Shown piece by piece: positions 1 to 64,000 of a stretch of 64,000 nt of DNA (positions are counted from its first letter, which is position 1; each line of letters begins with the position of its first letter). Both the position numbers and the translations under genes were made by a program. Origin of the DNA: an uncultured Chloroflexia bacterium (GTDB lineage: Bacteria; Chloroflexota; Limnocylindria; Limnocylindrales; CSP1-4); NCBI GenBank assembly GCA_963754485.1, contig CAVWFY010000013.1, positions 162,183 through 226,182 on the forward strand, in the 5' to 3' direction. Under the pieces are notes generated by a model. The model searched no databases, was not told the DNA's origin, and worked only from the letters and a program-made list of their open reading frames with translations.

Positions 1-1547
1 CGGTTCGCGGCGGCCTGTCCCTGCCGGACCTCCTGGAGCAGTCGCTGGACCGCGTCGTCACGGAGACTGGGGCGCTGGCCGGCATCATCAGCGTGGCGGG
101 AGCCGACGACCGCACCCTCACCATCCGCCGTCCTGCGACGCTGGCGCCGGGCCTGGCCTGGCTCGGGCCGGTCCTGGACGAGGCGATGGACCCTGCCGTG
201 GACGCACCCCGCTACACCAGCCGGTCCGGGATCGACACGGGCGTCATGGACCTCCCACTCATCCGCGGCACCCAGCGCATCGGCCACCTGCGCCTCGCCT
301 TCCACCCGCCGGTGGAGCCCGACATCAGCGAGGCGGCCCTTACCGACATCGCGGGCGAGATCGCCGGCGCCGCCCAGCTGGGCATGACGGTCGCGAACCT
401 CCACCGCCGCGAGCGGGAGCGCGAGGCCCTCCACGCCGTCGCCCTCCAGCTCACCGGTCGCGCCGAGCTCAAGGACGTCCTGGACACGATCACCCAGCAC
501 GCTCGCGACCTCCTGGGCGCCGAGCGAGCCGTCGCCTGCCTCAGCGACCCGCGAGCGACCGTGACGCGGATCGGATTCGGGGCCGGGGGCGAGCGCCTGG
601 CGATGGCCGACGACGGCTCCGTGTGCCGGGTCGCCCACGAGAAGACCGCGGCCAACCACCCGCAGAACCCCCAGTGCCCGCTGATCGCCCACGGGACGGA
701 CATCGCCTGGATCGCCAACCCGCTGCGCGGCCCGGAGGGCGTGCTCGGCGAGCTCTGCGTCGCCCGTCCCGGCCAGCCCTTCACGCGCTCCGAGAAGGAC
801 CTGCTCGGCGCCCTCGCCGACATGGCCGCCATCGCCGTCCGCCAGGCCCGACTCCACGAGGCCGAGGAGCAATGGACGATCCACGCCGAGCGCGACCGGA
901 TCGCCCGCGAGCTCCACGACAGCCTGGCCCAGGTCCTGGGCGTGATCCATCTCCAGCTGCGCTCGCTCGAGGCGCGCGCCAAGGACGAGGCCAGCCTGGG
1001 CATCGCCGACGAGCTCTCCGCCCTGGCCGAGACGGCCGACGAGGCCTACAGCGACGTCCGCGAGGCGATCCTGGGACTCCGCGAGACGGTCCGCGAGGAT
1101 GACGGCCTGGAGGGCTCGCTGCGTGAGTACCTGCGCAAGTACAGCCGCCAGACGGGCATCGCGGCGACGCTCACCTGCGAGGGGGACACCCGGCGCGCGC
1201 TCAGCCCGCGATCCGAGGTCCAGCTCCTGCGGGTGGTCCAGGAGGCCCTCACCAATGCCCGCAAGCACGCGGATGCGACCCGGATCACGGTCAGGATCGA
1301 CTGCCTCGACGGCGGCACGACCCTGACGATCGAGGACGATGGGGTAGGCTTCGACCTCACCACCGTGATCGGCTCGATGGAGGGCGGTTTCGGCCTCGCC
1401 TCCATGCGGGAGCGGGTGGAACAGGTCGGGGGCAGACTCGACGTGCATACTGCGCCGACCGAAGGGACGAGAGTCGTCGTCCGACTCGATCCAGAGGACA
1501 CCGTTGGAACACACGCCACCGAAGCTCCGGGTGCTGCTCGTCGATGA
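1..1547 (+). CDS. GAF-domain sensor histidine kinase (HisKA_3 / NarL-partner type), 5' end outside window
   Basis: The reading frame is open to the window edge: ..LLEQSLDRVVTETGALAGIISV precedes the listed GTG. GAF-like N-terminal regions. H-box IARELHDSLAQ. ATPase boxes EALTNARKHA, DDGVGF and GGFGLASMRERV. Confidence 0.9.
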   Translation, partial: VRGGLSLPDLLEQSLDRVVTETGALAGIISVAGADDRTLTIRRPATLAPGLAWLGPVLDEAMDPAVDAPRYTSRSGIDTGVMDLPLIRGTQRIGHLRLAFHPPVEPDISEAALTDIAGEIAGAAQLGMTVANLHRREREREALHAVALQLTGRAELKDVLDTITQHARDLLGAERAVACLSDPRATVTRIGFGAGGERLAMADDGSVCRVAHEKTAANHPQNPQCPLIAHGTDIAWIANPLRGPEGVLGELCVARPGQPFTRSEKDLLGALADMAAIAVRQARLHEAEEQWTIHAERDRIARELHDSLAQVLGVIHLQLRSLEARAKDEASLGIADELSALAETADEAYSDVREAILGLRETVREDDGLEGSLREYLRKYSRQTGIAATLTCEGDTRRALSPRSEVQLLRVVQEALTNARKHADATRITVRIDCLDGGTTLTIEDDGVGFDLTTVIGSMEGGFGLASMRERVEQVGGRLDVHTAPTEGTRVVVRLDPEDTVGTHATEAPGAARR

Positions 1548-2202
1548 CCAGCCCCTGTTCCGCAGGGCACTCGCGACGCTGATCGGCGCCCAGTTCGACA
1601 TGACCGTCGTGGGCGAGGCCGAGAACGGCCGCGATGCGCTCGAGAAGGTCCGCAACCTGCGGCCCGACCTCGTGGTCATGGACGTCAACATGCCCGTGGC
1701 CTCCGGGCCTGACGGCGTCTACGCCATCCGGTCCGCCGGCTTCACGATCCCCATCGTGATGCTCACCGTCTCCGAGGACGACGACGACCTGTTCGAGTCC
1801 ATCAAGGCCGGCGCCAACGGCTACCTGCTCAAGAACGTCAAGCCCGAGCAGCTGTTCGACGACCTACGCGGCGTCATGCGCGGCGAGGCGCCCATCGCTC
1901 CCGCCGTCGCGTCCAAGCTCCTCGACGCTCTGCGCACCGGCGGCATCCCGGCGCGAGGTGGTTCCGGCGTTCCGGCGCCCGAGGACACCGTGCTGACCCG
2001 CCGCGAGAGCGAGGTCCTCCAGCTCGTGGCCAGCGGGATGTCCAACAAGGAGATCGCCAACGAGCTGACGATCACCGAGGGCACGGTCAAGAACCACGTC
2101 CACAACGCCCTCGAGAAGCTCCACCTGACGAACCGGGTGCAGGCCGCCGCGTACGCGGTGCGGCAGGGCTACGCGAACCAGGAGCCGCCGAACCGGGGCT
2201 GA
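1504..2202 (+). CDS. NarL/LuxR-family response regulator
   Basis: Receiver domain (LRVLLVDDQPLFRRAL, DLVVMDVNMP) plus GerE HTH (LTRRESEVLQLVASGMSNKEIANELTITEGTVKNHV). It overlaps the kinase stop. The start is uncertain (TTG 1504 or GTG 1531). Confidence 0.9.
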   Translation: MEHTPPKLRVLLVDDQPLFRRALATLIGAQFDMTVVGEAENGRDALEKVRNLRPDLVVMDVNMPVASGPDGVYAIRSAGFTIPIVMLTVSEDDDDLFESIKAGANGYLLKNVKPEQLFDDLRGVMRGEAPIAPAVASKLLDALRTGGIPARGGSGVPAPEDTVLTRRESEVLQLVASGMSNKEIANELTITEGTVKNHVHNALEKLHLTNRVQAAAYAVRQGYANQEPPNRG

Positions 2203-2235
2203 GCGGGATGCGGGGGCGGGGCCCGGCGGCGCCAC

Positions 2236-2316
2236 TCGGCGCCCCTCGCTCTCGGCCCCCTCGCACCTCTCGGCGCCCCTCGCACCTCTCGGCGCCCCCT
2301 CGCACCTCTCGGCGAT
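2236..2316. repeat. Tandem repeat, about 19-20 bp unit ctcggcgcccctcgcacct x4, abutting repeat element copy A
   Basis: Direct reading of 2236-2316. The units differ only by C-run length and one variant first unit. Confidence 0.8.
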
Positions 2317-2427
2317 CGCAATCTGGATCAATTCGGGCGATGCCACGAGGGGCTCGCGATGCGAAGGTCGGGTTTCCGGGCTTGACCCCTGCGTGCACAC
2401 CCCTCTGGTGATCCAGATCGCGATCAC
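2312..2427. repeat. 116-bp TIR-bounded (MITE-like / REP-like) element, copy A
   Basis: Left end is gcgatcgcaatctggatca. Right end is tgatccagatcgcgatcac, the reverse complement with 2 mismatches. Same length and conserved core (cgggtttc, cgtgNacacccc) as copy B at 19947-20062. Lies between convergent stops at 2202 and 2431. Confidence 0.75.
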
Positions 2428-2430
2428 GCT

Positions 2431-3243
2431 TCATGACTTGAGCAACCTCGCAGCCGCGTCCGCGTAGTCGCGGTAGACGGGTGCCGAGCGACGCGATCCC
2501 AGCGTGGTCGGCCGCAGCCACGCGGTGGCGCGCGACGCCGGGTCACACGTCCCCATGGCCCATCCCTTCGGCATCGGGCACGCGGGATCGGCGAGCCAGG
2601 CGCTCATCTCACGGATGGGGGCTGGAAAGGCGCGCCGGACGATCTCGCGGTTGTCGACGAGCCGGCGCGCCACAGTCTCGCTGTCCAGGACGACCACCAG
2701 TACGGCGACATGCCTCGACCACCATCCGAGCCGGCGCGCTACGGACATCGCCATCCGCTCGTAGAACGCCACGCTCCGCTGCAGCCCGCCCATATCAGGA
2801 ATGTCGGTCTTCGATTCCTCCACCAGCAGCGCTCGATCCGCCTCCCGGTACGCCAACAGGTCGATCCAGCCACGCGGGTTTCCGTCCCCGATCAGCACCT
2901 CCGTCGCAGTCCGCCAGCCCCACCGCTCTAGGCGGCGCGCCGCGGTCCCGTTGACCTGCGCATGAACACCATCGCGCTGGCGCCGCCGGTCATCCAGACG
3001 GAAGTCGTCGACGTCGATGCTCGCCCGAAGGGCCAGCGCTGCGAACAGCCGGCCCACCGTCACCATGTCGATGCTTCCCGAAGTGCCGGATTCGACCCGG
3101 CACACCGTTGCCTGGGCGACACCGGCCCGCCCAGCGAGCTCGCGCTGGCTCCAGCCGATGAGCATCCTTGCATCCCTGACCGTCCGGGCAACTCGACGCA
3201 CGACATCGGCGGCCTCGAGATCGATCGTCGCGGTGGTCGCCAT
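2431..3243 (-). CDS. XRE-family HTH transcriptional regulator with uncharacterised C-terminal domain
   Basis: HTH motif IGWSQRELAGRAGVAQATVCRVESG. ATG at 3243 (MATTATIDLE) was chosen. The upstream part of the 361-aa ORF is Arg/Pro-rich read-through of a G-rich repeat. Confidence 0.75.
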   Translation of the reverse strand: MATTATIDLEAADVVRRVARTVRDARMLIGWSQRELAGRAGVAQATVCRVESGTSGSIDMVTVGRLFAALALRASIDVDDFRLDDRRRQRDGVHAQVNGTAARRLERWGWRTATEVLIGDGNPRGWIDLLAYREADRALLVEESKTDIPDMGGLQRSVAFYERMAMSVARRLGWWSRHVAVLVVVLDSETVARRLVDNREIVRRAFPAPIREMSAWLADPACPMPKGWAMGTCDPASRATAWLRPTTLGSRRSAPVYRDYADAAARLLKS

Positions 3244-3293
3244 GGCTCGTGTTCTACCGCACGCCACTTGGCTGCCACTTGTCCGAGGCCGAC

Positions 3294-3362
3294 GGGGGGC
3301 GGGGCGAGGCCGGCGGGGGGCGGCGGGCCGGCGGGGGCGGGGCGAGGCCGGCGGGGGGGCGG
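3294..3362 (+). repeat. G-rich tandem repeat (about 20 bp x3.5: ggggggcggggcgaggccggc) in divergent promoter region
   Basis: Direct reading. There are many runs of 4-7 G on the + strand between the XRE gene start (3243) and the next + strand gene. Confidence 0.8.
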
Positions 3363-3578
3363 ACGCACTCTGACCAGGACGCCGCGGTTTGCTCCCACTG
3401 GCGATCACGAGTCGGGGCCGGGACCTGCGACCCCTACTTCCCCCCACTGGTACAGGGAATCGGGACCCGTGTGTGCCGGGTGACGGATTGGACACAGGCC
3501 CCGCCTCCCCTAGCATCGCCGCACGGGCCGCGTGCCGCCGTCCGCGTCGTGGGGAGCGCCAGATTGTCGCCTGACCAG

Positions 3579-3953
3579 GTGAGGGTCCTTGTCCTGTACA
3601 GCCATCCCCTGATGGGTGAGGGCCTGGGACGGATGCTCGCTGCAGAGCCGGGCGTCGTCGTGACCGCCGTGGACTTGGCCGAGACCGATGCCGTGAACCT
3701 CGCGATCGCCTGCGAACCCGAGGTCATCGTGGTCGAGGAGGGCGGCGCCGTGGACGCGGCCGACATCCTCCGCCGCTCCACCTGCGCCCTCGTCCTGGAC
3801 GTGGACATCACCACCACCAGCGCCTGGTGCCTGCGCCGGGAGACGCTCTCGACTCGTCCCGACGACTTCCTCGCCACCATCCGCGGAGCCATCGGCGGAG
3901 CGACAAAGGGCGAGACGAACCGCGGACTGCAGCCCGAGGCGATTCCCGGATAG
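3579..3953 (+). CDS. Hypothetical protein, receiver-like fold lacking the acidic pocket (pseudo-receiver?)
   Basis: MRVLVLYSHPLMGEGLGRMLAAEPGVVVTAVDL... resembles a CheY-like N-terminus, but with YSH in place of DD. The start is uncertain (GTG 3549, TTG 3564 or GTG 3579). Confidence 0.35.
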   Translation: MRVLVLYSHPLMGEGLGRMLAAEPGVVVTAVDLAETDAVNLAIACEPEVIVVEEGGAVDAADILRRSTCALVLDVDITTTSAWCLRRETLSTRPDDFLATIRGAIGGATKGETNRGLQPEAIPG

Positions 3954-3966
3954 GCTCTGGCCACAC

Positions 3967-4491
3967 ATGGGCGACATCATCCGCCGACCCGCCGGCGACA
4001 CCCCCACCTTCGATCCGCACACCACCCCCGTGCCGCGCCGGCACGTGCTCGTGCTCATGGGCGTGGGGACCGTCGCGGTGTCGGGCGGTCTCGGCGCGCT
4101 GCTCGCCGGCTGCGCCGGACCGCCGGTGACCGTGACCCTGGACATCAACCCTGCGGATCTCGAGGTCGGGGTCCCGATGGAGGTGCAGTTCACGCTGGTC
4201 GAGGGCAGCTCGAGCACGCCTGCATCCACCTGGCTCGTCAGGAAGGCGAGCGGGGAGCTCGTGTCGTACGACCCGCGCTGCACCCACGCGAACTGCCGCT
4301 ACGACTGGTCCGACGAGGGCGACCGGTTCAAGTGCGCCTGCCACGACGGGCAGTTCGCGCTCGATGGCGCGGTCCTCGCCGGACCGCCGCCCAGGCCGCT
4401 GAACCGCTGGCCGAACCGGGTGGTTGGCGACACGATCGAGGTGGACGTGCCCAGCAACTTCGAGACCCCGAAGGAGTCCCTCCCGACCTGA
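3967..4491 (+). CDS. Rieske [2Fe-2S] domain protein with Tat/lipoprotein-like N-terminus
   Basis: PRRHVLVLMGVGTVAVSGGLGALLAGC signal. Rieske boxes CTHANC and CACHDGQF. Confidence 0.85.
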   Translation: MGDIIRRPAGDTPTFDPHTTPVPRRHVLVLMGVGTVAVSGGLGALLAGCAGPPVTVTLDINPADLEVGVPMEVQFTLVEGSSSTPASTWLVRKASGELVSYDPRCTHANCRYDWSDEGDRFKCACHDGQFALDGAVLAGPPPRPLNRWPNRVVGDTIEVDVPSNFETPKESLPT

Positions 4492-4534
4492 TCGGGACCT
4501 CAATGGCGGGGACGCAAGACGCGACCAGCGATTC

Positions 4535-4774
4535 TCAGCGGCGGGCGGCCGACCGTTCCCTGCGAGCCTTCATGATGAAAGCTCGCCACAACGCCCCAGT
4601 CTCCTGATAGTCACGGCGTTCGAGGAGCGTCAGTATCCGACGGGCGAGCTCGCCTCGCGGCTCCCGGCGCACGCTCGCAAGCACGGGCCGCCATTCCGCG
4701 AGCGTGCCGTTCTCGAGAAGATCGTCGAGAGCGGCCAGCGAATGTCGCTGGTTGGTCAGGTGTCGATGGATCAT
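4535..4774 (-). CDS. Small hypothetical protein translationally coupled to the AbiEii-like gene
   Basis: ATGA overlap: ATG at 4774-4772 and the upstream gene's TGA at 4773-4771. The 79-aa product is MIHRHLTNQRHSLAALDDLLENGTLAEWRP... I recognise no family. Confidence 0.45.
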   Translation of the reverse strand: MIHRHLTNQRHSLAALDDLLENGTLAEWRPVLASVRREPRGELARRILTLLERRDYQETGALWRAFIMKARRERSAARR

Positions 4775-5499
4775 CGTGCGGAGCCCAGGTCCGTCCAGCC
4801 CTGCCGCCGGTTGGCTGCCGCCTCGGCAAGCTCCACGCCGAGCGCCCGGCATTGACGCTCGACACTCGACCACGAGCGCCAGCGCGGGGCGATCCCCTTG
4901 TAGTCGGCCAGGCTCGGCGAGATCGCCTCGAGATCAAAGGGGCGCGGCTTTGCGAGCTGGCGCATGAGCTGCTGACGCACCGCACCCTGGTCGTCGCCCT
5001 GTGGATACAGGCGATCGAGGGACGACAGGGCACGCGCAGAGGCCTCGAGGCCCACCTTGTCCGAGATGGCCGCAACGTCGAGGAAGTCGCGGGTCGCATT
5101 GCGGTCAACGACCAGCCACGACTTGATGCGGAGGATCTCCGCGGGCGTCGGAACGCGGATCGGCCCGCCTTCGGTCTCGATCTCGTGCGTCTCGAGGGCG
5201 GCTGTCCGCTGCTGGTTGCGAACCGTGGTCAGGATGCCATCGAGGCGGCCCTTGATCACGACTGGCCGCTGGCGACGGGCCGTCTGCCACCCGGCAACGG
5301 ACTCAAGCTCGTCGAGCACTTCGTCGAAGCGGGACGCCAATCCGGGAATCACGTGGTCGGCGTCCGCAGAGCGCCGGTGACCCGCCTCGAGAGCCGCGGC
5401 CGTTCCGCCAACCAGGGTGGCATCCGGGAGGATGTGCTGAAGTCGCGCGGCGGCCCGGAGCAGGAGTTCCCACTCCGGCAGCACTTCATGTCCCGCCAT
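4771..5499 (-). CDS. Nucleotidyltransferase, AbiEii/AbiGii toxin-like
   Basis: LVGGTAAALEAGHRRSADADHV matches the GG..hR.S.D.D nucleotidyltransferase motif style of the AbiEii family. ATG 5499 has a GGAGG 8 nt upstream. The ORF is open to GTG 5535. Confidence 0.6.
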   Translation of the reverse strand: MAGHEVLPEWELLLRAAARLQHILPDATLVGGTAAALEAGHRRSADADHVIPGLASRFDEVLDELESVAGWQTARRQRPVVIKGRLDGILTTVRNQQRTAALETHEIETEGGPIRVPTPAEILRIKSWLVVDRNATRDFLDVAAISDKVGLEASARALSSLDRLYPQGDDQGAVRQQLMRQLAKPRPFDLEAISPSLADYKGIAPRWRSWSSVERQCRALGVELAEAAANRRQGWTDLGSAR

Positions 5500-5526
5500 C
5501 GAGTCCACCTCCGCACGTGTCCACGG

Positions 5527-5556
5527 CTGTCGCACATCTTAGGGTAGGTGCGACAG
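5527..5556. promoter_or_regulatory. Perfect 9-bp inverted repeat CTGTCGCAC-N12-GTGCGACAG just upstream of the AbiEii-like gene
   Basis: Read directly. It lies 28-57 nt upstream of ATG 5499 on the - strand. It could be an operator or a 5' UTR hairpin. Confidence 0.35.
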
Positions 5557-5746
5557 GGCTCCGGGCGCCCGGAGGCCGCCGAGTGACCTACCGCACTCGC
5601 AGCTCGACGGTCGCCGTTGTGCCGTCGTCGGCGGGGAGGGCGACCCGCCAGCGATCGCCCATTGGCCCAGGGGGATCGCATCCGCGATGCGACGCCCCAC
5701 CATCCCATCGAGGATTTCGTGGCGCGCCAGGTTCCGCCAAGGGACG

Positions 5747-6196
5747 CTACAGCGACCCGCGCGGCGCCGCCCAGCGCGTTCGCTGCCCCGTGATGCCGGC
5801 GATCACGTCGTAGTCCGCGTCGTAGTGGACGAGGACGATGTCGTTGCGAGCGGCGACCGCAGCGATCAGCAGGTCCGGAATCTTCACCCGCCGATGGTGG
5901 AGTGGACCCTGGGACGCGAGCGCACCGAAGATGCGTCGCGCCTCCACCCAGTCCACTGCCTCCACCGGGAACCACGGACAGGCGAGGAGCGCGGCCTCGG
6001 TGGCGCGGAAGTCCGCGGCATCCCGGGTACTGAAGAGCACTTCCATCGCCACCTGGTCGCAGACCGCGACCTGGCCGTCCTCCACAGCGGAGGCGAACGA
6101 GGCCAGCGCGGGGTGGCCGAGGCGGGCCCAGACCGAGGTGTCTGCCAGCTCCACGACGGGGGCGACCACGCGGGAATCGACCTCGAGGGCCATCAC
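5747..6196 (-). CDS. vapC: PIN-domain ribonuclease toxin VapC
   Basis: PIN-like acidic residues in ELADTSVW, AMEVLFS, IPDLLIAAVA and HYDADYD. ATGA overlap with the upstream antitoxin. Confidence 0.8.
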   Translation of the reverse strand: MMALEVDSRVVAPVVELADTSVWARLGHPALASFASAVEDGQVAVCDQVAMEVLFSTRDAADFRATEAALLACPWFPVEAVDWVEARRIFGALASQGPLHHRRVKIPDLLIAAVAARNDIVLVHYDADYDVIAGITGQRTRWAAPRGSL

Positions 6197-6405
6197 CGGG
6201 CGGCGTCGCGCGGTGCTCGGAGCTCCGGGAGCAGCGTCTCGAGCTCCGAGAAGTCGCGACGGACCAGCCAGGCGCGCCGGCGACGCGCGACGACCTCGCG
6301 AAGAGCGGCGTGCACCGTCTCCGTTGTCCGTTTCGTGCCCAGGGCCTCGGCGGCCTGCGCCAGGAGGTCGTGATCCAGGTCGAGCGTCGTGTGCACCTTG
6401 GCCAT
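6193..6405 (-). CDS. vapB: VapB-type antitoxin
   Basis: MAKVHTTLDLDHDLLAQAAEALG... is typical of small type II antitoxins. GGAG lies 6 nt upstream of ATG 6405. The stop overlaps the vapC start. Confidence 0.7.
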   Translation of the reverse strand: MAKVHTTLDLDHDLLAQAAEALGTKRTTETVHAALREVVARRRRAWLVRRDFSELETLLPELRAPRDAAR

Positions 6406-6750
6406 CGCCGTCTCCAGGTCGGTCTCCATCGCACGCGGATGCGTGGATAGTGCCTCGAGTCTACGCATGACGGTCAACCTCACTCACGCAGCCAGGGCAA
6501 GTGCGAGGCTCGCACCAACCACTCACCTGGGACTTGCGACCTCGCCCCGTCGCAACTGGCCCAAGCGGGCCCAACGGCCCGCCGAGCGTGGGCACGTCGG
6601 GCCGCAGGGTATAGACGGCCCGGTGCGCGGGCGCCACGCCCTGTATCTCAGTTCTATCCCTCGACAGATGGGAACGCGCGCTCGCGTACGCGAGGATTGA
6701 CCGAGGTCGGTCCGTCCGAATCCGCCGGCCGTGGAGTGAAGGTGCCAAGA

Positions 6751-7736
6751 ATGTCCCGGGTCACGTCCCTGACCAACATGCCCGACAAGCAGCTGAACCG
6801 CTGGATCAAGCGGATCGCGCTGCTGTCCGTCGTCGTCCTCGTCGCGTTCGTCGCGTTCTACGCCGTCGACCGCTTCCGGGCTCCTGCTCCCACGATGGCC
6901 GAGCGCGAGATCGCCGTCCTCGAGGAGGCTCTCGCAGAGAATCCGACCGACATCCCGTCGCGCGGACGCCTGGCGGATGTCTACGTCGCGGCCGCGCGGT
7001 ACGACGACGCGATCGCTCCAGTACGAGGAGATCCTCAAGACCGGCAAGGAGGACCGGGCGGCCTACATGGGCCGTGGCCGTGCGCTCGAGCTCAAGGGCG
7101 AGCTCGACGCGGCAGCCGCCGACTACAACGAGGTCGTGAAGCTGTCCACGGGCGGTGAGATGGCCAACATCGACTCCTGCGCTCGCCGCTGCGTACTACG
7201 GCCTCGGGTCCATCGCCATGAAGCAGGACAAGCCGAAGGATGCGATCGACGTGCTCCTGAAGGCGCTGGCCATCAAGCGGACCGACGCCGACACGATGGC
7301 GCTTCTCGGCTCCGCCTACGTGAAGGCCGGCACGCCTGACAAGGCGGTCGAGCCCCTTCGCCGGGCGATCGTGTTCGTCCCAGTCGGCTGGGTCGAGCCC
7401 TACCAGACGCTCGCCGCCGCCTACACCGCGAGCGGCGATCCGGAGCTTGCCGAGTGGGCCGACGCAATGGCCGCCGCACAGACAGGCGACAGTGCCGGCG
7501 CGATGACACGTCTCCAGGCGTTGACCGGAGGCGAGGCTGCGCTCGATGCCATGATCGGCCTCGGCCAGATCGCCGAGGTCGGGGGCGATCCCACGACCGC
7601 CGCCGACTGGTACCGCAAGGCCCTCGAGGTCGATGCCGAGAGCCAGGCCGCGAAGCTCGGCCTGGGACGCGTATCCGATGGCACGCAAGGCCATCCCTCG
7701 ATCGAGCCGTCCCCCAGCGCCGAAGGTAGCAACTGA
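6751..7736 (+). pseudogene. Membrane-anchored TPR-repeat protein, two +1 frame shifts (about 7017 and 7175)
   Basis: Three ORF fragments join seamlessly: ..YDDAIA/QYEEILKTGKEDRAAYMGRGRALELKG..ANID/PALAAAYYGLGSIAMKQDKPKDAI.. An N-terminal TM helix is present. TGATG overlap with the next gene. Confidence 0.7.
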
Positions 7737-8804
7737 TGACTGCGTCCCCCGCCGTCCCCGAGGCCCAGCCAAGCCCCGACGGGGCAGCGGTTCCTCCCGA
7801 GCTGGCCAGCGAGGAGCCGCCGGTTCGTCGCCGACGGAAGCTCCTCCTGCTGCTCTTCCTGCTCCTGCTCCTGGCTGCCCTGCTGGGTCTGGCGATCTGG
7901 TACCTCCTCTTCCGCCAGCCGATCGCCATGCTGCCCACCATTCCCGTCATCCCCGGCGAGGCGGTCATGCCCGGCTACGTGACCACGATCTACGGCGCCC
8001 AGCGCCCGATGGATGTGGCCGTGAACGCGGCCGGTGACCGGATCTACATCGGCGAGACCGCGGGCGACAACACGGCGCGGATGTTCGATGCCCAGGGAAA
8101 GGAGCTGGCGAAGCTGCTTCCGCCCCTGTCAACGGGATCCGACCACGTGCCGATCTACCTGGCGGTCAACCCGGTGACATCCGAGGTCTATGTCTCCGAC
8201 AGGCCGAAGTCCACGATCTACATCTACGACGCAGCCGGGACGTACCAGCGCGCATTCACGCCGCCGGCAGAGGCAGACGGGCTGGCAGCCGCTCGGCATG
8301 ACGTTCGATGCGAGCGGCAACCTCTATGTCACGGACGTCGGCACGACGCCGAACCGCGTCTGGGTGATCGATCCGGCAGGCAAGGTCCTCCGCACGATCG
8401 GGGAGAACGCGGGCTGGCCTTTCCGAACGATGTCGCGGTCGACGCGGCCGGCTACACGTACGTGACCGACAGCAACAACGGCCGCCTCCTGGTCCACGGG
8501 CCCGACGGCGTCCTGAGGGCGACGGTGAGCCGGGGCACCGGGACCGGCAAGCTGGGCCTGCCCCGCGGCGTCGCCGTCGACCAGGGCGGCAGGGTCTACG
8601 TCGTGGACACCAACGGCCAGATGGTCATGGTCTACAGCCAGTTCACAGGAAGGCGCCGATCGACTCGACTACCTGGGCTCCTTCGGGACTCCGGGTGTCG
8701 CGAATGGCACCTTCGCCTACCCCAACGGCATCGCGGTGGACGCTCGGGGGCGGCTCTATGTCGCCGACTCGGCCAACGACCGCGTGCAGTTGTGGAGCTA
8801 CTGA
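7736..8804 (+). pseudogene. Membrane-anchored NHL-repeat beta-propeller protein, three frame shifts (about 8280, 8412, 8648)
   Basis: Poly-Leu TM anchor. NHL-like blades are spread over frames: VAVNAAGDRIYIGE, LAVNPVTSEVYVSD, MTFDASGNLYVTDV, VAVDAAGYTYVTDS, VAVDQGGRVYVVDT, IAVDARGRLYVADS. The shifts sit in short G runs. Confidence 0.75.
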
Positions 8805-8912
8805 GACCGAAGCGACATAGAGGGAGGTGGGATCGGAGTCAGCAGCGCAGCCGCCATTGCGGCGGACAAGAGTCAAGCCCACGTATTGATAGAGAAAGGA
8901 GGTGAGGACAGT

Positions 8913-10151
8913 TTGAAGAGACTGATGCTGCTCATCGCAGCAGGTTCTCTCTGGCTGTTCCTTGCCGCGGTCCCCGTCTTCGCTGACGGTGGCCCGCACG
9001 TGGCTGCGATCAACAACGGCACAGGCAATGGCGGGGCTACCCTTGCCGCTGACTCCTGCGCCGGCTGTCATCGCGCCCACACGGCGCAGGGCGAGTTCCT
9101 GCTCAAGGACAGTGGCGGAATCGCGACGTGCACCTCGTGCCACGGCGCGTCAGCGGCCTGGGTGCCACGACCGACGTCGAGAACGGCATCCAGTACGTGC
9201 TCGGCACGAACCCCGTTCGTGATCCGGGCACGACGCTCGGGTACCTCCGCAGCGGTGGCTTCGTCACCGCCCGGATCGGGTCCGGCGAGGCCTACCGCGT
9301 GGCGTACCTCGAGCGGGACCAGCGTTCGCCAGAACGCCAAGGTTCCCGTCCGCACCGCGGGCTCGCAGGCCGTCACCTCCGCTCACCTGCCCAACACGGG
9401 CGGCGTGATCGAGGCGGCCGACGGCGTGGCCTGGGGCAACGGTCCCGACAGCGCCACGGCGTACGCCGGCCCCGAGGTCGACGTCGAGTGCACCACGTGC
9501 CACAACCCGCACGGGAACGGCGCGTACCGCATCCTCAATCCCATCCCGGATCCGGCTGCGACGGGCACCGACGTGTTCGTCCCGGCCGCCGCAGCAGCAC
9601 CCGTCACCGACGCAGCCGATTCCGGCCGCCGGCGACAACCGCAACTACACCATCATCCAGACGAACGGCGGCACCGGGACGCTCACGGCGAACCAGGTGG
9701 CGGCCCTCGGCCTGCCGGCGACGGCGGGCGACTACTGGCGGCGCAAGGTTCCGTGGAACGGCACCGAGCGGCACGTCCAACGACGCGCCCAACGGCCAGT
9801 CCGCAACCTTCTACCGCGGAGATCTCGACCTGGTGCCTGACGTGCCACACGCGCTACCTCAGCGCGGGATGGGACGTGGAGACGCCGGACGCGATCTACA
9901 AGTACCGCCACACGTCCAATGCGACGTCACGGAACTGCATCACGTGCCACGTGGCACACGGTTCCAACGCGCAGATGCCGGGCATCTAGTCGGCCAACAT
10001 GGAGTACCCGGGCGGCGCGGCTGCCCCGGTCGGCAACAGCCGGCTCCTCAAGGTCGACAACCGCGGAACGTGCCAGCTTTGTCACGATCCGACGGGAACC
10101 ATCGTTGCAGGACAGGCGGTCGGCCCCGTGCCGGTCCCGCTCCTTCCCTAG
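8913..10151 (+). pseudogene. Secreted multihaem c-type cytochrome (6 CxxCH), about 5 frame shifts plus in-frame TAG at 9987
   Basis: AAGGAGG RBS, then TTG 8913 and signal peptide KRLMLLIAAGSLWLFLAAVPVFA. Haem motifs: CAGCH, CTSCH, CTTCH, CLTCH, CITCH, and after the TAG in the same frame CQLCH. Confidence 0.7.
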
Positions 10152-10358
10152 CAACGTCAAGCGCGTGGTGGCCGGCGGGGCAACTCCCGGCCACCCGCAA
10201 CCTTCCACCCGGCCGAAGCCGCGCCGGGGAGCTGCCAAGTCGTAGCACTTGACGTCTCCTCCGCGCAGCTCCCGCCCAAGCCACGCTGCCGGACCCTCGG
10301 GTCACCGGCCCCCACGGGTGAATGTCCAACACCTCGCCATGACAAAGCAGATGCCAGC

Positions 10359-12788
10359 ATGAACCTCAAGCAGCGACCCGCAAGCCGCCGGGCCGGACCC
10401 CTGTTCGGCGTGCTTCTCGTCGTCGCTGGGGCAGTCGGCGCCCTCACGCCGGCCGTGCCGGCGGTGCGTGCCCTGGACCCGACGCCGGCTCCCTCGTCGA
10501 TCCCACGCCGGCTCCGGTCGATCCCACGCCGGCTCCGACGGTCGGTCCCCACGCCGGCTCCGGTCGATCCCACGCCGGCTCCGGTCGATCCCACGCCGGC
10601 TCCGGTCGATCCCACGCCGGCTCCGGTCGATCCCACGCCGGCTCCGGCCCCGGCGCCCGATCCCACGCCGCGCCGTCCGGTCGATCCCACGCCGGCTCCG
10701 ACGGTCGACCCCACGCCGGAGCCGTCCGCGGAGCCGTCCGCCGAGCCGTCGCCATCCGCCACACCGTCGCCGTCCCCGACGCCGTCGCCGTCCCCGACGC
10801 CGCCCATCGGACCCCAGGTCCAGCACGCCTGGATCGACACCGTCAGCGAGACCGGCGCTGTGGCCGCCCCCGGCTGGCTGGACGCACCCCTCGACGCGGC
10901 ACAGCGGTTCACGGTCTACCGCGTCCGGTTCCAGCTCCTCAACGACTCCGGCATCGGCGCCACGCTCGAGCCGGTCCTGGAGTTCTCGGGTGGATCTGCC
11001 GACTGGACGGCGGTGCCGATGGTCGACCCGGATCGCGGAGCGGCGTTCTTCGGCGCATCCGACGACGGCAGCGAGTTCAACGTGCGCCGGACCACGATCG
11101 AGGTCGCCGACCTCCGCCTCGCCCAGGCCTCCGATCCGCTCGCGAGCGCGGCGCCCGGCCAGAGCAGCGCGGGCCTGGAGCTCGCGGCCGTTGAGCTGCC
11201 CGCCCACAGCTTCACCGAGATCGAGTTCGCCGTGCGGGCCACCGTGGACGCAGCGTGGGGCAGCGCTACCGGTTCCGGCTCGTCGACCCGTCCTCCCGGC
11301 TCCCGGGGGTCGAGGCTGAGTTGATCATGGGCGCCAAGCCCGCCATCGACCTGTCTCCCGGGCAGCAAACGGGCACGCCCGTCGACGAGCCCGTGCCGCT
11401 CTACCGGCTCGATCCCACAATCGGCTCGACCGACCTGCCAGTGGCCCAGGCGACCGGCACGGGCCGGATGGCGACGTACGCGCTGCAGCGTCCCATGGCG
11501 GCGATCAGCCCCGAGGGCTCGCCGCACGTCACCTACGGGCTGGCGTCGGACACGTGCGGTTCGTGCCACGCGGCCCACGACGCCCAGGGCCCGATGCTGC
11601 TCCAGGAGCCCGATCCCCAAACGTCGAACTGCTTCACGGTGCCACGACGGGACGGGCGCTTCGAGCGACGTCCAGAGCGACTGGTCGAACCCGTCGATCC
11701 CCGTGAACGACCCCGCGAGCTCGTCCTGGTATTCACATCCCGCCACGTCACCCTCGAACCACACGTCGGCCCGGTTGGACGAGTTCGGGGGCACCCTCAA
11801 CCGCCACGCGGTCTGCGCGGACTGCCACCAGCCACACCTCGCCGACGGGACCCGGCCCGTCAACAGCGTCGGCGGGTGGTCGGCCTCGGGCCCCATCGCC
11901 GGTGCGTCCAGCGTCGCCGTGGTGAACGGCCCTGCCGGCTCGGCGCCGGCATACACCCTCCAGGTGACGTCCACCTTCGAGTACGAGCTCTGCTTCAAGT
12001 GCCACTCCGGCTTCACCAACCTGCCCGCGCAGGATCCGAGCCACCCGAGCCGGTGGGCGCTGGACAAGGGCATCGAGCTCAATCCGGCCAACGTCTCCTA
12101 CCATCCCGTGGAAGCCGCCGGGAAGAACCAGACGAGCGCGATGACACTGAGCCTCGCTGGCACGTCACCCTACAAGCTCTGGGTCTTCGAGACCGACGAC
12201 ACCGTCCGCTGCCAGAGCTGTCACGGCGAGAGCTCCGTGGTCGACCAGTTGCCCAAACCGGCCGTGGACGCGAGCCTGGACAACCACGCCTCGGCGAACC
12301 GCGGGATCCTGATCGCGCCGTACAAGGATCGGACGCTCAACGAGCGCGGGCTCTACCAGGCGCAGAACTTCGCGCTCTGCTACGTCTGCCACGCGGAGGC
12401 GCCGATGGTGGACGACAGCGGCGACCTCCGCAGCGACACGAACTTCAGCTGGCACGGCTACCACATGAACGACATCAGCGGCGAGGGCCGTGGCGGCCTG
12501 GATATCGACGTTCCCGGCGCCGGCCCCGGCAACGCCACCTGCGCCGAGTGCCACTTCAGGACGCACGGGACCGCGCTGGCCGTCAACGGCCAGGCGCCGG
12601 CAACGGGCCTCGTGAACTTCGCTCCCAACGTCCAGCCCAGGAGCGGGGTCCTGCAGTTCGTGCCCGCGACACCGACCACCATGGGCACGTGCACCCTGAC
12701 CTGCCACGGCAAGCCACACAACGCGTACGGCTACGACTTCCCTGGATACACCGTAGGATCGGCACCGGTCGATCCTCTCCCAGGGTGA
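10359..12788 (+). pseudogene. Signal peptide + Pro/Thr-rich tandem-repeat linker + beta-rich domain + octahaem cytochrome domain, frame-shifted (about 10493, 10548, 11258, 11638)
   Basis: N-terminal signal MNLKQRPASRRAGPLFGVLLVVAGAVGALTPAVPAVRA. DPTPAPV repeats. The domain continues across the shift (..FAVRATVDAAW/GQRYRFRLVD..). Haem motifs: CGSCH, CFT(g)CH, CADCH, CFKCH, CQSCH, CYVCH, CAECH and CTLTCH. The cytochrome part has no signal peptide of its own. Confidence 0.6.
10476..10720 (+). repeat. Coding 21-bp tandem repeat gatcccacgccggctccggtc (DPTPAPV), about 9-10 units with variants
   Basis: Read directly. A compensating -1/+1 pair inside the array gives the out-of-frame stretch SSIPRRLRSIPRRLRRSV. 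Confidence 0.85.
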
Positions 12789-13018
12789 GCGCTATCCCCC
12801 TGTATCAACCGGTACAGAGGGCTGCGCGTATCTCCCCCCTCTGGCCCTGCCCGGTCCCGGTGGAAATGTGCGCCCCGACGGATGGGCCGCAGCCGTTCCT
12901 CCCCCGACAATCCTCTCAGGTGTCAGGCCGCGACCCCTGCGGCAACAGATGAGGGATCCAACATGGTTCGCACCCCTGCGCGCGGCCGACGTTGCGCGCG
13001 TCCCCGGGGAGGGCTCGA

Positions 13019-14191
13019 ATGAGCGCCCCGATGCTCCGGCCCACGGGGCAAGCGGCCGCTGAGACGGTGGCGCTGGCCCAGCTGGGCCTTCCCCCGAGCG
13101 CGTCCCCCGAGGACGTTGACCAGCTCCACCAGTCCGTCAGCGACTATCTCTCCTCTGCGCCCCCGGAGATCCGCGGCTGGGCTCGCGCCCAGGTCGCGGC
13201 GCTCGACGCGGCGTACATCACATTGACCGACCCAGCTGGACTCGAGGGCTCGGCCCTCATGAGCCCGGCGAGTCCGCCTGCGGTCGTACCCGGCGGGCCG
13301 GCGACACCTCCGGCCCGCCGGGGCTCTGACCTGGAGGCGGCCGCCTCCGTCGATCCCCAGGCCGACGAGGCCGACGAGATCGAGATCGAGGGTGAGCCCA
13401 GCGCCGAGGACCTCGCGGCCCTCTACGCGATGGTCACCCCCAGCGCGCACGACGACATGAAGCCCGACGCGAAGCGGGCCAAGCCCGCTGCCCCTGCTGC
13501 GCGTACCGTCGCCGCTGCCGGGACCCCGACCCCGCCCGCATCCAACATCTGGAAGCGGATCGTCATCGGCGGCGTGGCGCTGATCGCCATCGGTGCGGTC
13601 GCCTTCGGCGCGAACGCGATCGTCAACGGCACCCCTGCCGGCGGCGATCCGTCTGCCAGCCAGGTCGCCGAGGCCACCAGTGGCGCCCCGGCCATCGACG
13701 AGGCCAAGGTGGCTGACCTGATGGCCAAGGTCCAGGCGGATCCGAAGGACGTCGCGACCCTCATGGCCCTGGCCGACGAGTTCTACGCCGGCGGCCAGTA
13801 CGAGACCTCCGCCACCTGGCTGGACAAGCTCCTGGCGATCGATCCCGAGAGCATCCAGGGCCTCCTCGCCCGAGGAGCGGTGTACTTCAACCTCAACGAC
13901 CTGGCCAATGCCGAGTCGACCTGGAAGAAGGTCGCCACCCTCGAGCCCGACAACGTCGAGGTCCACTACGACCTGGGCTTCCTCTACATGAACCAGGCGA
14001 ACCCAGACTGGGCCGGCGTCCAGGCGGAGTGGACAAGGGTCATCGAGCTCGACCCCAGCTCCCAGCTGGCCCAGACGGTGCGGTCGCACCTGGACTCGCT
14101 GGTCAAGTCGTCCATGGTGCCCGGCGCCTCCGCCGGGGCCAGCGCGGCGCCTACAGCCGCCCCCTCCCCGGCGGCAAGCACCACGCCATGA
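13019..14191 (+). CDS. Membrane-anchored TPR protein, CcmH/CcmI(NrfG)-like cytochrome biogenesis accessory candidate
   Basis: Central TM helix IVIGGVALIAIGAVAFGA. C-terminal TPRs: ALADEFYAGGQYETSATWLDKLLAIDPESIQGLLARGAVYFNLNDLANAE... ATGA-coupled to ccdA. Confidence 0.65.
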   Translation: MSAPMLRPTGQAAAETVALAQLGLPPSASPEDVDQLHQSVSDYLSSAPPEIRGWARAQVAALDAAYITLTDPAGLEGSALMSPASPPAVVPGGPATPPARRGSDLEAAASVDPQADEADEIEIEGEPSAEDLAALYAMVTPSAHDDMKPDAKRAKPAAPAARTVAAAGTPTPPASNIWKRIVIGGVALIAIGAVAFGANAIVNGTPAGGDPSASQVAEATSGAPAIDEAKVADLMAKVQADPKDVATLMALADEFYAGGQYETSATWLDKLLAIDPESIQGLLARGAVYFNLNDLANAESTWKKVATLEPDNVEVHYDLGFLYMNQANPDWAGVQAEWTRVIELDPSSQLAQTVRSHLDSLVKSSMVPGASAGASAAPTAAPSPAASTTP

Positions 14192-14976
14192 TCGAGCTCG
14201 GCAGCGCGCTCGGCATCGGGATCGCCTTCATCGGCGGCCTCGTGTCGTTCGCGTCCCCGTGCTGCCTGCCGCTCGTGCCGGCGTACATCTCGTACATGGT
14301 GGGCGCGACCGGTGAGGGCACCACCGGTCGCCGCCCCGCCTTCTTCCACGGCCTCGCGTTCGTGGCCGGCTTCTCGCTCGTGTTCGTGGCCTTCTTCGCC
14401 GCGATCGGCGCGCTGGGTGCCTTCATCGACCGCCGGATCATGAACATGGTCGGCGGCGCGCTGCTGGTCTTCCTGGGCCTCCAGGTCGCGGGCGTGATCA
14501 ACGTCCGGGCCCTGTGGCGGGACACGCGATCGATGCCCACGATGGGCGGCGGGCTGGTGATGGTCGGCGGCAACGGCGGCGGGGGCGGCAGCAGCCGTGG
14601 CAACGGCGGCGGCGTCTCCGCGCTCGGCCAGGACACGCCGGGCTACCCGCGCTCCTTCCTGTTCGGGCTGCTGTTCGCCGCGGGCTGGAGCCCGTGCATC
14701 GGCCCCATCCTGGGCGGGATCCTGGGCCTGGCTGCCGCGAGCGCGAGCGTCGTCTCGGGCACGGTCCTGCTGGTCGCCTACGCGGCCGGCCTCGCGATCC
14801 CGTTCCTCGCGATGGCGCTGGGCGCCTCGTGGGTCTCCCAGCGGCTGACCTGGGTCGGTCGCCACCACCACGCCGTCTCCGTGGTCACGGGCGCGCTGCT
14901 CGTGATCCTGGGCGTGCTGATGCTCACCAACACACTCGGACGGCTGGCCGCGCTCGGCACGCCGTTCGGGATCTGA
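14188..14976 (+). CDS. ccdA: Cytochrome c biogenesis thiol-disulfide transporter CcdA/DsbD-family
   Basis: FASPCCLPLVPAYISY and AAGWSPCIGPILG motifs. Multi-TM. Carries a Gly-rich loop insertion (GGNGGGGGSSRGNGGG). Confidence 0.85.
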   Translation: MIELGSALGIGIAFIGGLVSFASPCCLPLVPAYISYMVGATGEGTTGRRPAFFHGLAFVAGFSLVFVAFFAAIGALGAFIDRRIMNMVGGALLVFLGLQVAGVINVRALWRDTRSMPTMGGGLVMVGGNGGGGGSSRGNGGGVSALGQDTPGYPRSFLFGLLFAAGWSPCIGPILGGILGLAAASASVVSGTVLLVAYAAGLAIPFLAMALGASWVSQRLTWVGRHHHAVSVVTGALLVILGVLMLTNTLGRLAALGTPFGI

Positions 14977-14990
14977 GGAGGTCGCCTGAC

Positions 14991-16460
14991 ATGACCCACG
15001 AGGTCAACAGCCGCCCGCTCCCCCCGGCCACGGCGCAGGCCCCGGGTGCGGCTGCCCGCCCCTCGGCGATGGACCGCGTGGACCGCGGCCTGGAGGGGCT
15101 CTGGCACCTCCTGTCGTCGATGCGCGTCGCCATCGTCATCATGCTGGGGATCGCGATCCTCGGCGTCATCGGCTCGCTGCTGATGCAGATGCCGGCCGAG
15201 GCGATCGCGGATCCGGCACGCCGGACCCTGTGGCTGGACAGCGTCCGGCCGCGATACGGCGGCTGGACGGACGTCTTCAACGGCCTCCAGCTGTTCGAGG
15301 TGTTCAGCTCCGTCCTGTTCCGGATCCTGGTGGCAGCCCTGACGATCAGCCTGATCGCCTGCTCCATCCACCGGATCCCGGGCGTGATCCGCACCGCACG
15401 CAACCCGCGCGTTGACGTGGGGCCGGCGTTCTTCGAGCATGCACCCCAGCACGAGGCCATCGTGGCCCGGCGGTCCGCCGCCGAGACCCAGGGCATCGTC
15501 GAGGGCGTGTTCAAGGGACGTCGCTACCGCGTCCTGTCGACCGACGACGGCACGGTCCACCTGTACGCCGACCGCTTCCGCTGGGCACCCGTCTCGGGCA
15601 TCGTCGCCCACCTGTCGCTGGTGCTCATCATGCTCGGAGCGATCGTCGGCGGCATGTACGGCTACCGGAACCCGCAGTTCATGGTCTCCGAAGGTGAGAC
15701 CCTGCCGGTTGCCGCCCAGGCCGGCCTCGCCCTCCAGGTGCTCGACTTCACCGACAAGTACGACCCGACGACCGGCCGGCCGATCGACTACGCGAGCCAG
15801 GTCGTGCTCCTCAAGGACGGCCAGGAGGTCAAGCGGCAGACCGTGCGGGTCAACGACCCGCTCCGCTACGAGGGCCTGACCTTCTACCAGGCGTTCTACG
15901 GGGCCTCGGCCGCCATGACCGTCAAGGACAAGGACGGGAACGTCGTCCTGCAATCGGCGGGCGTGCCGCTCGCCTACGAGACCGAGGAAGGTCGCAAGTT
16001 CGGGATCTTCGCGATCCCCGGCACGAGCTACAGCGCCGAGATCACCGGGACGCGCGGCGGCACCGACCCCGAGATCAAGCCCGGGCAGGTCGGGATCGGC
16101 ATCTACGCAAGCGGACAGAACTCCTTTGAGGACTCCAAGGTGATCGACCAGGGCAAGCCGACGCAGGTCGGCGACCTGACGGTGACCTTCGAGCGCGAGG
16201 GACAGTTCACCGGCCTCAACGTGGCGCGCGATCCGGGCGTTCCCCTGATCTGGATCGGCTCGTTTCTCCTGCTCGGCGGCTTCGTGGTCCGCTTCATGGT
16301 CCCGAACAAGCGGGTCTGGGCCCGCATCGTGAGCCGCCCAAACGGCGGCACCGTCGTCAGCCTGGCGACCCTGACGCACAAGGACGTCACCGCCGGCTCC
16401 GACTTCGAAAACGTCGTCACCGACATCCGCACGGCGCTCCAGGCGCCGGCGCAGGCCTGA
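14991..16460 (+). CDS. resB: System II cytochrome c biogenesis protein ResB/Ccs1
   Basis: GAGGAGG RBS before ATG 14991. N-terminus LLSSMRVAIVIMLGIAILGVIGSLLMQ. Large extracytoplasmic domain and a C-terminal TM helix, typical of ResB. Adjacent to ccsA. Confidence 0.85.
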   Translation: MTHEVNSRPLPPATAQAPGAAARPSAMDRVDRGLEGLWHLLSSMRVAIVIMLGIAILGVIGSLLMQMPAEAIADPARRTLWLDSVRPRYGGWTDVFNGLQLFEVFSSVLFRILVAALTISLIACSIHRIPGVIRTARNPRVDVGPAFFEHAPQHEAIVARRSAAETQGIVEGVFKGRRYRVLSTDDGTVHLYADRFRWAPVSGIVAHLSLVLIMLGAIVGGMYGYRNPQFMVSEGETLPVAAQAGLALQVLDFTDKYDPTTGRPIDYASQVVLLKDGQEVKRQTVRVNDPLRYEGLTFYQAFYGASAAMTVKDKDGNVVLQSAGVPLAYETEEGRKFGIFAIPGTSYSAEITGTRGGTDPEIKPGQVGIGIYASGQNSFEDSKVIDQGKPTQVGDLTVTFEREGQFTGLNVARDPGVPLIWIGSFLLLGGFVVRFMVPNKRVWARIVSRPNGGTVVSLATLTHKDVTAGSDFENVVTDIRTALQAPAQA

Positions 16461-16475
16461 GGGAGGCATACCGCC

Positions 16476-17552
16476 ATGGCAAAGCTTTCCGAGTACATGT
16501 TCGTCGCATCGATCTTCATGACGGGCCTCGCGCTCGTTCTCTACCTCTCCTACGCGATCTCCGGCCTGCGGGCGGCCCGCCTGCAGACCGCGGGCGGCCC
16601 CAGCACGGGCGGCTCGATCGGCGTGGTCTCGGGCCCGCGGACGGCCGCGATCGGACGCTACGCGACGCTGCTCACGTGGCTCGCGACCCTGACCCTGCTG
16701 GCGAGCCTCGTCTTCCGGGCGATCGTCACCGGCCACGGGCCGTTCGCCAACATGTACGAGTTCTCGATGGCCTTCGCCTTCGGCATCCTCGTGACCTACC
16801 TGTACTTCGAGCACAAGTACCACCAGCGCATCCTGGCGCTCATCGCCCTGCCTGTCGCGCTGGGCATGCTGCTCTACGCCGCCACCATCCCGGCGGACAT
16901 CGAACCGCTCGTCCCCGCCCTGCAGAACAACCTCCTCCTGACCGTCCACGTTGCCACCGCCATCGTCGCCTACGGCTCGTTCGCGATCGCGTTCGCCGCG
17001 TCCTACCTCTTCCTGGTCCAGACCGGGTCAGCGCTGACCATCCTGTCGGCCACCGTGGCAGGAGCCATCGCTGCGCTCGTCGGAGCCATCACCGGCGGTG
17101 CCACCAACGCCTTCGTCTACGGCATGGTGGCGACCGTCGTGGTGCTGCTGGCCATGTCGATCGTCACCTGGCTCACCGGTCGAGGGACGCCCCCCTCCGC
17201 CGCGACGGATGGCGCGAGCAGCGGACGATGGGGCCTGCCGAAGCCGCTGGTGCTCGACGAGATCGGGTACCGCGCCGTGGTCGTCGGCTTCCCCTTCCTC
17301 ACCCTGACGATCATCCTCGGTGCCGTGTGGGCCGAGACCGCATGGGGCACCTACTGGAGCTGGGACCCCAAGGAGACCGCGTCTTTGGTGACCTGGCTGA
17401 TCTACGGCGCCTACCTCCACGCCCGCGTGATGCGTGGCTGGCGCGGCAACCGTGCGGCGTGGCTGCTCGTGATCGGGTTCCTGGCCACGCTGCTCACCTA
17501 CTTCGGCAACCTCATCTTCGGCGGGCTCCACAGCTACTCCGGCCTCGGCTGA
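16476..17552 (+). CDS. ccsA: System II cytochrome c-type biogenesis protein CcsA/ResC (haem handling)
   Basis: Trp-rich WWD-type motif WAETAWGTYWSWDPKETASLVTWLIYGAYLHAR. Polytopic. Confidence 0.9.
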   Translation: MAKLSEYMFVASIFMTGLALVLYLSYAISGLRAARLQTAGGPSTGGSIGVVSGPRTAAIGRYATLLTWLATLTLLASLVFRAIVTGHGPFANMYEFSMAFAFGILVTYLYFEHKYHQRILALIALPVALGMLLYAATIPADIEPLVPALQNNLLLTVHVATAIVAYGSFAIAFAASYLFLVQTGSALTILSATVAGAIAALVGAITGGATNAFVYGMVATVVVLLAMSIVTWLTGRGTPPSAATDGASSGRWGLPKPLVLDEIGYRAVVVGFPFLTLTIILGAVWAETAWGTYWSWDPKETASLVTWLIYGAYLHARVMRGWRGNRAAWLLVIGFLATLLTYFGNLIFGGLHSYSGLG

Positions 17553-17583
17553 CCCGAACGACGACGCGAAGGGAACGATCCGC

Positions 17584-18183
17584 ATGAACGCAGCGAACGC
17601 CTCCACGCGGCCCGCCGGGCGCATGGCCGGCCGGCTGCAGACGATCGTGGTGATCGCCGTGGTTGCGGTCGTGGTCGGCGTCCTGGCCTGGTCGGCCAGC
17701 GGTGCCGGGATGACCGACGGCGTGACGGTCATCGAACTCCCGGCCGGGGCCGCGGACTCCGCCCCCAGGGTGGGCGCAACTCCGCCGGACTTTGCCGGCG
17801 TCACGTCCGACGGCACGCCGATCTCGCTCTCGGACTACGCAGGCAGGCCGGTGTGGCTCACATTCGGTGCATCCTGGTGCCCGGACTGCCGGGTGGAAGC
17901 GCCGGACATCGAGGCCGCGTACCAGGCGAACAAGGACAAGGGGCTCGCGGTCGTCGGCGTGTTCATCAGCGAGAGCGCCGAGGACATCGCGAGCTACGCG
18001 GGCCGGGCCGGCCTCACCTTCCCCATCACGGTAGACCAGCAGGAGGCCATCGCCGCAGCCTACCGGACGATGGGCGTGCCCACCCACTTCTTCATCGGCG
18101 CCGACGGGAAGGTCCGCGAGGTCCGGATCGGAGCCCTCTCCAAGGACGACATGGCCCGCTCCATCGCAGGAATCATGAACTGA
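17584..18183 (+). CDS. Membrane-anchored thioredoxin-fold thiol:disulfide oxidoreductase (TlpA/ResA family)
   Basis: N-terminal TM helix. Active site WLTFGASWCPDC. Sits immediately after ccsA. Confidence 0.85.
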   Translation: MNAANASTRPAGRMAGRLQTIVVIAVVAVVVGVLAWSASGAGMTDGVTVIELPAGAADSAPRVGATPPDFAGVTSDGTPISLSDYAGRPVWLTFGASWCPDCRVEAPDIEAAYQANKDKGLAVVGVFISESAEDIASYAGRAGLTFPITVDQQEAIAAAYRTMGVPTHFFIGADGKVREVRIGALSKDDMARSIAGIMN

Positions 18184-18190
18184 GGGTTCA

Positions 18191-19870
18191 GTGAGCGACC
18201 CCGAAGGCAGCGGCGTTCAACCGGCCGACCAGGCGCCGGTTGTCGAGGGCGCCCCCGAGGAGTCGGTCGCGGAGGAGTCGGTCGCGGACGCCGAGTCTGT
18301 CCCGGCCCCGCGTCGTCGCCATCCGTTCTACCTGCGTGGCCGGCGCCTCCGCCTGCCGCGGTCGCGAGCCGGTCTGTTCGCGCTGCTCCTGGTCCTGGCG
18401 GCCGGCGGCAGCGTCATCGCGTTCACCGGCGTCACGATGATCCAGTGGACCGAGACCGCCGACTTCTGCGGCCGGTGCCACACGATGGACCCGGAGCTCG
18501 GGGCCTATCACCTGGGCTCCCACCGGGACGTCTCGTGCGGCGAGTGCCACGTGGAGCCCGGGATCGCCGGCTGGGTCAAGGCCAAGCTCGCGGGCACGCG
18601 CCAGCTGGTGGGCGTCGTGACGGGCGTCTACCCCACCCCCATCGAGCCGCCCGACCACGCGGCGCTGCCCAAGACGGAAGACACCTGCCAGAAGTGCCAC
18701 TCGCTCAACGACCGGGAGTTCGCGGACCTGCGCACACGGACACAGTTCAAGGAGGACGAGAAGAACTCGCGCGAGTTCGTTGCCCTCAACATCCGGCCCG
18801 GCGGGGGTGACGTCTTCGACGTCAACCGCAGCGTCCACTGGCACGTCCTGTCCGAGTTCAGCTACCTCTCACCAGATGTCAACTCCGCGGTCATCGACTA
18901 CGCGACCGCCACCCGCGACGACGGCACGAAGGTGGAGTACATCGCCCGCAACAAGATCAACAACACGGAGGACGTCCGGGCGGACATCGAGGCGCTCAAG
19001 GCCGTTGACCGCGACGTCACTCTCAACTGCTACGACTGCCACAACCGGGTGGGCCACGACATCCAGAACCCGCGGCCCAACCTGGACTACCAGCTGTCCC
19101 AGGGCCTGATCGACCCGTCCCTGCCGTACGTCAAGCGCGAGGGGATGCGGATCCTATGGTCCGGCTTCCCGGACGACGAGACTGCGCACGCCGAGATCGA
19201 CAAGCTGGGCGACTTCTACAAGCTGAACTATCCGGACGTCTACGCCACCAAGGGCGCCCAGATCGAGGCGGCCAAGGACGAGCTCAAGGTCCTCTACGAC
19301 CTAACCACGACACCCGCCATGAATGTCACGGCTGCCACCTACCCGAACCAGATGGGCCACGAGGACTGGCCGGGCTGCTTCCGCTGCCACGACGGCGCCC
19401 ACTTCAAGGTCGTGAACGACGTCGCCACCACCGAGACCATTCCGTCAACCTGCAACACCTGCCACACGTTTCCCCAGATCGGGCCGGCCGTGGCCAGCCT
19501 CCCGTTGGGCGAGCCGCCGAGCACCCACACCGACGACTCCCTGTGGGTGTTCAACCACAAGAGCGTCGCGACATCCGTGGATCCCGGCGGTCAGACGTGC
19601 GTGGAGTGCCACGCCCGCGACTACTGCGTGAACTGCCACTCGACGGGCGCCGTGAGCATCGACCACGACACGATGGCGACGAACCACGCGGCCGTGATCC
19701 GGGACCAGGGGACCCAGTCGTGCGCCTACTGTCACCAGTCCGCGCAATGCGCGGTGTGCCACGTGGAACCGGTGCTGCCCGTGACGTCGCCGGCTTCCGG
19801 GGGTACCGAGGAGGGCTGGCGCCTGGAGCCGCCGGCCGGGATGTCGTTCCCGCTGGCGCCACCGGGCTGA
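18191..19870 (+). CDS. Membrane-anchored decahaem cytochrome, NapC/NirT(NrfH)-like N-terminus
   Basis: TM anchor LFALLLVLAAGGSVIAF followed by CGRCH..CGECH..CQKCH in NapC/NirT-like spacing. Further motifs: CYDCH, CFRCH, CNTCH, CVECH, CVNCH, CAYCH and CAVCH. The frame is intact. Confidence 0.8.
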   Translation: MSDPEGSGVQPADQAPVVEGAPEESVAEESVADAESVPAPRRRHPFYLRGRRLRLPRSRAGLFALLLVLAAGGSVIAFTGVTMIQWTETADFCGRCHTMDPELGAYHLGSHRDVSCGECHVEPGIAGWVKAKLAGTRQLVGVVTGVYPTPIEPPDHAALPKTEDTCQKCHSLNDREFADLRTRTQFKEDEKNSREFVALNIRPGGGDVFDVNRSVHWHVLSEFSYLSPDVNSAVIDYATATRDDGTKVEYIARNKINNTEDVRADIEALKAVDRDVTLNCYDCHNRVGHDIQNPRPNLDYQLSQGLIDPSLPYVKREGMRILWSGFPDDETAHAEIDKLGDFYKLNYPDVYATKGAQIEAAKDELKVLYDLTTTPAMNVTAATYPNQMGHEDWPGCFRCHDGAHFKVVNDVATTETIPSTCNTCHTFPQIGPAVASLPLGEPPSTHTDDSLWVFNHKSVATSVDPGGQTCVECHARDYCVNCHSTGAVSIDHDTMATNHAAVIRDQGTQSCAYCHQSAQCAVCHVEPVLPVTSPASGGTEEGWRLEPPAGMSFPLAPPG

Positions 19871-19877
19871 AGGCCAC

Positions 19878-19928
19878 CGGTGCGCGCCATCGGTGCGCGC
19901 CATCGGGGCCGCGGCAGCGGGGCCGCGG
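19878..19928. repeat. Two short tandem duplications (cggtgcgcgccat x2; cggggccgcgg x2) abutting repeat element copy B
   Basis: Direct reading. Confidence 0.75.
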
Positions 19929-19946
19929 GGAGGGGATCGCGGCGCC

Positions 19947-20062
19947 GTGATCGCGATCTGGATCAGATCGGCGATCTCCACACCGGGGTCGATACCCCAC
20001 ACCCGGGTTTCACCCACCGAGCTGAGCGTGGACACCCCGCTGGTGATCCAGACGGCGATCAC
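19947..20062. repeat. 116-bp TIR-bounded (MITE-like / REP-like) element, copy B
   Basis: Ends are gtgatcgcgatctggatca and tgatccagacggcgatcac. Colinear with copy A (2312-2427): ends near-identical, roughly two-thirds identical overall. Lies between convergent stops at 19870 and 20093. Confidence 0.75.
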
Positions 20063-20092
20063 GGGCGACGGGCAGGCCGGAAACTCGGCCGT

Positions 20093-20963
20093 CTACCCCC
20101 GCCCGGTCGCGACCCGCTCCGGCCGCGAATAGACGTTGAAGCCGTCGCCGCGCAGGAAGCCCACCAGGGTCACGCCCAGCCGCTCCGCGGCCTCCACGGC
20201 GAGGTCGCTCGGGGCGGAGATGGCGGCGAGCAGCGGGATGCCCGCCACGGCCGCCTTCTGGACGAGCTCGAAGCTGGCCCGGCCCGAGACCAGCAGCACC
20301 CGATCGTTGAGCGGCAGCTCGCCGGCCAGGAGCCGGCTGCCGACGAGCTTGTCCAGCGCGTTGTGGCGGCCGATGTCCTCGCGCAGAGCGACGAGCGTCC
20401 CGTCGGGGTCGAACAGACCCGCCGCGTGGAGGCCGCCGGTGGCGCCGAAGACGGCCTGGCCCTCGCGGAGCGCGCTCGGGGAGGGCGAGCAGCATCTCCG
20501 GCGTCACGACCGGACCGTCCGGGATCGGCGCGCAGCGCACTTCCACCTGGTCCAGAGAAGCCTTGCCGCAGATGCCGCACGACGCGGTGGCCACGAAGTT
20601 GCGGGACGCGATGCCCGCGGGGTCCAGGGGCTGCGCGAGGCGAACCAGGACGTCGTCGTCCGGGCGGGCGTGGGTCCCCGGGTCCGCGACCTCGATGGAC
20701 ACGATGTCCCCGCGGCCGTCGATCAGGCCCTCAGTCAGCAGGAACCCGGCCGCGAGCTCCGCCTCGTGACCCGGGGTGCGCATGGTGACGGCGATGTCGA
20801 TGGGGTCCTGGCCCGGGCCGCAAGCGCGGATCGCCATGGGCTCCTCGCCGGCCAGGCGGTCCTCGCGCGTCTCGACGACACCGGCTCGCCACGCCGTCAC
20901 CCGGACGGACGCGGCCTGGCGCTCTATGGACGGCCGTTCCGTGGCCGCCGCGTTCTCGCTCAA
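20093..20963 (-). pseudogene. fdhD: Formate dehydrogenase accessory sulfurtransferase FdhD, one frame shift (about 20470)
   Basis: MRTPGHEAELAAGFLLTEGLI and ASCGICGK lie in one frame. ..[64 protein letters not shown] lies in the next. TTGA overlap with the decarboxylase stop. Confidence 0.8.
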
Positions 20964-22210
20964 GCGCTCGACTCCCGGTCCAGGTAGACGGCCGTCCCCG
21001 TCGGTCGCAGGCAGTGGGTCGTCGACATCGCCTGGAGGTAGCCGCCGGCGTTGAGCACCGCGACGACCTCGCCCTCCTCGACCTCCCCGAACGGGTAGTC
21101 CTCCGCGAACACGTCGCCGGCCTCGTTGATGTGGCCCGCGATGGTCACGGTGTGTGTGCGGTCGCGGAGCGGATCCCGGACGGTCAGGATCTCCTGCGCG
21201 TAGTTGTAGATGAAGTAGGCGCAGTTGACGTTCCAGCCGATGTCGAGGCCCACGAAGGTCGTGCCACCGCGGCGCTCCAGGCTGACCACCTCGCCCAGGA
21301 GCAGGCCCGCGTCCTTGACGACGAGGTCCCCGGGCTCGAAGGCGGCGGTGATCCCGTACGGCACCAGGTGGCGTGCGACAACCTGCGCGTAGGCGTCGAG
21401 GTCCACCGGCCGCTCCGCGTCCCGGGCCACGCGCCCGAGACCGCCGCCCACGTTGACCTCGCGGATGGGGAAGCCCTCGGCGAGGAGTCGGTCGAGGAAC
21501 GGGGTCGCCCGTTCGAGTGCCGTCTCGAAGCCGTCCAGCTGGTCACCCAGCCAGCCGGACCCGGCATGGAAGTGCAGCGTGTCCACGACGAGCCCGTGGC
21601 GCCGGACGGCGTCGATCGCGTCGTCCAGGCGATCCTCGGTGACCCCGAACTTGGTGGGCCGCTCGCCGGCGTACGAGAGGTGCTCCGTGTAGCCGGCCCC
21701 GGCGCCCTGGTTGATCCGGAGGCCGATCGTGCGACCCTGCGCCCGGCGCCCCAGCCGCTCGACCTGGCTGACGCCGTCGAGGTTGATCCGGATCGGCTGG
21801 GCGAGGAGCACGTCAAGGTCCCGCTCGGACACGTTGGTGCCGGTGTGGCTGATCTCGGACGGCTCCCAACCGTTGGCGAGGGCGTGGGTCACCTCGCCCG
21901 GGGAACAGGCGTCGATGCCGACGCTCTCAGGGGTGCCCGGCGCACCCATCGCGCGCAGCACCGCGAGGATTCGCGGGTCCGGGCAGGCCTTGAGCGCGAA
22001 CCGGGTCACGTGCGGGACGCCGGCGCGCTTGAGCGCCGTCTGCAGCGCGCGCATGTTCTCGCGCGGCCGGGCGAGGTCGTAGACGAACAGGGGCGTGCCG
22101 TGCTCCCGGGCCAGCGCCTCGAGGTCCGCGCCGTTGAGCGACAGGCGGCCGTCGGCAACGTCGAAACCCGGGCGGCGCCACCAGGTCGGGGCCGTGGCGG
22201 CGGACGTCAC
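20960..22210 (-). CDS. PLP-dependent decarboxylase, Orn/DAP/Arg decarboxylase (alanine racemase-fold) family
   Basis: GTPLFVYDL, FALKACP (PLP-Lys context), HFHAGSG, EPGDLVV and NAGGYLQAMS. GTG 22210 overlaps the DUF2277 stop (GTGA). The N-terminal third of the 618-aa ORF is antisense/out-of-frame filler. Confidence 0.8.
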   Translation of the reverse strand: MTSAATAPTWWRRPGFDVADGRLSLNGADLEALAREHGTPLFVYDLARPRENMRALQTALKRAGVPHVTRFALKACPDPRILAVLRAMGAPGTPESVGIDACSPGEVTHALANGWEPSEISHTGTNVSERDLDVLLAQPIRINLDGVSQVERLGRRAQGRTIGLRINQGAGAGYTEHLSYAGERPTKFGVTEDRLDDAIDAVRRHGLVVDTLHFHAGSGWLGDQLDGFETALERATPFLDRLLAEGFPIREVNVGGGLGRVARDAERPVDLDAYAQVVARHLVPYGITAAFEPGDLVVKDAGLLLGEVVSLERRGGTTFVGLDIGWNVNCAYFIYNYAQEILTVRDPLRDRTHTVTIAGHINEAGDVFAEDYPFGEVEEGEVVAVLNAGGYLQAMSTTHCLRPTGTAVYLDRESSA

Positions 22211-22518
22211 CTGGTCGCGGGCGGCTGCCGCGACCGCCGCGTCGAGGCCGGACGGGCCGCGATCAGCGCGCGGCGGGTGACGGGGTCCGCGAACGGGTCC
22301 GGGCCATCGGCGACGGGTGTCCCCACGGCACGAAGGAGCCGCTCGGTGATCGCAGCGATCTCGTCCACGGCCGCCTCGAACGCCACGGTGTTGCGGGCGG
22401 AGGGCTGTCGGAAGCCGCTGATCTTGCGAACGTACTGGAGGGCGGCGGCCTGGGCCTCCCCGGTGGTGGCGGGTCCGGCCTCGTCGGCCCGGCGGAGTTG
22501 GCGGATGCTTCGGCACAT
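22207..22518 (-). CDS. DUF2277-family small protein
   Basis: MCRSIRQLRRADEAGPATTGEAQAAALQYVRKISGFRQPSARNTVAFEAAVDEIAAITERLL matches my memory of the actinobacterial MCRNI..AALQ(Y/F)VRK(I/L)SG family. Confidence 0.7.
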   Translation of the reverse strand: MCRSIRQLRRADEAGPATTGEAQAAALQYVRKISGFRQPSARNTVAFEAAVDEIAAITERLLRAVGTPVADGPDPFADPVTRRALIAARPASTRRSRQPPATR

Positions 22519-22565
22519 GCCGCGCAGGGTACTGCGCGTGGGCCGAGGGCGGCGAGAGGGGGCCG

Positions 22566-22677
22566 TCACCGGGGGTTGACGCCATGCGGTTGCCATCACC
22601 GGGGTTTGCCGCCATGCGGGTGCCGCCCCGGGTGCGGCCCGGGTGCGGTCCGGTAGCCGCGCCCCCGGGTGCGGTCC
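22566..22677. repeat. Leader-region tandem duplications (about 30 bp x2: tcaccggggKttgMcgccatgcggKtgc; ccgggtgcggYc x3)
   Basis: Direct reading. Lies between the DUF2277 start (22518) and element E1. Confidence 0.75.
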
Positions 22678-22692
22678 GAAGAGCCGTCGAGC

Positions 22693-22905
22693 GCCGCATT
22701 TCACTCAGAGTGAACATCGTGGACGCCATGGCACGCTCAGGCCGGTCCCCGTGGTTTCGAGGGGCACATGCGGGCGTCCAGGCGTCGCCGGTTAGCCGTT
22801 CGCGTCTAGCGGCCAAGGCGTCACGAGGCCAAGGCCAGCCCAGGACGAGCCTCGGGAGGACGCCAGGGACGCCAAGGGGCCGATGTTGTTCACTCCGAGT
22901 GAAAA
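22693..22905. repeat. 213-bp paired-palindrome element, copy E1 (TTCACTCaGAGTGAA ... 189 bp ... TTCACTCcGAGTGAA)
   Basis: Perfect 15-bp palindromes at 22700-22714 and 22889-22903. The 24-mer gccgcatttcactcagagtgaaca is identical to copy E2. The interior is weakly colinear with E2. Confidence 0.75.
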
Positions 22906-22935
22906 GAGGGCAACGTCGCGCCCCGGAGCCCCGGC

Positions 22936-23814
22936 TCAGTCGTTCCCGGCCCCGGCCAGCGCCCCTCGGAGCAGCGCCCGCTGCAGGATCACGAACACGA
23001 TCACCACGGGCAGGGCCATGAGCAGGGCGTAGGCAGCGGTCAGGCCCCAGTTGGCCGTGTAGAACCCTGTCGTCTCCATCGCGAGCACCATCGCCAGGGT
23101 CGCGTTGCGCTCGGACTCAATGAACATCCACGCGAGCGCGAACTCCGAGTAGGCGAGCAGGAACGCGACCAGGGCCGCCACCAGGATCGACGGTGTCGCA
23201 AGCGGCAGGGTGATCTTCCGGTAGGCGAGGAACCGGGATGCCCCATCCACGAATGCGGCCTCCTCCAGCTCGGCAGGCACGGCCCGGAAGGCCGCCCGCA
23301 TCAGCCAGACGGCGAGCGGCAGCGCGAACGAGGCATACAGGATCGCCAGCGCCAGGGTGGAGTCCTTGAGGCCGAAGGCGTCGATCGCGGGCACGCTCCT
23401 CTCGAGCGTGATGAACAGGACGTAGAGCGGCAGCGCGAGGGCGATCGCCGGAAGGAAGGCCCCCAGCAGCACCACGATCAGGCCGCCCTGGTTGCCGGGG
23501 AAGCGCAGGCGGGCGAAGGCGTAGGCCATCGTCGCGCCGAAGATCACCGAGACGAGCGCCGCCGACCCGGCCACGACGAGGCTGTTCCAGAGCAGGCCGA
23601 TGAAGCCCATCTCCACGAACTCGGCCCGCAGGGCATCGGCGAACTTGTCCAGCGTGAACTCCACCGGGAGCAGGTGAAACCCGTCCGGGTAGCCGGTCAG
23701 CGAGCCGTCCGTGGCCATGGTCGCCATGACCCAGATCGGCGCGATCACGAACAGGCCGACCAGGACGAGGATCCCCTGGCGGAGGAGCTGGCCGCGGAGC
23801 GGAAGGCTGCGCAT
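22936..23814 (-). CDS. Carbohydrate ABC transporter permease (CUT1, MalG-like)
   Basis: Six-TM pattern. EAA loop LEEAAFVDGASRFLAYRKITLPLATP. ATG 23814 (MRSLPLRGQ). Confidence 0.85.
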   Translation of the reverse strand: MRSLPLRGQLLRQGILVLVGLFVIAPIWVMATMATDGSLTGYPDGFHLLPVEFTLDKFADALRAEFVEMGFIGLLWNSLVVAGSAALVSVIFGATMAYAFARLRFPGNQGGLIVVLLGAFLPAIALALPLYVLFITLERSVPAIDAFGLKDSTLALAILYASFALPLAVWLMRAAFRAVPAELEEAAFVDGASRFLAYRKITLPLATPSILVAALVAFLLAYSEFALAWMFIESERNATLAMVLAMETTGFYTANWGLTAAYALLMALPVVIVFVILQRALLRGALAGAGND

Positions 23815-23822
23815 CTCGGACC

Positions 23823-26019
23823 TCAGGCGAACGCCACGCGCTCGACGCGGGAGCGCCAGCGCAGGAACCAGGCGACAACGATGGCGAGCGCGACAACGGT
23901 CACGATGTTCACGGCGGCGCTCACCGAGTAGAGGAATGGCTCGAAGCGGATCAGCGAGTAGCTCCACGTGGCCACGGTGTAGGTGTTGTCGTTGGGGGAC
24001 AGGATCCAGAACAGGTAGAACTGGTTGAACGTGGCGATCGCGCGGACGACGAACGCGGCGCCGAGCAGCGGCAGGAGGAGCGGCAGCGTGACGCTCCGGA
24101 ACCGCCGCCAACGATCGGCACCGTCCAGCTCTGCCGCCTCGGTGACGGAGCGGGGAATCGTGCGGAGGCCCGCCGTCGCCACCAGCATCCAGAGCGGCCA
24201 GCCCATCCACGTGGCCGCAACCAGGAGCACGACCAGCGAGATCTCGGGTGAGTCCCGGTAGGGGAAGTCGGCGCCCATGAGCTGGGCGACCAGGCCCTGC
24301 TGGGGATGGAAGATGTCCTGCCACGCGATGGCTCCCACGACCTCGGGGATCGCCCAGGGGAGGATGAACAGCGTCCGCCAGGCGGGGGTGAACCGCATGC
24401 CGGGCCGCTCCATCACCAGCGCGACGGCAATGCCGACGACCGCCTGGAGGCCGACCGCGAGGACCATCCACAGGACGGAGAAGGCGACGAACGTGGCCGT
24501 GGAGTTGAAGCCCAGCCAGACGCCCTGCTGCATGCTGCTCAACACGCCAGCGCCGACGTAGTTGACCTCCTTCGACCGCGCGTCGACATCGAACGCGGTC
24601 GCCGAGATCTGGCCGGTGAGCCCGCCGATCGATTCCCGCATCACGCCGCCGTTCAGGCCGTCCCTGAGCGAGCTGAGCTGCATGTCGGTGGTCGACAGCA
24701 GCGCCTCGTAGACCAGCGGCACGATACCCAGGAGCAGGAGAGCGATGATCCCGGGGGCCAGCCAGGGCAGGGCCCCGCGCAGGTCGCGCAGCGGGCGGCC
24801 GCGCGCGCCCTTCGGCGCACCCTTCGACGCGTCGCTCGCCGCCGTGCTCCGCGGACCGCGGCCGTGGAATGCCGCGACGAGGCGGCGCCACGCGGGCTGC
24901 AGCAGGTTCTCCGTCCCGAGGCCCGCGGCGAGGCACAGCGGCGCGGACAGCACGAGGATGTACTGCGGCCACTTGGACGGCCAGGCGAGCAGGAACAGGA
25001 AGGCGAGGAGCAGCCACAGCGCGTACACCCGCTGCTCGCCCCAGAGGCGGCGCAGGCCCGTGACGGCGAGCGCAGTGATCGCCAGGTCCACCGCGACGAC
25101 GAACGTGGACTCCTTCTGCCAGCCCGCCGGTACCGAACCCATGAGCCAGACCAGGGGCTGCCAGATGGGCCAGCCGGTGTCCTGGACGGCGTCGGTGCCC
25201 ACGTAGCCGCCGTGGTACGTGATCGATGCAATCAGGCGGCCCACGGGATCCGGCCACAGGTACGGGTCGGCGGCCAGGAACGCGACGGCACCCAGGGCGA
25301 GGAACCCCAGGATCGGCACCATGGCGCGGAGCCGCGGCCCGGCTCCCTCCTCGGTCGACCGCACCCGCAGCGCCCAGTCGATGACGATGGCGAGCCCGGC
25401 CACGCCGTACAGGTACTTGCCGGCACACGCGAGCCCGAACGCGATCGCGGCCGCCGCGAGCCAGGCGCCCCTGCGGCGCCCCACGACCCCGGGCCGCCAT
25501 GCGCGTGTCGAGAGCACCACCGCGAGCAGCGCGAAGAACGCCGGGACCGCCTCGAGCATCACCTGCGAGGAGTACTTGATGCTCCAGGTGTGGAGGGCCA
25601 GCCACAGCCCTGCCAGCGGCGACACAAGCGCCAGCAGGAATGCCGTCAGCGCCCCGAAGACCGCGTTGGCCGTGCGCGCGGCAGTGAGGTGCGGCTCGGG
25701 CAGGTCGTTGTTGGGGCCGGCCGTGATCGGGGCATCCGGGATCTCGGCGGCTGCGGGGAGCGGCGTGAGCACCAGCCCCGTGACGATCTTGGACAGGGGC
25801 GGGTGCTCGGGCCGGTAGTTCTCGCGCAGGAAGACGCCCGGATCGCCGGCCTGGAGCCCCGTGGCGTACGAGCTGCCCGGCGCGCAGGTAGTCGTCCTCG
25901 TCGAAGTCCGTGTTGAGCTCGCCCACGGCGAGCATCCGCGTGCCGAACGCGACGAGCAGGATCGCGACCGCCGCGGCCACCAGGACGACGCGGCGAAGGC
26001 GTGCCTCGGGGACTGGCAT
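23823..26019 (-). pseudogene. Fusion: GT-C (PMT_2/ArnT-like) glycosyltransferase domain + CUT1 MalF-like ABC permease domain; one frame shift near 25860
   Basis: N-terminus MPVPEARLRRVVLVAAAVAILLVAFG..NTDFDEDDYLRAGQ (acidic DE/DD loop motif of GT-C enzymes), then about 10 TM segments. It continues without a stop or an in-frame ATG/GTG/TTG into the permease half (LPWLAPGIIALLLLGIVPLVYEALLS.. EAA loop TEAAELDGADRWRRFRSVTLPLL). Confidence 0.6.
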
Positions 26020-26049
26020 CCGACGATTGTGAAGGTGGCGTCAATCCCC

Positions 26050-26090
26050 CGTGGGACCGGGTGTCCGTGGGACCGGGTGTCCGCGGGACC
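26050..26090. repeat. Tandem duplication cgtgggaccgggtgtc x2.5
   Basis: Direct reading. Intergenic, between the MFS stop and the GT-C/permease start. Confidence 0.75.
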
Positions 26091-26114
26091 AGCGCAGTCC
26101 CAGGCCCGGTCCGA

Positions 26115-27803
26115 TCAGACCGCGGGCACGGGCTCCGCCTCGTCCGGCCCGCCAACCTCGTCCCCGGGCACCGGCTCGTGGCCCGACTCCTGGTGCATCT
26201 GCGTCTTCGGCAGCAGCAGGCTGAACACCACGCCGAGCAGCACGAACCCGGTCGCCACGAAGCCGGCGAGCCGCGTCGCGTCCACGAAGGCGTCCTCGAT
26301 GCCGGGCACCAGCGCCTCGTACTTCGGGTCTTCCTTGAAGACCACGAGCGCCTGGCCCGCGGAGGCCTCCATCGCCTGGGCGATCCCGTCCACCGCCGCC
26401 GGGGGCACTCCGGGAACCTCGGACAGGTTCCGTTGGACACCGTTGCCCAGCGACACGAACAGCACGGTGCCCAGGATCGCGATGCCCAGCGCCGAGCCGA
26501 CCTGGCGGACGGTGGAGTTCGCGCCGGACGCCAGGCCGGACCGCTCGGCCGGGATGTCCGACAGCACGATGGAGGTCAGCTGGGCCGTGGCGAACCCCAC
26601 GCCGATGCCGTACACGAACAGCGGAATCGCGAGCTGGAGCCCGGTGACGTCCACCGAGATGAGCAGCGTCGTCGCGATGATGCCGATCGCCTCGAGCGAC
26701 ATGCCGAGCGTGACGACCCGCCGAGGACCCCATCGATGCGAGGCCCGGGCGGCCATGGGGGCCGCCACGAACGCGCCCATCGCCAGCGCCAGGAACACGA
26801 CGCCGGTCTCGAACGCCGAGTAGCCGACGACGGCCTGGAGGAACAGCGGCAGGGCGAACAGGAGGCCGAACTCGCCGAGCGAGACGATGCTGCCGGCGAG
26901 GTTGCCGTAGCGGAACGCCTTGTAGCGCCACAGCTCCACGTCGAACAGGAAGAACTTGCCGGCCCGGGACCGCCGGCCCTCGACGACGAAGAACAGGACC
27001 AGCGCCACGAGGCCGAAACCGATCGCGACCGGGATGATCGAGATGTTCTCGAACGGCCATGTCCAGCCGAACAGGGTGAAGGGCTTGGTCGGCGCCCACC
27101 AGCCGTAGGTGCGGCCCTCGATCAGGCCGAAGAGGAACGCGCCCAGGCCCAGCGTGATGAGCAGGAACCCCGCCGGGTCGAGCCCTGCCTTGGCGTTCTC
27201 GTCCTTCGACTCCTTGATGTAGCGGAGCGTGCCGAAGAACGCGATCGCCGCGATCGGGATGTTGATGAAGAAGGCCCAGCGCCAGGTCAGGTAGGTGGTG
27301 AGCCAGCCGCCAATGAGCGGACCGATCGCCGCCATGCCGCCGATCGTCGCGCCCCAGATCCCGAACGCGATCGCGCGGTCCCGGCCGCGGAAGTTGGTGT
27401 TGAGGATCGACTGCGTCGAAGGCAGGATCATTGCCCCGCCCACGCCCTGCAGGACGCGCGCCGCGATCAGGAGCTCGCCCGACGGTGCCGCGCCCGCGAG
27501 CACGGATGCGAAGGCGAAGACGACCAGGCCGGTCAGGTACATCGCCCGGCGGCCCAGCAGGTCGCCCACGCGTCCCAGCGTGACCAGCAGTGCCGCGAAG
27601 ACCAGCGCGTAGACGGTGTTGATCCACGCGGCGGTGGTGGAGTCGATCTTGAGGTCACGGATGATCGAGGGAACCGCGACGTTCACGATCGTGGTGTCGA
27701 TGATGATCATCGACACGCCGAGGCTGAGCATGGCCAGGCCGAGCCAGCGGCCACGGCCCTGCGCGGAGATGGCGGCGCCGCCGGCGCTCGCGGGATCGGT
27801 CAC
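26115..27803 (-). CDS. MFS transporter, DHA2 (EmrB/QacA, 14-TMS) family
   Basis: LSLGVSMIIIDTTIVNVAVPSI, LGRVGDLLGRR and GGWLTTYLTWRWAFFINIPI are typical DHA2 motifs. Confidence 0.85.
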   Translation of the reverse strand: MTDPASAGGAAISAQGRGRWLGLAMLSLGVSMIIIDTTIVNVAVPSIIRDLKIDSTTAAWINTVYALVFAALLVTLGRVGDLLGRRAMYLTGLVVFAFASVLAGAAPSGELLIAARVLQGVGGAMILPSTQSILNTNFRGRDRAIAFGIWGATIGGMAAIGPLIGGWLTTYLTWRWAFFINIPIAAIAFFGTLRYIKESKDENAKAGLDPAGFLLITLGLGAFLFGLIEGRTYGWWAPTKPFTLFGWTWPFENISIIPVAIGFGLVALVLFFVVEGRRSRAGKFFLFDVELWRYKAFRYGNLAGSIVSLGEFGLLFALPLFLQAVVGYSAFETGVVFLALAMGAFVAAPMAARASHRWGPRRVVTLGMSLEAIGIIATTLLISVDVTGLQLAIPLFVYGIGVGFATAQLTSIVLSDIPAERSGLASGANSTVRQVGSALGIAILGTVLFVSLGNGVQRNLSEVPGVPPAAVDGIAQAMEASAGQALVVFKEDPKYEALVPGIEDAFVDATRLAGFVATGFVLLGVVFSLLLPKTQMHQESGHEPVPGDEVGGPDEAEPVPAV

Positions 27804-28036
27804 GGGTGTGGTGCTCCCCTCGTCAGGCTCGGATCCGACACGGCGCGGGACGGGCGCTGTACGCCACTCGTGGGCGATGGCGGGTCAGATAGCGCGAGTG
27901 TTGCACGGGTCGGCGCTGCGTGGCGCCGATGGAACGGCGGCGGGACCGCGGACCCAACGCGCTCCGGGCCGCCCGGACCCCACCTCGCCCCCACGTCGGG
28001 CCACGCGCACGGACTCCCGCGGCGTATCCTCCGGCG

Positions 28037-29413
28037 ATGGACCGCTGGACGACCATCATCGAGCCCTTCCGCATCCACGCCGTCGAGCCCATCCGGCTGA
28101 CCACGGAGGCCGAGCGCGAACGGGCGCTCGAGGCCGCAGGCTGGAACCTGTTCAACCTCCACGCCGACGACGTCCTGATCGACTTCCTCACGGACTCCGG
28201 CACGGGCGCGATGAGCCGCGACCAGTGGGCCGCCATCCAGCGCGGCGACGAGAGCTACGCCGGCAGCCCCAGCTGGTTCGTGTTCCTCGAGGCGGTCCAG
28301 GACCTGTTCCCGTTCAAGCACGTGATTCCCACCCACCAGGGTCGCGCCGCCGAGAAGATCCTGTTCACTGCGATCGGCGGGCCGGGCAGGGTCATCCCCA
28401 ACAACACCCACTTCGACACGACCCGCGCCAACGTGGAGTTCACGGGCGCCGAGGCCGTGGACCTGGTGATCGCCGAGGGCCGCCAGCCGTCGCTCATCCA
28501 CCCGTTCAAGGGGAACATGGACGTCGCGGCGCTCGAACGGCTGCTGGCGGAGCGGGGCGACGCGGTGCCGGTCGTCGTGATGACGATCACCAACAACTCC
28601 GGCGGCGGCCAGCCCGTGAGTCTCGAGAACCTGCGCGCGGTCCGGGAGGTCTGCGACCGCTTCGGCAAGCCGCTGTTCCTCGACGGCTGCCGGTTCGCGG
28701 AGAACGCGTGGTTCATCAAGACCCGCGAGCCCGGCCAGGAGCATCGCCCGGTCGTGGACATCATCCGCGAGATCGGCAGCCTCGTGGACGGCATGACGAT
28801 GTCGGCCAAGAAGGACGGCATGGCCAACATCGGCGGCTGGCTGGCCCTCAACGACGACGCCCTGGCCGAGAGCTGCCGCAACCTCCTGATCCTGACCGAG
28901 GGCTTCCCCACCTACGGCGGGCTGGCCGGGCGCGACCTCGAGGCCATCGCCCAGGGCCTCAAGGAGGTCGTGAGCGAGGACTACCTGCGCTACCGGATCA
29001 CCTCCACGGCGTACCTCGGCGAGGCGCTGGTGGCCGCCGGCATGCCGTGCGTGCAGCCGTTCGGCGGCCACGCGGTCTACATCGACGCCCGGGCGATGCT
29101 CCCCCACATCCCGCCGCTGCAATACCCGGGCCAGGCCCTGGCCGTGGAGCTGTACCGGGCCGGTGGGATCCGCGGCTGCGAGATCGGCACCGTGATGTTC
29201 GGCAAGCACCCGGACGGGACCGAGACCGAGGGGCCGATGGACCTGGTGCGCCTCGCCATCCCTCGGCGGACATATACCCAGAGCCACGTCGACTACGTGA
29301 TCGAGGTGGCGCGGGACGTGGTTTCGCGCGCCGGCAGTCTGCGCGGCTACCGGATCGTGAAGGAGCCGGCCCAGCTGCGGCACTTCACGGCGACCTTCGC
29401 TCCGCTGGGCTGA
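28037..29413 (+). CDS. tnaA: Beta-eliminating lyase (tryptophanase / tyrosine phenol-lyase family)
   Basis: TIIEPFRIHAVEPIRLTT..LLTDSGTGAMS..VIPTHQGRAAE..SAKKDGMANIGG (PLP-Lys) closely follows the tryptophanase pattern. I cannot separate substrate specificity (Trp versus Tyr). Confidence 0.8.
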   Translation: MDRWTTIIEPFRIHAVEPIRLTTEAERERALEAAGWNLFNLHADDVLIDFLTDSGTGAMSRDQWAAIQRGDESYAGSPSWFVFLEAVQDLFPFKHVIPTHQGRAAEKILFTAIGGPGRVIPNNTHFDTTRANVEFTGAEAVDLVIAEGRQPSLIHPFKGNMDVAALERLLAERGDAVPVVVMTITNNSGGGQPVSLENLRAVREVCDRFGKPLFLDGCRFAENAWFIKTREPGQEHRPVVDIIREIGSLVDGMTMSAKKDGMANIGGWLALNDDALAESCRNLLILTEGFPTYGGLAGRDLEAIAQGLKEVVSEDYLRYRITSTAYLGEALVAAGMPCVQPFGGHAVYIDARAMLPHIPPLQYPGQALAVELYRAGGIRGCEIGTVMFGKHPDGTETEGPMDLVRLAIPRRTYTQSHVDYVIEVARDVVSRAGSLRGYRIVKEPAQLRHFTATFAPLG

Positions 29414-29430
29414 GGTACGGAGGCACTCCC

Positions 29431-29868
29431 GTGCAGATCCTCGTCATCGACGGCCCGAACCTCAACCTCGTCGGGACCCGCGAGCCATCCATCTACGGGT
29501 CCGAGACGCTGGACCAGGTCCACGACCGGGTGCGCGCCCGTGCCAGGGAGCTCGGCATCGCGGTGGCCTTCTTCCAGTCGAACCACGAGGGCCGGATCAT
29601 CGACCGGATCCACGAGCGCAACTTCGATGGCGCCGTCGTCAACGCGGGCGGCCTGACGCACACGAGCGTGGCCCTTCGGGACGCGCTGCTGGGCGTCGCG
29701 CGGCCGTTCGTGGAGGTCCACCTCACGGACCCGTCGACGCGCGAGCCGTTCCGGAGAGTCAACCTGCTTCACGACATCGCGGTGTCGAGCATCGTGGGCC
29801 TGGGACCGCGTGGGTACGTGCTGGGGCTGGAGGCCATCGTGGAGCACCTCCGGCGCCGCGCAGGCTGA
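29431..29868 (+). CDS. aroQ: Type II 3-dehydroquinate dehydratase
   Basis: ILVIDGPNLNLVGTREPSIYG..FQSNHEGRIIDRIH..NAGGLTHTSVALRDAL. GTG 29431. Only the last 146 codons of the 750-aa ORF are real. Confidence 0.9.
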   Translation: MQILVIDGPNLNLVGTREPSIYGSETLDQVHDRVRARARELGIAVAFFQSNHEGRIIDRIHERNFDGAVVNAGGLTHTSVALRDALLGVARPFVEVHLTDPSTREPFRRVNLLHDIAVSSIVGLGPRGYVLGLEAIVEHLRRRAG

Positions 29869-29878
29869 GAAGCTCGCC

Positions 29879-30466
29879 ATGCCCGAGGGCCGCGAGCGCG
29901 ATCGATATGCCCGCGCTTCGCTCCGCGAGCAGGCCGGCGACCTGGTCGCGAGCCTGAGGCGCCACCCGGGCGTGGTCGCGATCCTCGTCGTGGTCTTCGG
30001 GGGGTGGCTGGTGCTGAACCTGACGACGCCCGCCCCCCTCAGGGTGGACGACCTCCAGGCGGGTGACTGCCTGTACATCCACGCCGCGGACGCCGACACG
30101 GACTCCCCGACCGGACGGCCGGCCGGGAGCTCGACGTCCGCGGTGGCCGCCCTGTACTCGGGCGGGGCGGAGAAGGCATCCTGCGACGGGTCGCACAGCC
30201 ACGAGGTGCTGCTGCAGACGACGCTCGCCGACGGCGCGGGCACCGAGTACCCGGGCAGGGACGCGCTGGTCGAGCGCACGCGGGCGGCCTGTGAGGCCGC
30301 GTTCACCCAGTACGTTGGGCGGCCGCCTCAGGGCTCCGCCATGGAGCTCATCGTCGCGGTCCCGCCCGACGCATCCTGGACGGATGGTGTGCGCGCGGCG
30401 CCCTGCCTGGTCGGCGATCCCGCGGGGCAGTTCCTGCTCAAGCCGGTGAGGGGAAGCGGCCTGTAG
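29879..30466 (+). CDS. Membrane-anchored hypothetical protein (septum-formation-like Cys-containing ectodomain)
   Basis: TM helix VVAILVVVFGGWLVLNL. GDCLY..ASCDGSHSHEV..AACEAAF..APCLV pattern. The family assignment is tentative. Confidence 0.4.
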   Translation: MPEGRERDRYARASLREQAGDLVASLRRHPGVVAILVVVFGGWLVLNLTTPAPLRVDDLQAGDCLYIHAADADTDSPTGRPAGSSTSAVAALYSGGAEKASCDGSHSHEVLLQTTLADGAGTEYPGRDALVERTRAACEAAFTQYVGRPPQGSAMELIVAVPPDASWTDGVRAAPCLVGDPAGQFLLKPVRGSGL

Positions 30467-30487
30467 CGGGACGTCCGCCCAGGCGAC

Positions 30488-31634
30488 TCAGCCCCGTACC
30501 GACTGCGCTCGCAGGGCCCGGATACCGCCCACCGCGGAGGCGAGGGAGGCCCCGACGAAGACCAGCATGGACGTCACCGTCAGGACGCCGCCCACCTGCC
30601 ACGCCTCGGGGTATCCGAGGATGTCCCCCACCACCACCCGCACCACGAGGCCGGCCTGCAGCAGTGCCAGGTGGACGTAGAACCAGGGCCGGTACGGCAG
30701 CGGGATCCGCAGCACCGCGGGCAGGATCACCGGCGCGTGGCCGTACACCATGGAGATGACGAAGCCGAGGAACAGGGCATGGAGCATGGCGTCCCGCGCG
30801 AGGGCCGGGGCGGCGGCCCCGAAGGCCAGCCACGCCGCTCCACCGACCGCCAGCCAGGCGTATCCCGCCAGGAGAGACAGCGCGATGAACCGCGTCACGC
30901 CGGGGAGGCGTACCGTCCGGCGCGCGATGTCATACCGGGCGAGCCATGCCGCGAGCGCCAGGAGTCCCGACGCCACCCAGCCGCAGGCCCGCATCCGGGA
31001 GCCAGGTCGCCGCCACGACCCCGAGCCCGAACACCCCCGCGGCGACGAGGAACGCGGCACGCCGGGCCGGGGTGAGCATGCCCATCCTCGCCAGCTCGAG
31101 GCGCTCGCCGGCCACCGTGAGAATCAGGAATGCGGCCAGCGCCGGGACCGCGTCCGCGACTGGCCGGCCGGCCTGCAGGAGCGCCGCGGCGAGGATCCAG
31201 CCCACCGCCCCGGCCGCCTGGACCCAGGTGTGAAGCCCGCGATCCATGCCGATGAACGTCAGGTACATCGCCAGGTAGACGATCGAGGCCAGGGAGATGA
31301 GGGTCGTGGTCACGAGGGCCGGCCCATCCAGGATGAGGAGCGCACCTGCGATCCCGGAGGCGAGCGGCGCCGCGTACCCCCAGGGGCGACCGAGCGCCAC
31401 CGCCCGCTCGAGGGCGATGAGCGTCCCCAGGAACCCGAGCGTCATCAGGAGCCCGTGCGACCCGGCAAGGCGGGCGCCGGCAGTGGGACCGGTCACGCCC
31501 AGCAGCACGAGCGCCCCGAACAGCCCGGCGAGGAGCGAGGCGCCCGCCAGCGCCAGGACGCCGAGGCGGCGCGGGGCCGGCAGGACGGCCGGGCGCGCCG
31601 CCGGGGCGGCGAGGGCGCCTCCAGCGGGGGTCAT
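30488..31634 (-). pseudogene. Polytopic membrane protein, NnrS-like (His-containing TM motifs), one frame shift near 30990
   Basis: The two ORFs 30930-31751 and 30488-31060 join. SHGLLMTLGFLGT and HALFLGFVISMVYGHAP resemble NnrS His motifs from memory. ATGA-coupled to the DUF59 gene. Confidence 0.4.
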
Positions 31635-32005
31635 CCGGTCCAGCCCAGGGTCCGCCTCGCCGCGTCGGACATCAGGGCGGGCGACCAGCGGGGCTCGAGG
31701 ACCACCTCGACCTCGACGCCCAGGATCCCGGGCAGCTTCAGCACGGCCCACCGGACCTGGTCCTCGAGGTAGTTGCCGAGCGGACAGGCCGGCGTGGTCA
31801 CGGTGAGGGTGACGTACGCGATCCCGTCGCTGACGGCGACGTCGTAGACGAGGCCCAGGTCAACGAGGTTGATCCCGAGCTCCGGGTCGATCACCCCGCG
31901 CAGCGCCTCCATCACGGGGGCGGGATCGTCGTCGAGCTCCAGCAGGCGGCCGAGACCGATGACGGGTCCGGCGGTCGTCTGGGCGTCGATGTCGGCGTCA
32001 GGCAC
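31631..32005 (-). CDS. DUF59 / MIP18-family Fe-S assembly-related protein (SufT/PaaD-like)
   Basis: VMEALRGVIDPELGINLVDLGLVYDV..VTLTVTTPACPLGNYL. GTG 32005 overlaps the ArsR stop by 8 nt. Confidence 0.7.
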   Translation of the reverse strand: MPDADIDAQTTAGPVIGLGRLLELDDDPAPVMEALRGVIDPELGINLVDLGLVYDVAVSDGIAYVTLTVTTPACPLGNYLEDQVRWAVLKLPGILGVEVEVVLEPRWSPALMSDAARRTLGWTG

Positions 32006-32666
32006 TGGGCATCCTCCCGAGCCGGGCGACGCACAGGTCGGGCCGGACCAGCGGCTCGATGGATGTCGCGTCCCGCGTGGAGCCAAGCTCGCGGAGGGCG
32101 CCCCGGATGAACCCGAGGTGGATGCCGCACACCACGGGCAGGTGGCGGTGTTCGATGGGCAGGAACGGGCAGGCCCGGAGGTTGATCTCGTCGTCATCGG
32201 GCGCGACGGGCTCCGGGGCGAACCCGGCGTCGGCGAGGAGGGTGACGAGGGCGTCGATCCGGTCTGGCGCGGTGGCCGCCGGTGACGCGGCGGCGCCACT
32301 CGAGACCACCGACGCGACGTCCCGACCCCAGCGTTCCCCGGCCGCTCCCCATGCTGCCGCCGCATCCGGCAGCGCCGCGACCTGGGCGGCCAGGACGCCG
32401 GCGAGGACGCGGTACGGATCCTCTGGCTCCGGCACAAGATCGAAGCGCAGGCCGGGCCGGCCCCGACCGCTCGGTGCCGCATGCGAGACCCGGACCAGGC
32501 CGGCGGCCTCGAGGCGGCGCAGTTGCTCCCGCACGGAGTTGGGGTGCAGGCCCACCGCTCCGGCCAGGTCCGCCACGCCGAGCGGCGCCGCCGCCTCCCG
32601 CAGGGCGTGGACCAGCGCGCGGCGGGTGGGGTCCGCGAGGGCAACGTGGCGATCGGTGTCGTGCAT
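31998..32666 (-). CDS. ArsR-type HTH transcriptional regulator with Cys/His-containing C-terminal domain
   Basis: LADPTRRALVHALREAAAPLGVADLAGAVGLHPNSVREQLRRLEAAGLV. The C-terminus has ACPF..HRHLPVVCGIHLGF. ATG 32666 is close to a -10-like element, so the transcript may be leaderless. Confidence 0.75.
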   Translation of the reverse strand: MHDTDRHVALADPTRRALVHALREAAAPLGVADLAGAVGLHPNSVREQLRRLEAAGLVRVSHAAPSGRGRPGLRFDLVPEPEDPYRVLAGVLAAQVAALPDAAAAWGAAGERWGRDVASVVSSGAAASPAATAPDRIDALVTLLADAGFAPEPVAPDDDEINLRACPFLPIEHRHLPVVCGIHLGFIRGALRELGSTRDATSIEPLVRPDLCVARLGRMPSA

Positions 32667-32668
32667 GC

Positions 32669-32698
32669 TTGCATTTTGCACGGTTTGTGCCGTACATT
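32669..32698. promoter_or_regulatory. AT-richer divergent promoter/operator region (TTGCAT-N18-TACATT on +; TTGAAA-N18-CAAAAT on -)
   Basis: This is the only AT-rich stretch in the ArsR/DUF2249 intergenic gap (32667-32739). It has partial dyad symmetry. The hexamers were read by eye. Confidence 0.35.
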
Positions 32699-32739
32699 TC
32701 AAGTCCCAACCTCGAAACGGTACCCAGCACGGAGTTCCC

Positions 32740-32988
32740 ATGACCGAGATGAAGCGCCTTGACCTGCGCGGCATGCCCATGGACCCGCGCCACGCGCTGC
32801 TGTTCAGCACGCTGTTCGGGCTTCAGACCGGCGAGTCGATGGAGGTCACCAACGACCACGACCCGTCCGGCCTCTCCTACCGGCTGGCGGAGGAGCATCC
32901 CGGCCGGTTCGCCTGGACCTGGCTTGAGCAGGGCCCCGTGGACTGGCGGTTCCGGGTGGACTGCGGCGGGGAGGCGCCGGCGTCCTAG
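32740..32988 (+). CDS. DUF2249 domain protein
   Basis: LDLRGMPMDPRHALLFSTLFGLQTGESMEVTNDHDPSGLSYRLAEEHPGRFAWTWLEQGPVDWRFRV fits the DUF2249 pattern from memory. Confidence 0.65.
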   Translation: MTEMKRLDLRGMPMDPRHALLFSTLFGLQTGESMEVTNDHDPSGLSYRLAEEHPGRFAWTWLEQGPVDWRFRVDCGGEAPAS

Positions 32989-33596
32989 CCGCCCCGCCGG
33001 CCGCCGAAGCGCCACTGGATGGACCCGGTGTAGCAGTGGTCGAGGTAGTCGCACAGGGCGCGCGACATGTCCCAGGTGCGCCCCGCAACGTACGGCCCAC
33101 GGTCTATGACCGGCACCGTGACCTGGCGACCATTCGCCGGGTTGCGGAACGTCACGAGCGTGCCGCAGGGCAGGCTCCGGTGCGCGACGCCCATGATCGT
33201 GCGCGAGTAGCGCTGGCCGCAGGCCGTCCCGCTGCCGAAGAAGCCCGGACCGTACCAGCTGATGTCCGGGTCGAAGCGCCAGGAGTTCTTCCGGATGACA
33301 CCGACCCTCGGCGCAGGCTGGGCGATCGCGGGACGGGCGGCCGGCTCGCCGCCGGGTCCTGGATCCGGGAACGCCGCGACCGACCCCAGCCTTGCGGCGG
33401 AGTCCTGCGCGAGGTCGGTCGGTTGAATCGACGTCGCCGTTGAACCGACGGGCAGAGCGATGGACACGGCCGTCAACGTGGCCGAGTCGATCGTCCGGGC
33501 GGAGCTCGGTGGGCGCGAGCCCGCGGGTCCAGGTACGGCGACCAGGGCGGCCGCGGCCATGAGTGCCGCGAACGCGACGATGAGCCTGGTTCGCAC
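32985..33596 (-). CDS. Secreted RlpA-like double-psi beta-barrel (DPBB) protein
   Basis: Signal peptide RTRLIVAFAALMAAAALVA. WYGPGFFGSGTACGQRY..GTLVTFRNPANGRQVTVPVIDRGPY. Confidence 0.7.
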   Translation of the reverse strand: MRTRLIVAFAALMAAAALVAVPGPAGSRPPSSARTIDSATLTAVSIALPVGSTATSIQPTDLAQDSAARLGSVAAFPDPGPGGEPAARPAIAQPAPRVGVIRKNSWRFDPDISWYGPGFFGSGTACGQRYSRTIMGVAHRSLPCGTLVTFRNPANGRQVTVPVIDRGPYVAGRTWDMSRALCDYLDHCYTGSIQWRFGGRRGG

Positions 33597-33694
33597 GATG
33601 CTCCCGAAGCCTACCCCGCCATGTCAAATCCGGACCGCGCCTCGGGACAGGGTCCCGGGCGCGACGCGGCGGCATGGGACGGTAGGCTGCGGCC

Positions 33695-34651
33695 ATGACC
33701 TACCGTCGCCCGGCCCAGGAGCCCGTCGCCGAGCGGTCCGTGGCGGTGGACGTGCCGCTGGACCTGCGTCGGACGCTCGGCATCCACGGGCGCGGCGCGG
33801 CTGATCCGACGCTCCGGTTCGAGGTCTCGGGCACCACCTGGCGCGCGAGCCGAACCCCGGACGGGCCGGTGACGCTGCTCGTGGAGCTCCGGGACGGCAC
33901 CGCGAGGGCACGCGCGTGGGGTCCCGGTGCGGCGTGGGCGCTGGCGCGCCTCGAGGCGTTCCTCGGCCTCGACGACGATCCCGGCGCCCTCGTCCCCCGG
34001 CACGCTGCGGTCGCGGCGGCGGTGCGACGGGTGCGCGGCCTGCGGATCGGGCGATCCGGCGGGGTGATCGAGGCCCTGGTCCCGGCCATCCTCGAGCAGA
34101 AGGTGACCGGCGCCGAGGCCGGCCGCACCTATCGTGGGCTGGTCGCCAGGTACGGCGAGCCGGCACCCGGCGGCTTCGGCTTGCGGCTCCAGCCGGACCC
34201 CGGGATCCTCGCCGACCTGCCGTACCACGCATTCCATCCGCTGGGGCTGGAGCGCCGGCGCGCGGAGCTGGTGCGGGCCGTGTGCCGGGAGGCGGCGCGG
34301 CTGGAGCGCCTGGGCGAGGCGGCGGCCGGTCCCGGGGCGGAGGAGCCGGCACGGGCCGCCGCGTATGCGGCCCTGCGGGCGTTCCCGGGGATCGGGCCCT
34401 GGACGGCTGCGGAGGTGGGGATCCGGGCCTTCGGCGACCCGGACGCGGTGAGCGTCGGCGACTTCCACGTCCCGAACATGGTGGCCTGGGCGCTCGCCGG
34501 TGAGCCACGCGGCAGCGATGAACGGATGCTGGAGCTGCTGGAGCCGTACCGGGGACAGCGCGGACGGGTCGTCCGCCTCCTGGAGCTGGCGGGCACGAAG
34601 GCGCCGCGCTACGGTCCCCGGCTCGCCCCACGCCGGATCGCCGACCTGTAG
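33695..34651 (+). CDS. DNA-3-methyladenine glycosylase II family (HhH-GPD, AlkA-like)
   Basis: ILEQKVTGAEA..LRAFPGIGPWTAAEVGIRAFGDPDAVSVGDFHV (HhH plus catalytic Asp context). Confidence 0.75.
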   Translation: MTYRRPAQEPVAERSVAVDVPLDLRRTLGIHGRGAADPTLRFEVSGTTWRASRTPDGPVTLLVELRDGTARARAWGPGAAWALARLEAFLGLDDDPGALVPRHAAVAAAVRRVRGLRIGRSGGVIEALVPAILEQKVTGAEAGRTYRGLVARYGEPAPGGFGLRLQPDPGILADLPYHAFHPLGLERRRAELVRAVCREAARLERLGEAAAGPGAEEPARAAAYAALRAFPGIGPWTAAEVGIRAFGDPDAVSVGDFHVPNMVAWALAGEPRGSDERMLELLEPYRGQRGRVVRLLELAGTKAPRYGPRLAPRRIADL

Positions 34652-34719
34652 CGGCGACCGGAGGCCTGAGACCGGAGGCCTGGCGCCCCGGGCTGGACGT
34701 CCAGCCGCCGGACCGGTGG

Positions 34720-35940
34720 TCAGCCCGCGGGCGCCTCCTCGCGCATGCCCCACGGCGACCCGTACTCGACCAGCAGGTCCAGGAACGGCCTGGGCTCGAA
34801 GGCCTCCGGGCCCAGGACGCCGATTCCGGACCACGTGCCGCGGGCCAGCAGCTCGAACGCGACGATGGGATTGATGGCCGTCTGCCAGACCACGGCCTGC
34901 GAGCCGTACTCCTTCCAGGTCCAGTCGCTGTCCACCACGTGGTAGAGGTAGACCTGGCGCGGCCGGCCGTCCTTGCCCGTGCCCGTGACCCATGTCCCGG
35001 CGCACGTCTGCCCGTGCATCCGGTCGCCGAGGCCCGCCGGGTCGGGCAGGCACGCGGCCACGACGTCCCGCGGCGACACCGCGACGCCCTTGACGGAGAT
35101 GGGATCGGTCCTGTCCAGGCCAAGCGTGTGCAGCACGTTGAGCACGTTGATGAACTCGTTGCCCAGCCCGTACTTGAAGGTCACGCGCTTTGCCTTGACC
35201 CAGCGCGGGATCAGGAGCACCTCCTCGTGCTCCACGTGCACACACTCGACGGGGCCGATCCCGCCGGGGAAGTCGAAGACCTCGGGCTCGGAGAAGGGCG
35301 GCATGGTGAACCAGCCCTTCCCCTCCTCCCAGACGACCGGCGGGTTGAGGCACTCCTCGATCGTCGTCCAGATGGAGAACGACGGCGCGAAGTCGTAGCC
35401 GTCCACGACCAGGTTGGCGCCGTCGCGAACGCCAGCCTCGTCGATCTCGCTGAACAGCTCGTCCTGGGCATAGCGGGCGAAGATGTCCGAGAGACCCGGC
35501 TCCACGCCCATGCCCACGAACGCCAGCCGGCCGGCGGCCTCCCAGTGGGAGGCCATCTCGAACTGGCGGTCTCCCAGTTTCTCGCCCGTGAGCTCGAACG
35601 GCTTGTGCGGGTGCGGGCGGGACAGCGACATGGCCATGTCCATGTAGTCCACGCCCGCCTCGTAGCAGGCGTCGAAGATGGGCATGACGAAGCGCGGGTC
35701 CACCGCGTTGAGGACGTGGGTGATGTCGTGCTCACGGATGAGGGCGACGACCGACGCGGCGTCCGACGCGTCCACCCGGGCGCCGCTGAAACGTGGGTCG
35801 CCGGCCACCTGCGCGAGCGCGTGCTCCACGCGGGCGGGGTCGTAGTCAGCCACCACGATGTGCTCGAAGAAGCTGCGCCGGGCCGCGATGGCCACGGCCG
35901 CGGTGCCGACGCCGCCGGCGCCGACGATGAGGATGCGCAT
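34720..35940 (-). CDS. Saccharopine dehydrogenase-family NAD(P)-binding protein
   Basis: MRILIVGAGGVGTAAVAIAARR Rossmann start. The length and C-terminal domain are typical of the family. Adjacent to an APC permease. Confidence 0.8.
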   Translation of the reverse strand: MRILIVGAGGVGTAAVAIAARRSFFEHIVVADYDPARVEHALAQVAGDPRFSGARVDASDAASVVALIREHDITHVLNAVDPRFVMPIFDACYEAGVDYMDMAMSLSRPHPHKPFELTGEKLGDRQFEMASHWEAAGRLAFVGMGVEPGLSDIFARYAQDELFSEIDEAGVRDGANLVVDGYDFAPSFSIWTTIEECLNPPVVWEEGKGWFTMPPFSEPEVFDFPGGIGPVECVHVEHEEVLLIPRWVKAKRVTFKYGLGNEFINVLNVLHTLGLDRTDPISVKGVAVSPRDVVAACLPDPAGLGDRMHGQTCAGTWVTGTGKDGRPRQVYLYHVVDSDWTWKEYGSQAVVWQTAINPIVAFELLARGTWSGIGVLGPEAFEPRPFLDLLVEYGSPWGMREEAPAG

Positions 35941-35994
35941 GTGGTCGATCACCTCTGCCCCCCGGTTTTCTCTGCTCATGTCCCGCGCGTCAGG

Positions 35995-37587
35995 TCAGGC
36001 GGCGACCTCCGGCTCGGGCTGGAAGACCTCACGCTTGCGCTGGAAGAACTCCGGCGCCTTCACTCTCCAGATCACGAGCAGGATGACGCCCAGGATCCCG
36101 AGCATGATCGAGAGCGCCAGCGGGACGCCCAGGCCGAACAGGCTGGCGCAGGTGGTCACATCCTCGGGATCGGTGCACGTGTAGGAGCTCAGCGGGCTCA
36201 TGAGATCGACGACCGACTGCCAGAACGCCCAGGTCAGGATCACCGCGCCGACCAGGGGCAGAAGCCCCATCCCGACGAAGTCCTTGACGCTGCGGAACAG
36301 GACCTTCCGGTAGTAGATCACCGAGGCGTAGCCGGTGATGCCGTAGTAGAACGCGATCATCAGGCCCAGCGCGGTGAGCGCGTCCCAGTAGACGTTCTCC
36401 GAGATGAGCTTGAGCCCGATGTACCAGAGGACGGCCAGGACGCCCGTCCAGATCGTGGCATTCGCAGGCGTCAGGTAGCGCGGGTGGATCTGGGCCCAGT
36501 ACTTCGGGGCCGCACCCTTTGCTCCCATGGACAGGGCAGTGCGCGCGCACGGCAGGATCGTCGTCTGCGTGGACGCCGCGGCGGACGTCAGGACGGCGAT
36601 GATCAGCAGGACGTTGAGCGGCTCGCCCAGGATCTCGGCGCCCAGGCTCGCTAGGATGTCGCTCTCGCCCTGCTCGGCCAGGTACTCGGCCCCGTGGATC
36701 GCCTGCGCCGCGATCGTCACGAGGAGGTAGGTCCCCACGAGGATGAGCACGGAGTAGATGGTCGCCCGGCCCGGCTGCTCGGTGGGGTTGCCGCTCTCCT
36801 CGTTCACCGAGGCGGTGGTGTCCCAGCCCCAGTAGATGAACAGGGTGACGAGCAAGGCGGCGGCGAAGGCGCTGCTGTCCCAGCCACCGTCCTCGCCCAC
36901 GATCGAGAGGGGGTTGAGCCACTCGAGCGTCGGCATCACCGACCCCTCCAGGCCGCCGAAGACCTTGACCAGCGCGACGACCGCAAAGATGCCGAGCGTG
37001 GTCAGCTCGATCGTGAGCAGTACTGCCTGCGATCGTGCCGACAGCTCGATGCCGCGCCAGCAGATCCATGTCATCGCGGCGACGAACAGGACGCCGAGAC
37101 CGACGACCCCGAGGTCAAACGTGACCTCGCCCACCTGGATGGGGATCACCGGGTTCTCGAAGACGTCGATCCCGAACAGGCTGAACGTGTATTGCGCCGC
37201 CACCTCGGCGAGGCTGGCGATGACGATGACCTGGGCGACGATCATCACCCAGCCGGTGAACCAGCCCAGGTGTGGGCCGACGGCAGTGGTGACCCAGGTG
37301 AAGCTGGTACCGCAGTCCGGGTCGGCCCGGTTCATGTAGTAGTAGGCCATCGCGATGCAGAACATCGGGATGAACGCCACCCACATGATCGATGGCGCCG
37401 CGAGCCCGACGGCGGCCGCCACGAGACCCAGCGAGACCGCCAGGCTGTAGGCCGGCGCCGTGGACGCGACGCCGATGACCACGTTCTCGGCCATCCCCAG
37501 GGCACCGGTCTTGAGGCCCTTGCTGCCCGGGGATCCCTCGCCGGTCAGCTCCTCGGACACTCCCGGGGCGGATACCACGCTCGCCAT
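35995..37587 (-). CDS. APC-superfamily amino acid/polyamine permease
   Basis: 12-13 TM pattern. GVASTAPAYSL, FTWVTTAVGP and WGWDTTASVNEES motifs. GAGGAGGG RBS. Confidence 0.85.
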   Translation of the reverse strand: MASVVSAPGVSEELTGEGSPGSKGLKTGALGMAENVVIGVASTAPAYSLAVSLGLVAAAVGLAAPSIMWVAFIPMFCIAMAYYYMNRADPDCGTSFTWVTTAVGPHLGWFTGWVMIVAQVIVIASLAEVAAQYTFSLFGIDVFENPVIPIQVGEVTFDLGVVGLGVLFVAAMTWICWRGIELSARSQAVLLTIELTTLGIFAVVALVKVFGGLEGSVMPTLEWLNPLSIVGEDGGWDSSAFAAALLVTLFIYWGWDTTASVNEESGNPTEQPGRATIYSVLILVGTYLLVTIAAQAIHGAEYLAEQGESDILASLGAEILGEPLNVLLIIAVLTSAAASTQTTILPCARTALSMGAKGAAPKYWAQIHPRYLTPANATIWTGVLAVLWYIGLKLISENVYWDALTALGLMIAFYYGITGYASVIYYRKVLFRSVKDFVGMGLLPLVGAVILTWAFWQSVVDLMSPLSSYTCTDPEDVTTCASLFGLGVPLALSIMLGILGVILLVIWRVKAPEFFQRKREVFQPEPEVAA

Positions 37588-37607
37588 CCCTCACCCTCCT
37601 CACCCAG

Positions 37608-37639
37608 AGTCGAACCTGCGGAGCAAGTCGAACCTGCGG
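37608..37639. repeat. Duplicated 14-mer agtcgaacctgcgg (18-bp period) in the APC permease leader
   Basis: Direct reading. Confidence 0.7.
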
Positions 37640-37714
37640 GCGATCGGAACACCTTGCACGGGTTGAACGCAAGGGCCGGTGGGCATGGGCCATGTTCCGT
37701 CGCGGCATATGCAA

Positions 37715-37743
37715 CGGCCGCCGGGCACATTGGCCGGCGGCCG
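37715..37743 (-). terminator. GC hairpin CGGCCGCCGG-N9-CCGGCGGCCG downstream of the CAP-domain gene
   Basis: Perfect 10-bp stem, 47 nt after stop 37790 on the - strand. The T tail is weak (TTGCAT). Confidence 0.35.
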
Positions 37744-37789
37744 CTGGTCGCGCGAAGGGGGCGGCGGCGCTACGGCCGGTGGAGCGACC

Positions 37790-38384
37790 CTAGGGCCGGT
37801 AGAAGTCGGTCACGAGGCGGGTGTGGCCGTTCGCCTTCCACACGCCGATCCCGACGTAGGTGAACCGGGCGTTCTTGATGTTCTTCCAGTGGCCGCCGTT
37901 GGCCGCCTTCTCCGCCTGGAAGGCGTGGTGGCTGGCCAGCACGGACTTGTAGGCGCTCGCCAGGTCCCAGCAGCCGATGTTCTCGCCCCACGAGGTTCCC
38001 CGGTAGCCCGCGTTGCGCAGGCGCGCGCTGGGATCGCCGTGGCGGCAGGCACCGGCGATTGCGATCTTCTTGGCCCACGAACGTGCGACCGTCGACAGGC
38101 CCGCAGTGCGCTTGAGGGGCGCGACGTAGCTGGAGTAGCGTGCCGCTGCCATACCCCTTGCAGCTGCCGTCCTCGAGCACCCAGCCGCCGGTTCGCGTGC
38201 AGTTGAGGAGGCCTAGGTAGTAGGTCTCGACGGCATACCACGGGGGTGTGGCGGCGGAGACACCGGGAGGGGCGGCGGCAGATGCGCCGAATGCGAACAG
38301 GGAGGAGAACAGGCTCGTGGCGAGCACGAGGGAGAGCCGTGAGTTGAGAGACGCCCGCTGGGCGCCGGGGCGGAGCAATCGCAA
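37790..38384 (-). pseudogene. Secreted CAP/SCP/PR-1-like domain protein, one frame shift near 38150
   Basis: TTG 38384 after GAGGA. Signal LSLVLATSLFSSLFAFGASA. C-terminal frame: WAKKIAIAGACRHGD..GENIGCW..HWKNI..YVGIGV. Confidence 0.55.
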
Positions 38385-38543
38385 GGCCGGGTCCTCACTA
38401 CCTGACGAGACCGGAACAACCGGCCTCGACGAACGGACAACGCCCTGACCGCCTGGGACGACGCGGCCACGAGCAAATGGGTTGGCCCCAAGGCTACCCA
38501 ACACGAGTGAATCCTGCCCTCCCCCGGATGGCACAGATGGACG

Positions 38544-38623
38544 CCCACAGGTGGACCCCACAGGTGGACCGGGAGGCAGGGGCAGCGGGAGAGGGCCCGG
38601 GGACTGGGGCCCGGGGACTGGGG
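38544..38623. repeat. Two perfect tandem duplications (cccacaggtggac x2; cccggggactgggg x2) abutting element E2
   Basis: Direct reading: 38544-38569 and 38596-38623. Confidence 0.8.
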
Positions 38624-38625
38624 CC

Positions 38626-38838
38626 GCCGCATTTCACTCAGAGTGAACAGCCCGGGCCAGACCGGAGTCCGATGCGGCGGGACTCGCCGCCGAGACCACG
38701 GTCCGGAGCATGGATGGAGGCGTTGCCAGCGGTTTCCCTGCCGTCCGTCGCCTTCGATAGCGACTTCCTGTCTTGGCCCGTGTCCGGACCCTCGCGGAAC
38801 GGGCCGAGACGCCCCTCCTTGTTCACTCGGAGTGAACT
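38626..38838. repeat. 213-bp paired-palindrome element, copy E2 (TTCACTCaGAGTGAA ... 189 bp ... TTCACTCgGAGTGAA), right palindrome 53 nt upstream of metH ATG
   Basis: Palindromes at 38633-38647 and 38822-38836. The centre-to-centre distance is 189 bp, exactly as in E1. Confidence 0.75.
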
Positions 38839-38889
38839 CCGGCGGGGCACGGGGCCGGTCGGGCCGCCTCGGGTACAGTCGGCCGCACC

Positions 38890-42635
<3,746 letters not shown>

Positions 42636-42648
42636 GGCGGGATCGGGG

Positions 42649-42689
42649 TCCCCCACCTGCGTGACTCCGATCCCCCACCTGCGTGACTC
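42649..42689. repeat. Tandem duplication tcccccacctgcgtgactc x2 (22-bp period) immediately after metH
   Basis: Direct reading. The second copy forms an imperfect hairpin with the following ggtgggagtcgccaggggg. Confidence 0.75.
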
Positions 42690-43064
42690 TGGTGGGAGTC
42701 GCCAGGGGGTCCTGACACGCTCTGGAGTCGAACCCCGCATCGCGCCGCAGAGGTGACCCCAGATTCCGGACGAATCGCGGCCCAGGTCAGGGGCCCGATT
42801 CCCCATTTGACTCCGGGGCGAGTCGGGAGTCGCGAGGACTCCGGGCAGGCCGCAGGCGGTCAGCGCCCCCGACCCCGGGTCGTGTCCCGGGCCATTCACC
42901 AGCGAATGGGATCCCGGGCCCCGCAGCGTGACTCGCGCAGGGAAACCCGAACTTGGCAGCCTGAGCCCCTCGTGCGGGGGCCGGATCCCATGCAGGGGTG
43001 AATGGGCGGCCAGCCGGTCCAGCAAGGAACCGGATTCGGTGGGGAGGCGTATCCTCCGGAACCG

Positions 43065-43862
43065 ATGGCTGCGTTCCACCTTCCCCATCGCCCCGTCCGC
43101 CTCGTGGCCGCGCTCGCGCTGGCGCTGGTCCTGCTGCCCGTGCCCGGCGCGCTCGCGCTCGAACCTGGCACCGGGCACCCACCTGACGCCTCGGGCAATC
43201 TGCCCGCAGCCGCTAAGCCGTTCCGCCTCAACCTGGCCAGGCGCTCGGACTACGTGTCCCAGGCGAATTTCGTCCAGTGCGTGGGGGCGAGCGTCCAGAT
43301 GATGCTCAACATCATCGAGCCCGGTGCGGATCGAACCCGTCGCACGCAGCGCGAGCTCCAGCAGCTTGCCCGCACCTGGAGCGGTCCGCGGCCCGACGGG
43401 CGCGAGCGCGAAGGGGCCGGTGTCTCCGGCTGGGCCGCCGCGCTGACGATCAACCGGGCGGGCCCGTACCGGGTGGTGGGAGCGGACACCCTGGACGAGG
43501 CGATGCGCGTCGCCGCGACCGCGATCCGCGAGTACCGGAAGCCGGTGGGCCTGCTCGTGTGGCAGGGCCGCCATGCGTGGGTCATGAGCGGGTTCGAGGC
43601 GACAGGCGATCCCATCGACGGCAGCTTCCGTGTCACCAGGGCGTACATCATGGATCCGCTCTACCCACGCGGCTCGGACACGTGGGGGGCGAGTCCGAAG
43701 CCCGGGAAGGCGATCCCCGTCTCGCAGGTGGGCGAGCAGTTCGTCCGGCGCCGAAGCCTCGTCAGCGGCAGCCCGTGGAACCGCCTCCCCGGCATGGGCC
43801 GCCTCGCCGGCAAGTACGTGCTCGTGGTGCCCTCGGGCCCGGTGCGCCCCGGCCTCGACTGA
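43065..43862 (+). CDS. Secreted hypothetical protein, possible papain-fold (C39-like) peptidase domain
   Basis: Signal peptide VRLVAALALALVLLPVPGALA. QCVGASVQMML (candidate Cys) and GRHAWVMSGF (candidate His). The family call is tentative. Confidence 0.35.
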   Translation: MAAFHLPHRPVRLVAALALALVLLPVPGALALEPGTGHPPDASGNLPAAAKPFRLNLARRSDYVSQANFVQCVGASVQMMLNIIEPGADRTRRTQRELQQLARTWSGPRPDGREREGAGVSGWAAALTINRAGPYRVVGADTLDEAMRVAATAIREYRKPVGLLVWQGRHAWVMSGFEATGDPIDGSFRVTRAYIMDPLYPRGSDTWGASPKPGKAIPVSQVGEQFVRRRSLVSGSPWNRLPGMGRLAGKYVLVVPSGPVRPGLD

Positions 43863-43980
43863 GGGCCTGTCGCGCGGAAGGGCACGGCCGCGCCGGGTGG
43901 CAGCGCCGCGCTGCGGTACAGTGGCGGCGGGTCCGCCGCCTCCTCCGGAACCCGGGCGCGACCCTCGATCGGAGCCCTCC

Positions 43981-45048
43981 ATGAAGACGACCCGCGCGCT
44001 CGCCGAGCTCGGCCAGAGCCTCTGGCTGGACAACATCACCCGCCCCCTGCTCGACAGCGGCACGCTCGGTCGCTACATCGACGAGCTGGACGTGACCGGG
44101 CTGACCTCCAACCCGACGATCTACGACCGCGCCATCGGCGGCACCGACGCCTACGACGCCGAGATCGCCGAGGCGGCGCGGGCCGGCAGGACGGGCGAGG
44201 ACACGTTCTTCGAGGTGGCGCTCTCCGACCTCCGGCGCGCCGCAGACCTGTTCCGCCCCGTCCACGACCGCACGGGCGGCGTCGATGGCTTCGTGTCGCT
44301 CGAGGTCTCCCCGCTCCTCGCGTACGACGCCGAGGCCACCGTCGCCCAGGCGAAGCGTCTCCACGCGCAGGGCGACCGGCCGAACCTGTTCATCAAGATC
44401 CCGGGCACGCCCGAGGGTCTGCCGGCCGTCGAGGAGGCGATCGCTGCCGGGGTGCCGGTCAACGTCACCCTGCTGTTCAGCCCGGCCCAGTACCTCGCCT
44501 GCGCCGAGGCCTACACCCGGGGCATCGAGCGCCGCGTCGAGGCCGGCCTGCCCGCGTACGTGGCATCGGTCGCGTCGCTGTTCATCAGCCGCTGGGACCC
44601 GGCGACCGCGAAGCAGCTCCCGGACGATATGCAGAACCAGGTGGGCCTCGCCATCGGGCGCAAGTCGTACACCGAGTACGTCGCCTTCTTCGCCTCCGCA
44701 CGCTGGCAGCGGCTCGTGGCCGCGGGGGCCCGCCCGCAGCGCCTGCTGTTCGCCAGCACCGGGACGAAGGACCCGTCGCTGCCGCCCACGCTGTACATCA
44801 CCGGTCTGGCGGCCCCGGGCACCGTCAACACGATGCCCGAGGAGACGCTCCTGGCCACCGGCGCGTCCAACGAGGCCATCACGGGTCTCGACGCGGAGGC
44901 GCCGGACCAGCTGGCACGCTTCACCGCCGCCGGCCTGGACATCGACGCCATCGCGGAGCAGCTCCAGCGCAAGGGCGCCGAGTCCTTCGTGGGCTCCTGG
45001 ACCTCGCTGCTGGACCGGATCGCCGCCAAGGTCGCAACGGTCGCATAG
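43981..45048 (+). CDS. tal: Transaldolase
   Basis: LGQSLWLDNITR..GLTSNPTIY..FVSLEVSP..LFIKIPGT..NVTLLFS (Schiff-base Lys context). Confidence 0.9.
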   Translation: MKTTRALAELGQSLWLDNITRPLLDSGTLGRYIDELDVTGLTSNPTIYDRAIGGTDAYDAEIAEAARAGRTGEDTFFEVALSDLRRAADLFRPVHDRTGGVDGFVSLEVSPLLAYDAEATVAQAKRLHAQGDRPNLFIKIPGTPEGLPAVEEAIAAGVPVNVTLLFSPAQYLACAEAYTRGIERRVEAGLPAYVASVASLFISRWDPATAKQLPDDMQNQVGLAIGRKSYTEYVAFFASARWQRLVAAGARPQRLLFASTGTKDPSLPPTLYITGLAAPGTVNTMPEETLLATGASNEAITGLDAEAPDQLARFTAAGLDIDAIAEQLQRKGAESFVGSWTSLLDRIAAKVATVA

Positions 45049-45100
45049 GGCGGTCGATGCGCTCGGAGAGCTTCCGGCGACACTCCTGCTGAGCACGGAG

Positions 45101-45128
45101 TTGCGTTCCTGCTGGAATGGCGTATAGT
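45101..45128 (+). promoter_or_regulatory. Sigma-70-like promoter candidate TTGCGT-N16-TATAGT
   Basis: Hexamers read directly. It lies about 120 nt upstream of ATG 45249. Confidence 0.4.
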
Positions 45129-45248
45129 CCCGCGACGCCCCATCGCAGGGCGCATCAGCCCAGCGCGGCCGACTCGATCCACCACCTCCCGGTTTCCGCA
45201 GAGGCCCGATCGCGGACACCGTCGCCACTACAGGAGTGGATCGCATCC

Positions 45249-45596
45249 ATGAACGTCGACAAGACGCTGACCTGCAGCGACTGCAACCAGTCGTTCTCGT
45301 TCACTGCCAGCGAGCAGGATTTCTACACCGAGCGCGGCTTCACGGAGCCCCGCCGCTGCCCCAGCTGCCGCGCCGCCCGCAAGGCGCAGCGTGGTGATTC
45401 CGGCGGCGGCGGCAGCTACAGCAGCGGCGGGGGCTACGGCTCCGGCGGCGGTGGTGGCTACGGCGCCCCTCGCGGCCCGCGCGAGATGTTCACCGCCACC
45501 TGCTCGGCGTGCGGCCAGGAGACCGAGGTCCCCTTCCGCCCCACGTCCGGCAAGCCGGTCTACTGCAGCGCCTGCTTCGCCCAGCGCCGCGCCTAG
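45249..45596 (+). CDS. Zinc-ribbon protein with two CxxC..CxxC modules and a Gly/Ser/Tyr-rich linker
   Basis: CSDC..CPSC then CSAC..CSAC. AGGAG RBS. Confidence 0.7.
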   Translation: MNVDKTLTCSDCNQSFSFTASEQDFYTERGFTEPRRCPSCRAARKAQRGDSGGGGSYSSGGGYGSGGGGGYGAPRGPREMFTATCSACGQETEVPFRPTSGKPVYCSACFAQRRA

Positions 45597-45599
45597 CCA

Positions 45600-45809
45600 A
45601 TGACCGATCTCCGACGTCCCGGCAACGGGCTCCCCTCGCGGCGCCCGTCACCTGAGCCCGATCCCCGCAAGCACGTGATCGCCGAGTACCGGCATTCTGT
45701 ACAGCAGGTCACGTGCGTCTGCGGTTGGGTAGGCAGCTCGGAGTCGCCGGACGGACGGACATCGGACTGGAGCCGCCACGTGACGGCGGGGCGCAACGGC
45801 CAGGGCTGA
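45600..45809 (+). CDS. Small hypothetical protein
   Basis: The ATG is 4 nt after the previous stop, and a strong hairpin follows. I recognise no family. Confidence 0.35.
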   Translation: MTDLRRPGNGLPSRRPSPEPDPRKHVIAEYRHSVQQVTCVCGWVGSSESPDGRTSDWSRHVTAGRNGQG

Positions 45810-45847
45810 TCGCCCGGGCAGGCCGCCCTCTCACCACCCAGCGGCAT

Positions 45848-45880
45848 GCGGCCGCCGGCAACGCCGGCGGCCGTTTCAAT
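45848..45880 (+). terminator. Rho-independent-type terminator hairpin (GCGGCCGCCGGC-aac-GCCGGCGGCCG + TTT)
   Basis: Perfect 11-12 bp GC stem with a 3-nt loop, followed by tttcaatt. Confidence 0.45.
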
Positions 45881-46008
45881 TCCCCACGATGTCCAGCTTC
45901 CGCCGCGCTGCCTCCACGCCGCCCTGAGCGACTCGCGCCGGAGTCCACGGGCGTCGATGACTCCCACAAGGAGTCGGGGCCCGGCGCGGATGTCTCCGGA
46001 CCGGGCGC

Positions 46009-47376
46009 TCAGCTGGCGCCGCTGAGCACCTCCACGGCGGCGCGAAACTGCGCGTCGGTCGAGGCCGCGAGCTCCGCGACGGTCATGTCGCGCAGGGTCT
46101 CGGGGAGGATCGGCTGGGCGTCCTCGGCGAGCTCCACCTTGACGTCAGGCTCCAGGCCCTCGCGCCAGATCTCGTGACCTCCGCGGGTCAGCCAGCGCTC
46201 GGTGCCGATCCGCATCGACGATCCGTCCGAGAGATCGAAACGGCCAAGCACGGTGCCAGTGCCGAACGTCTTCTCACCCACGATCTTGCCCCGGCCCGAG
46301 TCCTTGATGGCGCCCGAGACGATCTCGGCGGAGCTGGCCGTGTCGCCGTTGGCCAGCACCACGACCGGCAAGTCGGTCCAGAGCCCACCCTCCTGGACCT
46401 TGGCGTCCTTCTGCTTGCCGCTGCGGTCGAAGGCCTGGTACACGATGCCGTCGCCCACGAACTGGCTGGCGACGCCCACGGCCTCGTTGACGTAGCCGCC
46501 CGGGTTGGAGCGGAGGTCGAACACGATTCCCGTGGCGCCCTTCTCTTTCGCCTCGCCGATGGCCTTCTCGAGCGCGTCTGTGGCGCCAGTGGCGAACTGG
46601 TCGAGGCGGATCATCGCGAGGCTGGTGCCCGGCACCATCGCCCAGCTGACCAGCGGCAGGTCGAACTTGCGCCGGGCGATCGTGACGTCGAAGTCCGCCG
46701 TGCCCTCACGCCCGACGGTCAGGACCACCTGCTCGCCCTCGGGGCCGCGAACGCGCGAGACGGTCTCTTCGACGGTCTCGTCCTCGGTGCTCTTGCCGTT
46801 GACGGCCTTGATGTGGTCGCCGCGCTTGAGGCCCGCCTCGTCGGCCGGCGTCCCGGTGAACACGGTGCCGATGGTCATCCTGCTCGCGTCGTCCTCGCTG
46901 ACCTGGACCCCGATGCCCACGAAGGACCCGGACAGCGACTGGTCGGCCGCCTTCGCCTCCTCGGCGGTCATGAACGAGGTATGCCCCTCATCGCCCACGG
47001 CCTCCGTCAGGCCCCGGATGGCGCCGTACGAGAGGTCCTGGTCATCGAGCGACTTGGGATCGACGTAGTTGTCCTGGATCGTCCGCCATGCCTCGTCGAC
47101 GAGCTTCATGCCAGCCGCGGGGCTCGCGGCCGGACCGGCGCTCACGGCGGGCGTCGTTGGCGCGCCGAGGACCCCGGAGCGTTCGTAGACCACGCCACCC
47201 GCGAACATCACCACGGCGAGGACGGGGGCCAGCACCAGGACCAGGGCGCCCGGGACGCGACCTCCGCCGTAGCCGCCGGACGGCTTGGGGCGGACGGGCG
47301 CGGGCGGCGGGGCCACGGGCTGGGGGTCGACGGCCCAGGCGGCCGATGGATCGGGGTTCAGGTTGGGGTCGGTCAT
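46009..47376 (-). CDS. S41-family C-terminal processing peptidase with PDZ domain
   Basis: TM anchor. PDZ domain (GIGVQV..GTPADEAGLKRGDHI). DLRSNPGGY and SASSAEI/GEKTFGTGTV catalytic contexts. Confidence 0.85.
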   Translation of the reverse strand: MTDPNLNPDPSAAWAVDPQPVAPPPAPVRPKPSGGYGGGRVPGALVLVLAPVLAVVMFAGGVVYERSGVLGAPTTPAVSAGPAASPAAGMKLVDEAWRTIQDNYVDPKSLDDQDLSYGAIRGLTEAVGDEGHTSFMTAEEAKAADQSLSGSFVGIGVQVSEDDASRMTIGTVFTGTPADEAGLKRGDHIKAVNGKSTEDETVEETVSRVRGPEGEQVVLTVGREGTADFDVTIARRKFDLPLVSWAMVPGTSLAMIRLDQFATGATDALEKAIGEAKEKGATGIVFDLRSNPGGYVNEAVGVASQFVGDGIVYQAFDRSGKQKDAKVQEGGLWTDLPVVVLANGDTASSAEIVSGAIKDSGRGKIVGEKTFGTGTVLGRFDLSDGSSMRIGTERWLTRGGHEIWREGLEPDVKVELAEDAQPILPETLRDMTVAELAASTDAQFRAAVEVLSGAS

Positions 47377-47525
47377 TCGTCTCGTGGTCGTGGGGACATC
47401 TGCCGAGGCATGGTCGGCGGTAGCTAGTGTGACGGGTCCACCTTCAGAGCGGGTGGACGGCCGATGAAGTTGCCTTATGCATTGAAGGTTCGCAGGGGCG
47501 GCATCGGCGGATGCGGGGGCCCGGT

Positions 47526-48239
47526 CTACCGACCCTCGCGCATCAGCCGTCGGGCGGCACGGGTAGCCCGGACGAAGTGACGCAGGTGAGCCACGGGCTT
47601 CACGTGGCTTGGCTCGCCCGCGTAGATGGTGGAGATCGGCACCCAGGCCAGGGTCCAGCCACTGCGCAGGCAGACGGCGATCATCTCGACCTCGAACTCG
47701 AAGCCGGTCTCCGCACTGTCCAGGGTGGCCGCCATCAGGCGCCGGCCGAGGAGTCGATACCCGGACTGGTTGTCGGGCACGTGCTGGCCCACCGCCCACG
47801 AGAACGCCGCCGTGCCGACCGTGTTCGACAGGCGCCGGACCGGCGGCATCCGGGCGAAGTCGCGCCGGCCGATGATCAGCTCCGGCCGCGGCCCTGATGC
47901 CCCCGGCGACCCGAACGCCGCGACGAAGCGCGGGATCTCGTCGGGATCGTGCTGGCCGTCCGCGTCCAGGGTGAGTACGGCGTCCCAGCCCTCGTCGAGC
48001 GCGAGCCGGAACCCCGCCCGGAGCGCGGCGCCCTTGCCCTGGTTGGGGACCTGGCGGATCACCCGTGCCCCGGCAGCCTCGGCCACCGCCGCGGTGTCGT
48101 CGACCGAGCCGTCGTCGACGACGAGGACCGGCAGGTGGCGGCTGGCGGCCTCCACGACCCGCCCGATCCGCGGGCTCTCCTCGTAGCCCGGGACGAGCGC
48201 GAGGATGCGCGGCCCTGGCGAGCCCTCGCCGGTGGTCAC
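47526..48239 (-). CDS. Family 2 glycosyltransferase
   Basis: LVVDDGSVDDT..NQGKGAALRAG..LDADGQHDP. GTGA overlap with the upstream gene. Confidence 0.8.
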   Translation of the reverse strand: MTTGEGSPGPRILALVPGYEESPRIGRVVEAASRHLPVLVVDDGSVDDTAAVAEAAGARVIRQVPNQGKGAALRAGFRLALDEGWDAVLTLDADGQHDPDEIPRFVAAFGSPGASGPRPELIIGRRDFARMPPVRRLSNTVGTAAFSWAVGQHVPDNQSGYRLLGRRLMAATLDSAETGFEFEVEMIAVCLRSGWTLAWVPISTIYAGEPSHVKPVAHLRHFVRATRAARRLMREGR

Positions 48240-49030
48240 GGAACGGGCAGCGACGGGAGCGCCGAGGCAGGCGCGCCCGAGGTGTCGAACGAGAGGCTGC
48301 GCACGATGCCCGCCGACCGCGCGATGAGATCCTCGACCTGGTCGCCGTCGAACGCGTCGAGATCCACCACGACCGTGCCGCCGCCAGGAATGTCGAGCAG
48401 GAACATCCGGAGCCGCTCGTTGCCGACGACGACCCAGTGGTCGATGGCCGGACTGTTGAACAGGGGCACGGACGGGATGCCGTTGGCGAAGGGGCAGCTC
48501 TGCGTCCAGTCCGACTTGAGGCCGACGTCGAGCTGGATGCCGCTCAGGCCGCCGACCGTCGCCATCGTCGGGGCACTCACGACGAGGCCCGGCCGCTCCG
48601 CGATCCAGGCTGCAAGCTCGGCGGCGCTCCCGCCCACACCCGGCTCCGGCGCGGCCGGACACGAGGCGTCCTGCGATGCGGCCTTCGGGTCACGGAACAG
48701 GTGCACGCCGATGGCGTCGTTCTCGACCGGCTGGAGGTACGTGTAGAGCTCCGTGTCCGAGGGCTGCGCCCAGCCCTCCGGGACCGTGAAGGTCACGGGC
48801 GGCTGGAACGCGGACGAGGTGTACGTGCCGCCCGCCAGCGCCTGGAGCGGCGGCTGGGTGGCGGGCTGCGCCGGCTGGGCCGACTGGGCCGGCGGCACCG
48901 AGGCGCCACCGCAGGCGGCGACGACCAGGAGCAGGGCAAACGCGCTGAGGCCGCGGATCACGCTGGCAGACCTCCGGGGAATTGCGGGAACGATCGGGAG
49001 GGACGGGAACGGACGAGCGCCCATTGTCAC
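48236..49030 (-). CDS. Hypothetical lipoprotein
   Basis: Lipobox LLLVVAACGG. I recognise no family. The start is either GTG 49030 or ATG 49023. Confidence 0.55.
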   Translation of the reverse strand: MTMGARPFPSLPIVPAIPRRSASVIRGLSAFALLLVVAACGGASVPPAQSAQPAQPATQPPLQALAGGTYTSSAFQPPVTFTVPEGWAQPSDTELYTYLQPVENDAIGVHLFRDPKAASQDASCPAAPEPGVGGSAAELAAWIAERPGLVVSAPTMATVGGLSGIQLDVGLKSDWTQSCPFANGIPSVPLFNSPAIDHWVVVGNERLRMFLLDIPGGGTVVVDLDAFDGDQVEDLIARSAGIVRSLSFDTSGAPASALPSLPVP

Positions 49031-49977
49031 CCCTCGACGGCGATCGCGAGCGCCTGGCTCATCGCGCCCACCTGCGAGGGGCTCACGCGACAGCAGCCGC
49101 CGATGAGCTTGGCCCCGGCAGATCGCCAGCGGACGGCCGCCTCGCCGTCCACGCGCCCGGCCGCCGCCCCCGTCCAGCGCCGCGCGACGGCATCCCAGCC
49201 CTCGCCGCTGTTGGGGTAGACCGCGATGGGCAGCGACGAGACCGACCGGATGCGCTCGAGTAGCTCGGCGACGTGCTCCGGAGCGGTGCAGTTGACGCCG
49301 GTCGCCACCACGCCCGGGGCGTCGCTGATCGCAAGGACCGCCTCTTCGATGGGCGCGCCGCCGCGCAGGTGCCCGCCATCGGCGCAGGAGAAGCTGATCC
49401 AGGCCGCGGTGCCGGGCAGCTCGCCCAGGAGCGCGGCCACGGCCTGGGCCTCCTCGACCTCCGGGATGGTCTCGACCGCGAGGACGTCCGCGCCGGTCCC
49501 CGCAAGGACTCGGAACCGCTCCCGGTGGAAGTCGGCCAGCTGCGCCTCGGTCCGACCGTACCCACCGCGGTACTCCGACCCGTCGGCAAGCATGGCGCCG
49601 TACGGCCCGATGGACGCGGCCACGAACAGCGGCCCCACGACCCCCTCATCGAGCGCCTGTGCCCGCGCCCGCTCTGCCAGCTCCACGGAGCGCCGGAGGA
49701 GGTCCACGGCAGCATCGTGGTCCAGCCCGCGGGCAGCGAAGCCCTCGAAGGTGGCCTGGTACGAGGCCGTCGTGGCCACCTGGGCGCCGGCCCGGAAGAA
49801 GGCCAGGTGCGCGGAGACGATCTCGTCCGGCTGCTCGACCAGGAGTCGGGCGGACCACAGGCGGTCGGACAGGTCGGCGCCCTGCGCCTCGAGCTGGGTG
49901 GCAAGCCCGCCGTCGAGGACGAGGGCGTGGCCGTCCCGCAGCGCCTCGCGGAAGTGATGGGAATCCATGCGCCGCAT
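49027..49977 (-). CDS. mmuM: Homocysteine S-methyltransferase (MmuM-like)
   Basis: LVLDGGLATQLE..ATTASYQA..VAASIGPYGA..NCT..GGCCRVSP (zinc-ligand Cys pattern). Confidence 0.85.
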   Translation of the reverse strand: MRRMDSHHFREALRDGHALVLDGGLATQLEAQGADLSDRLWSARLLVEQPDEIVSAHLAFFRAGAQVATTASYQATFEGFAARGLDHDAAVDLLRRSVELAERARAQALDEGVVGPLFVAASIGPYGAMLADGSEYRGGYGRTEAQLADFHRERFRVLAGTGADVLAVETIPEVEEAQAVAALLGELPGTAAWISFSCADGGHLRGGAPIEEAVLAISDAPGVVATGVNCTAPEHVAELLERIRSVSSLPIAVYPNSGEGWDAVARRWTGAAAGRVDGEAAVRWRSAGAKLIGGCCRVSPSQVGAMSQALAIAVEG

Positions 49978-50064
49978 GGTGCCACGACCGGCATGGAGCG
50001 GGTCGGCCGGATACCCTCCGGTGGCCAGCAGGCGGAATGGAGGTTCACCGTGCGCTACCGGCGG

Positions 50065-51174
50065 ATGCCGATCGAGGAGGAGTCGCCTGAGCAGCTGGGC
50101 TACGGGCGGATCCGGCGGAACCTGGCGGAGAGCTCCGTCTCGGACGCGGCGCTCGCGGACGTGGGCCCCGGCCTGGGCGTGGACCTGGGCGGTCTCGTCC
50201 TCCAGTACGGCGATCACCTGGGCCTGCCGGAGCTGCGCGAGGCGATCGCCGCGGACGCCCCGGGCGCGGTGGCCGACGACGTCATCGTCACTCCCGGTGC
50301 GGTCGCGGCCCTGTTCATCATCCACACCTCGCTCCTGGAGCCCGGCGACCACATCGTCGTCGCGCGGCCCAACTACGCGACCAACGTGGAGACGCCGCGG
50401 GCCATCGGGGCGGACGTGACCTACCTGGACCTCTCGTTCGATGACGGCTGGGCCGTGGACCCGGGGCAGATCGCCGCGCTGATGACGCCCCGCACGAAGC
50501 TGGTCAGCCTCACCACGCCGCACAACCCCACCGGCACGACGATGGACGGGCAGACGCTCCGCGAGGTCATCGCCCTCGTGGAGGCCCGCGGCGCCCGCCT
50601 GCTCCTCGACGAGACCTACCGCGAGATGACCTTCGGCGAGCCGCTCCCCGTGGCGGCCTCGCTGAGCCCGTCCGTGATCTCGGTCAGCAGCCTGTCAAAG
50701 ACGTACGGGCTGCCCGGGATCCGGATCGGCTGGCTGGTGACCCGCGACCGGGCCCTGGGCAACCGGTTCCTCGCGGCCAAGGAGCAGATCCTCATCAGCG
50801 GGTCGCTCGTGGACGAGACGATCGCCCTCCACGCGCTCCGCCGGCGGCCGGCCTGGCTGCCCCAGATCCGCGCCCGGATCGAAGAGGCGTTCTCGATGAC
50901 GGCGCGCTGGCTGGACGGCCACGAGCGGCTCGAGTGGGTCCCGCCGCGCGGTGGGGTCGTGGGCTTCCCGCGCATCCGCCCGGGCGTGCCCGTGGATCCC
51001 GACGCCTTCTACCGGGTCCTGTTCGAGGAGCACGGCACGATCCTTGGGCCTGGACACTGGTTCGAGCAGCCGCGCTCGTACTTCCGCCTCGGCTACGGCT
51101 GGCCTACGCTGACCGAGCTGCGCGACGGGCTGGACGCGATCGACGCAGCGCTGGGTTCAACCGCGACGGGCTGA
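50065..51174 (+). CDS. PLP-dependent aminotransferase, class I/II
   Basis: NPHNPTG..SSLSKTYGLPGIRIGW (PLP-Lys)..FRLGYG. Confidence 0.8.
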   Translation: MPIEEESPEQLGYGRIRRNLAESSVSDAALADVGPGLGVDLGGLVLQYGDHLGLPELREAIAADAPGAVADDVIVTPGAVAALFIIHTSLLEPGDHIVVARPNYATNVETPRAIGADVTYLDLSFDDGWAVDPGQIAALMTPRTKLVSLTTPHNPTGTTMDGQTLREVIALVEARGARLLLDETYREMTFGEPLPVAASLSPSVISVSSLSKTYGLPGIRIGWLVTRDRALGNRFLAAKEQILISGSLVDETIALHALRRRPAWLPQIRARIEEAFSMTARWLDGHERLEWVPPRGGVVGFPRIRPGVPVDPDAFYRVLFEEHGTILGPGHWFEQPRSYFRLGYGWPTLTELRDGLDAIDAALGSTATG

Positions 51175-51280
51175 GCGGCTGGAGGAGGCGTCGCACTACC
51201 CCCACGGCGGAGGCGGCGGGGGATGCTGCAGCGGGGGACGCTGACGAGGGGCAGCCGGGCCGGAGCGTTACGCAGCCGGT

Positions 51281-52357
51281 TCAGCTGAACAGGGAGGCGT
51301 ACGCGTTGATCGCGGGCTGCCCGCCGAGGTGGGCGTAGAGCACGTTCGAGTCGCTGGCGATCTCGCCGCGGGCGACCAGGTCGATCATCCCCGCCATCGA
51401 CTTCCCCTCGTAGACGGGGTCCGTGATCATGCCCTCGAGGCGGGCGGCAAGCCGCATGGCCTCCAGCGTTGCCGCGTCGGGGAGGCCGTACACACCCGCG
51501 TGGTAGCGATCGTCGAGGACGATCTCGTCCTCGCGGATGTCCCGACCCAGGCCGATGGCGGCGGCCGTGCGCCGGGCGATCCGGGCCACCTGGTCACGGG
51601 TCTCCGCCGGGGTTGCGGACCCGTCGATGCCGATGACACGTCGCGGGCGGCCACCGGCATCCTCGAGGACCGCGAAGCCGGCGATCATCCCGGCCTGCGT
51701 GGAGCCGGTCACGGAGCAGACGATGATGGTGTCGAAGAAGACGCCCAGCTCGCGCTCCTGCTCGGCCACCTCGAACGCCCATCCCGCAAACCCGTGCCCG
51801 CCGAGGGGATGATCCGATGCGCCGGCTGGGATCGCATAAGGCCTGCCACCCCGTGCCTCGACGTCCGCGAGTGCCTGCTCCCAGCTCTTCTTGAAGCCGA
51901 TGCCGAAGCCTGCCGGGTGCAGGCGGACATCGGCCCCCATGAGCCGCGACATGAGGATGTTGCCGACCCGGTCGTAGGTGACGTCCGGCCAGTCCACCCA
52001 GTGCTCCTGGACCAGGACGCACCCGAGGCCGGCGTGCGCGGCGACGGCCGCAACCTGCCGCGTGTGGTTGGACTGCACGCCGCCGATCGAGACCAACGTG
52101 TCGCAGCCCTGGGCGAGCGCGTCCGCCAGCAGGTACTCCAGCTTGCGGACCTTGTTACCGCCGAACGCCAGGCCCGAGTTGCAGTCCTCGCGCTTGGCCC
52201 AGACGGTGGCGCCACCGAGGTGCCTGGTCAGGCGGTCCAGGCGCTGGATGGGCGACGGACCGAAGAGGAGCGGCTCGCGAGGGAAGTCGGCGAGGGTGGG
52301 CACGGCGGGGCTCCGGTGGGTTGAAGGCGGCTGGGCTTGGCTCGCAAAGGATCGCAT
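51281..52357 (-). CDS. acdS: 1-aminocyclopropane-1-carboxylate deaminase / D-cysteine desulfhydrase family (AcdS-like)
   Basis: [75 protein letters not shown] closely tracks AcdS. Alternative start at GTG 52303. Confidence 0.8.
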
Positions 52358-52480
52358 GCACTTCCTGGCGCCTGCCAGGCGACAGCTTCCGGCCCGCAGG
52401 GCGCTGCGGGCCCGATCGGTCGCCGCGTGTCGCCGGACAGTCGACGACTCTCGGCCAGGCGAGCGAGGTCGACGCGCGGC

Positions 52481-53086
52481 CTACTTGGACGTGACCATCA
52501 CGTCGGTAGCCGTGATCGACACCGAGCCGGGGCCGGGGCTCACGTCCGGAGCCGCGCTCGCGTCCGGGCGGCGCATCCCGCCGAACCCGGTCACCGACAC
52601 GGACACGTCCGTCCCGGGAGTGACGTCCGCCGAGGTGGCGGGCGACTGCGCGTGATATGTGGACCCGGACACGTCGATCGTGGTCTCGATTCCATCGGAC
52701 CCGGTGATCACCAGCGTCGACCCGTCCAGGCTCTTGACCGTGCCAGTGACGGTCAGCGTCCGGCCACCGAGGCCACCAAACCCACCGGGGCCCGCGCCGG
52801 CCGGCAGCGTTCCGGGATCGAAGCTCCCGCCCGGCCCCAGGCCGGCCCGGCCGGCCCCGCTCGGAAAGGCACTCGCCGCGGAGGCCGGGGCGGTCGCCCG
52901 CCCGATGGCGAAGGTGATGCCGCCGACGGCAACGAGCGCCGCGACCACGAGCAGCGCGTTGGTGAGGCCACCGCTCTTCCCCTTCGGCTTGACGACAGGC
53001 GTGGGCGTGACCGGAGGGACGGGCGTGACAGGCGCCGGCTCCGCGGTGCCCTCCGGCTGGGCCCAGGTCGTGTTCGGATCGGTCAT
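52481..53086 (-). CDS. Membrane-anchored hypothetical protein (Pro/Gly-rich linker + beta-rich ectodomain)
   Basis: ATG 53086. TM helix [19 protein letters not shown]. It sits directly downstream of the MacAB-like set. Confidence 0.5.
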
Positions 53087-53099
53087 CGAAGGAATCTCC

Positions 53100-54317
53100 C
53101 TACTCGAAGCGCAGTGCGGCGATGGGGTTGAGGCGAGCCGCCTGCCGCGCGGGCCACACGCCGAACACGACGCCGACAACCAGGCTGAACACGGTCGCGA
53201 CGACGATGGTGATCGGGTTGAAGGTGAAGTCCCAGCCGGCGATCGCGGCGATGACGGCAGAGGCGATCAGGCCCACCAGGACGCCGATCAGGCCGCCCAG
53301 CAGCGACAGGACAAGGGCCTCGACGAGGAACTGCAGGAGGATGTCCCGGTTGCGCGCCCCGATCGCCTTGCGGATGCCGATCTCGCGGGTCCGCTCCCGG
53401 ACCGAGACCAGCATGATGTTCATGATCCCGATCCCACCCACGATGAGCGAGATGGAGGCGACGCCCGCGAGCAGCACCGTCAGCAGCGTGTACACGGAGG
53501 TCGCCGTCGACAGCAGCTGGGTCTGGTCTCCGACGCTGAAGTCATTGGACTCATCGGCGCCGATCTCGTGCCGGTCCTGGAGCAGTGTCGTGATCTCGCT
53601 CTTGACGGTGCTCATCTGGTCCGCTTCGGCCACCGACACGCCGATGGAGCGGACGCCCGACGACGACGAGCCCGTGAAGTAGCGCTTGAGCGTGCTGACC
53701 GGAATGAGCACCTGGTCATCCGCGCTGGTGCTCGTCGTGGTGCCCTTGGCCTGGAGAATGCCCACGACCTCGAACGGAATCCCGCCGATCGTGATCTCGG
53801 AGCCGACCGCATCCGCGCCCAGCTCCAGGTCGTCGGCCGTGGTGGAGGCCAGCACCGCGACGCGCAACCCCTGCTCCACGGCGGTGTCGGTGAGGAAGCT
53901 GCCCTGCCACAGCTCGTAGGCGCGGACGGTCGGGTAGTCCTCCGTCGTGCCCAGGATCGTGGTGGTCGTGTTGAGGTCGCCCGCGACGACGAACTGCGAC
54001 GTCGAGAGCTCCGGCGAGATCGCGGCCACGCCCGCGACGGCGGAAACGGCTTCCGCATCCTCGAGCGTGAGGGTCGTCGCGGAACCGGCGGCCCCGCGTG
54101 CACCGCCGGAGAACGTCGCCCCGGCGTTGATGGTCAGGAGGTTCGTCCCGAGGCTGGTGATCCGGTCGGTGATGCCCGACGAGGCGCCCTGGCCCACGGC
54201 CACGAGAGCGACGACGGACGCCACGCCGATGATGATCCCAAGCATCGTGAGCGCGGAACGGACGCGGCTGGTGCCGAGGCGCGAGAGTGCCAGTCGGACG
54301 AGCTCGATGACGCTCAC
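53100..54317 (-). CDS. ABC transporter permease, FtsX/MacB type
   Basis: N-terminal TM helix, large ectodomain and C-terminal FtsX 3-TM bundle ([15 protein letters not shown]). Confidence 0.85.
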
Positions 54318-54988
54318 GCCGCGATCCTTCCGTCCCGCACGTGCACCTGGCGTGTCGCCCGGACCGCGACGTCGGAGTCGTGGGTGATCAGCACGATCGT
54401 GGCACCCGCGTCGTTGAGATCGTGGAAGAGCTGGAGCACCTCCTCGCCCGTATGCGAGTCCAGGTTGCCCGTGGGCTCGTCGGCGAGGATCAGGCGCGGG
54501 TTCGTCACGAGCGCCCGGGCGATCGCCACTCGCTGCTGCTGCCCGCCCGAGAGCTCGGACGGCTCGTGGTCCAGGCGGTCGCCCATCCCCAGCCGCTCCA
54601 GGGCCGCCTGCGCGCGGGCGAGGCGCTCCTTCTTGGGCACGCCCTGGTAGAGCAGCGGCGTCGCCACGTTCTCCAGGGCGCTGGTCCGCGGCAGGAGGTT
54701 GTAGTTCTGGAAGACGAATCCGATCATCCTGCTCCGGATCGCCGCCAGCCCGTCATCGTCGAGCTCCTCGACGGGAACGCCGTCGAGGATGTACTGCCCG
54801 GACGTGGGCCGGTCCAGGCAGCCCAGGATGTTCATGAGGGTGGACTTGCCGGACCCGGACGGGCCGATGACGGCGACGAACTCACCCTCGGCGACCTGCA
54901 GGCTGGCGCCCTCGAGGGCATGGACCTGCACGCGCCCGAGGTCGTACGTCCGGGTGGCCTCGGTGAGGTCGATGATCATCCCGCTCAT
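54314..54988 (-). CDS. ABC transporter ATP-binding protein (MacB/LolD type)
   Basis: Walker [10 protein letters not shown]. Signature LSGGQQQRV. Walker B LILADEPT. Confidence 0.9.
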
Positions 54989-56616
54989 GGCTGCCCCGGG
55001 AAGCCGCCGGCCGGCGGCTGGAACCCGCCGCCGCCATCGAAGCCCCGGAACTCGCGACCGGTCGTGGTGGAGCCCGATGTGGAGGTCCGGTCCGCCGAGC
55101 TGCCCGTCACGACGGCCTCGCCCTCGGCGAGGCCGCCGGTGATCTGCGCATAGTCAGAGGCGATGAGACCCACGTCGACGGTTCGCGCCTCGACGCTGCC
55201 GTCGCCATTGAGCACCCGGACCGTGTAGCTTCCGGCCGTCCCCGACAGGGCGATGGCGGGCACCGCGAGGGCGTCGTCTGCCTCCGCGATGACGATCGTG
55301 ATCTCGGCGGACATGCCGGGCAGCGGCGTGGCGCTCGTCGGGGTCGGCGAGGACGCGGCGGACGTCACTGCCGGAGCATCCGATCCGGTCGCCGCGGTCG
55401 TGCCCGTCGACTCGTCGAGGGTCACCACCACGGTGTAGCTGACAACGGTCGAGCTGCCCGAGGTGGACGCCACGGGGCTCACGGACGTGACCGTTCCAAC
55501 CGCCGTGTCCCCGGTGGCGCTGATCGCGACGGTGGCCTTCTGGCCCACGGCCAGGTCGAGGATGTCGTCCTCGGTCACGCTGACGGCGAGCGCCATGCGG
55601 GTGGACTGGAGCTGGATCGCCGTCCCCGTGCTCTCCTGGCCAACGACGGCATCCACGACGGTGATGCGGCCGTCGATGGGGGCGGCGATCGTGGCCATCG
55701 CCAGTGCGGTCTCCGCGTCTGCGAGCGCCTGCTCGGCCTCGGCGATCGCGACGTCGTCGGCGATGATGGTCGCGTCGTCGGCGGAGGTGGTCGCGGTCTT
55801 GTAGTTGCGGTTCGCGCTCGCCAGCGACTGCTTCGCACTGGTGATCTGGTTGGCGGCCTGGCGGTTGCCCGCCGCCGCCTGGAGCTTCGTCGAGGCCAGG
55901 TTCTGCTCGGCCGCAGTGATGGCCTTCTTGTCCTGGTCCAGCGTCTGGGTTGGGGCGCCCGCTGCCTTGTCGGCCTTGTACTGCGCCGTTGCCGCTGTGA
56001 CGGCCTGCCTCGCCTGCCTGAGCTTCAGATTGTTCTGCGCCACAGTGCTGGAATACGACGACCGGGCATTCGACAGCTGGGTCTTCGCCGAGGTCACCTG
56101 GTCCTTGGCCTGCGACCGCGACGTCGCGGTGCCACCGGCGGTATCGGTCTTCTTCTGCGCCTTCGCGGCGGCGAGACTGGCCTCCGCCTGGCGAACGGCC
56201 AGCTCGGCACTCGTGTCGTCGGCGATGGCGAGGACAGCACCGGCCTTCACCAGGTCGCCGACCGAGACGTTCACCGCCGTCACGGGCCAGGTCACCGTCA
56301 CGGTGGCGCCACCGGTCCCGGTCGCCGAGGAGTCCGTGCTCCCTGTGGCCGCGTTGGCGGCCGACGACGTCGACGAGGAGGTCGCGGACGTGCCGTCGGT
56401 CGCTGTCGGGGTCTCGCCGAAGGCCAGGTCGTAGACCGTGGCGGCGGCGAGGCTCCCGCTTGCGGCGGCGGTCTGCTGGACGTTGGTCAGGGCGGCCTGC
56501 GCGGTGCGGTAGGTGACCGCCTCACCCTGGCTGCCGCCGACCCCGAGGATGGTGATCGCGACGGCGCCTGCGCCGACGGCGATCAGCCCGACGGCCGCGA
56601 TGGCCTTGACATTCAT
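54985..56616 (-). CDS. Efflux periplasmic-adaptor (HlyD/MacA-like membrane fusion) protein
   Basis: N-terminal TM helix, long Ala/Gln-rich coiled-coil and beta-barrel regions. Coupled to the ABC ATPase. Confidence 0.7.
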   Translation of the reverse strand: MNVKAIAAVGLIAVGAGAVAITILGVGGSQGEAVTYRTAQAALTNVQQTAAASGSLAAATVYDLAFGETPTATDGTSATSSSTSSAANAATGSTDSSATGTGGATVTVTWPVTAVNVSVGDLVKAGAVLAIADDTSAELAVRQAEASLAAAKAQKKTDTAGGTATSRSQAKDQVTSAKTQLSNARSSYSSTVAQNNLKLRQARQAVTAATAQYKADKAAGAPTQTLDQDKKAITAAEQNLASTKLQAAAGNRQAANQITSAKQSLASANRNYKTATTSADDATIIADDVAIAEAEQALADAETALAMATIAAPIDGRITVVDAVVGQESTGTAIQLQSTRMALAVSVTEDDILDLAVGQKATVAISATGDTAVGTVTSVSPVASTSGSSTVVSYTVVVTLDESTGTTAATGSDAPAVTSAASSPTPTSATPLPGMSAEITIVIAEADDALAVPAIALSGTAGSYTVRVLNGDGSVEARTVDVGLIASDYAQITGGLAEGEAVVTGSSADRTSTSGSTTTGREFRGFDGGGGFQPPAGGFPGQP

Positions 56617-56802
56617 GGGTGCGCTCTCCGGGCTGGCTCGGGGCTCGCCTCCCGGGGATTGGAGATCAAGCCGGAGCATCTGACGCTGCTATCGGTCAGA
56701 TGGTGCGCGGCGAACCTTTCAGTTTCGTGAGAACGTGAGAGCGCGCGTTGGCGAACCGCGGGCGTCGGCCGTGGACCGTCCGGCGTCCGCCGAAACACCC
56801 TT

Positions 56803-57847
56803 CTAGGGGCGCTGATCGGTGCTCGGCTTCTCCCAGAGGTGCACGCCGCCCTCCTCCGCGTGCCGGTCGATCTCTGCCAGCTCGTCGGGCGTGAACTCCA
56901 GCTTGGCGATGAGGCCCAGGTTCTCGCGGACCTGCGCGGGCGAGCTGGCCCCGATCAGGGTCGTCGTGACCCGGGGATCGCGGAGGACCCAGGCGTAGGC
57001 CATCTGGGCGAGGCTCTGGCCGCGGCCCCTTGGCGATCTCGTTGAGCGCGCGGACGCGGGCGAGGTTGTCCTCGGATAGCGACTCGCGGGGGAACGAGTC
57101 GCCGCCGGGCCGGTTGACGCGGGCGTTGACCGGGATGCCGTCGAGGTACTTGTCGGTCAGCAGCCCCTGGGCGAGCGCGGTGAACGCGATCATCCCGGCG
57201 CCCACGTCCTCGAGGGTGTCGAGCAGTTCGGGCTCCACCCAGCGGTTGAACAGGTTGTAGGCGGGCTGGTGGATGAGCAGGGGCACGCCCTCGGCGGCGA
57301 GCAGGGCGGCGGCCTCGCGGGTCTTGGCGGCCGAGTAGGAGCTGATGCCCACGTACAAGGCCTTGCCCGCCCGCACGGCGTGCGCGAGGGCGCCCATCGT
57401 CTCGGCGAGCGGCGTGTCGGCGTCGAACCGGTGGGAGTAGAAGATGTCGACGTAGTCGACGCCGATCCGGGCCAGGCTCTGGTCGAGGCTCGCGAGCATG
57501 TACTTGCGCGAGCCGCCGCCCTGGCCGTAGGGACCCGGCCACATGTCCCAGCCCGCCTTGCTGCTGATGATCAGCTCGTCGCGGTGAGCTGCGAGGTCCT
57601 CGCGCAGGATTCGCCCGAAGTTGATCTCCGCGCTGCCGTAGGGCGGGCCGTAGTTGTTGGCGAGGTCCATGTGGGTGATGCCCGCGTCGAACGCGGTGCG
57701 TACGATGGCCTTCTGGGTGTCCATCGGGGTCGAGTCGCCGAAGTTGTGCCACAGCCCGAGCGAGAGGACCGGCAGCTGCAGGCCGCTCCGGCCGCAGGTG
57801 CGGTACACCATCGAGTCGTAGCGGTCAGTCGCTGGCTGGTAGGTCAC
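56803..57847 (-). pseudogene. Aldo/keto reductase (YghZ/AKR14-like), one frame shift near 57020
   Basis: YRTCGRSGLQLPVLSLGLWHNFG..DLANNYG..YVDIFYSHR continues in a second frame as AYAWVLRDPRVTTTLIGASSPAQVRENL. Confidence 0.8.
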
Positions 57848-58010
57848 GGTGTCTCCACGGGTGCGGACGAAGGGTCGGACGGGGAACCTGTGCCCGGACA
57901 ACGGTAGCGAACCTGTGCCGGCGGCGGATAATGCCTGCGCTGGCCGGCCTTCGTCGCCGAGAAGCGCACGTCGCCGAGACACGGTGGCCCCAGCGAGCGA
58001 GGAGCAGTCG

Positions 58011-59141
58011 ATGGCCCGGGTGAAGCGAGTCGGGATCCTGACGGCGGGCGGCGACAGCCCCGGCCTCAACGCAGCCATCCGCGGGTTTGGCAAGGCGGCC
58101 ATCGGGCATCACGGGATGCGCCTCGTGGGCTTCCGCGACGGCTTCCGCGGCCTTGCCGAGGACCGCACCGTGCGGCTGGACGCCCGGGCCCTGTCCGGGA
58201 TCCTCACCGTGGGCGGCACGATCCTGGGGACCAGCCGCGACAAGCCCCACCGCATGCCGATGGATGGCGTGGTCATGGACATGACCGAGCAGATCGTCAA
58301 GACCTATCAGCGGCATCAGCTGGACGCCCTCGTGTGCATCGGCGGCAACGGGACCGCCAAGAACAGTCTCCGGCTGGTCAAGGCCGGGCTCAACATCGTG
58401 ATGCTGCCCAAGACCATCGACAACGACGTGGTGGAGACCGACGCGACCATCGGATTCTCGACCTCGCTGACCATCGCCACGGAGGCCATCGACCGCCTCC
58501 ACAGCACGGCTCACAGCCACCACCGGATCATCCTTGCCGAGGTCATGGGCCACCGGGCCGGCTGGCTGACGCTGGCAGCGGGCATCGCCGGCGGAGCGGA
58601 CGTGATCCTGATCCCCGAGATTCCCTACCGCATCGAGAGCGTGGTCAACGCCATCAAGCGGCGCACCGCATCCGGTACCAACTTCTCGATCATCGCCGTC
58701 GCCGAGGGCGCCCAGGATGTCGAGACCAACCGGCGATACCTGGGCATGGTCGCCCGGCGCAAGGCCGCGACCTCCGGGACCCCCGAGCGTGCCGCCGCAG
58801 ACGCGGAGCTGGCTGCCTTCGACGCCGACCACACCGGGCACTCACTGCGCCTCGCGCGCCAATTGGAGTCGCTCACGGGCCTGGAGTCGCGCGTCTCGAT
58901 CTTGGGCTATGTCCAGCGTGGTGGGACGCCCTCGCCGATCGACCGGGTGCTGGCCGCGCGGCTCGGCAACGCCGGGGCGGATCTCGTGGCCGGGGGCACG
59001 TTCGGAGTGATGGTCGCGAGCGAGGGCGAAGGGACGCGTACGGTGCCCCTGGAGCTCGTCGGCGGGCGGCTCAAGACGGTGCCGCTCGACCACTCGCTGG
59101 TCGCGACCGCGCGCAACGTGGGGACCTGCCTGGGCGACTGA
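58011..59141 (+). CDS. pfkA: 6-phosphofructokinase (ATP- or PPi-dependent)
   Basis: [41 protein letters not shown]. Confidence 0.85.
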
Positions 59142-59289
59142 GCGCGCGGCTGGGGCCGGCTGGCGGCTCGACATGGCTCCGGCGACTCCGCCACGAGTCA
59201 AGGATGCAGCTTTGCCCTTGAACTCGCCCTCGACGGCACCCCCAGTTTGACCCCGGCGTGAGTCAGGGGCATCCGCGCGCCGCCGGGGC

Positions 59290-59628
59290 TCAGAACGCTC
59301 CGCCGGCCCCGCCGCTCTCGCTCACGGTCCCGTCCCCGACCTCGACCAGCAGCGGCTCGCCACGCTCGGAGCGGAGCCGGTTCGCGTACTCGAGGCTGCC
59401 CTTGGCGCCGCGCTCCACATCAGAGCGGGCCGGGACGACCCGGTTGTTGTAGTCGCGATGGGCGACGGATCCAAGGACGCAGGTGCCGTCCTCGAGCGCC
59501 TTCATGATCGCCCTGGCCAGATCGCTCTGCACCTTCCAGCCCTCGCCGTTGTCGATGAGGTGCTGCAGGAAGGCCACGGGGTAGTTGTCGAGGCCGTCAT
59601 GGACGTTCTCGGGGTCAATCTCGGTCAC
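59290..59628 (-). CDS. Hypothetical protein
   Basis: The codon usage looks like coding sequence. I recognise no family. Confidence 0.4.
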   Translation of the reverse strand: MTEIDPENVHDGLDNYPVAFLQHLIDNGEGWKVQSDLARAIMKALEDGTCVLGSVAHRDYNNRVVPARSDVERGAKGSLEYANRLRSERGEPLLVEVGDGTVSESGGAGGAF

Positions 59629-59705
59629 GGAGAACCTTTCGTCCGGCGGCGGGGATGGAGGAGGGATGCCTCAGTCGGTGATTGTACGGGCCCGGGGGCG
59701 ACGGA

Positions 59706-60245
59706 TCAGGCCTGCGGCGGATGCCCGGCCGACAGGAGCCTCGGGCCGCCCCACTCGTCGCGCAGGATGCTGTGCATGGCGGTGTCGCGCCACGTCCCCC
59801 GGGTGAAGAACGAGCGCCGGATGAGGCCCTCGAACGAGAACCCGACCTTCTCCAGCACGCGTCGCGAGGCCGCGTTGGCGGGGTGGGTCTCCGCCTGGAT
59901 GCGGCCGATGTCCCTGTGCAGGAACAGGTAGTCCACGACCAGCTGCACGGCCTCGGTGCCGTAACCGTGACCGCGCGCTCCGGGCTCCAGCACGTACCCG
60001 ATCCAGCAGCCGCCGCCGCACTTGCCGTGGGCCAGGAATCCAATCGGCGACCCGCCCTTGTCCTGCGCGACGTACCAGCGCTCGTCGGCGTCGGTCTCGA
60101 ACTCCTTCTCCATCTGCGACAGCGACATCTGGTCGAAGTTCTCGAACTCGCCATTCACCGCCTCGTCGCCGTTCCACGCTGCGAGCAGGGGCAGGTCGGC
60201 GCGCTCGGCGCGCCGGATGTCGACGTGCGGTCCGTTCAGCACCAC
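59706..60245 (-). CDS. GNAT-family N-acetyltransferase (RimJ/RimL-like)
   Basis: GYGTEAVQLVVDYLF..ETHPANAASRRVLEKVGFSFEG. GTG 60245. Confidence 0.8.
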   Translation of the reverse strand: MVLNGPHVDIRRAERADLPLLAAWNGDEAVNGEFENFDQMSLSQMEKEFETDADERWYVAQDKGGSPIGFLAHGKCGGGCWIGYVLEPGARGHGYGTEAVQLVVDYLFLHRDIGRIQAETHPANAASRRVLEKVGFSFEGLIRRSFFTRGTWRDTAMHSILRDEWGGPRLLSAGHPPQA

Positions 60246-60461
60246 GAGGCTCCTCGTTCGGGGGGTCCAGCGTGGCGCGGAGGTCCGTCGGCGGGTCGTG
60301 CCGAACGGCCCCGTGGAGCAACCCCGGCCGGCACGCACCGGGCCAGGTGCCGGGTCCCGGAATCCGATCGGGCCAGGGTGGCGCGTCCGGCAACCCGATC
60401 AAGCCCGCGCTGGGTCACGCGCGCCATCCAGGCACGAGGGTCGCGGGACTACGATCCCGTC

Positions 60462-61214
60462 ATGCCTCCCGAGACGCTGGTGCTGCTCTACGCCGCGGGC
60501 GTCCTCGCGGGAATTGTCAGCGTCCTCGTGAGCCTCGCATCGATCGTCTCCTACCCGGTGCTGCTCGCCGTGGGCCTGCCTCCCGTGACCGCCAACGTCA
60601 CCAACACGGTCGCGCTCGTGCTCACCGGCGTCGGCGCAGCGCTCGGCTCCCGGCGCGAGCTGGCCGGGCTCCGGCCGATGGTCCTGCGCCTGGCCGTGGC
60701 GGCAGTCGTGGGCGGGCTCGCGGGTGCCGCCTTGCTGCTGGTCCTCCCGGAAGTCATCTTCGAGCTCGTCGTCCCGGTGCTCATCGCCGGGGCGTCGCTC
60801 CTGCTCCTCTCCCAGCCGCGGCTGCGGGACCGTCCGATGCTGCGGCCCCGAGGCCTGCGCCCGGTCCCCGTCGCGGCGTTCACGGCCGCCTCGGCATACC
60901 TGGGCTACTTCGGGGCCGCCGGCGGCATGATCTCGATCGCCGTGCTGTCCACGATCATCGACCGCCCGTTCCACGACGTGAACGCCGCCAAGAACACGCT
61001 CGCCGCGTTCGCCAACGGGGCCGCCGCCGCCGTCTTCATCCTGGTGGGTCCGGTGGAGTGGGCCTACGTGATCCCACTGGCGCTGGGCCTGTTCACGGGC
61101 GGGCTCGTGGGACCGGCGATCGCCCGTCGGGTGCCCGCACCGGCACTGCGGCTCGCCGTGGCCGCGTGCGGGCTGACGGTCGCCGCCGTGCTCGCCTGGG
61201 GGACCTACCGCTAA
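60462..61214 (+). CDS. TauE/SafE-family (DUF81) anion exporter
   Basis: 7-8 TM segments. The Gly-rich helices are typical of the family. Confidence 0.7.
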   Translation: MPPETLVLLYAAGVLAGIVSVLVSLASIVSYPVLLAVGLPPVTANVTNTVALVLTGVGAALGSRRELAGLRPMVLRLAVAAVVGGLAGAALLLVLPEVIFELVVPVLIAGASLLLLSQPRLRDRPMLRPRGLRPVPVAAFTAASAYLGYFGAAGGMISIAVLSTIIDRPFHDVNAAKNTLAAFANGAAAAVFILVGPVEWAYVIPLALGLFTGGLVGPAIARRVPAPALRLAVAACGLTVAAVLAWGTYR

Positions 61215-61249
61215 CGCTAACGGACCCGGCCGGACTGGCGGCCAAGATG

Positions 61250-62020
61250 TCAGCCCAGCGCTACCACCTCGTCCCCCACGGCAACCCGGCCGGGCGTCTC
61301 GACCTCCGCGTACATCCCGAACGGCACGCCCCTCGGGTTGTCCATCAACGGCCGGTAGGCGCTGATCGCCTTGAGCGTGTCGAAGTCCTTGGCCCCGGTC
61401 TCCGGGTCGCGGGTGGTGGCGACGCAGCGCGGGACCGGCCCCAGGACGCGGATCACGGCCGTCCCGACGCGCACCCCCGCCCCTGACCAGCCGTCCTCCT
61501 CGTAGGGCGCGCAGCCCTCCAGCTCCAGGTTCATGCGGAACCGGCCGGGGGCCAGCTCCGGCCGGCCGTGGCGCGCGCCCAGGTCCGCCACGGACGCCAG
61601 CGAGACCAGGGACAGCCGATGCTCGTCCGGGCCGTCACCCTCCGCGTCGGCGCGAACCAGGCGCAGCGGACGCCCGACGTAGCTCGAGATCGCGTCAGCA
61701 GCCGGTCCCTCGAAGAACCGCCCCGGCACCGGGCGCCCGTAGAAGTCGGTGACGTGCGAGGCGCCGAGATCGCGAGGGCCGCTGCTGACCGAGGTGCCGT
61801 CCGGGAGGTCCAGGACCAGCATCTCCGTCGCCGCGTCGTACGCAGCGCCGACCCGCATCAGCGGCCCGAAGTCGCCGCAGCTGAACAGCTCGCCCCGCTC
61901 GTTCACGAGGTGGAACCGCCGGTTGCCGGGGATGCCCAGCTGCGTGAGCTCCACGGCGGGAGGGTGGAGCAGGCGCGTGCCCTTGAGCGGCGTGACGCCG
62001 ATGCGCGCGACGGTGGCCAT
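61250..62020 (-). CDS. MOSC-domain protein (YcbX-like)
   Basis: IGVTPLKGTR N-terminal beta-barrel. C-terminal PRCVATT (conserved Cys). Confidence 0.75.
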   Translation of the reverse strand: MATVARIGVTPLKGTRLLHPPAVELTQLGIPGNRRFHLVNERGELFSCGDFGPLMRVGAAYDAATEMLVLDLPDGTSVSSGPRDLGASHVTDFYGRPVPGRFFEGPAADAISSYVGRPLRLVRADAEGDGPDEHRLSLVSLASVADLGARHGRPELAPGRFRMNLELEGCAPYEEDGWSGAGVRVGTAVIRVLGPVPRCVATTRDPETGAKDFDTLKAISAYRPLMDNPRGVPFGMYAEVETPGRVAVGDEVVALG

Positions 62021-62023
62021 GGG

Positions 62024-64000
62024 TCAGGTCCCTGCGCGCCGGCGCCTGAACGCCGCGGCCACGTGCGGCCGGGTCAGGTAGTAGAAGACCGTGAAGGCCA
62101 CCACCGTGGCCAGGACACCGTAGCTGGCGACCGCCCCCAGACCCTGCGTTGCGAGCCCGAACAGGATCGCCACCACGTTGATCCCCTCGAGCAGGAGCGT
62201 CACGAACCAGGCCCACCGCCTGCGCTTGATGAGGGCCACGGCCAGGCCGATGTTCACGACGGCGATCAGCAGGGCGACCAGGATCGCCGCGGTCGCCAGC
62301 GCGTTGACCTCCGCCGAGACCACCTCGAGGATGAGGATGGCCCCGGCAAACAGGATCGCCGGCACGCTGGTGAGCACGAGCAGCGCCGCGACCCACTTGA
62401 TGCCCCTGGGCTCCGGCAGATGGCGGTCCTCGACCACCGGGGAGTCTCCGGCACCGGACCCGGGCCCCACCCCGAGCGCATCCGCCCAGCGCACGAGCTG
62501 CCGGTGCACCGCGGGCGCGCCGACGATGGGCTCGTCCGTGAACTCGAGCTCCGCTGGAGCCAGCACGAACGGGCGCGTCTGCGGACCGCCGAAGCCGCCG
62601 TGGGACCCGACCAGCTCCTCGAACGCGGCGACCTCCTCGAGATCCGCGTCATAGCTGGAGTTGATCAGCAGGTCGCCCACGTTGGTGAACCCGTCCAAGC
62701 GCCGAAGGTGGTTTGCGGCGTTGGGCCCGAAGGGGGCGAGCGGGTCCACGCCCTCCACCCGGTCGTCGTCCAGGTAGCGGGCGCCGGACGAACCCAGCGC
62801 CACAGCGCCCAGGGCATCGGATCTGACGAGGATGAACCCGATGCCCGGGTGCATGGCCAGGCCGGTAAGCAGCCCGGGGTAGACCTCCTCGATCCGCTCG
62901 AGGCTGGCTCGCCCCTCCAGCCCGGTGAAGTAGGCGTTGGCCAGGTTGCCGCTGGCGAGGATCATGACGGCCGCGTCGGCCGGTGCCGGTGCCTTGGCGG
63001 CCTTCTTCGCGCCCATGTCCACCGCCCCGTCGACGGTGCGGCTCTCCAGCACCGAGGAGGCCACGCGGCCGGCGACACCCGGGCGTGACCGGATCTCGGA
63101 CAGGAGGGCGTTGACCGGCCCCCAGCCCTCCCCCTTCTCCGACCCGCCCAAGGACGCGCTGCCGCCCCACATGAGGCCCTCGATGACCTCGGCGAGCGTC
63201 GTGCCGAAGCGGTCCTTGAACGTCGCCCCCTGGCTCTGGCCGTGGTCGGACACGACGACGATCCGGTAGTCGCGCGGTGCCGAGGCCGCCGCCCGGCGGA
63301 GCGAGCCCAGGACCTGGTCCACGCCGGCCAGCGAGCGGAGCGTCTCGAGCCGCTCGGGACCCGCGTGGTGGGCCAGCTCGTCGTAGTCCACCATGTCCAC
63401 GTAGACGATCGGCGTCCCGCGCCGCATCGCGTCCATGACGAACGTGACGTTGAGGTCGCGCAGGACCACGTTGCTGACGGCGCGCAGCACGGCGAAGGTC
63501 GCGCCCCGGTGTACGCGCGGCTGGATGTCGCTGGCCACCTGGCGGCGTGCCTCCATCCACTCCCTGACGACCTCGGTGATCGTGAGGACCACGGTCCGGA
63601 TGAACGCCGCCGGGTCCACGAAGTAGAGCGAGAACGCGCTGACGTCGGCGGCGTCCTGGGGTCCCATCCGGCTCATCGTGAACAGGGTCCTTGTCGCGTC
63701 GCCGCTGAACAGGTTGCCCACGCTCGTCCCGCCCGCGGCCAGGAGGCCGCGCCCGTTCGAGGCCCGGCGCTCGATCTCGGTGGCGTCCGCCGGACAATTC
63801 GAGACCAGCAGGCGCCCGGTCTCCTTCTCGAACCAGCGGAAGGCCGGGATGTTGTCGTTGTTCCCGTGGAGGATGCCCGCCTGGCTCGCGGAGGTCTGCG
63901 ACGGCGGCACGCACTCCCACTCGACCAGGCGGTACTGCCCGGAGCGGACCCAGTTGGCCATGCGGGGCGTGATCCCCACCCGGATCGCGTTGCGCAGGAT
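62024..64000 (-). CDS. Alkaline-phosphatase-superfamily phosphodiesterase/pyrophosphatase with C-terminal TM region, 5' end outside window
   Basis: VPPSQTSASQAGILHGNNDNIPAFRWF and VVVSDHGQS metal-site contexts. The frame remains open to position 64000. Confidence 0.7.
   Translation of the reverse strand: MLRNAIRVGITPRMANWVRSGQYRLVEWECVPPSQTSASQAGILHGNNDNIPAFRWFEKETGRLLVSNCPADATEIERRASNGRGLLAAGGTSVGNLFSGDATRTLFTMSRMGPQDAADVSAFSLYFVDPAAFIRTVVLTITEVVREWMEARRQVASDIQPRVHRGATFAVLRAVSNVVLRDLNVTFVMDAMRRGTPIVYVDMVDYDELAHHAGPERLETLRSLAGVDQVLGSLRRAAASAPRDYRIVVVSDHGQSQGATFKDRFGTTLAEVIEGLMWGGSASLGGSEKGEGWGPVNALLSEIRSRPGVAGRVASSVLESRTVDGAVDMGAKKAAKAPAPADAAVMILASGNLANAYFTGLEGRASLERIEEVYPGLLTGLAMHPGIGFILVRSDALGAVALGSSGARYLDDDRVEGVDPLAPFGPNAANHLRRLDGFTNVGDLLINSSYDADLEEVAAFEELVGSHGGFGGPQTRPFVLAPAELEFTDEPIVGAPAVHRQLVRWADALGVGPGSGAGDSPVVEDRHLPEPRGIKWVAALLVLTSVPAILFAGAILILEVVSAEVNALATAAILVALLIAVVNIGLAVALIKRRRWAWFVTLLLEGINVVAILFGLATQGLGAVASYGVLATVVAFTVFYYLTRPHVAAAFRRRRAGT

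Follow-up and report, generated by a model that had tools for sequence, protein, structure and literature searches.

A block of ten genes in an uncultured Chloroflexia bacterium (Limnocylindrales; CSP1-4) appears to encode a dedicated extracytoplasmic electron-transfer chain, with 24 c-type haems and no outer-membrane porin, which connects the (mena)quinol pool with a redox partner outside the cytoplasmic membrane, in one direction or the other. We put the probability of this reading at roughly 0.55. The window, i.e. the whole stretch of DNA analysed, comprises 64,000 nt of the forward strand (GCA_963754485.1, CAVWFY010000013.1, 162,183-226,182). Its features are listed in Table 1.

Table 1. 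Features of the cluster and its upstream region (positions in the window)
Feature	Position	Strand	Basis or remark
GAF + HisKA_3 + HATPase sensor histidine kinase	1..1547	+	5' end lost at window edge
NarL/LuxR-family response regulator	1504..2202	+	Pfam Response_reg + GerE
XRE-type HTH protein	2434..3237	-	tblastn to L006 orthologue, 62% identity; found in some relatives
'Y200', small conserved cytoplasmic protein	3555..3953	+	conserved in Chloroflexota loci
Rieske [2Fe-2S] protein	3967..4491	+	Pfam PF00355
Operon leader, conserved, non-coding	6580..6750	+	13-locus alignment
TPR1, N-terminal TM anchor + TPR repeats	6751..7736	+	Pfam TPR families (L006 orthologue)
TM-anchored NHL-repeat beta-propeller	7736..8804	+	Pfam NHL, 98 bits (L006 orthologue)
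MHC6, secreted hexahaem c-type cytochrome	8913..10151	+	6 CXXCH
MHC8, octahaem cytochrome	10359..12788	+	7 CXXCH + CTLTCH
TPR2	13019..14191	+	Pfam TPR_11/TPR_2
CcdA (DsbD_TM) thiol-reductant transporter	14188..14976	+	Pfam PF02683, 48 bits; Cys positions, start codon checked
ResB/CcsB, System II cytochrome c synthase subunit	14991..16460	+	Pfam PF05140, 250 bits; start codon
CcsA/ResC haem-handling subunit	16476..17552	+	Pfam PF01578, 147 bits; WGTYWSWD motif
ResA/TlpA-like thiol-disulfide oxidoreductase, TM-anchored	17584..18183	+	Pfam AhpC-TSA/Redoxin; CPDC
TM-anchored decahaem, NapC/NirT N-terminal region	18191..19870	+	Pfam PF03264, 38.8 bits vs 24.1

An earlier note on this DNA had described ten plus-strand genes at 6751-19870. 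All were found at these positions, their domain identities are borne out by Pfam and NCBIfam, and the proposed TM anchors and signal peptides are backed by hydropathy. Recounting the haem sites gave the same total of 24: the three cytochromes carry 6, 8 (7 CXXCH and one CX3CH) and 10, which makes 23 CXXCH and one CX3CH. Overlapping stop and start codons exist for TPR1/NHL and TPR2/CcdA but not for CcdA/ResB, which lie 15 nt apart. The Rieske protein and the GAF kinase/NarL pair are indeed upstream, yet not just upstream: a 2.1-kb VapBC-bearing insert, missing in relatives, separates them from TPR1. Pfam revealed neither a porin nor a catalytic reductase gene in the cluster, and the remaining genes of the window are housekeeping genes that give no clue to the substrate.

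The decahaem cytochrome (559 aa) consists of a NrfH/NapC-like quinol-dehydrogenase module fused to a further hexahaem extension. With NrfH, NapC and CymA it shares the N-terminal TM helix, a Cytochrom_NNT match above cutoff and an NrfH-type CXXCHxM at haem 1, which is invariant. However, those proteins have about 160-200 aa and four haems, and a partner of the NrfA, Nap or Tor kind is not encoded alongside. The 10 CXXCH motifs, M99 and 11 extra His are kept in at least 90% of 71 aligned sequences; at E <= 1e-30 the relatives amount to 354 representative clusters. The protein stays below all NCBIfam equivalog cutoffs (NrfH 57.6 vs 134; TorC and NapC far lower).

The five genes preceding the decahaem probably serve cytochrome maturation. 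TPR2 has a cytoplasmic N-terminal domain, one TM segment (residues 188-206 in the L006 orthologue) and an external TPR domain, and matches TPR_CcmH_CycH weakly, below cutoff. Its stop overlaps the CcdA start (ATGA), and it travels with ccdA-resB-ccsA-tlpA-decahaem, also in the inverted second copy of locus L048. TPR2 is thus probably a maturation accessory. CcsA exceeds the TIGR03144 cutoff (232 vs 187.6 bits); the ResA/TlpA-like protein reaches 96.7 bits with the ResA model, which is below cutoff.

Both secreted cytochromes are paired-CXXCH proteins. The L006 orthologue of MHC6 matches Pfam Paired_CXXCH_1 (68 bits) as well as MtrC/MtrF II-IV-like and c7-like models. MHC8 matches Paired_CXXCH_1, PT repeat and MtrC/MtrF-like models, and is built of a signal peptide, a Pro/Thr stalk (10482-10802; a 21-nt x 7.6 tandem repeat encoding DPTPAPV), an Ig/FN3-like beta-sandwich and the octahaem domain. 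The beta-sandwich is modelled by AF2 with a pLDDT of about 90 and gives weak Ig-like fold matches; the haem-domain models are weak (pLDDT 50-80 in MHC8, 51 in MHC6). A Pro/Thr repeat together with a beta-sandwich is typical of surface-displayed proteins. Since no LPXTG-type cell-wall anchor motif was seen by eye in the MHC6 and MHC8 translations, we only infer their location at the wall or surface. Besides the haem motifs, MHC6 has six invariant extra His for six haems and MHC8 nine for eight, which by sequence would suffice for bis-His ligation. A conserved extra His for every haem fits electron-transfer cytochromes and does not fit catalytic ones.

This bears on the possibility that MHC6, MHC8 or both are multihaem enzymes which reduce or oxidise nitrite, hydroxylamine, sulfite, tetrathionate or a similar compound, and that the decahaem is the NrfH-like protein which oxidises quinol on their behalf. 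The NrfH structure of NrfHA (2j7a) is the sole PDB relative of the decahaem (E = 5.6e-9), and modules of the NrfH type as a rule work with a multihaem reductase of their own. Moreover, OcwA of Thermincola, which is related to cytochromes of the nitrogen and sulfur cycles, reduces oxyanions besides electrodes and shuttles, so that a surface cytochrome can be multifunctional (PMC7911101). Nevertheless we consider enzymes very improbable. A conserved His is available as sixth ligand to every haem, the MHC6 and MHC8 sequences contain no CXXCK motif, and they have no Pfam or NCBIfam match to the NrfA, HAO, octahaem tetrathionate reductase or MccA families. Apart from 2j7a, sequence and profile searches of the PDB yielded no solved structure as a credible relative of the cluster cytochromes, and no enzyme. 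That they could be orthologues of a known periplasmic enzyme, as the earlier note had allowed, was not borne out: none reaches the NrfA, HAO, NrfH, NapC or TorC equivalog.

TPR1 and the NHL propeller, each with a TM segment predicted by hydropathy, align with their L006 counterparts at 68% and 70.5% identity when frameshifts are taken into account. Loci of Nitrospira and Phycisphaeraceae likewise have NHL propellers beside paired-CXXCH cytochromes.

As written, none of TPR1, NHL, MHC6 and MHC8 is an open reading frame: they are interrupted by two (+1, near 7018 and 7175), three (near 8279, 8415 and 8645), five (near 9150, 9314, 9618, 9766 and 9812) and four (near 10500, 10562, 11259 and 11639) frameshifts, respectively. 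The one at 11639 splits a CXXCH of MHC8, and MHC6 in addition has a TAG at 9987-9989 where relatives have Tyr. Possibly, these four outer genes are real pseudogenes in this lineage, which would leave the conduit defunct and only the decahaem and the maturation genes functional. The 14 frameshifts and the stop fall within 6 kb, whereas the next six genes (7 kb) have none. Frameshifts are also dense in these genes of L065 and L054, the two closest relatives; the local excess is roughly tenfold and common to all three closest MAGs. The window and L065 have three insertion sites in common, and dN/dS among these three genomes is raised to 0.3-0.6.

Still, pseudogenes are highly unlikely on evolutionary grounds. 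dN/dS is 0.25-0.36 in the repaired frames, and the window keeps 149 of 151 family-conserved columns in MHC6 and 107 of 108 in MHC8, the level of intact orthologues; the MHC6 of L065 keeps 151/151 despite 13 frameshifts. Between the shared insertion sites the window and L065 are identical at 58 of 64 positions in the repaired frame, and their differences split 4:4:10 by codon position. Nearly all events are single-base insertions without larger deletions, whereas natural gene decay is usually deletion-biased. Similar frameshifts also disrupt metH, fdhD and an ABC permease, and other long-read MAGs show frameshift clusters in different genes, e.g. 19 in the decahaem of L009. The MFD relatives were assembled by Flye from Nanopore reads alone, with a single Medaka round as polishing; L017, a short-read relative, has zero frameshifts. 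We therefore judge the frameshifts and the TAG to be long-read consensus errors and not dead genes, as other genes are also broken, single-base insertions prevail, dN/dS is low and conserved residues are kept. Hence the organism most likely has an intact system.

Upstream, the sensor kinase is 80% identical to the L006 kinase without a frameshift (tblastn); its domains were assigned by Pfam on the full-length L006 orthologue, and its transmitter is NarQ/NarX-like, under the NCBIfam equivalog cutoffs. The response regulator scores 191 bits with the NarL model (cutoff 250), and most related loci long enough to cover the region keep a NarL-type regulator upstream of the cluster. The L006 copy of the XRE-type protein matches Pfam HTH_3/HTH_31. 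'Y200' has no Pfam or NCBIfam match; by eye its core (VLVLYSHPLMGEGLGRML) looks like a receiver domain without the acidic pocket. The Rieske protein has a twin-arginine motif, a lipobox (LLAGC), bc/b6f-type ligands (CTHxxC...CxCH) and PetC-like NCBIfam matches below cutoff. The leader shows 70% mean column identity over 13 loci with long invariant blocks. It contains an inverted repeat (GATACAG/CTGTATC), an invariant TTCTATCCCTCGACGGATGGGAA and the Shine-Dalgarno sequence GGAGTGAAGG, and has no in-frame start codon upstream of 6697. It has no match in Rfam, and RNAalifold gave 30 pairs with little covariation.

The locus extends further and is more widely conserved than the earlier note saw. 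The gene order from the regulators to the decahaem recurs, usually intact, in about 50 MAGs of Limnocylindrales and Actinomycetota, and a literature search found no published description of it, in agreement with the view that this is not a described system. About a third of the related loci (17) carry a second Rieske protein (Rieske2) and a b6-type cytochrome b, which adjoin the decahaem in 15 of the 17. Rieske2 is PetC-like with a TM anchor. The cytochrome b is a fused single 358-aa protein that scores best with ExtP (232 bits), b6 (227 bits) and subunit IV/ExtQ. The pair thus resembles Geobacter Cbc-type, ExtP/ExtQ and cytochrome b6f components, but differs by the fusion and by scores below the equivalog cutoffs. 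It is not present in the 64-kb window, where only the Tat-lipoprotein Rieske is nearby.

Given these pairs, the decahaem could simply be the c-subunit of respiratory complex III. The wiring would then be internal: the decahaem would belong to a complex III-like Rieske/cytochrome b enzyme as its c-type subunit, or act as its partner. MHC6 and MHC8 would take the place of soluble cytochrome c, the cell having no periplasm, and would feed terminal oxidases or reductases that are encoded elsewhere and use soluble acceptors (O2, nitrogen oxides). The bc-type Rieske upstream in the window and the NarL/NarQ family of the regulators agree with this. The System II of the cluster may also be the only one in the genome, in which case a housekeeping role would suit. 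Yet internal wiring seems unlikely to us, because 24 haems, a Pro/Thr stalk, an Ig-like domain and NHL/TPR scaffolds far exceed the needs of a cytochrome c shuttle. Furthermore, no oxidase or reductase gene is linked to the cluster in the 64-kb window or the 21-kb related loci, and the pairing of NHL with paired-CXXCH proteins is seen again in clusters connected with extracellular electron exchange.

The cluster is best read as a quinol-linked, porin-less multihaem conduit. In the Thermincola chain ImdcA-PdcA-CwcA-OcwA, quinol is proposed to be oxidised by a membrane-anchored decahaem, from which other multihaem cytochromes (a hexahaem among them) lead across the wall to a multihaem protein at the surface (PMC7911101, PMC6703420). 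The porin-less logic, from membrane decahaem to wall multihaems to outer multihaem, is the same. However, the PDB copy searched, which we take to contain OcwA, gave no match to it, OcwA being the one member of the chain compared. The Thermincola genes are scattered, and we know of no neighbouring NHL/TPR scaffolds or dedicated System II genes, whereas the present cluster is one conserved block with regulators and often a Rieske/cytochrome b pair. Thermincola, named in the earlier note as nearest precedent, thus holds as an analogue and not as a detectable homologue. The closest parts list is that of the Uet cluster of 'Ca. Tenderia electrophaga', proposed for electron uptake, with the NHL proteins UetH/UetI, the undecahaem UetJ, CcsA/CcsB and an NrfG-like TPR protein (bioRxiv 10.1101/2022.05.06.490989). 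It likewise joins NHL, multihaem, System II and TPR genes in one conserved block, a likeness of parts list. Uet is a diderm system, and the cluster described here lacks its beta-barrel (UetC), peptidyl-prolyl isomerase, cupredoxin and three c7-type trihaems. NHL genes also occur, together with outer-surface cytochromes, within multihaem clusters linked to extracellular electron exchange in Desulfovibrio ferrophilus (DFE_0448-0451/DFE_0461-0465) and Geobacter (Gmet_0556). Those systems are diderm and outer-membrane-associated, whereas here an N-terminal helix ties the NHL protein to the cytoplasmic membrane. Beyond the domain level, no homology to proven extracellular electron-transfer proteins was found.

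In such a conduit, electrons would pass between quinol and the NrfH-type module of the decahaem, which in about a third of the related loci has a Rieske/cytochrome b pair beside it. They would run through the six extra haems of the decahaem to secreted MHC6 and from there to MHC8, which the Pro/Thr stalk behind the Ig-like domain would keep off the membrane. The NHL propeller and TPR1 could be scaffolds or assembly factors for MHC6 and MHC8, and TPR2-CcdA-ResB-CcsA-ResA a dedicated System II attaching the haems. The GAF kinase/NarL pair and the conserved leader would govern expression. The envelope-spanning conduit proposed earlier therefore stands in so far as parts list and topology fit the porin-less type; its extracellular or metal role is suggested by architecture only. 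For the carriers of the cluster, uncultured soil and freshwater Chloroflexota and Actinomycetota, the terminal partner would most likely be insoluble or extracellular: Fe(III)/Mn(IV) minerals or humics if it accepts electrons, Fe(II)/Mn(II) if it donates them.

The finding is a conserved gene cluster as a whole, of which the window contains a low-quality rendering. Because the window is GC-rich (about 71%), the real frames were picked by third-position GC content together with an HMM-style frame segmentation. The frame analysis and the family assignments bear out the ten plus-strand genes listed between 6751 and 19870 in the earlier note. The six downstream genes, from TPR2 to the decahaem cytochrome, are clean open reading frames with clear family assignments. 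The count of 24 haem-binding sites was confirmed as well: six in the hexahaem cytochrome MHC6, eight in the stalked octahaem cytochrome MHC8 (seven CXXCH and one CTLTCH) and ten in the decahaem cytochrome. Upstream of the cluster, the GAF-HisKA_3 kinase, the NarL-family regulator and the Rieske protein noticed before are all present, the latter with twin-arginine and lipobox signals. They are accompanied by a small conserved cytoplasmic protein and, on the opposite strand, by an XRE-type HTH gene.

Features of the cluster region and of housekeeping genes with broken frames (positions in the window)
Feature	Position	Strand	Characteristics
Small upstream protein	3555-3953		conserved, cytoplasmic
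Insert	4492-6570		2.1 kb, between Rieske gene and operon leader
254-aa ORF	4771-5535	-	inside insert; no family match
VapC (PIN)	5747-6196	-	inside insert; intact pair with VapB
VapB	6193-6483	-	inside insert
Leader	6580-6750		about 170 nt, non-coding, upstream of TPR1
TPR1 (after frame repair)		+	first of four upstream genes; TM-anchored TPR protein
NHL (after frame repair)		+	second of four; TM-anchored NHL propeller
MHC6 (after frame repair)		+	third of four; hexahaem with signal peptide
DGGPH (or SPH) His of MHC6	~8985-8999		residues 25-29
MHC6 insertion sites common with L065	9617, 9765, 9813		L065 positions 1410, 1559, 1607
TAG in MHC6	9987		Tyr in relatives
MHC8 (after frame repair)		+	fourth of four; signal peptide, 21-nt x 7.6 DPTPAPV repeat, eight haem sites
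Change in divergence from L054	~12797		sharp; MHC8/TPR2 intergenic
TPR2	13019-14191	+	clean ORF, generic TPR match
CcdA	14188-14976	+	PF02683 48 bits; start overlaps TPR2 stop
ResB	14991-16460	+	PF05140 250 bits
CcsA	16476-17552	+	PF01578 147 bits; TIGR03144 232 bits (cutoff 187.6); WGTYWSWD motif
ResA/TlpA-like redoxin	17584-18183	+	TM-anchored; AhpC-TSA/Redoxin domain; CPDC motif
Decahaem cytochrome	18191-19870	+	559 aa
fdhD	20096-20963	-	single-base frameshift at 20471
ABC permease	23826-26019	-	single-base frameshift at 25869
metH	38836-42635		split over three frames, switches near 40560 and 41193

For the kinase, an assignment as a DevS/DosS-like hypoxia sensor is unsupported; the top matches are NarQ/NarX-type transmitters below cutoff. 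For the small protein, which is confined to the clusters of Chloroflexota, no family match was obtained; its core (VLVLYSHPLMGEGLG) recalls a response-regulator receiver domain in which the usual acidic residues are missing. The insert with its VapBC pair is missing from all relatives. The leader, conserved in 13 loci, contains the inverted repeat GATACAG/CTGTATC, whose variants retain pairing solely through G-U. It also contains a self-complementary block, TTCTATCC...GGATGGGAA, that is invariant. Rfam gave no match for the leader or anywhere in the whole window, and a scan for promoters and terminators was uninformative, the DNA being GC-rich. The leader is a candidate regulatory RNA or operator.

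As written, the outer four genes TPR1, NHL, MHC6 and MHC8 contain two, three, five and four frameshifts, respectively, and MHC6 in addition has an in-frame TAG. Plain tblastn read through the wrong-frame stretches and thereby masked the breaks; our own frameshift-aware aligner was used instead. The lesion density in these genes is about 2.5 per kb, whereas there is none over the next 7 kb, and the local frameshift excess is roughly tenfold. The lesions could mean that the outer genes are real pseudogenes. The two closest relatives, the MAG loci L065 and L054, are dense in frameshifts in the same genes, and dN/dS is somewhat raised among the three. Moreover, at three sites in MHC6 the window and L065 have one extra base in the same alignment columns, with a different base inserted at two of them. 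However, the events are nearly all single-base insertions with no larger deletion among them, and housekeeping genes in the window are broken alike. Both fdhD (92% identical to L065) and the ABC permease gene are otherwise well conserved. The gene for the B12-dependent methionine synthase, metH, is split in a way that cuts its pterin-binding domain short at position 181 of the 244 in the profile; most likely this is an assembly error like those in the cytochrome genes.

Further evidence against decay comes from the repaired frames. Compared with the intact orthologues of the reference locus L006, the repaired genes show a third-position bias and dN/dS values of 0.25-0.36, near those of the intact neighbours (0.26-0.41). 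In the repaired frame, the stretches between the insertion sites common to the window and L065 show 58/64 identities; nucleotide differences are distributed 4:4:10 over the codon positions, and 8 of 14 changed codons are synonymous. Thus the repaired frame has been under selection since the two split. Where at least 95% of family members share a conserved residue, the window retains 149 of 151 such columns in MHC6 and 107 of 108 in MHC8, and L065 MHC6 keeps all 151 despite 13 frameshifts and a stop. Codon-position analysis and conserved-residue retention led us to reject an inherited pseudogene. Taking dN/dS, codon positions and conserved columns together, we judge that the structural genes are not truly dead, an outcome that the earlier note had allowed for, and give real decay very little credence. 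From the comparison of sequences we conclude that the lesions in the outer four genes are most likely consensus errors; by codon-position analysis, the shared insertions are not inherited mutations. Homopolymer errors are ruled out, as the indels are not in long homopolymers, and purely random errors are ruled out by the three sites common with L065. At least some of the consensus errors therefore depend on sequence context.

In other long-read MAGs of the same project, different genes show similar frameshift clusters (19 in the decahaem gene of L009, for example); the locus from a short-read MAG, L017, has no frameshifts. The relatives from MFD were assembled with Flye from Nanopore reads alone and given one Medaka polishing round (PMC12313526). 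Relative to L054, the DNA of the window is about 90% identical over the stretch from TPR2 to the decahaem gene and falls to 65-70% over that from TPR1 to MHC8, although errors in the two assemblies exaggerate part of this gap. The pattern points to the outer four genes as a module of their own that evolves or recombines faster. In view of this difference, the tenfold excess may reasonably be guessed to stem from microdiversity of the population in these genes. The practical lesson is that dense frameshifts in long-read metagenome assemblies can look like gene death, and that residue-conservation and codon-position tests tell the one from the other without reads.

The decahaem cytochrome has a single N-terminal TM helix (residues 64-82 of the L006 orthologue) and matches Cytochrom_NNT (PF03264) over residues 58-189 with 38.8 bits, against a gathering score of 24.1. 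Its first haem motif, CXXCHxM (C93-x2-C96-H97-x-M99), is conserved in 71 of 71 aligned sequences; in the NrfH crystal structure of Rodrigues et al. from 2006, this motif reportedly marks the Met-ligated, quinol-facing haem. In these features the protein agrees with the NapC/NirT family (NrfH, CymA, TorC), and its only PDB relative is NrfH (2j7a, E = 5.6e-9). It bears another six invariant haems, and 11 more of its His residues are conserved. It is not an orthologue of NrfH, TorC or NapC, for which the NCBIfam scores were 57.6 versus 134.2, 28.9 versus 455 and 17.4 versus 349, respectively. In contrast to these small tetra- or pentahaem proteins, which are encoded together with a reductase, the protein studied here has 559 residues and ten haems, and no reductase gene is present within the cluster.

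All that MHC6 and MHC8 share is a paired-CXXCH module of 57 columns (hhalign probability 97.5%), which weakly resembles that of MtrA/DmsE (TIGR03508 42 bits versus 192; 6r2q chain A, E = 0.1). Both show domain-level matches to MtrC/MtrF II-IV and c7. One alternative is that these cytochromes are catalytic, and the earlier note had considered orthology to NrfAH or HAO-type enzyme systems. Yet Pfam and NCBIfam gave no match to NrfA, HAO or any other enzyme family, the CXXCK motif is absent from both proteins, and each haem is accompanied by at least one invariant spare His, a pattern that fits putative bis-His electron-transfer haems. A catalytic role is thus very improbable. In the AlphaFold model of MHC8, a beta-sandwich of 170 residues following the stalk is predicted with confidence and the haem domain with moderate confidence; a fold search with this model returned only Ig/FN3-like sandwiches, all weak (E >= 1e-3). 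The model of MHC6 (pLDDT 51) was too poor for a fold search. PDB profile searches yielded only short haem-motif matches. An invariant DGGPH (or SPH) His is located directly after the predicted signal-peptide cleavage site of MHC6, about 15 residues ahead of the first CXXCH, and has an equivalent in MHC8. In OmcS-type filaments, an N-terminal His ligates a haem of the adjacent subunit, so that an OmcS-like, polymerising MHC6 is a candidate idea, as is a CwcA-like one.

The maturation genes correspond to a System II apparatus: ResB and CcsA have the family domains, CcsA with the Trp-rich WWD motif, and CcdA with Cys27/28/172 occurs together with the TM-anchored CPDC thioredoxin-fold protein. TPR1 and TPR2 gave generic TPR matches only, their similarity to the CcmH/CycH TPR being sub-threshold. 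In locus L048, a second copy of TPR2-CcdA-ResB-CcsA-TlpA-decahaem is present in inverted orientation, and for this reason we regard these six genes as a unit.

A scan restricted to one genome per species found 64 related loci, of which 54 keep the gene order as far as each contig extends. This order is kinase, NarL regulator, HTH gene (optional), small upstream protein, Rieske protein, TPR1, NHL, one to three MHC6, MHC8, TPR2, CcdA, ResB, CcsA, TlpA and decahaem. By label, 42 of the order-keeping loci belong to Chloroflexota (Limnocylindria or 'Chloroflexia') and 12 to Actinomycetota; all carriers are uncultured MAGs. The full-length Actinomycetota loci are without the small upstream protein and the Rieske gene and keep the remainder at 35-56% identity. 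In many loci, among them L012, L014-L016, L020-L024, L043 and L046, two or three separate MHC6-like matches stand in place of the single one in the window; in some cases, frameshifts may have split one gene into several matches. In distant loci (Nitrospira, Phycisphaerae, Myxococcota), only NHL propellers beside paired-CXXCH cytochromes are kept. The decahaem family comprises 354 representative clusters at E <= 1e-30. Databases give the cluster proteins generic names ('cytochrome c3 family', 'NapC/NirT family cytochrome c'), and an exact-sequence look-up of the decahaem protein and CcsA of the window found no record. The earlier note did not recognise the gene order as a described system; likewise, our literature search found no description of the cluster.

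The main rival interpretation is that the cytochromes serve as internal wiring of respiration around a complex of Rieske protein and cytochrome b. In 17 related loci, a PetC-like Rieske protein with a TM anchor is paired with a cytochrome b of 358 residues, a fused b6/subunit-IV type for which the best matches (ExtP, b6, ExtQ) are all below cutoff. The pair directly follows the decahaem gene in 15 loci and precedes TPR1 in L036 and L040; it is noted after the decahaem gene for L003, L005-L008, L010, L011, L013, L015, L016, L023, L024, L026, L034, L037 and L043. In the window, a Rieske protein with CTH...CxCH ligands is present, and there is no cytochrome b anywhere in the 64 kb. We consider internal wiring unlikely.

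We favour, with a probability of roughly 0.55, a reading in which three multihaem cytochromes beyond the cytoplasmic membrane form a chain linked to quinol. The cytochromes would be matured by their own System II and held by the NHL and TPR proteins as scaffolds, octahaem MHC8 would be displayed on its Pro/Thr stalk, and the chain would operate without an encoded porin. Since the cluster is without a catalytic subunit, the partner is likely extracellular or insoluble. Electrons may flow in either direction.

This architecture fits the envelope electron conduit proposed in the earlier note; the function is our interpretation of it. MHC6, MHC8 and the decahaem protein, searched against the PDB as single sequences and as profiles, matched neither OcwA, whose structure is presumably included there, nor any other surface cytochrome. 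The nearest analogue in function, for a cell that lacks an outer-membrane conduit, is the Thermincola chain (PMC7911101), and as such it stands as the nearest precedent named before; sequence homology was not found in the PDB searches, so that the link is one of analogy only. The gene list also resembles the Uet cluster of 'Ca. Tenderia electrophaga', with NHL propellers, a large multihaem cytochrome, CcsA/CcsB and an NrfG-like TPR protein, and NHL genes are found in the cytochrome clusters of D. ferrophilus, too. However, Uet is a diderm system with the beta-barrel UetC, the cupredoxin UetF and the trihaem c7 proteins UetD/E/G, and no such domains occur in the present cluster. MtrCAB/PCC conduits have a porin gene beside a periplasmic decahaem and an outer cytochrome, whereas all ten ORFs here are assigned and none encodes a beta-barrel. 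We rate the cluster as a new form of the already known multihaem envelope electron conduits.

A further-reaching reading, which we propose tentatively and at somewhat less than even odds, is an undescribed, phylum-spanning and porin-less system of extracellular electron transfer. In this system, a conserved inner module (TPR2, System II and the NrfH-like decahaem, with or without Rieske/cytochrome b) would be combined with a surface-exposed outer module (TPR1, NHL, one to three MHC6 copies and MHC8) that diverges or is swapped much faster, under the control of the conserved, possibly structured leader RNA.

Envelope multihaem conduits are well described in Proteobacteria and a few thermophilic Firmicutes but, to our knowledge, hardly in Chloroflexota or Actinomycetota, both of them major lineages of soils and sediments. 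One easily recognised conserved cluster in at least 50 MAGs of these phyla would be a concrete genetic marker for testing the part of these organisms in iron, manganese or humic redox cycling. It would also define a set of proteins to express and image, namely the NrfH-fused decahaem, the stalked octahaem and the NHL scaffold. If the proposed system is real, abundant uncultured Limnocylindria of soil and freshwater, and some Actinomycetota, would exchange electrons with minerals or humics.
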